Shown: positions 1-24,000, counted from the stretch's first letter. The stretch: DNA of 24,000 nucleotides from Peterkaempfera griseoplana (GCF_001418575.1 NZ_LIQR01000222.1:2554-26553), one strand, 5' to 3'. Translations and numbers: made by a program. The notes: generated by a model not told the origin, from the letters alone.

Positions 1-590
1 TGCTGCTGTTCGGTTGCCTGCTGCTGATCGGCGGGGTGGTCGGGCTGGTGCACGCGGTGCAGTCGCGCAAGGACAACTTCTTCTGGCTGGGTGCCGCGGT
101 CGCCGCGGTCAATCTGGCGGCAGGCCTGGTGATGGTGCTCCATCCGAGGGTGGCCGCGGTGGCGCTGACGCTGTTCGCGGCGCTGCTCTTCCTCACGGCG
201 GGTGTCTTCCGGGTGGTCGGCGGGCTGGCCGTACGGGGGCCCCAGCTGGGGTGGACGATCTTCCTCGGAGTGCTCGACCTGCTGCTGGGCGCGCTGGTGC
301 TGGCCGCATGGCCGACCAGTTCCCTCTACACCCTGGGCCTGTTCTTCTCGCTGGCCCTGCTGTTCGACGGCCTCGGGCTGCTCAGTACCGGTCTGAGCGG
401 CCGGCGGGTGCTCGCCCAGGTGGACGAGGAACGGCGGCGGGACGAGGTCGACTCGTACCTCGCGGGCCGCGAGGACGCCAGGAAGGCCGGGATCCGGGAG
501 CGGGAGTCGCACGGCGGCGGGGCCGGGACGACGCGCCCCGGCCAGTCCGGGCCGTCCGACCATCCGCCGACCCCGCCGATGGGGATCTGA
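1..590 (+). CDS. HdeD/DUF308-type small integral membrane protein, 5' end truncated by the window edge (reading frame starts at nt 3)
   Basis: The frame stays open from the window start (LLFGCLLLIGGVVGLVH...) to the stop at 588-590. It has repeated hydrophobic helices with GxxxG-rich spacing typical of HdeD-like proteins, then a charged Arg/Glu/Pro tail. The track ORF 36..590 is the same frame. Confidence 0.6.
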   Translation, partial: LLFGCLLLIGGVVGLVHAVQSRKDNFFWLGAAVAAVNLAAGLVMVLHPRVAAVALTLFAALLFLTAGVFRVVGGLAVRGPQLGWTIFLGVLDLLLGALVLAAWPTSSLYTLGLFFSLALLFDGLGLLSTGLSGRRVLAQVDEERRRDEVDSYLAGREDARKAGIRERESHGGGAGTTRPGQSGPSDHPPTPPMGI

Positions 591-740
591 CCGGATCGAT
601 CAGTGAACCGATCGAAGAGTGAGGCAGAGTGAGCTGAATTCGAGCAATTAGCGTCTTGACGGGTCCCGATCTGCCGAGTTGCGATCAGCCACCCGTGGGC
701 TGCGGCCGCGCTCTAGCCTCGGAAAACGAGGGCGAACCCC

Positions 741-1358
741 GTGTCCGAGGTGTGTGAAGGGCGGCTTGATGTGATGCAGATCAGCGGGGGCGCGCCGAGC
801 GCCCCCGGCGGCACCGGGCCCGGCCCGGTGGAGGGGGTCTGGCGGTTCGCCGCCCCCTCCCAGGAGTCCTCGGTCCCGCAGGCGCGGCATGCGGTCCGCG
901 ATCTGCTCACCGCCCAGGGCCTGGCCGGGCGGCCGCTCTACGAGGACCTGCTCCAGGGGCTGCTGCTGATCGTCTCGGAACTGGTCACCAACGCCGTGAA
1001 GCACGCGGCCGTGCTCTCCCCGCAGATAGTGGTGGAGGTGGTGATCGGCGGCGGCTGGGTGCGGGTCTCGGTGGAGGACAGCCACCCGTACCGCCCCAAG
1101 GCGCTCCACAACGACCACGGCCGCACCGGCGGGCGGGGGCTGCTGCTGGTCAAGGCGATCGCCCAGGAGGCGGGCGGGGCCTGCGACGTGGACCGCACCG
1201 TCAACGGCGGCAAGGTGGTGTGGGCCTCGCTGCCCATCCCCGTCGCCCGTATGGAACCGGCACTGCCCAGCCCGGCCTCCGCCTACCCGGTCCTCCCCGG
1301 CCCGGCAGGCGCGCCGGAGCGGCCCCTGCCGGGCCGTCCGGCGCCCTACGGCGGCTGA
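741..1358 (+). CDS. ATP-binding protein with an HATPase_c-type fold (RsbW/SpoIIAB-like anti-sigma factor / serine kinase family)
   Basis: It carries an N-box-like motif, LLIVSELVTNAVKHA, and a G-box-like motif, GRGLLLVKAIAQEAGG. It ends in a Pro-rich tail. The start is GTG 741, or possibly ATG 774. Confidence 0.7.
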   Translation: MSEVCEGRLDVMQISGGAPSAPGGTGPGPVEGVWRFAAPSQESSVPQARHAVRDLLTAQGLAGRPLYEDLLQGLLLIVSELVTNAVKHAAVLSPQIVVEVVIGGGWVRVSVEDSHPYRPKALHNDHGRTGGRGLLLVKAIAQEAGGACDVDRTVNGGKVVWASLPIPVARMEPALPSPASAYPVLPGPAGAPERPLPGRPAPYGG

Positions 1359-1393
1359 GCCGGGGGAGCCCCGCCCCAGCCGCCCCGGGCTCA
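1356..1393. terminator. Candidate bidirectional hairpin between the convergent HATPase gene and idi, spanning both stop codons
   Basis: tgagccggggg (1356-1366) pairs with ccccgggctca (1383-1393), giving 10 bp with one G-G mismatch and a 16-nt loop. There is no U-tract, which is common in Streptomyces. Confidence 0.35.
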
Positions 1394-1993
1394 CCAGTCC
1401 ACGCCGGTGATCTCCCGGATCGTCGGCAGCGCCCCCTGGAGGACGGTCTCGAACCAGACCGAGAACGGCCGCTCGGCGCGCAGCGCCGCCAGCTCCCCGG
1501 GCGTGACGAAGGCGGTGTCCTCCACCTCCGCCGGATCGGGCCGCAGGGGAGCGGTGGCCAGCCCCACGAAGAGGTGGTTCCACTCCCGCTCGATCAGCCC
1601 GGAGGCGGCGTCGGGCAGGTCGTAGCGGACCGTCCCGGCCTCCCGCAGCAGCGCCGGGGCGACCCCCAGCTCCTCGGCGGTACGGCGGGCGGCGGCCACG
1701 AACGGCTGCTCGCCCGGGTAGGGGTGGCCGCAGCAGGTGTTGGACCAGACACCGGGGGAGTGGTACTTGCCGAGCGCACGGCGCTGCAGCAGCAGCCGCC
1801 CCTCGGCGTCGAAGAGGAAGACCGAGAAGGCCCGGTGCAGACGGCCGGGCTCCTGGTGGGCGGAGAGCTTCTCCGCGGTGCCGATGGTGCGGCCCTGGTC
1901 GTCCACGAGCTCAAGCAGGATCTCCGGCGCGGCAAGGGCGTCGCCCGGTGCACCGTCGACGGTGGCTGGGCTCGTGGTTCCGCTGGTCGGCAT
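1391..1993 (-). CDS. idi: Isopentenyl-diphosphate delta-isomerase, type I (Nudix family)
   Basis: The 200-aa product starts MPTSGTT (ATG complement at 1991-1993). It contains HRAFSVFLFD, WSNTCCGHP (catalytic Cys) and EREWNHLFVG motifs typical of type I IDI. The upstream 275 codons of the track ORF 1391..2818 are rejected (see the rejected list). Confidence 0.9.
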   Translation of the reverse strand: MPTSGTTSPATVDGAPGDALAAPEILLELVDDQGRTIGTAEKLSAHQEPGRLHRAFSVFLFDAEGRLLLQRRALGKYHSPGVWSNTCCGHPYPGEQPFVAAARRTAEELGVAPALLREAGTVRYDLPDAASGLIEREWNHLFVGLATAPLRPDPAEVEDTAFVTPGELAALRAERPFSVWFETVLQGALPTIREITGVDW

Positions 1994-3057
1994 ATGGCCC
2001 CTTTCGGCGCGAGGACCGGTCGCCGCCCGCGCCGTGTGCGCGGACCCACCCGCCCGGTCCGGCGGTTCGGCTGGGCGCCCCACCTGCTGCCACCGGGGCA
2101 TACGGGTGTGGCGCCGATGCCCCAGTCTGCCGTACGGGGCAGCCGTGGTTCGCCCGACGCACGCATCGGGACCGGCGCACCGAAGCCCTCGTGGCGGGCG
2201 GTGGGGCGGATGCCACCGGGTGCGCGGGCGGTGCGGGGTGCCGGGTCCCGGGGGGACGGTGCTGGGCCCTGCGTTGACGGGTGCCTGCGGGGAGCCTGCG
2301 GAGGGCGTCTGTCCGGCCGTTCGGCGGCGGTGCCACGGGGGCGGGCCGTCGTCCACAGGCGCTCGTCGTGCGGCCCGCGCACTCCCGGAAGGGCCCGGTT
2401 CCGCCTTGTCCCGGGCCGCCCGGCGGACCGGCCCCGCCCATGGGGGACCCGGCGACCCGGGCCGACGGCCCCGTGCCGCCCACAGGCCTGCGAGCGCCGC
2501 CGTGACCCACTGCCTCTCCCCCGGGCGGGAGCCACCGGCCCCGCCGCCGCGCCCCGACCGGCGCCTGCGGCCCCGCCCTGTCCGGCGTCCGGCGGCTGCC
2601 ACCGCGGCGCCCGGAGGGAAAGCCGCTGTTCGGGCAGCGCGCGGAGAGCCGTCGAGAGGGCCCGTGCGATGGCTTGTCCGGGGCCCCCGGAGTCGGCAAA
2701 GATGATCGACACGGGTGTTTCGGCACCGCTCGGACCCGGAGGGCTCCCCCTCTGTTTCCCCGGACTTCATCCGATAGCCTCTGCCGACGCACCACCACCG
2801 GGCCGTGCAGCGGCCCACGGCCTGCCTGCGATCGTCCGGGCGGGCGGCTGCCCCGCACCTCCAGGGAGTGAGTTCCGCTGTCCACCGCCATCCTGACCGG
2901 CCCCGACCCGGGCGGCATCGCAGAGCCGGACGGTGGTGCGCGGCAGGCGCTCCCCGCAGACCTCGCCGCGCTCGGCTACCGCCATGTCCTGGACGCCGCC
3001 GGCCCCGCCGAGCTGGCCCGGCTGCTGGCCGAGGCCCCGGCGGGCGAGCGGGTCGCC

Positions 3058-4896
3058 GTGGTGGACCGGCGCTTCGTCGGCCACCGGCACGCGCTGCGGC
3101 TCGGTCTGACCGACCCCCGCTTCCCCGCAGCCGCGGTGCCCGGCGCGCTCACCGCCGACGGGCCCGAGGCCCGCGCCGCGCTCGCCGGCGCCGCCCAGCG
3201 GCTGGCCGCGAGCACCTCCGCCGCGGGAGGCGGCGCCACCCTGGTGCTGCCGTCCCCCTCGGAGCAGGGGACGGACCCGGGCGCCGCGACGGTGATGCTC
3301 GACACCTCCGCGGCCGACGAGGGCCGCACCGTGATGGTGGACAGCGCGGCGGCCGACCGGGTCGCCGTGGCCGTCCTGCCCGACACCCTGGCGGCGGCCC
3401 TTGAGGCGGCCGGGACCGAGGTGTACCGCCCGGAGCTGGGCGAGCTGGTCGCCGCGGTCCCCGCCGACGACGCCGACCGCGGCCACGCGGCGCGGCGCAC
3501 CGCCGCCGTCGACGAGGAGGCGGTGCGGCTGAGGCGCGCGGTGAAGTCCCGGGACGGCTTCTTCACCACCTTCTGCATCAGCCCCTACTCCCGCTACCTG
3601 GCCCGCTGGTGTGCCCGCCGCGGCCTGACGCCCAATCAGGTCACCACCGGCTCGCTGCTGGTGGCGCTGCTCGCCGCCGCCAGTGCGGCCACCGGCACCA
3701 GGCCCGGGTTCGTGGCCGCCGGTGTGCTGCTGATCGCCTCGTTCGTGCTGGACTGCACCGACGGCCAGCTGGCCCGCTACTCGCTGCAGTACTCCACTCT
3801 CGGCGCCTGGCTGGACGCCACCTTCGACCGGATCAAGGAGTACGCGTACTACGCCGGCCTGGCCGTGGGCGCCTCCGTCGGCGGCGACGACGTCTGGACG
3901 CTGGCGCTGGGCGCGATGGTCCTGCAGAGCTGCCGCCATGTCGTGGACTTCGCCTTCATGGAGGCCAACCACGACGCGGCGGGCAACTCCAGCCCCACCG
4001 CGCAGCTCTCCAACCGGCTGGACCGGGTGGGCTGGACGGTGTGGGCACGCCGCATCGTGGTGCTGCCGATCGGTGAGCGCTGGGCCCTGATCGCGGTCCT
4101 CACCGCGCTCACCACCCCGCGGACCACCCTGGTGGTGCTGCTGATCGGCTGCGCCTTCGCCGCCTGCTACACCACCGCGGGCCGGGTGCTGCGCTCGGTC
4201 ACCCGGCTGCGGGCCCGTACCGACCGTGCCGCCGACGCCCTCGCCGAGCTCGCCGACTCGGGCCCGCTCGCGGAGCTCGGCGCACGCCTGCTGCGTCCGC
4301 TCGCGCGCCGGCTGCCCGCGTACGCGACCCCTGCCATCGCCGTCGCCGGTGCGGCGCTGCTGCTGGCCGGTGTGCTGCTGGGCGGCGCCGGCACCTGGTG
4401 GGCGGTGGCCGCGGCCGTCGGCTACCTGGTCACCTCCTCGCTGGCGGTCGCCCGCTCGCTGCGCGGCCCCCTGGACTGGCTGGTGCCGCCGGTGTTCCGC
4501 GCCGCCGAGTACCTCACCGTGCTGGGCCTGGCCGCCCAGCTGTCCGGTCCGGCCGTGCCCGCCGCCTTCGGGCTGGTCGCGGCCGTCGCCTACCATCACT
4601 ACGACACGGTCTACCGCATCCGCGGTGGCACCGGGGCGCCGCCGCGGTGGCTGGTGCGCGCAGCAGGCGGCCACGAGGGCCGGGTACTGCTACTCACCGT
4701 CGCCGCCGCACTCGCATACGGCGGCAGCCCGCACGGACCGGCCGGCGCCCGGCTCCCCGGAGCCCACGCGCTGCAGGTCACCCTGGCGGCCATGGCCGCC
4801 GTCCTGGCGCTGGTTGTCCTGGCCGAGAGCATCCGCTTCTGGGTCTTCGGCGGCGAAGCGCCGGCAGTCCACGACGAAACAGGAGACACCGCATGA
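3058..4896 (+). CDS. Multi-domain CDP-alcohol phosphatidyltransferase-family membrane protein. It has a soluble N-terminal domain, a CDP-alcohol transferase core and a long extra polytopic C-terminal domain. The true start is probably upstream, near 2878 (see findings).
   Basis: A complete D(x2)DG(x2)AR(x8)G(x3)D(x3)D motif, LDCTDGQLARYSLQYSTLGAWLDATFD, lies at nt 3751-3828. Multiple hydrophobic helices follow. The stop overlaps the next start (ATGA at 4893-4896). Confidence 0.85.
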   Translation: MVDRRFVGHRHALRLGLTDPRFPAAAVPGALTADGPEARAALAGAAQRLAASTSAAGGGATLVLPSPSEQGTDPGAATVMLDTSAADEGRTVMVDSAAADRVAVAVLPDTLAAALEAAGTEVYRPELGELVAAVPADDADRGHAARRTAAVDEEAVRLRRAVKSRDGFFTTFCISPYSRYLARWCARRGLTPNQVTTGSLLVALLAAASAATGTRPGFVAAGVLLIASFVLDCTDGQLARYSLQYSTLGAWLDATFDRIKEYAYYAGLAVGASVGGDDVWTLALGAMVLQSCRHVVDFAFMEANHDAAGNSSPTAQLSNRLDRVGWTVWARRIVVLPIGERWALIAVLTALTTPRTTLVVLLIGCAFAACYTTAGRVLRSVTRLRARTDRAADALAELADSGPLAELGARLLRPLARRLPAYATPAIAVAGAALLLAGVLLGGAGTWWAVAAAVGYLVTSSLAVARSLRGPLDWLVPPVFRAAEYLTVLGLAAQLSGPAVPAAFGLVAAVAYHHYDTVYRIRGGTGAPPRWLVRAAGGHEGRVLLLTVAAALAYGGSPHGPAGARLPGAHALQVTLAAMAAVLALVVLAESIRFWVFGGEAPAVHDETGDTA

Positions 4897-5648
4897 TCGG
4901 CCTCGTTCTGGCCGCCGGCGCCGGCCGCCGCCTGCGCCCGTACACCGACACCCTGCCCAAGGCCCTGGTGCCGGTGGACGGCGAGACGACCGTCCTCGAC
5001 CTCACCCTCGGCAACTTCGCCGAGGTCGGTCTGCGGGACGTCGCCGTCGTCGTCGGCTACCGCAAGGAGGCCGTGTACGACCGCAAGGCCGCCCTGGAGA
5101 AGAAGTACGGCGTCACCCTCACCCTGGTCGACAACGACAAGGCCGAGGAGTGGAACAACGCCTACTCCCTGTGGTGCGCCCGCGACCTCTTCAGCGAGGG
5201 CCTGGTGCTCGCCAACGGTGACACCGTCCACCCGGTCTCGGTGGAGCAGACCATGCTGGAGGCCAACGAGCGGCTGACCGCCGCCGGTGCGCAGCCCGGC
5301 ATCCTGCTGGCCCTGGACACCGTCAAGCACCTCGCCGACGAGGAGATGAAGGTCATCGTGGACGCCGAGAAGGGCGTCCAGCGGATCACCAAGCTGATGG
5401 ACCCGGCCACCGCCACCGGCGAGTACATCGGCGTCACCCTGATCAACCCCTCGGCCGCCGCCGACCTCGCCTCCGCCCTGCAGGCCACCTTCGAGCGCGA
5501 CCCGCAGCTCTACTACGAGGACGGCTACCAGGAGATGGTCGACCGCGGTCAGCGGATCGACGTCCAGCCGATCGGCGAGGTCTCCTGGGTCGAGATCGAC
5601 AACCACGACGACCTGGCCAAGGCCCGGGAGATCGCGTGCCGGTACTGA
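4893..5648 (+). CDS. Nucleotidyltransferase (sugar/alcohol-phosphate cytidylyltransferase-like, LicC/IPCT-type NTP_transferase)
   Basis: The N-terminus is MIGLVLAAGAGRRLRPYTDTLPKALVPV (GxGxRL plus a conserved Lys), with a NNAYSLW motif. AGGAG lies at 4881-4885 upstream of ATG 4893, and the start is coupled to the upstream stop by ATGA. Confidence 0.85.
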   Translation: MIGLVLAAGAGRRLRPYTDTLPKALVPVDGETTVLDLTLGNFAEVGLRDVAVVVGYRKEAVYDRKAALEKKYGVTLTLVDNDKAEEWNNAYSLWCARDLFSEGLVLANGDTVHPVSVEQTMLEANERLTAAGAQPGILLALDTVKHLADEEMKVIVDAEKGVQRITKLMDPATATGEYIGVTLINPSAAADLASALQATFERDPQLYYEDGYQEMVDRGQRIDVQPIGEVSWVEIDNHDDLAKAREIACRY

Positions 5649-6697
5649 CCCGCCTGATCCCGTCGCCGGTCGTCGTCGACATCCGTGCCGGAGCACTGGA
5701 CGACCTCGCCACGGTCCTCGCCGACCAGCGACTGTCCACCTCCGGCCGGATAGCCGTGGCGGTCAGCGGCGGGTCCGGCGCCGCCCTCCGGGGGCGGCTG
5801 GAGCCGCAGCTGCCGGGCGCGGACTGGTACTCGGTCGCCGACGGCACCCTGGACTCCGCGGTGCTGCTCGCCGACGCCGTTCGGGCCGGCCACTACGACG
5901 CCATGGTCGGCCTCGGCGGCGGCAAGGTCATCGACGCGGCCAAGTACGCCGCGGCGCGGGTCGGCCTGCCCATGGTGGCGGTGGCGACCAACCTGGCCCA
6001 CGACGGCATCTGCTCGCCGGTGTCCACGCTGGACAACGACGCAGGCCGCGGCTCCTACGGGGTGCCCAACCCGATCGGCATCATCGTCGACCTGGACGTC
6101 ATCCGCAGCGCCCCCAAGCGCTTCGTGGCGGCCGGGATCGGGGACGCGATCTCCAACATCTCCGCCTGCGCCGACTGGGAGCTCTCCCAGCGGGTCACCA
6201 GGGAGCCGGTGGACGGCCTGGCCATCGCCATGGCCCGGTCGGCGGGCGAGGTGCTGCTGCGCCACCCCGGCACCCTGGAGGACACCGAGCTGCTCACCGC
6301 GCTGGCCGAGTCCCTGGTGCTCTCGGGCATCTCCATGAACATCGCCGGCTCCACCCGGCCGTCCTCGGGGGCCTGCCACGAGATCTCGCACGCGCTGGAC
6401 ATCCTGTACCCCAAGCGGTCGGCCCAGCACGGCGAGCAGGTGGGCATCGGCGCGGCCTTCGCGACCTTCCTGCGGGGCGACCGGGAGGGCTCCGGCCTGA
6501 TCGTCCAGACCCTGGCGCGCCACGGACTGCCCGTGACCGCCGAGGAGATCGGCTTCTCCGAGGAGGAGTTCACCGCGGCGGTCCACTACGCACCGCAGAC
6601 CCGCCCCGGCCGTTTCACCATCCTCGAGCACCTCGACCTCGACACTTCTGCCATCAGGGACGCGTACTCCGACTATGTCCATGCCGTCAACAGCTGA
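5636..6697 (+). CDS. Iron-containing alcohol dehydrogenase superfamily protein, sn-glycerol-1-phosphate dehydrogenase (EgsA/AraM)-like
   Basis: It has the GLGGGKVIDAAKY nucleotide-binding loop, TNLAHDGICSPVS (close to the G1PDH AHDGIASP signature), and candidate metal ligands in CHEISHALD and QHGEQVG. The GTG start overlaps the upstream gene by 13 nt. Confidence 0.8.
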   Translation: MPVLTRLIPSPVVVDIRAGALDDLATVLADQRLSTSGRIAVAVSGGSGAALRGRLEPQLPGADWYSVADGTLDSAVLLADAVRAGHYDAMVGLGGGKVIDAAKYAAARVGLPMVAVATNLAHDGICSPVSTLDNDAGRGSYGVPNPIGIIVDLDVIRSAPKRFVAAGIGDAISNISACADWELSQRVTREPVDGLAIAMARSAGEVLLRHPGTLEDTELLTALAESLVLSGISMNIAGSTRPSSGACHEISHALDILYPKRSAQHGEQVGIGAAFATFLRGDREGSGLIVQTLARHGLPVTAEEIGFSEEEFTAAVHYAPQTRPGRFTILEHLDLDTSAIRDAYSDYVHAVNS

Positions 6698-7493
6698 GCC
6701 GACCCGCACGCACCGCCCCTCCGTCGAGGAGCTGCGCGCCGCCGTCCACCCCGAGGGGCTGCTCGACCGCCGCAGCGGCGAGCACTGGGCGGGCCGCATC
6801 TACATGCGGCGGATCTCCCTGCGGTTCACCCGCCTGCTGGTGAACACCCGGGTCACGCCCAACAGCCTCACCTATCTGATGATGCTCACCGGCATCGTCG
6901 CGGGTGCCGCGCTGCTCGTCCCCGGGATCGCCGGCGCCGTCCTGGGTGCCGTCCTCATCCAGGTCTACCTGCTGCTGGACTGCATCGACGGCGAGGTGGC
7001 CCGCTGGCGGCGGCAGACCTCGGTCACCGGTGTCTACCTGGACCGGGTCGGCCACTACCTCGCCGAGGCGGCGCTGCTCACCGGCGCCGGACTGCGGGCC
7101 GCCGACCTGTTCCACCGCGACGGCGGAGCCTCGCACTGGGAGTGGGCCTTCCTGGGCACGGTGGCCGCGCTGGGCGCGATCCTGATCAAGGCCGAGACCG
7201 ACCTGGTGGACGTCGCCCGGATCCGCAGCGGCCTCTTGGCCGTGCAGGACGCCGCCTCGGTGCCGCGCTCCTCGGGTGTCGCCAAGGCCCGCAAGGCGGC
7301 GGCCGCGCTGAAGTTCCACCGGCTGGTGGGCGGTGTGGAGGCCTCGCTGGTGCTGCTGGCGGTGGGCATCGCCGACGCGGTCCACGGCGATCTGCTCTTC
7401 ACCAGGATCGCGGTCGCGGTGCTCGCCGCCATCGCCCTGGTGCAGACCCTGCTCCACCTGGCCAGCATCGTCCTCTCCAGCAGGCTGCGATGA
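6675..7493 (+). CDS. CDP-alcohol phosphatidyltransferase family membrane protein (short form) with a variant catalytic motif
   Basis: The motif LDCIDGEVARWRRQTSVTGVYLDRVGH lies at nt 6978-7055, with the last conserved Asp replaced by His. The protein has about 6 hydrophobic helices. The start overlaps the upstream gene by 23 nt, and the stop overlaps the next start (ATGA). Confidence 0.85.
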   Translation: MSMPSTAEPTRTHRPSVEELRAAVHPEGLLDRRSGEHWAGRIYMRRISLRFTRLLVNTRVTPNSLTYLMMLTGIVAGAALLVPGIAGAVLGAVLIQVYLLLDCIDGEVARWRRQTSVTGVYLDRVGHYLAEAALLTGAGLRAADLFHRDGGASHWEWAFLGTVAALGAILIKAETDLVDVARIRSGLLAVQDAASVPRSSGVAKARKAAAALKFHRLVGGVEASLVLLAVGIADAVHGDLLFTRIAVAVLAAIALVQTLLHLASIVLSSRLR

Positions 7494-8413
7494 GCGCGGC
7501 CCTGCCGGCGGCGGGCGGCGGCCGGACGGAGCGCGACGGCTTCCGGCTGGGCGCGGTCGTGCTCACCATGGGCAACCGGCCGGTCGAGCTGAACGCCCTG
7601 CTGGAGTCGGTCGCCAAGCAGCGCGGGCCCGCGGTCGAGGTGGTGGTGGTCGGCAACGGCGCCCCGCTGCCGGCGCTGCCCGAGGGCGTCCGCACGGTCG
7701 AGCTGGAGGAGAACCTCGGCATCCCGGCCGGTCGCAACGTCGGCATCGAGGCGTTCGGCAAGGACGGCTGCGAGGTCGACGCGGTGCTCTTCCTGGACGA
7801 CGACGGGCTGCTGCCCGGCGACGACACCGCCGAGAAGCTGCGGGCGGCCTTCACCGCCGACCCCGGGCTCGGCATCGTCTCCTTCCGGATCGCCGATCCG
7901 GAGACCGGCACCACCCAGCGCCGCCACGTCCCGCGGCTGCGCGCCTCCGACCCGCTGCGCTCCTCGGTGGTCACCACCTTCCTCGGTGGCGCCTCGGCGG
8001 TGCGCAGCAGCGTCTTCGCGCAGGCCGGCCAGCTCCCGGGCGAGTTCTTCTACGCCCATGAGGAGACCGACCTGGCCTGGCGCGCCCTGGACGCCGGCTG
8101 GTCCATCGAGTACCGCGCGGACATCGTCCTGTACCACCCGGCGACCCTGCCCAGCCGGCATGCGGTGTACCACCGGATGGTGGCCCGCAACCGGGTCTGG
8201 CTCGCCCGCCGCAACCTTCCCGCCCTGCTGGTCCCGGCCTATCTGGGCACCTGGATCCTGCTCACTCTGGTTCGCCGACCCTCCCGTGCCGCGCTGAAGG
8301 CGTGGATGGGAGGATTCCGTGAGGGCTGGCGGACGCCCTGCGGGCTGCGCCGGCCCATGCGGTGGCGTACTGTGTGGCGGCTGACCCGGCTCGGTCGTCC
8401 CCCGGTCATCTGA
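7490..8413 (+). CDS. Family 2 glycosyltransferase (GT-A fold)
   Basis: It shows AVVLTMGNRP, NLGIPAGRNVG and FLDDDG (DxD) motifs. A C-terminal hydrophobic/amphipathic segment is present. ATG 7490 overlaps the upstream TGA. Confidence 0.85.
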   Translation: MSAALPAAGGGRTERDGFRLGAVVLTMGNRPVELNALLESVAKQRGPAVEVVVVGNGAPLPALPEGVRTVELEENLGIPAGRNVGIEAFGKDGCEVDAVLFLDDDGLLPGDDTAEKLRAAFTADPGLGIVSFRIADPETGTTQRRHVPRLRASDPLRSSVVTTFLGGASAVRSSVFAQAGQLPGEFFYAHEETDLAWRALDAGWSIEYRADIVLYHPATLPSRHAVYHRMVARNRVWLARRNLPALLVPAYLGTWILLTLVRRPSRAALKAWMGGFREGWRTPCGLRRPMRWRTVWRLTRLGRPPVI

Positions 8414-8428
8414 TCACGAGATCCTCAT

Positions 8429-8457
8429 TTGACCTGCGGACCCAGGCCCGCGAAGAT
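8429..8457 (+). promoter_or_regulatory. Candidate internal sigma-70 (HrdB-like) promoter for the exporter genes
   Basis: TTGACC (8429-8434), a 17-nt spacer, then GAAGAT (8452-8457). It sits in the only lower-GC gap inside the operon (8414-8540). This is a sequence resemblance only. Confidence 0.25.
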
Positions 8458-8459
8458 CC

Positions 8460-8477
8460 CCGTTGCAGCAGCAACGG
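8460..8477 (+). promoter_or_regulatory. Perfect small stem-loop in the GT2/permease gap (5'-UTR stabiliser, processing site or weak attenuator)
   Basis: ccgttgc-agca-gcaacgg forms a 7-bp perfect stem with a 4-nt loop. The ccgttg core recurs about 40 nt downstream (cccgttgaacgg). Confidence 0.3.
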
Positions 8478-8540
8478 CACGATTGCAGGAGAGCGCCCGT
8501 TGAACGGAAGCCGGACCTGCCGATCTCGCATAGGACGAAA

Positions 8541-9452
8541 GTGTCAACAGTGAGTGAGCACATCCGCCCCGTAGCGGTGGCGGGAGGCCCTGACCAGGGC
8601 CTGAGCCCGGCGCAGCTCGCCGCCAAGTACGGCCTGTCGGTGAGCGGCGCGCGCCCGAGCCTTCCGGCGTACATCCGGCAGCTCTGGTCGAGACGGCACT
8701 TCATCGTGGCGTACTCCACGGCGCGGCTGACGGCCATGTACACCAAGGCCAAACTCGGTCAGCTGTGGCAGGTGATGACCCCGCTGCTGAACTGCGCGGT
8801 CTACTTCCTGATCTTCGGGCTGCTGCTGAAGACCGGGCGGGGTACCCCGCACTTCATCCAGTTCCTCTGCATCGGCGTCTTCATCTTCACCTTCACCCAG
8901 AACGCGGTGATGGCCGGCACCCGGTCCATCGCCGACAACCTGGGGCTGGTGCGGGCGCTGCACTTCCCGCGCGCCTGCCTGCCGATCTCCTTCACCATCA
9001 TCCAGCTGCAGCAGCTGCTGTTCTCGATGATCGTGCTGCTGGGCATCGTGCTCTTCGCCAACCCGCCGCTGATGGCCTGGGTGCTGGTACTGCCCGCGCT
9101 GGGGCTGCAGTTCGTCTTCAACACCGGACTGGCGATGATCCTGGCCAGGGTGGGTGCCAAGGTCACGGACACCGCGCAGCTGATGCCCTTCATCCTGCGC
9201 ACCTGGATGTACGCCTCCGGCGTGATGTTCAACATCCAGAACATCGACGTCCCCTCCTGGGCCCGGACCCTGCTGGACGTCAACCCCATCGCGGTCTACA
9301 TCGACCTGATGCGCTACTCCCTGCTGCGGTCGGTGCACAGCGACATCCTGCCCGCGCACGTCTGGGGCTGGGCGATCGGCTGGGCGGTCGTCGTGGGCCT
9401 CGGTGGGTTCGTGTACTTCTGGAAGGCTGAGGAGGAGTACGGCCGTGGCTGA
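8541..9452 (+). CDS. ABC-2 type transporter permease (Wzm/TagG-like polysaccharide/teichoic-acid exporter family)
   Basis: It has six hydrophobic helices and the typical N-terminal LWSRRHFIVAYSTARL...YTKAKLGQLWQVMTPLL segment of ABC-2 exporters. AGGA at 8532-8535 precedes GTG 8541 (GTG 8550 is an alternative). The earlier part of the track ORF from 8463 looks non-coding. Confidence 0.85.
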   Translation: MSTVSEHIRPVAVAGGPDQGLSPAQLAAKYGLSVSGARPSLPAYIRQLWSRRHFIVAYSTARLTAMYTKAKLGQLWQVMTPLLNCAVYFLIFGLLLKTGRGTPHFIQFLCIGVFIFTFTQNAVMAGTRSIADNLGLVRALHFPRACLPISFTIIQLQQLLFSMIVLLGIVLFANPPLMAWVLVLPALGLQFVFNTGLAMILARVGAKVTDTAQLMPFILRTWMYASGVMFNIQNIDVPSWARTLLDVNPIAVYIDLMRYSLLRSVHSDILPAHVWGWAIGWAVVVGLGGFVYFWKAEEEYGRG

Positions 9453-10251
9453 GGCACCGACCATGACCGAGGACGCCGGCACCATCACCCGGGAGCGCAT
9501 CCCGACCGTGATCGTCGACGGCCTGCACATCGTCTACCGCGTGCACGGCGCGGGCAGCGGCAAGGGCAGCGCCACCTCGGCGCTGAGCCGCATCGTCTCC
9601 AAGCGGCGCTCCCCCTCGGTGCGCGAGGTGCACGCCGTGCGCGGGGTGACCTTCACCGCCTACAAGGGCGAGGCCATCGGCCTGATCGGCTCCAACGGCT
9701 CGGGCAAGTCGACCCTGCTGCGGGCCATCGCGGGCCTGCTGCCGGCCGAGCGCGGCGCCGTCTACACCGACGGGCAGCCGTCGCTGCTGGGCGTCAACGC
9801 GGCGCTGATGAACGACCTCACGGGTGAGCGCAACGTCATCCTCGGCGGCCTGGCCATGGGCATGAGCCAGGACGAGATCAAGTCCCGCTACGAGGAGATC
9901 GTGGACTTCTCGGGGATCAACGAGAAGGGCGACTTCATCTCGTTGCCGATGCGCACCTACTCCTCCGGTATGGCGGCCCGGCTGCGGTTCTCCATCGCCG
10001 CGGCCAAGAGCCATGACGTCCTCATGATCGACGAGGCGCTGGCCACCGGTGACGCCAAGTTCCAGCGCCGCAGCGAGGAGCGCATCCGCGAGCTGCGCAA
10101 GGAGGCCGGCACCGTCTTCCTGGTGAGCCACAACAACAAGTCGATCCGCGACACCTGCGACCGCGTGATCTGGCTGGAGAAGGGCGAACTGCTGATGGAC
10201 GGGCCCACCGACGAGGTGATCAAGGCCTACGAGAAGGAGAACAAGCGCTGA
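9445..10251 (+). CDS. ABC transporter ATP-binding protein (Wzt/TagH/KpsT-like, with no C-terminal carbohydrate-binding extension)
   Basis: Walker A is GSNGSGKST, the signature is YSSGMAARL and Walker B is VLMIDEAL. GGAGGAG at 9431-9437 precedes GTG 9445, which overlaps the permease stop (GTGGCTGA). ATG 9463 is an alternative start. Confidence 0.9.
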   Translation: MAEAPTMTEDAGTITRERIPTVIVDGLHIVYRVHGAGSGKGSATSALSRIVSKRRSPSVREVHAVRGVTFTAYKGEAIGLIGSNGSGKSTLLRAIAGLLPAERGAVYTDGQPSLLGVNAALMNDLTGERNVILGGLAMGMSQDEIKSRYEEIVDFSGINEKGDFISLPMRTYSSGMAARLRFSIAAAKSHDVLMIDEALATGDAKFQRRSEERIRELRKEAGTVFLVSHNNKSIRDTCDRVIWLEKGELLMDGPTDEVIKAYEKENKR

Positions 10252-10276
10252 CGCGCGGCTCCTCTCCCACCGCCGC

Positions 10277-10326
10277 GGCCGAGGGCCGGGGACGGGGTGC
10301 ACACCCCGCCTCCCCGGCCCTCGGCC
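10277..10326 (+). terminator. Strong GC hairpin closing the seven-gene operon
   Basis: ggccgagggccgggga (10277-10292) pairs perfectly with tccccggccctcggcc (10311-10326). The stem extends imperfectly through an inner gggg/cccc helix. It lies 26 nt after the ATPase stop. Confidence 0.6.
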
Positions 10327-10571
10327 GTCGGTGATTCCGGCCGGGGATCACCCCGTGGCAGCCGCTGTCGTCACCCCGGCCTAGAGTGAGTGCACACCCC
10401 GGCGAGCCGGCGCAGGTTGTGCTCTCGCGGGGGTGAGGGCGTGTCCGCTGTGTGCACGCCGTCAAGATCGGTGTAGAACGGGGGAGTGACGCCAGTGGTG
10501 GCTTCGGCCCATTCCGAGGGGGCGCGCGGCCCGGCGCCGCGACCTGCCGGCAGCCAGGCGGGCGGTCGCCG

Positions 10572-11552
10572 GTGACCGCGGACGGACGTACGGCCAGTCC
10601 CGGCGCGCCCGTGGAGGGCGCGGTACTGGGCAAGGCGGCGAGGGAGAACTTCCCCGTCGCCCCCTTCTTCCTGCCCGCAGCCTGGCGGGACGACCTGATG
10701 GCGGTCTACGGGTTCGCCCGGCTGGTCGACGACGCGGGCGACGGCGACCTGGACGACCCGCAGCGGACCGCCGACCTGCTCGGCGTCGACACGCCCGTCC
10801 CGCAGACCCGCACCCGGCCCGGCACCGCGCTGCCCTCCGAGGAGGAGACCGAGTTCCGGCTGGCCCTGCTGGACGGCCTGGAGCGCGACCTGGACCGGGT
10901 CTTCGCCATCGTGCTGGGCACCGGCGGCCTGGAGCAGGCCCGCCACCCCCTGATGCGCGCGCTGGTACCACTGGTGGAAAATCGCGGGCTCAGCGCCGAA
11001 CCCTTCCGTAACCTGATCCAGGCGAACCGGGTGGACCAGCAGACCGTCCGGTACGCCCGCTACGAGGACCTGCTGGGCTACTGCGAGCTGTCCGCCAATC
11101 CGGTCGGTCGGCTGGTGCTGTCCATCGCGGGCGTCTCCACACCCGAACGGGTGGAGCGCTCGGATGCGATCTGCAGCGCACTGCAGGTGATCGAGCATCT
11201 GCAGGACGTTGCGGAGGACCGTGCGAGGGGGAGGATCTATCTGCCCGCGGAGGACCTGGACCGATTCGGCGTGACCGAGACGGACCTCGCCGCCCCCACC
11301 GCGAGCGAGCGGGTGCGTGACCTGGTCGCCTTCCAGGCACGTCGAGCAGGGACCCTGCTCGATCATGGCGCACCACTGGTAGGTAGCGTGCGGGGGAGGC
11401 TCAGGCTGCTGCTCGCCGGTTTCACCGCCGGAGGGCGCGCCGCCCTGGGGGCGATCCACGCCGCCGGGTACGACGTACTGCCGGGGCCGCCCAAGCCCGC
11501 CAAGAGCCGTCTCCTGCGGGAGGCTGCGGCCACATTTGTGAAGGGAAGGTGA
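10572..11552 (+). CDS. hpnC: Squalene synthase HpnC (hydroxysqualene synthase, trans-isoprenyl diphosphate synthase head-to-head family)
   Basis: It contains KAARENFPVAPFFLP, FARLVDDAGDG and LQDVAEDRARGRIYLP, the Asp-rich motifs of the squalene/phytoene synthase fold. The start is uncertain: GTG 10572 is preferred, GTG 10611 is possible, and the track start 10452 lies in a low-GC3 leader. Confidence 0.85.
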   Translation: MTADGRTASPGAPVEGAVLGKAARENFPVAPFFLPAAWRDDLMAVYGFARLVDDAGDGDLDDPQRTADLLGVDTPVPQTRTRPGTALPSEEETEFRLALLDGLERDLDRVFAIVLGTGGLEQARHPLMRALVPLVENRGLSAEPFRNLIQANRVDQQTVRYARYEDLLGYCELSANPVGRLVLSIAGVSTPERVERSDAICSALQVIEHLQDVAEDRARGRIYLPAEDLDRFGVTETDLAAPTASERVRDLVAFQARRAGTLLDHGAPLVGSVRGRLRLLLAGFTAGGRAALGAIHAAGYDVLPGPPKPAKSRLLREAAATFVKGR

Positions 11553-12451
11553 GCCCCGGGGTGGCGGCATCACCACTGGCGTCCGCGCAGGTCATGGCGG
11601 CATACCGGTACTGCGAGGCAGTCACCGGTATGCAGGCGCGCAACTTCAGCTACGGGATCAGGCTGCTGCCGGAGCCCAAGCGGCTGGCCATGTCCGCGCT
11701 CTACGCCCTCGCCCGCCGGGTCGACGACATCGGCGACGGGGACCTCGCGCCCGAGCGCAAGGCCGAGCTGCTCGGCCGCACCCGCGCCCTGCTCGACGAG
11801 GTCCGCGCCGGTGAGGTGCAGGAGGACGACACCGACCCGATCAAGGTCGCCCTGGCGGACGCCGCCGAGCGCTTCCCCGTCCCGGTGGACGCCTTCGACG
11901 AGCTGATCGACGGCGTGGAGATGGACCTGCGCGGCGCCGAGTACGCGACCTTCGAGGACCTGCGCACCTACTGCCGCTGTGTGGCGGGCTCCATCGGGCG
12001 GCTCTCGCTGGGCGTCTTCGGCTGCACCGACCCCAAGCTCGGCGCCGAGTACGCCGACACCCTGGGCCTGGCCCTGCAGCTCACCAACATCCTGCGCGAC
12101 CTGCGTGAGGACGCCGCCAACGGCCGCACCTACCTGCCGGCCGAGGATCTGGCCAGGTTCGGCTGCGAGTCCGGCTTCGACACCGCCCGCCCCCCGGCGG
12201 GCGCCGACTTCACCGGGCTGGTCGCCTTCCAGGCCGCACGGGCGCAGCGGTACTTCGAGGAGGGCCTGCTGCTGCTCCCGATGCTCGACCGCCGCAGCCG
12301 GGCCTGCACCGCGGCCATGGCGGGCATCTACCACCGGCTGCTGCAGCGGATCGCGGCGGAGCCGGAGTCGGTGCTGCGCGGCCGGGTGTCGCTGCCCGGA
12401 TGGGAGAAGGCCTATGTGGCGCTCTCCGGCCTGGCCGGAGGGCGCTCTTGA
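11549..12451 (+). CDS. hpnD: Presqualene diphosphate synthase HpnD
   Basis: It contains YRYCEAVTGMQARNFSYGIRLLP, ARRVDDIGDG and LRDLREDAANGRTYLP. GTG 11549 overlaps the hpnC stop (GTGA). ATG 11594 is an alternative start. Confidence 0.85.
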   Translation: MSPGVAASPLASAQVMAAYRYCEAVTGMQARNFSYGIRLLPEPKRLAMSALYALARRVDDIGDGDLAPERKAELLGRTRALLDEVRAGEVQEDDTDPIKVALADAAERFPVPVDAFDELIDGVEMDLRGAEYATFEDLRTYCRCVAGSIGRLSLGVFGCTDPKLGAEYADTLGLALQLTNILRDLREDAANGRTYLPAEDLARFGCESGFDTARPPAGADFTGLVAFQAARAQRYFEEGLLLLPMLDRRSRACTAAMAGIYHRLLQRIAAEPESVLRGRVSLPGWEKAYVALSGLAGGRS

Positions 12452-12557
12452 CCGCAACACCGTCACCGGCCGCCGCCGCGGAACCGCGCGGACGGGCGGA
12501 CGCGTCCACAGCGGTGCGATCGCCGCGGCGCGGCGACCGCACCCGGGGGGAGGGGCG

Positions 12558-14093
12558 ATGAGCGGCGCCGTACCGCAGGACCGTGCCGCGGCGGTGGTCG
12601 TCGGCGGCGGTCTGGCCGGCATCACCGCCGCACTGCGGCTGGCCGAGGCCGGGCTGGCCGTCACCCTGGTCGAGAACCGCCCCCGCCTCGGCGGGCTGGC
12701 CTTCTCGTTCCGGCGCGGCGACCTGACCGTCGACAACGGCCAGCATGTCTTCCTGCGCTGCTGCACCGCCTACCGCGGCCTGGTCACCCGGCTCGGCGCC
12801 GACCACCTGGTGAGCCTGCAGCGGCGGCTGGACGTGCCTGTCCTGGATGTCGCAGCAGCGCCTTCCCGCGGGAGCGGGACCGACGGCCTGCGCCTGGGAC
12901 GGCTGCGCCGCGCGGCGCTGCCGGTGCCGCTGCACCTGGCCGGCAGCCTGTCGCGCTACCCGCACCTGGGCACCGCCGACCGCCTGGGCGTGGTGCGGGC
13001 GACCCTCGCCCTGTGGCGACTGGACCTGTCGGATCCGGCCCTGGACGAGCAGTCCTTCGGCGACTGGCTGCGCGCGCAGGGGCAGTCCCGCCGCGCCGTC
13101 GAGGCGCTCTGGGACCTGGTCGGCGTCGCCACCCTCAACGCCACCGCGGACCAGGTGTCCCTGGCGCTCGCCGCCATGGTCTTCAAGACCGGCCTGCTCT
13201 CCGACCCCGGAGCCTCCGACATCGGCTGGGCCGACGCCCCCCTGGGCGCCATCCACCACGACGCGGCGCTGGACGCCCTCCAGCAGAGCGGGGTACGGGT
13301 CCTGCTGCGCGCCAGAGCATCGGCGCTGAAGTCATCCGCCGGGGGCCTGGAGGCGGACGCTCCGGGCGGCGGTGACGCCCCCTCCCAAGGTTCGAATACG
13401 TACCGCCCGGCCGGGTCCGGCCACGACCGGCACTCCGTGCGGGTGGAGGGCGACCGGCTGCCCGCCGGCGGCGAGCTGCTGCACGCGGACGCCGTGGTGC
13501 TGGCCGTACCGCAGGATGCCGCAGCCGACCTGCTCCCCCCGGACACCATCGACGACCAGCAGCGGTTGCGCCGGCTCGGCACCGCGCCCATCCTCAACCT
13601 GCATGCCGTCTACGACCGCCGGGTGCTGCGCAGGCCGTTCTTCGCGGGCCTCGGCACACCGGTCCAGTGGGTGTTCGACCGGACCCGGCACTCCGGGCTC
13701 GCCGAACGGGACCAGCGCGCCCAGTACATCGCCGTCTCCCAGTCGGCGGCGCAGGAGGAGATCGACCTGCCCGTCGCCGAGCTGCGCCGCCGCTATCTGC
13801 CCGAGCTGGCGCGGCTGCTGCCCGCCGCGCGCGACGCCCGGGTGCTGGACTTCTTCGTGACCCGGGAGCGCAACGCCACCTTCGACCCGGCTCCGGGCAG
13901 CGCCCGGCTGCGGCCCGGCGCCCGTACCCGTACACCGGGCCTGGTGCTGGCCGGAGCATGGACCGCCACCGGCTGGCCCGCCACCATGGAGGGCGCCGTC
14001 CGCAGCGGACACAGCGCCGCCGACGAGGCGCTCGCCGCGCTCGGCGGACGCCCCGCGGGCACGGCCCACACCGCGGGGAGGTGGCCGCAGTGA
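12558..14093 (+). CDS. hpnE: Hydroxysqualene dehydroxylase HpnE (FAD-dependent amine-oxidase/phytoene-desaturase-like)
   Basis: The N-terminal FAD dinucleotide fold is AAVVVGGGLAGITAALRLAEAGLAVTLVENRPRLGG. A G-rich SD (ggggggagggg) precedes ATG 12558. The gene sits in the conserved hpnCDE order. Confidence 0.85.
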   Translation: MSGAVPQDRAAAVVVGGGLAGITAALRLAEAGLAVTLVENRPRLGGLAFSFRRGDLTVDNGQHVFLRCCTAYRGLVTRLGADHLVSLQRRLDVPVLDVAAAPSRGSGTDGLRLGRLRRAALPVPLHLAGSLSRYPHLGTADRLGVVRATLALWRLDLSDPALDEQSFGDWLRAQGQSRRAVEALWDLVGVATLNATADQVSLALAAMVFKTGLLSDPGASDIGWADAPLGAIHHDAALDALQQSGVRVLLRARASALKSSAGGLEADAPGGGDAPSQGSNTYRPAGSGHDRHSVRVEGDRLPAGGELLHADAVVLAVPQDAAADLLPPDTIDDQQRLRRLGTAPILNLHAVYDRRVLRRPFFAGLGTPVQWVFDRTRHSGLAERDQRAQYIAVSQSAAQEEIDLPVAELRRRYLPELARLLPAARDARVLDFFVTRERNATFDPAPGSARLRPGARTRTPGLVLAGAWTATGWPATMEGAVRSGHSAADEALAALGGRPAGTAHTAGRWPQ

Positions 14094-14251
14094 ACCGACC
14101 GACCGCGGCCGAACCGGCCCCGCCCTCGGCACACCGGCGGAGTCGCCCCGCCGTCACGGCTCGGCCCGATGCGGCGTCACCGCCCACGGCAGGCCACCTG
14201 TCCACGACGGAGCACACGCCCGCCGCGGACCACACACCCCAGGGAGAGGGA

Positions 14252-15334
14252 ATGCGCGTGGATTCACGCCTCGACTCGCAGTCCACGGAGGCCGCGCTGA
14301 CGGTGCCGGACCTCCTGGAGCGCGGACGCACCCTGTGCACCCCGCTGCTGCGCGAGGCCGTCGGCCGGCTTGCGGCACCCATGGACACCGTCGCCGCCTA
14401 CCACTTCGGCTGGATCGACCGGGACGGCATGCCCAGCTCCGGCGACGGCGGCAAGGCGGTGCGCCCGGCTCTGGCGCTGCTCTCCGCCCAGGCCGTGGGA
14501 GCCGACCCGCAGACCGGCGCCGCGGGCGGTGCCGCGGTGGAACTGGTGCACAACTTCTCACTGCTCCACGACGACCTGATGGACGGTGACGAGACCCGCC
14601 GCCACCGCGCCACCGCCTGGACCGTCTTCGGCCCGGCCCAGGCCATCCTGGCCGGCGATGCGCTCTTCGCCCTCGCCACCGAGGTGCTGCTGGACGCCCC
14701 CGACGGCTCCGCCGTCCAGGCGTCCGCCGCCGCCCGGGCGGTACGCCGGATCACCACCGCGACCCGCAAGCTGATCGACGGCCAGGCCCAGGACCTCTCC
14801 TTCGAGCACCGCGACCGCGTCACCGTGGAGGAGTGCCTGGAGATGGAGGGCAACAAGACCGGCGCCCTGCTGGCCTGCGCCTCCTCCATCGGCGCGGTCC
14901 TGGCCGGCGCCGACGACCGCACCGCGGACGCCCTGGAGCGCTACGGCTACCACCTGGGCCTGGCCTTCCAGGCGGTGGACGACCTGCTCGGCATCTGGGG
15001 CGCCACCGAGGTCACCGGCAAGCCGCACTGGGGCGACCTGCGCCAGCGCAAGAAGTCGCTGCCGGTCTCCGCCGCCCTCGCCGAGGGCGGCAAGGCCTCG
15101 CTGCGCCTGGCCGAGCTGCTCGCCGACCCCGAGGGGCGGGGCCACGAGGACGAGGAGCAGCTCGCCGTCAGGGCCGCCCTCATCGAGGAGGCCGGCGGCC
15201 GCGCCTGGACCCAGGACGAGGCCCGGCGGCGCCATCAGACCGCCCTCGCCGCCCTGGACGAGGTGCCCATGCCGGATGCGGTGCGTCAGCACTTCGTCGC
15301 ACTCGCCGAATTCGTCGTCGTACGGGAGAGGTGA
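14252..15334 (+). CDS. Polyprenyl diphosphate synthase (trans-IPPS, FPP/GGPP synthase-like) of the hopanoid cluster
   Basis: The first Asp-rich motif is LLHDDLMDGD (14570-14584) and the second is AVDDLLG (14978-14992). AGGGAGAGGG precedes ATG 14252. GTG 14090 is an alternative in-frame start that overlaps the hpnE stop. Confidence 0.85.
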   Translation: MRVDSRLDSQSTEAALTVPDLLERGRTLCTPLLREAVGRLAAPMDTVAAYHFGWIDRDGMPSSGDGGKAVRPALALLSAQAVGADPQTGAAGGAAVELVHNFSLLHDDLMDGDETRRHRATAWTVFGPAQAILAGDALFALATEVLLDAPDGSAVQASAAARAVRRITTATRKLIDGQAQDLSFEHRDRVTVEECLEMEGNKTGALLACASSIGAVLAGADDRTADALERYGYHLGLAFQAVDDLLGIWGATEVTGKPHWGDLRQRKKSLPVSAALAEGGKASLRLAELLADPEGRGHEDEEQLAVRAALIEEAGGRAWTQDEARRRHQTALAALDEVPMPDAVRQHFVALAEFVVVRER

Positions 15335-15341
15335 ACCCAAG

Positions 15342-17483
15342 GTGACAACAACCGCGGACGGCCGGCTCGACCCCGAGTACGATCCCGAGCCGGTCGCGGT
15401 GAAGAGTCCCCCGCAGGAAGCGGGGGCATCCGCTGGCGACCCGGCCGCCGCCGAGGGGGCCGCGGCGGCCCCCGCAGGCGCCCCGGCGCCGACCCCGCGG
15501 GCGGTGGCCGCGGCGGCGCTGGAGCGCGCCACCGCCCATCTGCTGTCGCTGCAGAACGAGCAGGGCTGGTGGAAGGGCAACCTCGAGACCAATGTGACCA
15601 TGGACGCCGAGGATCTGCTGCTGCGGCAGTTCCTGGGCATCCGCACCGATGAGCAGACCCGCGCCACCGCCCAGTGGATCCGCTCCCAGCAGCGCGAGGA
15701 CGGCACCTGGGCCACCTTCCACGGCGGCCCGTCCGAGCTCTCCACCACGGTGGAGGCCTATGTCGCCCTCAAGCTCGCCGGTGACGACCCGCAGGCACCG
15801 CACATGGCCTCCGCCGCGGCCTGGATCCGGGAGCACGGCGGGATCGCCGCCAGCAGGGTCTTCACCCGGATCTGGCTGGCGCTCTTCGGCTGGTGGCCCT
15901 GGAGCCGGCTGCCGGAGCTGCCCCCCGAGGTCATGTTCCTGCCCAAGTGGGCCCCGCTCAACATCTACTCCTTCGGCTGCTGGGCCCGGCAGACCATCGT
16001 GCCGCTGACCGTGGTCTCCGCGCACCGCCCCGTCCGTCCGGCCCCCTTCGCCCTGGACGAGCTGCACAGCGACCCGGCCGACCCCTTCCGCACCCCGCCG
16101 ATGGCCTCGCCCACCAGCTGGGACGGCCTCTTCCAGCGGCTGGACCGGGTGCTGCACGCCTACCACCGGCACGCGGTGGGCCCCCTGCGCCGGCTCGCCC
16201 TGGGCCAGGCGACCCGCTGGATCGTGGAGCGCCAGGAGGCGGACGGCTGCTGGGGCGGGATCCAGCCCCCCGCGGTCTACTCGCTGATCGCCCTCCACCT
16301 GGAGGGTTACGACCTGGCGCACCCGGTGATGAAGGCCGGACTCGCCGCCTTCGACCGCTTCACCGTGCACACCGAGGACGGCGGCCGCTGGCTGGAGGCC
16401 TGTCAGTCCCCGGTGTGGGACACCTGCCTGGCCACCATCGCGCTGGTGGACGCCGGGCTGCCCGCCGACCACCCCGCTCTGATCTCCGCGGCGGAGTGGA
16501 TGCTCGGCGAGGAGGTGCGACGGCGCGGCGACTGGGCCGTCCAGCGGCCCGGGCTGCCCGCCGGCGGATGGGCGTTCGAGTTCGACAACGACACCTATCC
16601 CGACATCGACGACACCGCCGAGGTGGTCCTGGCACTGCGCCGGGTGGCCCACCCGGACCAGGAGCGGCTGCGGGCCGCGGTGGAGCGCGGAGTCGCCTGG
16701 AACCTGGGCATGCAGTCCAAGAACGGCGCCTGGGGCGCCTTCGACGTGGACAACACCAGCACACTGCCCAACAAGCTGCCGTTCTGCGACTTCGGCGAGG
16801 TGGTGGACCCGCCGTCCGCCGACGTCACCGCCCATGTGGTGGAGATGCTCGCCGACGTCGGCAAGGCCCGCGACCCCCGCACCCGCCGGGGCGTGGAGTG
16901 GCTGCTTCGCGAGCAGGAGACCGACGGCTCCTGGTTCGGCCGCTGGGGCACCAACTACATCTACGGGACGGGCTCGGTGGTCCCGGCGCTGGTCGCCGCG
17001 GGCATCCCCACCGCCCACCCCGCCGTCCGCCGCGCCGTGCGGTGGCTGGAGGAGCACCAGAACGCCGACGGCGGCTGGGGCGAGGACATGCGCTCCTACG
17101 AGGACCAGGAGAAGTGGTCCGGACGCGGGGAGTCCACCGCCTCGCAGACCGCCTGGGCGCTGATGGCCCTGCTGTCGGCGGGGGAGAGCGGGGAGGCGGT
17201 GGACCGCGGCGTCGCCTGGCTGGCCGCCACCCAGCTGCCGGAGGGCACCTGGGACGAGCCGCACTTCACCGGCACCGGCTTCCCCTGGGACTTCTCCATC
17301 AACTACAACCTCTACCGCCTGGTCTTCCCGGTGACCGCACTCGGCCGCTACCTCCACGGCGTCCCCCGGCCGGAGGCCGGCGGCCACCCGGTGCGCTCCC
17401 TGACCGCCCCCCTCGCCGCGGCCTCCGGGACCCGGGGCGACGGGTCCGGCGGCGAGGGCAGCGGGGCGAGGGGCGACCGATGA
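15342..17483 (+). CDS. shc: Squalene-hopene cyclase
   Basis: The catalytic DxDDTA motif is present (YPDIDDTAEVV). There are multiple QW repeats (QNEQGWW, QQREDGTW, RQEADGCW, EQETDGSWFGRWG, HQNADGGWGE, TQLPEGTWDE). The start is GTG 15342, 7 nt after the upstream stop. Confidence 0.95.
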   Translation: MTTTADGRLDPEYDPEPVAVKSPPQEAGASAGDPAAAEGAAAAPAGAPAPTPRAVAAAALERATAHLLSLQNEQGWWKGNLETNVTMDAEDLLLRQFLGIRTDEQTRATAQWIRSQQREDGTWATFHGGPSELSTTVEAYVALKLAGDDPQAPHMASAAAWIREHGGIAASRVFTRIWLALFGWWPWSRLPELPPEVMFLPKWAPLNIYSFGCWARQTIVPLTVVSAHRPVRPAPFALDELHSDPADPFRTPPMASPTSWDGLFQRLDRVLHAYHRHAVGPLRRLALGQATRWIVERQEADGCWGGIQPPAVYSLIALHLEGYDLAHPVMKAGLAAFDRFTVHTEDGGRWLEACQSPVWDTCLATIALVDAGLPADHPALISAAEWMLGEEVRRRGDWAVQRPGLPAGGWAFEFDNDTYPDIDDTAEVVLALRRVAHPDQERLRAAVERGVAWNLGMQSKNGAWGAFDVDNTSTLPNKLPFCDFGEVVDPPSADVTAHVVEMLADVGKARDPRTRRGVEWLLREQETDGSWFGRWGTNYIYGTGSVVPALVAAGIPTAHPAVRRAVRWLEEHQNADGGWGEDMRSYEDQEKWSGRGESTASQTAWALMALLSAGESGEAVDRGVAWLAATQLPEGTWDEPHFTGTGFPWDFSINYNLYRLVFPVTALGRYLHGVPRPEAGGHPVRSLTAPLAAASGTRGDGSGGEGSGARGDR

Positions 17484-18235
17484 CCCCGACCGACCCGGTC
17501 GCCCCAGCCGCCGCACCGGCGAACCGGCCCGCACCCCCGCTGCTGGTGGTCTGCGCGCTGGGGGTGGAGCGCTGGGCGCTGCGCGGCGGCGACTGGTCCG
17601 GCGGCAAGGCGGTGCTGACGGCCACCGGAATGGGACCGCTGCGCGCCCGAAAGGCCGTCACCGCCCTGCTGGGCGACGGCGGCGGGGCCTACGGCGGGCT
17701 GCTGGCCGTCGGGTTCTGCGCCGCCGCAGGACGGGGAATAAGCCCTGGGGACGCCGTTGTTGCCACCGGGGTGCGAGACGAAGGGGAGTGCTCGATCGAG
17801 ATCCCTTCGTCGGCCCTGCTCGCGCGCCTGCTGCGGGAGCGGGGCATGACCGTGCACACCGGTCTGCTGCACTCGGCCGACCAGGTGGTGCGCGGCGCCG
17901 AGGCCCGCGCACGGCTGCACGCCGCCGGTGTCACCGGCATCGACATGGAGACCGCGGCGGTGCTCTCGGCCGCCGGACGGACCGCGCCCGGGCTTCCGGT
18001 CGCCGCCGTACGCATAGTCGTCGACACGCCGGAGCGTGAACTGCTGCGCCCGGCCACGGTCCCGAGCGGAGTGCGCGCTTGGCGCGCACTCCGCTCCACC
18101 GTGCCCGCCCTCACCGCCTGGCACCGGACCGTGGCCCCCCGGCCCGGCGCGGCGGCCCCGGCGGGCGACATCGACCGCAATCCCGCAATGCCATCCGTTA
18201 CCCCTATCCGGACGCTCCCTCAGGAGGCGAGCTAG
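17480..18235 (+). CDS. hpnG: Hopanoid-associated phosphorylase/nucleosidase HpnG (PNP/MTAN-fold)
   Basis: It has LLVVCALGVERWAL, a GIDMETAAV motif typical of nucleoside phosphorylase/MTA nucleosidase folds, and VRIVVD. ATG 17480 overlaps the shc stop (ATGA). Its position between shc and hpnH is conserved. Confidence 0.8.
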   Translation: MTPTDPVAPAAAPANRPAPPLLVVCALGVERWALRGGDWSGGKAVLTATGMGPLRARKAVTALLGDGGGAYGGLLAVGFCAAAGRGISPGDAVVATGVRDEGECSIEIPSSALLARLLRERGMTVHTGLLHSADQVVRGAEARARLHAAGVTGIDMETAAVLSAAGRTAPGLPVAAVRIVVDTPERELLRPATVPSGVRAWRALRSTVPALTAWHRTVAPRPGAAAPAGDIDRNPAMPSVTPIRTLPQEAS

Positions 18236-18237
18236 CC

Positions 18238-19266
18238 ATGGCCATGCCGCTGCGCCAGACCGCGCGGATCAGCACGTACCTCCTCCAGCAGAAACTCCTG
18301 AAGCGCCGGGACAAGTTCCCGCTCATCGTGGAACTCGAGCCGTTGTTCGCCTGCAATCTCAAGTGCGAGGGCTGCGGCAAGATCCAGCACCCCGCCGGGG
18401 TGCTCAAGCAGCGGATGCCCGTCGCCCAGGCGGTGGGCGCGGTGCTGGAGTCGGGCGCGCCGATGGTGTCCATCGCCGGCGGAGAGCCGCTGATGCACCC
18501 CCAGATCGACGAGATCGTCCGGCAGTTGGTGGAGCGGCGCAAGTACGTCTTCCTCTGCACCAATGCGCTGCTGCTCCGCAAGAAGCTGGACAAGTTCACC
18601 CCGTCGCCCTACTTCTCCTTCACCGTGCACATCGACGGGCTGCGGGAACGCCATGACGCCTCGGTGGCCAAGGAAGGCACCTTCGACGAGGCGGTGGCGG
18701 CCATCAAGGAGGCCAAGGCCCGGGGTTTCCGGGTCACCACCAACAGCACCTTCTTCAACACCGACACCGCGCAGAGCGTCGTCGAGGTGCTGGACTACCT
18801 CAATGACGACCTGCAGGTGGACGAGATGATGATCTCGCCCGCCTACGCCTACGAGAAGGCGCCCGACCAGGAGCACTTCCTCGGCGTCCAGCAGACCAGG
18901 GAGCTGTTCAAGAAGGCGTTCGCGGGCGGCAACCGGCGCCGCTGGCGGCTCAACCACAGCCCGCTGTTCCTGGACTTCCTCGAGGGCAAGGTGGACTTCG
19001 AGTGCACCGCCTGGGGCATCCCCAACTACTCGCTCTTCGGCTGGCAGCGCCCCTGCTATCTGATGTCCGACGGATACGTCCCGACCTACCGGGAGCTGGT
19101 CGAGGGCACCGACTGGGACAAGTACGGCCGCGGCAAGGACGCACGCTGCGAGAACTGCATGGCCCACTGCGGCTATGAGCCCACGGCCGTCCTGGCGACC
19201 ATGGGATCGCTCAAGGCGTCCATCCGCGCCGCCCGGGAGACCGTCGCCGGCAACCGCGGCCACTGA
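18238..19266 (+). CDS. hpnH: Adenosyl-hopene transferase HpnH (radical SAM)
   Basis: The CNLKCEGCG radical-SAM CxxxCxxC motif is present, along with the N-terminal YLLQQKLLKRRDKFPL segment and the C-terminal Cys-rich CENCMAHCGYEP. CAGGAGG at 18221-18227 precedes ATG 18238. Confidence 0.92.
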   Translation: MAMPLRQTARISTYLLQQKLLKRRDKFPLIVELEPLFACNLKCEGCGKIQHPAGVLKQRMPVAQAVGAVLESGAPMVSIAGGEPLMHPQIDEIVRQLVERRKYVFLCTNALLLRKKLDKFTPSPYFSFTVHIDGLRERHDASVAKEGTFDEAVAAIKEAKARGFRVTTNSTFFNTDTAQSVVEVLDYLNDDLQVDEMMISPAYAYEKAPDQEHFLGVQQTRELFKKAFAGGNRRRWRLNHSPLFLDFLEGKVDFECTAWGIPNYSLFGWQRPCYLMSDGYVPTYRELVEGTDWDKYGRGKDARCENCMAHCGYEPTAVLATMGSLKASIRAARETVAGNRGH

Positions 19267-19285
19267 GGACCCGTCACCTCCACCA

Positions 19286-19319
19286 GTGCGGCGCGGGGCC
19301 GCCCCACCCCGCGCCGCAC
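19286..19319 (+). terminator. Perfect 13-bp GC hairpin directly after hpnH
   Basis: gtgcggcgcgggg (19286-19298), an 8-nt loop, then ccccgcgccgcac (19307-19319). It starts 20 nt after the hpnH stop. No U-tract is present. Confidence 0.5.
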
Positions 19320-19424
19320 GGCTCCTCCCCGTGCGGCTCCCGCCTGCCCGGGTTCTCCCTTCACCCCGTCCTCTCACACCGTTCCCCGAAGCACTGATCC
19401 GCCGTTCCACAGTGAGGGTGAAAC

Positions 19425-20573
19425 ATGACCGCGATCTCGCTCGGTATTCCGTCCATGCCGCTTCAGCCGCTCGCCGTTCGCCGCAGGTCGCGGCAGATCA
19501 TGGTGGGGAGTGTGCCGGTGGGTGGTGATGCGCCGGTGTCCGTGCAGTCGATGACGACGACGGTGACGGCCGATGTCAATGCGACGTTGCAGCAGATCGC
19601 GCAGTTGACGGCGTCGGGGTGTCAGATCGTGCGGGTGGCGGTGCCGTCGCAGGACGATGCGGACGCGTTGCCGGCGATTGCGCGGAAGTCGCAGATCCCG
19701 GTGATCGCGGACATTCACTTCCAGCCGAAGTATGTGTTCGCTGCGATCGATGCGGGGTGTGCGGCGGTCCGGGTGAATCCGGGGAACATCAAGCAGTTCG
19801 ACGACAAGGTGGCGGAGATCGCGAAGGCGGCTTCGGCGGCGGGGACTCCGATTCGGATCGGGGTGAATGCGGGGTCGTTGGACCGGCGGTTGCTGGAGAA
19901 GTACGGGCGGGCGACTCCGGAGGCGTTGGTGGAGTCGGCGTTGTGGGAGTGTTCGCTTTTTGAGGAGCACGGGTTCCGGGACATCAAGATCTCGGTGAAG
20001 CACAACGATCCGGTGGTGATGGTGAATGCGTACCGGCAGTTGGCGGCGGCGTGTGATTATCCGTTGCATCTGGGGGTGACGGAGGCGGGTCCGGCGTTCC
20101 AGGGGACGATCAAGTCGGCGGTGGCGTTCGGGGCGTTGCTGGCGGAGGGGATCGGGGACACGATCCGGGTGTCGTTGTCGGCGCCTCCGGTGGAGGAGGT
20201 GAAGGTGGGGATCCAGATTCTGGAGTCGTTGAATCTGCGGCAGCGGGGTCTGGAGATTGTGTCGTGTCCGTCGTGCGGGCGGGCGCAGGTGGATGTGTAC
20301 AAGCTCGCGGAGGAGGTGACCGCGGGTCTTGAGGGGATGAATGTGCCGCTGCGGGTGGCGGTGATGGGGTGTGTGGTGAACGGGCCGGGGGAGGCGCGTG
20401 AGGCGGATCTGGGTGTGGCGTCGGGCAATGGCAAGGGGCAGATCTTCGTCAAGGGTGAGGTGATCAAGACGGTGCCGGAGTCGAAGATCGTGGAGACGCT
20501 GATCGAGGAGGCCCTCAAGCTGGCCGAGGGCATGGACGAGCAGGGCGAGCCCACCGTCACCCCCGTCGGCTGA
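19425..20573 (+). CDS. ispG: 4-hydroxy-3-methylbut-2-en-1-yl diphosphate synthase (flavodoxin), MEP pathway
   Basis: The 382-aa product contains [35 protein letters not shown] and the CPSCGR...GCVVNGPGE [4Fe-4S] cysteines. GAGGGTG precedes ATG 19425. Confidence 0.95.
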
Positions 20574-20587
20574 ACCGCCGGCCGGTC

Positions 20588-20629
20588 CCCGCACGGGCCG
20601 GACGGCATGTGCTGTCGGGCCCGTGCGGG
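20588..20629 (+). terminator. Hairpin after ispG
   Basis: cccgcacgggcc (20588-20599) pairs with ggcccgtgcggg (20618-20629), a 12-bp stem. The 18-nt loop can extend the helix (gacggc / gctgtc with one mismatch). It lies 15 nt after the ispG stop. Confidence 0.55.
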
Positions 20630-20787
20630 CCGGGTATCGGCCGCCCCCGCGCGGCCGCGGCCACCTGCGAGGTAGGGTGCCTCCGCAGTGTCCGTACCCT
20701 CGTGTGTCGGGACCCGCGCCGCGGGACCCCCTACCGGACGGCCCGGAGCTGCGGCATGGGCAGCCCGACTGCAGGTGAGGCGCGCAG

Positions 20788-21642
20788 ATGCTGGGAAGTT
20801 CGATGTCGACCACCAGGGTCCTCGATGCGACGGATCTCGAGGACGCCCTCGACGTACTGGACCGCGACCCGGTGGCCAACGCCTTCGTCGCGGCCAGGGT
20901 GCAGGTGGCAGGGCTCGACCCCTGGCGGCTCGGCGGCGAGATGTGGGGCTGGTACGACGACGCCGGACTGCTGGACGCCCTCTGCTACGCCGGGGCCAAC
21001 CTGGTGCCGGTGAGCGCCGGACCGGAGGCCGTACGGGCCTTCGCCGACAGGGCCCGCAGACAGGGGCGGCGCTGCTCCTCCATCGTGGGGCCCGCCGAGC
21101 CCACCGCGGAACTGTGGTCGCTGCTGGAGCCGGGCTGGGGTCCGGCCCGCGAGATCCGCGCCTGCCAGCCGCTGATGACCGTCACCGAGCCCTGTGCCGA
21201 CATCCTCCCGGACCCCCGGGTCCGCCGGGTGCGGCGCGACGAGATCGAGCTGCTGATGCCGGCCTGCGTCGCGATGTTCACCGAGGAGGTGGGCGTCTCC
21301 CCCATGTCGGGGGACGGCGGCCTGCTCTACCGCGCCCGGGTCGCCGAACTGGTCACCGGCGGGCGGGCGTTCGCCCGCTTCGAGGACGGCCGGGTGGTGT
21401 TCAAGGCCGAGATCGGCGCGGTGACCGACCGGGCCTGCCAGATCCAGGGCGTCTGGGTCGCCCCCGACCGCCGCGGACAGGGGCTCTCCGAGACCGGGAT
21501 GGCCGCGGTGGTGCGGTACGCCCTGCAGGAGGTCGCCCCCGTGGTCAGCCTGTACGTCAACGACTTCAACCGCCCCGCCCGCGCCGCCTACCGCAGGGTC
21601 GGCTTCCAGGAGGTCGGGGCGTTCATGAGCGTTCTCTTCTGA
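20788..21642 (+). CDS. Two-domain GNAT-family N-acetyltransferase (N-terminal uncharacterised domain plus C-terminal GNAT)
   Basis: The C-terminal acetyl-CoA motif-A-like segment is IQGVWVAPDRRGQGLSETGMAAVV, followed by NRPARAAYRRVGF. AGGTGAGG lies upstream of ATG 20788, and ATG 20803 is an alternative start. Confidence 0.8.
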   Translation: MLGSSMSTTRVLDATDLEDALDVLDRDPVANAFVAARVQVAGLDPWRLGGEMWGWYDDAGLLDALCYAGANLVPVSAGPEAVRAFADRARRQGRRCSSIVGPAEPTAELWSLLEPGWGPAREIRACQPLMTVTEPCADILPDPRVRRVRRDEIELLMPACVAMFTEEVGVSPMSGDGGLLYRARVAELVTGGRAFARFEDGRVVFKAEIGAVTDRACQIQGVWVAPDRRGQGLSETGMAAVVRYALQEVAPVVSLYVNDFNRPARAAYRRVGFQEVGAFMSVLF

Positions 21643-21664
21643 CGGCGCGGTAACGTCCCCCGCC

Positions 21665-22210
21665 ATGGACGACGACGTGACGATCGAGCCCATCGACCTC
21701 GCTGCGCGAGCCGACGAGGCGCTGGCGGTGCAGGCGCTCGCCTTCGGGCTCACCGACGAGGAGATCGCGGTACGCCTGCAGATCGTCGCCCGCCATGCCG
21801 GCCAGCCCGGGGTGATCGCGCTGGGCGCGTTGCACGGCGGGCAGCTGGTCGGCTTCGGCTACGGGATGCCCAATGACCGCTCGCAGTGGTGGAGCACCGT
21901 CATCGAGCCCTATCTCCGGGCGCGCGGCACCGACGGCTGGCTCGACGGCTCGTTCTCCGTGACCGAGCTCCATGTGCTGCCGGCCTGGCAGGGGCGCGGG
22001 CTGGGGAGCGCGCTGATCGGGGAGCTCTGCAGACGGTCCGGGCTGCCCCGGTCCATCCTGTCGGCCATCGACGCGGAGACCCCCGCCCGACGGCTGTACC
22101 GGTCGCTGGGGTACGTGGACCTGGCGCGGCCGGTGCTGTTCCCCAACACGGAGCGGCCCTACGCGGTGATGGGGGCCCAACTGCCGCTGCGCGGACGGGT
22201 GGTGGGCTGA
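21665..22210 (+). CDS. GNAT-family N-acetyltransferase
   Basis: It contains ELHVLPAWQGRGLGSALIGEL (a Q/RxxGxG/A acetyl-CoA binding motif) and ARRLYRSLGY. Confidence 0.8.
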   Translation: MDDDVTIEPIDLAARADEALAVQALAFGLTDEEIAVRLQIVARHAGQPGVIALGALHGGQLVGFGYGMPNDRSQWWSTVIEPYLRARGTDGWLDGSFSVTELHVLPAWQGRGLGSALIGELCRRSGLPRSILSAIDAETPARRLYRSLGYVDLARPVLFPNTERPYAVMGAQLPLRGRVVG

Positions 22211-22226
22211 GCCCGCGGCCCGCGGG

Positions 22227-23174
22227 TCACAGCCGGCCGGCGAACTCCAGCCACAGCTCGGCGGCGGCGGTGTCACCGGCGTCCAGGCAGCGGATCCCCG
22301 CCTCGACGGTGCGGAAGAGCGTCCAGCCGCGGAGCCGGGTCCGGTCCACCTCCAGCGAGTCGGCCAGCCGGTGCAGCCGGCGGCGGACCGCCGCCTCCGG
22401 CCCGGGGGACCCGACCAGGGTCTCCATCCGGTCACGGGCCAGCCAGGCCAGGTCCCAGGCCCGTTCGCCGACCAGCGGACGGGGGTCGACGGCCAGCCAG
22501 GGCATGCGGTCGGCGGCCAGCACATTGCCATGGTGGAAGTCGCCGTGCAGCAGGACGTGGTCGGGCCGGCCGTGGGCGGGCGGGGGAGCGGAGGCCAGCA
22601 GGCCGGCCGCGGCCTCCAGGGCCTCGTCGACCAGGGGCAGGACGTCGGCGGCGGCCACCGCCGGCAGTTCCCGTCGCGTCCGCAGCAGGTCGTGGAGGGC
22701 CCGCGCATGGTCACCGGCGTCCGGGAAGGGATGCTCGGGCGGCGGTGCCACCCAGAGGCGCTGGAGCAGTCCGGCGGCCTCCAGCATCGCCTTGGCCTCC
22801 GGCAGCGAGCGCAGCGGGATGTCGCCGTGCAGCCGCTCCAGCAGCAGCACCGCATGCTCCGGGGTGGTGTCGGCGTCCAGCAGCCGCACGGCTCCGCGGC
22901 CGTCCCAGTGGGCCAGCGCGGTGTGCTCATGGGCGGTCTCCGGGGCCGCCATGCCCACCTTGAGCGCCGCGGGGCTGCCGTCGGCGCGCCGTACGTAGAC
23001 CACCAGGCTGGTGCGGCCGCCGGGTTCGCAGACGCGCTCCGCCGTGAGCTGCCAGCGGTCGAGGTAGTCGTCGGTCACGGACGGCAGCGCGGCCAGCCAG
23101 GCCGCTCCCGGCTCGCCCTTCCGTGCCCGCACGATCCGGTCGAGCCGCTGGGGGATGGAGATCGCTGCGGGCAT
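22227..23174 (-). CDS. Aminoglycoside phosphotransferase-fold kinase, APH(6)/streptomycin-6-kinase-like family
   Basis: The Brenner-type catalytic motif is LLHGDFHHGNVL, followed by AVDPRPLVGERAWDLA. The N-terminal lobe has an ALKV lysine. The fold call is strong. The substrate is unknown. Confidence 0.8.
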   Translation of the reverse strand: MPAAISIPQRLDRIVRARKGEPGAAWLAALPSVTDDYLDRWQLTAERVCEPGGRTSLVVYVRRADGSPAALKVGMAAPETAHEHTALAHWDGRGAVRLLDADTTPEHAVLLLERLHGDIPLRSLPEAKAMLEAAGLLQRLWVAPPPEHPFPDAGDHARALHDLLRTRRELPAVAAADVLPLVDEALEAAAGLLASAPPPAHGRPDHVLLHGDFHHGNVLAADRMPWLAVDPRPLVGERAWDLAWLARDRMETLVGSPGPEAAVRRRLHRLADSLEVDRTRLRGWTLFRTVEAGIRCLDAGDTAAAELWLEFAGRL

Positions 23175-23277
23175 GGTGTCCTCTCGTCGTGCTCCCCCGT
23201 GGCGCGGACGCCGTTCCCATTGTCGGTCATGGGTGCGATGGGGGGCGCGGCGAGGTGGTGCCCGGGCGGTGCCGGGC

Positions 23278-23748
23278 TCAGGGAGAGGGGTGCCCGGCGG
23301 TGGCGCGCTCGGGAAGGCCGGGGAAGGCCGGGCCGAGGGTGGCGCCGCGCCACTGGGCGGCGCGCAGGGCGGATTCGCGGAGGATGTCGGCGGCGGTGCG
23401 GCGCAGCCGGCCGGAGGAGGCGGCCACCAGGTCGGCGCTGACGGCGGCCAGCCGGTCCTCCAGCAGGGTCGCCAGCCGGACCGCGGACGCCGCGCCGGTG
23501 ACCGGGAACGGGAGGTCGTAGCCGGCGGCGGCGGCGACCGGGGTGGCGTGGCGGGCGGTGATCTCGCGCTGCAGGGCGTCGCGGCGGGCCTGGTGGGCGG
23601 TGTACGCGGCGCGGGCGGTGGCGAGGCGGGTCCCGGTCAGATGGGCGCCGGCGACGCCGTAGCCGTAGACAGCGGCGTGCTGGGCGGCGAGGGCGGCCTG
23701 CAGTGCGGTCAGCACGGCCGGGGTGGGGGAGGCGCGCGGCGTGGTCAC
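23278..23748 (-). CDS. Ferritin-like domain protein (DUF4439-type)
   Basis: The Ala-rich product has LQAALAAQHAAVYGYGVAGAHL and an AYTAHQARRDAL pattern, characteristic of the actinobacterial DUF4439 ferritin-like family. The start is GTG (complement at 23746-23748). Confidence 0.65.
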   Translation of the reverse strand: MTTPRASPTPAVLTALQAALAAQHAAVYGYGVAGAHLTGTRLATARAAYTAHQARRDALQREITARHATPVAAAAGYDLPFPVTGAASAVRLATLLEDRLAAVSADLVAASSGRLRRTAADILRESALRAAQWRGATLGPAFPGLPERATAGHPSP

Positions 23749-23898
23749 GGCTGGCTTTCGGGTCGGTGGGGTCGTGGGGATGGGGCCGGGGCGGACCGAA
23801 CCGGGCCGGCGGGCCGGGCACCGGTCCCGGCCCTGTGCCCGGTGCTCCCTGTGTGACGTCCGTGCCGCGGCAGGGGTCCGGGCCGGGCGGCGCGGGGC

Positions 23899-24000
23899 TC
23901 AGGCGGTGAGGCGGTGGGCGTGGACGGCGCCGGCGGCGGCGGTGGAGGCGAGGAGGCGGGCGAGTTCGGGCGAGGCGGTGGCCAGGGCCGCGGTGCGGGT
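23899..24000 (-). CDS. 3' end of an unidentified minus-strand CDS running off the window
   Basis: An open frame runs from the window edge to the TGA (complement at 23899-23901) and encodes ...TRTAALATASPELARLLASTAAAGAVHAHRLTA. GC3 is very high, with only one A/T-ending sense codon among the 33. It may be another ferritin-like/DUF4439-type protein. Confidence 0.4.
   Translation of the reverse strand, partial: TRTAALATASPELARLLASTAAAGAVHAHRLTA

Follow-up and report, generated by a model that had tools for sequence, protein, structure and literature searches.

Seven plus-strand genes (g1 to g7, Table 1) lie at positions 2878-10251 of the window, the 24,000-nucleotide stretch of Peterkaempfera griseoplana DNA analysed here, as judged from GC3 and open-frame analysis and from the translations; idi is found on the minus strand (1391 to about 1990). 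The g1/g2 and g4/g5 pairs are each joined by an ATGA (4893-4896 and 7490-7493, 4-nt overlaps), g3 starts at a GTG within g2 (5636, 13-nt overlap), g4 at an ATG within g3 (6675, 23-nt overlap), and g6 and g7 are coupled by GTGGCTGA (9445-9452, 8-nt overlap). The sole intergenic gap inside the operon consists of the 49 nt between g5 and g6 (8414-8462). These overlaps and the 9445 coupling had been reported in a preliminary description of this DNA, and all were present when the junctions were re-read; the seven genes are thus confirmed as one operon-like unit. As their order recurs at over 70 loci, which come from several orders and classes of Actinobacteria, it is not due to chance.

Table 1. 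Features of the seven-gene block, in window coordinates
Feature	Position	Strand	Description
Conserved upstream element CATCCGATAGCCTCTGCCGAC	2766..2790	+	Candidate promoter -10 region or operon 5' leader
g1 Shine-Dalgarno GGGAG	2864..2868	+	GGAGTGA conserved in Streptomyces orthologues
g1	2878..4896	+	672-aa membrane protein, CDP-alcohol phosphotransferase + DUF5941
g2	4893..5648	+	251-aa LicC/IPCT-type nucleotidyltransferase
g3	5636..6697	+	353-aa G1PDH-like (EgsA/AraM family) NAD(P)-dependent dehydrogenase
g4	6675..7493	+	272-aa CDP-alcohol-phosphotransferase homologue
g5	7490..8413	+	307-aa GT2 glycosyltransferase (FLDDD), hydrophobic C-terminal segment
g6	8463..9452	+	ABC-2 type permease, TagG/Wzm-like
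g7	9445..10251	+	ABC ATPase, TagH/Wzt-like
GC-rich hairpin	10276..10327	+	Closes the unit; 22-nt inverted repeat

The core of the upstream element, ATCCG[A/C]TA[A/G]CCTC, is present in 52 of 64 regions upstream of g1, 50-99 nt (mostly 74-84) ahead of the Shine-Dalgarno sequence. A GTGAAC or ATGAAC lies 13-14 nt before this core in 48 Streptomyces loci; the window itself does not retain the -35-like GAAC. The start of g1 was placed at GTG 3058 by an ORF tool and at 2878 in the preliminary description; the latter codon follows the Shine-Dalgarno sequence by 9 nt. Since the alignments of 54 orthologues with g1 begin at residue 1 as counted from 2878, and Streptomyces orthologues carry a TTG at the exact position of the window's CTG 2878, behind the conserved GGGAG, the 2878 start is right, although it uses a rare, non-canonical CTG. 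The TTG start of g6 (8463) is plausible, as some orthologues align from residues 2-4.

At the other end, the arms of the hairpin that had been described as closing the unit (10276-10297 and 10306-10327) are 22 nt long and 91% complementary, with the outer 17 bp perfect by eye and a minimum free energy of -63.9 kcal/mol (10270-10335). The T tract is absent, and for this reason a simple consensus terminator scan makes no call there. From its sequence, the hairpin is likely a factor-independent terminator of the actinomycete type that has no U tract.

Predicted functions of the seven proteins

All seven proteins pass the Pfam gathering scores, and the family calls made earlier are upheld by this and by searches of NCBIfam. 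The dehydrogenase g3 matches PF13685 (99 bits) and aligns with positions 11-342 of 350 of the NCBIfam G1PDH profile NF002022 at 238 bits, below the equivalog cut-off of 413, compared with 92 bits for GldA. Its PDB matches include 3ce9 (1.6e-43) and M. jannaschii G1PDH 4rgq (7e-41); G1PDH chains range from 7e-41 to 4e-23, whereas the GldA chains reach 6e-20 at best and DHQS 2.5e-4. The motifs AHDGICSP, CHEISH and QHGEQVG are present, as first noted, but AHDGICSP corresponds to a nucleotide/substrate loop and not to a metal ligand. The ligands are presumably D170 (in GIGD), H248 and H265, from the alignment with the M. jannaschii enzyme and the ligand positions of the enzyme family. An alignment of 74 orthologues retains GGG..D..K, hDG..SP, G.GD, HEI.Ha.D and hge, with the catalytic residues invariant. 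In published trees, too, the G1PDH family includes Streptomyces and other Actinobacteria (PMC5059525, PMC6431249), so that the initial placement with G1PDH rather than with GldA or DHQS stands. We propose that g3 makes sn-glycerol-1-phosphate from DHAP.

For g2 (PF00483, PF12804), the best PDB match is LicC 1jyk (E 1.8e-14), followed by 4jd0, which agrees with its first reading as LicC/IPCT-like. GxGxRLRP and NDK..(W/Y)NN.YSL are common to g2 and LicC and near-invariant in 75 orthologues, the loop in the window being GAGRRL. A role as CTP:glycerol-1-phosphate cytidylyltransferase is proposed. Its NCBIfam scores are, however, similar for sugar-1-phosphate nucleotidyltransferases and for IPCT, and g2 might instead activate inositol-1-phosphate, another polyol phosphate or a sugar-1-phosphate, with g3 reducing a different keto-phosphate, to yield some other polyol-phosphate polymer or decoration. 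The g3 score below the G1PDH cut-off, the TarI/IspD-like gene that adjoins the operon in Streptosporangiales and the use of several polyols in actinomycete teichoic acids would fit such a substrate. We nevertheless consider it unlikely: g3 aligns at full length with the G1PDH profile and with solved G1PDHs and keeps all the conserved loops, no inositol-phosphate synthase or kinase was found in any conserved operon neighbourhood, and CDP-alcohol transferases require a CDP-alcohol donor, which the tightly coupled g2/g3 pair would most obviously supply.

The preliminary description counted two CDP-alcohol phosphotransferases, and this holds fully for g1 alone. In g1 (PF01066, 36.8 bits; PF19365, 279.5 bits), a degenerate nucleotidyltransferase-like N-domain (about 1-215), which lacks the GxGxR loop in the homologue alignment, precedes the CDP-alcohol phosphotransferase domain and a C-terminal DUF5941 domain (about 449-672). 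The motif D292xxD295GxxAR...G309xxxD313xxxD317 is complete (residues 292-317) and invariant across 15 diverse homologues. By sequence, g1 matches AF2299 (4o6m) and IPCT-DIPPS (4mnd) in the PDB; the same two are the top Foldseek matches of its AF2 model (pLDDT 71), spanning the N-domain and the TM domain, and its best NCBIfam match is archaetidylinositol-phosphate synthase. The multi-helix DUF5941 membrane domain, for which Foldseek and hhalign detected no relative, may handle the acceptor. Sequence and model together suggest g1 as the main glycerophosphotransferase or polymerase.

In g4, by contrast, the motif (D102..D105G..AR..G119...D123...H127) ends at D123, and the place of the fourth Asp, thought to be the catalytic base (PMC9385802), is taken by H127. 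Each of the 74 orthologues that align across the motif has His or Ala there, and none has Asp. The PF01066 match (37.3 bits) extends over no more than profile positions 2-67 of 152, the best PDB match is AF2299, the best NCBIfam match is IPCT/DIPPS, and hhalign relates g4 to the CDP-OH domain of g1 at 99.2%. An atypical catalyst or a non-catalytic partner of g1 is proposed.

The remaining genes would provide glycosylation and export. In g5 (PF00535, 39.1 bits), DDD occupies residues 103-105. The closest NCBIfam profile to g6 (PF01061, 49.6 bits) is the galactan Wzm/RfbD permease, far under its cut-off, and g7 (PF00005, 68 bits) scores 175 bits against TagH (cut-off 320) and 158 against galactan Wzt (cut-off 400), with Walker A (GSNGSGKS), signature (YSSGM) and Walker B (VLMIDE) motifs present.

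The Archaeoglobus fulgidus proteins IPCT-DIPPS and AF2299, which match g1 and g4 best in sequence and fold, share with them an architecture in which a cytoplasmic nucleotidyltransferase-like domain leads into a six-helix CDP-alcohol phosphotransferase, as well as a soluble CDP-alcohol donor and the functional coupling of cytidylyltransferase and transferase. They differ in that the g1 N-domain has lost its GxGxR loop, the active nucleotidyltransferase being a separate gene, and in the additional DUF5941 domain of g1. This architecture, and the IPCT/DIPPS match of g4, might point to a soluble phosphodiester solute (of the DIP, diglycerol-phosphate or glycerophosphoinositol type), as with the IPCT-DIPPS-like enzymes of hyperthermophiles. 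Such a cytoplasmic product is the least probable of those weighed here, because a conserved ABC-2 exporter and a GT2 belong to the operon; wall-polymer gene neighbours, the extra membrane domain of g1 and the absence of a phosphatase gene from the operon also argue against it.

Conservation and neighbouring genes

The order of the g1-g4 core, usually with g5-g7, is kept in about 60 Streptomyces species and, mostly with g5-g7, in Streptosporangiales, a Frankiaceae MAG and Thermoleophilia. The 13-nt g2/g3 overlap recurs in two distant MAG loci, and g1 and g2 are fused in the MAG locus L081, which mirrors the IPCT-DIPPS fusion. While g5 is kept in most loci, it is missing in some (L002, L025, L048, L056, L061), and there are loci in which g5 and g6/g7 are lacking or lie elsewhere.

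In the Streptomyces species, the operon adjoins idi, hpnCDE, polyprenyl synthase and shc, and the preliminary description took this position as a hint of an isoprenoid-linked carrier or acceptor, possibly even a hopanoid polyol. Together with the archaetidylinositol-phosphate synthase match of g1 and the G1PDH, GGGPS and DGGGPS orthologues from which Coleman 2019 suggested archaeal-like lipids in Streptomyces (PMC6431249), it might indicate an ether or hopanoid-polyol phospholipid with G1P as its backbone or head group. We regard this as very unlikely. No hopanoid or idi gene lies within 10 kb of the operon in Thermoleophilia, Streptosporangiales or the Frankiaceae MAG; the adjacency is confined to Streptomycetaceae and is proposed to be a lineage-specific accident of their genome order. 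Moreover, neither the operon nor the genes conserved around it showed a GGGPS, DGGGPS or CarS domain, g7 and hpnC are set apart by a strong hairpin, and g2 belongs to the soluble LicC type rather than to the CDP-archaeol synthases.

Outside Streptomycetaceae, the neighbours are instead wall-polymer genes: LCP+LytR_C, GT2, IspD/TarI-like, GT4, Wzy_C, TarS_linker GT2 and a second ABC-2. LCP ligase genes, like the TarI/IspD-like gene, lie next to the operon in Streptosporangiales, and a Wzy_C-family gene is near the operon in three Thermoleophilia loci. Additionally, an orphan paralogue of g1 adjoins uppS.

These neighbours bear on a Kennedy-type reaction, in which CDP-sn-1-glycerol would be transferred once to diacylglycerol or a glycolipid, as by CDP-choline:DAG phosphotransferases, giving phosphatidylglycerol with an sn-1 head group or a glycerophospho-glycolipid that the ABC-2 pair would move. 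According to NCBIfam, the closest characterised relatives of g1 and g4 are indeed lipid or solute head-group enzymes (AIPS, PIPS, DIPPS), the g1 motif is intact, and in Treponema LicC and a CDP-alcohol phosphotransferase make phosphatidylcholine. A single head-group transfer is nonetheless improbable, given the LCP, GT4, Wzy_C and TarS-like neighbours, exporters of the TagH/Wzt type that normally carry polyprenyl-linked polymers, the PG already made by Actinobacteria via PgsA, and a dedicated GT2 and two transferase homologues that exceed the needs of such a step.

A candidate route to an envelope glycoconjugate

The reading that we favour, with a probability of roughly 0.55, is that the block encodes an assembly line dependent on an ABC transporter, which would make a lipid-linked envelope glycoconjugate containing glycerophosphate, teichoic-acid-like but produced by non-canonical enzymes. 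All its steps are inferred from family membership and gene linkage. DHAP would be reduced by g3 to sn-glycerol-1-phosphate, which g2 would join with CTP to form CDP-sn-1-glycerol. With this donor, g1 would place glycerophosphate on a hydroxyl group of an acceptor in the membrane, and may do so repeatedly and act as a polymerase; g4 would either be an atypical primer enzyme or serve g1 as a non-catalytic partner. The GT2 would supply or add a sugar, g6/g7 would export the lipid-linked product, and outside the cell an LCP ligase would attach it to peptidoglycan, or a Wzy_C/TacL-like ligase to a glycolipid. We counted in favour the operon overlaps, the family assignments, the closer match of g3 with archaeal G1PDH than with GldA or DHQS, the published G1PDH trees, the LicC-specific motifs of g2 along with its overlap with g3 and its fusion to g1 in L081, the g1 fold match and invariant motif, the conserved order, the wall-glycopolymer neighbours and the uppS-linked g1 paralogue. 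A dehydrogenase and a cytidylyltransferase likewise lead to a CDP-polyol in TarJ/TarI, in parallel with g3 and g2, and a TagD and CDP-alcohol-phosphatidyltransferase pair from a wall-polysaccharide cluster of Schaalia has been given a like interpretation on the basis of annotation (PMC11032452).

Other observations count against this assembly line, namely the scores of g3 (below cut-off) and g2 (equally near another family), the missing presumed catalytic base of g4 and the variable presence of g5 and g6/g7. Furthermore, we know of no CDP-alcohol-phosphotransferase-family enzyme shown to build teichoic acid. TagB/TagF orthologues in Streptomyces could explain GroP polymers (PMC3196553), and for S. 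coelicolor and S. venezuelae the wall polymers described comprise teichulosonic acid and poly(diglycosyl-1-phosphate) rather than poly(GroP) (PMC11481543).

The closest known logic is that of Firmicutes wall teichoic acid (TagD/TarIJ, TagB/TagF, TagGH, LCP), where a cytoplasmic CDP-polyol also serves a lipid-linked acceptor, followed by glycosylation and TagG/TagH-type ABC-2 export; the LCP ligase genes of Streptosporangiales add to the likeness. By contrast, the block has integral-membrane CDP-alcohol phosphotransferases, a predicted sn-1 rather than sn-3 glycerophosphate monomer and a g7 below the TagH equivalog cut-off, and no TagF/TagB (Glyphos_transf), LtaS or TagD-fold cytidylyltransferase domain was found in it with Pfam, which bears out the earlier view that it is of neither TagF nor LtaS type. 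The proposed route would thus resemble that of teichoic acid, though with neither TagF nor LtaS, and be a candidate for the synthesis of actinobacterial LTA, which, as noted earlier, is documented in Streptomyces without an LtaS orthologue (PMC3196553).

Archaeal EgsA and Bacillus subtilis AraM share with g3 the fold family, the metal and nucleotide loops and a full-length profile alignment. The EgsA product goes into ether-lipid synthesis and that of AraM to PcrB, whereas g3, whose activity is predicted and whose score is under the equivalog cut-off, is coupled translationally to a cytidylyltransferase and CDP-alcohol transferases. The pneumococcal LicC/CDP-choline route with TacL resembles the block in that a LicC-type cytidylyltransferase feeds a teichoic-acid component and LTA arises from a polyprenyl-linked precursor without LtaS, the Wzy_C-family genes of Thermoleophilia being a further likeness; in pneumococcus, however, the transferases are LicD-type, the flippase is TacF, not ABC-2, and the alcohol is choline. 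In Schaalia odontolytica XH001, a cytidylyltransferase and a "CDP-alcohol phosphatidyltransferase" of the wall-polysaccharide cluster APY09_00530-00540 were read from annotation as TagD/TagF equivalents (PMC11032452); compared by description only, that cluster has a TagD-type G3P cytidylyltransferase and no G1PDH. Our literature search found no paper characterising the seven-gene block, in line with its first portrayal as a candidate undescribed pathway, and a 2026 synteny survey places its genes among orphan Streptomyces clusters.

Layout of the operon and its upstream region

The window has a G+C content of 71-79% with a strong third-position bias, and GC3 analysis, open-frame analysis and translations indicate that plus-strand genes run almost unbroken across it (see table). 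The genes flanking the seven-gene operon (g1-g7) have the identities given in the preliminary description, with one correction: idi is on the minus strand and thus diverges from the operon. The same description also reported tight coupling of the genes and quoted a series of protein motifs. All the motifs were found in place in the translations, and the junctions were confirmed as ATGA at 4893 and 7490, overlaps of 13 nt at 5636 and 23 nt at 6675, and GTGGCTGA at 9445. The sole intergenic gap within g1-g7, located 5′ of g6, measures 49 nt.

Genes of the window and their positions
Feature	Position	Strand	Remarks
DUF308 membrane protein	36-590		upstream of operon
HATPase_c anti-sigma-like protein	741-1358		upstream of operon
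idi (NUDIX protein)	1391-~1990	minus	upstream of operon
g1, CDP-alcohol phosphotransferase + DUF5941	2878-4896	plus	operon
g2, nucleotidyltransferase	4893-5648	plus	operon
g3, G1PDH-like dehydrogenase	5636-6697	plus	operon
g4, short CDP-alcohol-transferase homologue	6675-7493	plus	operon
g5, GT2	7490-8413	plus	operon
g6, ABC-2 permease	8463-9452	plus	operon
g7, ABC-2 ATPase	9445-10251	plus	operon
hpnC	10452-11552		downstream of operon
hpnD, hpnE, polyprenyl synthase			downstream of hpnC
Squalene-hopene cyclase	15342-17483		downstream of operon
hpnG, hpnH, ispG			downstream of operon
Two GNAT acetyltransferases, the first with DUF4081	20788-22210		after ispG
APH(6)/hydroxyurea-type phosphotransferase	22227-23174	minus	

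The operon is closed by a hairpin (arms 10276-10297 and 10306-10327; minimum free energy -63.9 kcal/mol), which was established as an inverted repeat and by its folding energy; a consensus terminator scan of 1900-10600 did not call it because it has no T tract. Scans of the same interval for sigma-70 promoters and T-tract terminators returned nothing, as expected at a G+C content of 75%, and no Rfam family reached its gathering threshold in the entire window. Two regions, g6/g7 (8001-10000) and hpnH/ispG (18001-20000), have a G+C content of about 68%, as opposed to 71-78% for their neighbours, a difference that could reflect either membrane-protein composition or a separate origin. Additionally, no dxs or aminotransferase genes, which are usual in the S. 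coelicolor hopanoid cluster, were seen in the window.

The region separating idi from g1 (1990-2877, about 880 bp, 78-80% G+C) lacks any codon-position signal. The existence of a gene in it was considered and rejected, as the GC3 signal is absent and the tblastx matches are low-complexity noise; the long ORFs present on both strands look spurious. The sole stretch of this gap that is kept in the Streptomyces loci, ~2766-2822, includes the element ATCCGATAGCCTC(TGCCGAC) (2766-2790), which also occurs in Streptomyces loci such as L011 (9428-9627) and is found 50-99 nt (mostly 74-84) 5′ of the ribosome-binding site of g1. GTGAAC or ATGAAC is located at a fixed 13-14 nt before the element in 48 of the Streptomyces loci. 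The arrangement looks like a promoter of the ECF-sigma type (GAAC-N16-CCGATA), with a -35 part that is not kept in the window itself.

The start of g1 at 2878 is upheld by 54 orthologues that align from residue 1, while the ORF tool gives a GTG at 3058 instead. The start codon is CTG in the window and TTG at the identical position in Streptomyces, behind a conserved GGGAG. The closest database protein, a DUF5941 protein of Streptacidiphilus griseoplanus (659 aa), is 100% identical to g1 and 13 residues shorter than the 2878 start predicts; the start annotated for it probably lies too far 3′.

Predicted enzymes of activation and transfer

The closest family of g3 is sn-glycerol-1-phosphate (G1P) dehydrogenase (G1PDH), to which the preliminary description likened it; glycerol dehydrogenase and dehydroquinate synthase (DHQS) are more distant, according to comparisons of NCBIfam and PDB scores and to published trees. 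It matches PF13685, the Fe-ADH_2/DHQS-like fold family, with 99 bits (cut-off 28), and its NCBIfam scores are 238 bits end to end for G1PDH, 92 for GldA and 26 for AroB, although the first of these is below the G1PDH equivalog cut-off of 413 (NF002022). Among the solved G1PDHs, 4rgq (M. jannaschii) was matched at 7e-41, 5fb3 at 6e-32 and 9h4x at 3.8e-23, while, among chains named glycerol dehydrogenase, a structural-genomics entry (3ce9) gave 1.6e-43 and all others 6e-20 or weaker; DHQS gave 2.5e-4. The Gly-rich and hDG..SP loops and the metal positions (Asp/His/His) are kept in 74 orthologues. In these, the motifs G.GD, HEI.H and HGE, which align with the M. jannaschii enzyme, are either invariant or conserved to at least 90%. 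Streptomyces and other actinobacterial sequences fall within the G1PDH family in two published phylogenies, grouped with Firmicutes in a deep bacterial clan (PMC5059525, PMC6431249). Phylogenomic papers on the “lipid divide” noted this clan and speculated about archaeal-like lipids (PMC6431249).

The product of g2 (251 aa) has LicC (1jyk, E 1.8e-14) as its best solved relative. LicC is the pneumococcal CTP:phosphocholine cytidylyltransferase, and the two proteins have in common the GxGxRL(R)P loop and the NDK..(W/Y)NN.YSL segment, both of which are kept in 75 orthologues. The g2/g3 overlap of 13 nt is seen again in both of the long metagenomic contigs discussed below. Together, g3 would form a polyol phosphate that g2 would activate as a cytidylyltransferase, the two acting as a tightly coupled pair similar to TarJ/TarI. 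CDP-sn-1-glycerol, the enantiomer of the TagD product, would be the simplest product given the family to which g3 belongs, and is the type of donor that CDP-alcohol phosphotransferases require. It is also conceivable, if rather unlikely, that the substrate is a different polyol phosphate or a sugar phosphate, as g2 obtains similar, inseparable NCBIfam scores against sugar-1-phosphate nucleotidyltransferases and IPCT, and g3 remains under its equivalog cut-off.

In g1 (672 aa), a CDP-alcohol phosphotransferase domain (PF01066, 36.8 bits, cut-off 22) is followed by a C-terminal DUF5941. The motif D292xxD295GxxAR...G309xxxD313xxxD317 is complete, with the four Asp of the family (D1-D4) all present, and is invariant in 15 diverse homologues whose identity to the reference of their alignment is only 33-51%. 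With every catalytic residue in its sequence, g1 is the likely transferase. Its nearest solved relatives are AF2299 and IPCT-DIPPS from Archaeoglobus, and it has their architecture, that is, an N-terminal domain of nucleotidyltransferase fold followed by a transmembrane transferase domain. The top Foldseek matches of its AlphaFold model (mean pLDDT 71, about 90 in the N-domain) were the same two structures (4mnd and 4o6m), over ~460-500 columns that cover the membrane domain as well as the cytoplasmic N-domain, which is of alpha/beta type. The GxGxR loop is absent from the N-domain of g1, which starts with STAILTGPDPGG, and from that of its aligned homologues; Pfam gives no match for g1 residues 1-174, and some distant homologues give a weak or precomputed match to PF12804 (NTP_transf_3).

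No relative of DUF5941 could be detected: the Foldseek matches of g1 in the PDB were confined to its N-domain and transferase part. The possibility that DUF5941 is a degenerate second CDP-alcohol-transferase bundle was rejected, as its hhalign probability was below 1% with the transferase domain of g1 and with g4 alike.

Variants of g1 were observed elsewhere. In one of the two long metagenomic contigs, which is actinobacterial (L081, 3960-7136), g1 and g2 are fused into a protein of 1058 aa (CDP-OH_P_transf, DUF5941 and NTP_transferase), after which come g3, g4, g5 and an ABC-2 permease. Three Streptosporangiaceae genomes (Planotetraspora, Sphaerisporangium and Herbidospora; L013 at ~8000-12120, L065 and L069) carry a g1-like paralogue, with CDP-OH transferase and DUF5941, that is not accompanied by g2-g4 and adjoins an undecaprenyl-diphosphate synthase gene and a gene that, by eye, is recO-like.

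The second homologue, g4 (272 aa), is related to the transferase domain of g1 (hhalign, 99.2%) and scores 37.3 bits with PF01066 (cut-off 22), covering only positions 2-67 of the 152 in the profile. Its D1-D4 motif is incomplete: H127 (7053-7055) stands in place of D4, and none of the 74 orthologues whose alignment covers the motif has Asp there, only His or Ala. Ala is found in most Streptomyces, and His in Thermoleophilia, Streptosporangiales and some Streptomyces. D4 coordinates the metal and is the proposed catalytic base, and D4 mutants of the M. tuberculosis PIP synthase (MtPis) are inactive (PMC9385802). Consequently, of the two CDP-alcohol phosphotransferases originally described, both stand as members of the family, but not as equivalent transferases. 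The substitution, conserved across the g4 family, suggests an altered mechanism or a pseudo-enzyme. His could serve as the base in g4, making it an atypical enzyme, although the Ala of most Streptomyces counts against this. Alternatively, g4 may be a non-catalytic partner of g1; solved members of the CDP-alcohol phosphotransferase family are dimers.

Distribution, neighbours and predicted export

The genome scan used a profile of diverse g1 homologues; of the more than 558 loci, the 80 best were compared by tblastn with the window proteins. For the loci outside Streptomycetaceae, the neighbours were identified by clustering and Pfam scans. Within these 80, the full g1-g7 order is found in about 60 Streptomyces species, always with idi upstream on the opposite strand, and with hpnC-hpnD-hpnE-polyprenyl synthase downstream wherever the fetched DNA extends so far. 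Besides these, an intact core of g1-g2-g3-g4, in most cases together with g5 and g6/g7, is found in MAGs of Solirubrobacteraceae, Thermoleophilaceae and Gaiellaceae (class Thermoleophilia), in Actinoallomurus and Streptosporangiaceae, and in two further MAGs, one labelled ‘Actinomycetales’ and one from Frankiaceae. The operon is conserved far beyond chance. It occurs in essentially all the Streptomyces loci sampled and in soil Thermoleophilia (again within these 80 loci), so that abundant soil bacteria and antibiotic producers probably have its product as a major component of their envelope.

By contrast, the link with hopanoids that had been suggested from the position of the operon is not supported: the operon adjoins hpn/shc genes in the Streptomyces loci only, and no hopanoid or idi gene adjoins it in any of the 18 non-Streptomycetaceae loci among those 80. 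An isoprenoid, hopanoid or archaeal-lipid product, to which the Streptomyces neighbourhood might point, is very unlikely, both because this linkage is lost outside Streptomycetaceae and because the GGGPS, DGGGPS and CarS domains are absent; the ether-lipid reading was rejected on finding none of the three in the window or in the conserved neighbours.

In other lineages, the neighbours are of a different kind. Immediately upstream of the operon, Streptosporangiales have an LCP ligase (LytR_cpsA_psr and LytR_C), a GT2 and an IspD/TarI-like cytidylyltransferase, while Thermoleophilia have a GT4 directly upstream and a Wzy_C protein (O-antigen-ligase family) downstream. Precomputed Pfam matches on two long metagenomic contigs reveal wall-polymer neighbours again, to which they add a GT2 with TarS_linker and a further permease of the ABC-2 type. 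Separately, in three Solirubrobacterales loci (L034, 11512-12984; L006, 15663-17435; L030, 17312-18868), the operon is closely followed, on the other strand, by the gene of a conserved polytopic membrane protein of ~490-590 aa with no Pfam match, possibly a GT-C-like extracytoplasmic transferase.

Within the operon, g5 is a GT2 with FLDDD, and g6/g7 combine a PF01061 permease with a PF00005 ATPase, with Walker and signature motifs present. The closest named families of the pair are TagH and the galactan Wzm/Wzt exporter, all below their equivalog cut-offs (for g7, 175 bits against 320 for TagH, and 158 against 400 for galactan Wzt). None of the seven proteins matches the Glyphos_transf domain of TagB/TagF (PF04464) or the sulfatase fold of LtaS (PF00884) at E <= 0.01. 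Judging from the conserved ABC-2 exporter, from the GT2 and from the wall-polymer neighbours, the acceptor would be lipid-linked and the product would leave the cell. A cytoplasmic solute of the DIP type is very unlikely, being hard to square with an exporter.

A predicted route to an exported glycerophosphate conjugate

Taken together, family membership and conserved linkage favour, with a probability of roughly 0.55, a general model in which G1P would be converted to CDP-sn-1-glycerol, g1 would transfer the activated group to a lipid-linked acceptor, and the ABC system would export the product. The activation and transfer steps would be tied to each other, as indicated by the g1-g2 fusion and by the IPCT-DIPPS-like architecture of g1. 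The core biochemical inference of the preliminary description is reasonable, and the comparative evidence strengthens it. A single transfer of the Kennedy type, yielding phosphatidylglycerol or a glycerophosphoglycolipid, would suit the enzyme family, but is at odds with the type of exporter and with the neighbours, and we regard it as improbable.

More specifically, and only tentatively, the operon may be an LtaS-independent route to actinobacterial (lipo)teichoic acid, in which a bacterial enzyme of the archaeal-type G1PDH family would furnish sn-1-glycerophosphate in the form of CDP-sn-1-glycerol, and g1 with its DUF5941, assisted by the Asp-less g4, would polymerise it on a lipid acceptor before TagGH-like export. 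Streptomyces, Thermobifida and Agromyces make polyglycerophosphate lipoteichoic acid (LTA), although LtaS orthologues are absent from Actinobacteria, and since 2009 the favoured explanation has been that TagB/TagF are reused (PMC3196553). In the concrete alternative provided by the operon, the predicted stereochemistry is sn-1, as in LTA. In model streptomycetes, the wall polymers that have been described are poly(diglycosyl-1-phosphate) and teichulosonic acid (PMC11481543), so that LTA, a linkage unit or a decoration would each be a more plausible role for a polyglycerophosphate product. The block is proposed to function like a wall-teichoic-acid locus, but it does not belong to the canonical teichoic-acid pathway, since it lacks TagB/TagF, the TagD fold and LtaS.

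If true, this route would add to TagF and LtaS a third class of glycerophosphate polymerase with a mechanism of its own, and a new catalytic role to the CDP-alcohol phosphotransferase family, namely polyol-phosphate transfer to glycoconjugates and possibly polymerisation. It would also give functions to DUF5941 and to the conserved Asp-less paralogue, and account for the retention of G1PDH by Actinobacteria. As for the role of the bacterial G1PDH, the conserved operon context favours a cell-envelope phosphodiester product over archaeal-like lipids.

The enzymes of the block are from known families (G1PDH, LicC/IPCT-type, CDP-alcohol phosphotransferase, GT2 and ABC-2), while no description of their combination, of the DUF5941 fusion or of the Asp-less paralogue was found in the literature, nor was any functional study on DUF5941, SCO6752-6757, a Streptomyces G1PDH, or CDP-alcohol together with teichoic. 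A 2026 pan-proteome synteny study lists the block genes among its ‘orphan’ clusters, naming a CDP-alcohol phosphatidyltransferase, a GT2 and a sugar-phosphate nucleotidyltransferase beside crtB, tagG, tagH and araM, and loosely ties these clusters to teichoic acid and secondary metabolism (PMC13118837). In Schaalia, a pair formed by TagD and a CDP-alcohol-phosphatidyltransferase has been taken, by annotation alone, as the equivalent of TagD/TagF (PMC11032452).

One point of nomenclature concerns the exporter genes of S. coelicolor. The preprint bioRxiv 10.1101/2022.11.11.516236 equates ‘ramAB’ with sco6757-58, which clashes with their assignment as an ABC-2 pair. One of the two assignments is wrong, and the equation looks like a numbering slip. 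Our own assignment takes the S. coelicolor block to be SCO6752-6758, with sco6757-58 presumably as its ABC-2 pair.
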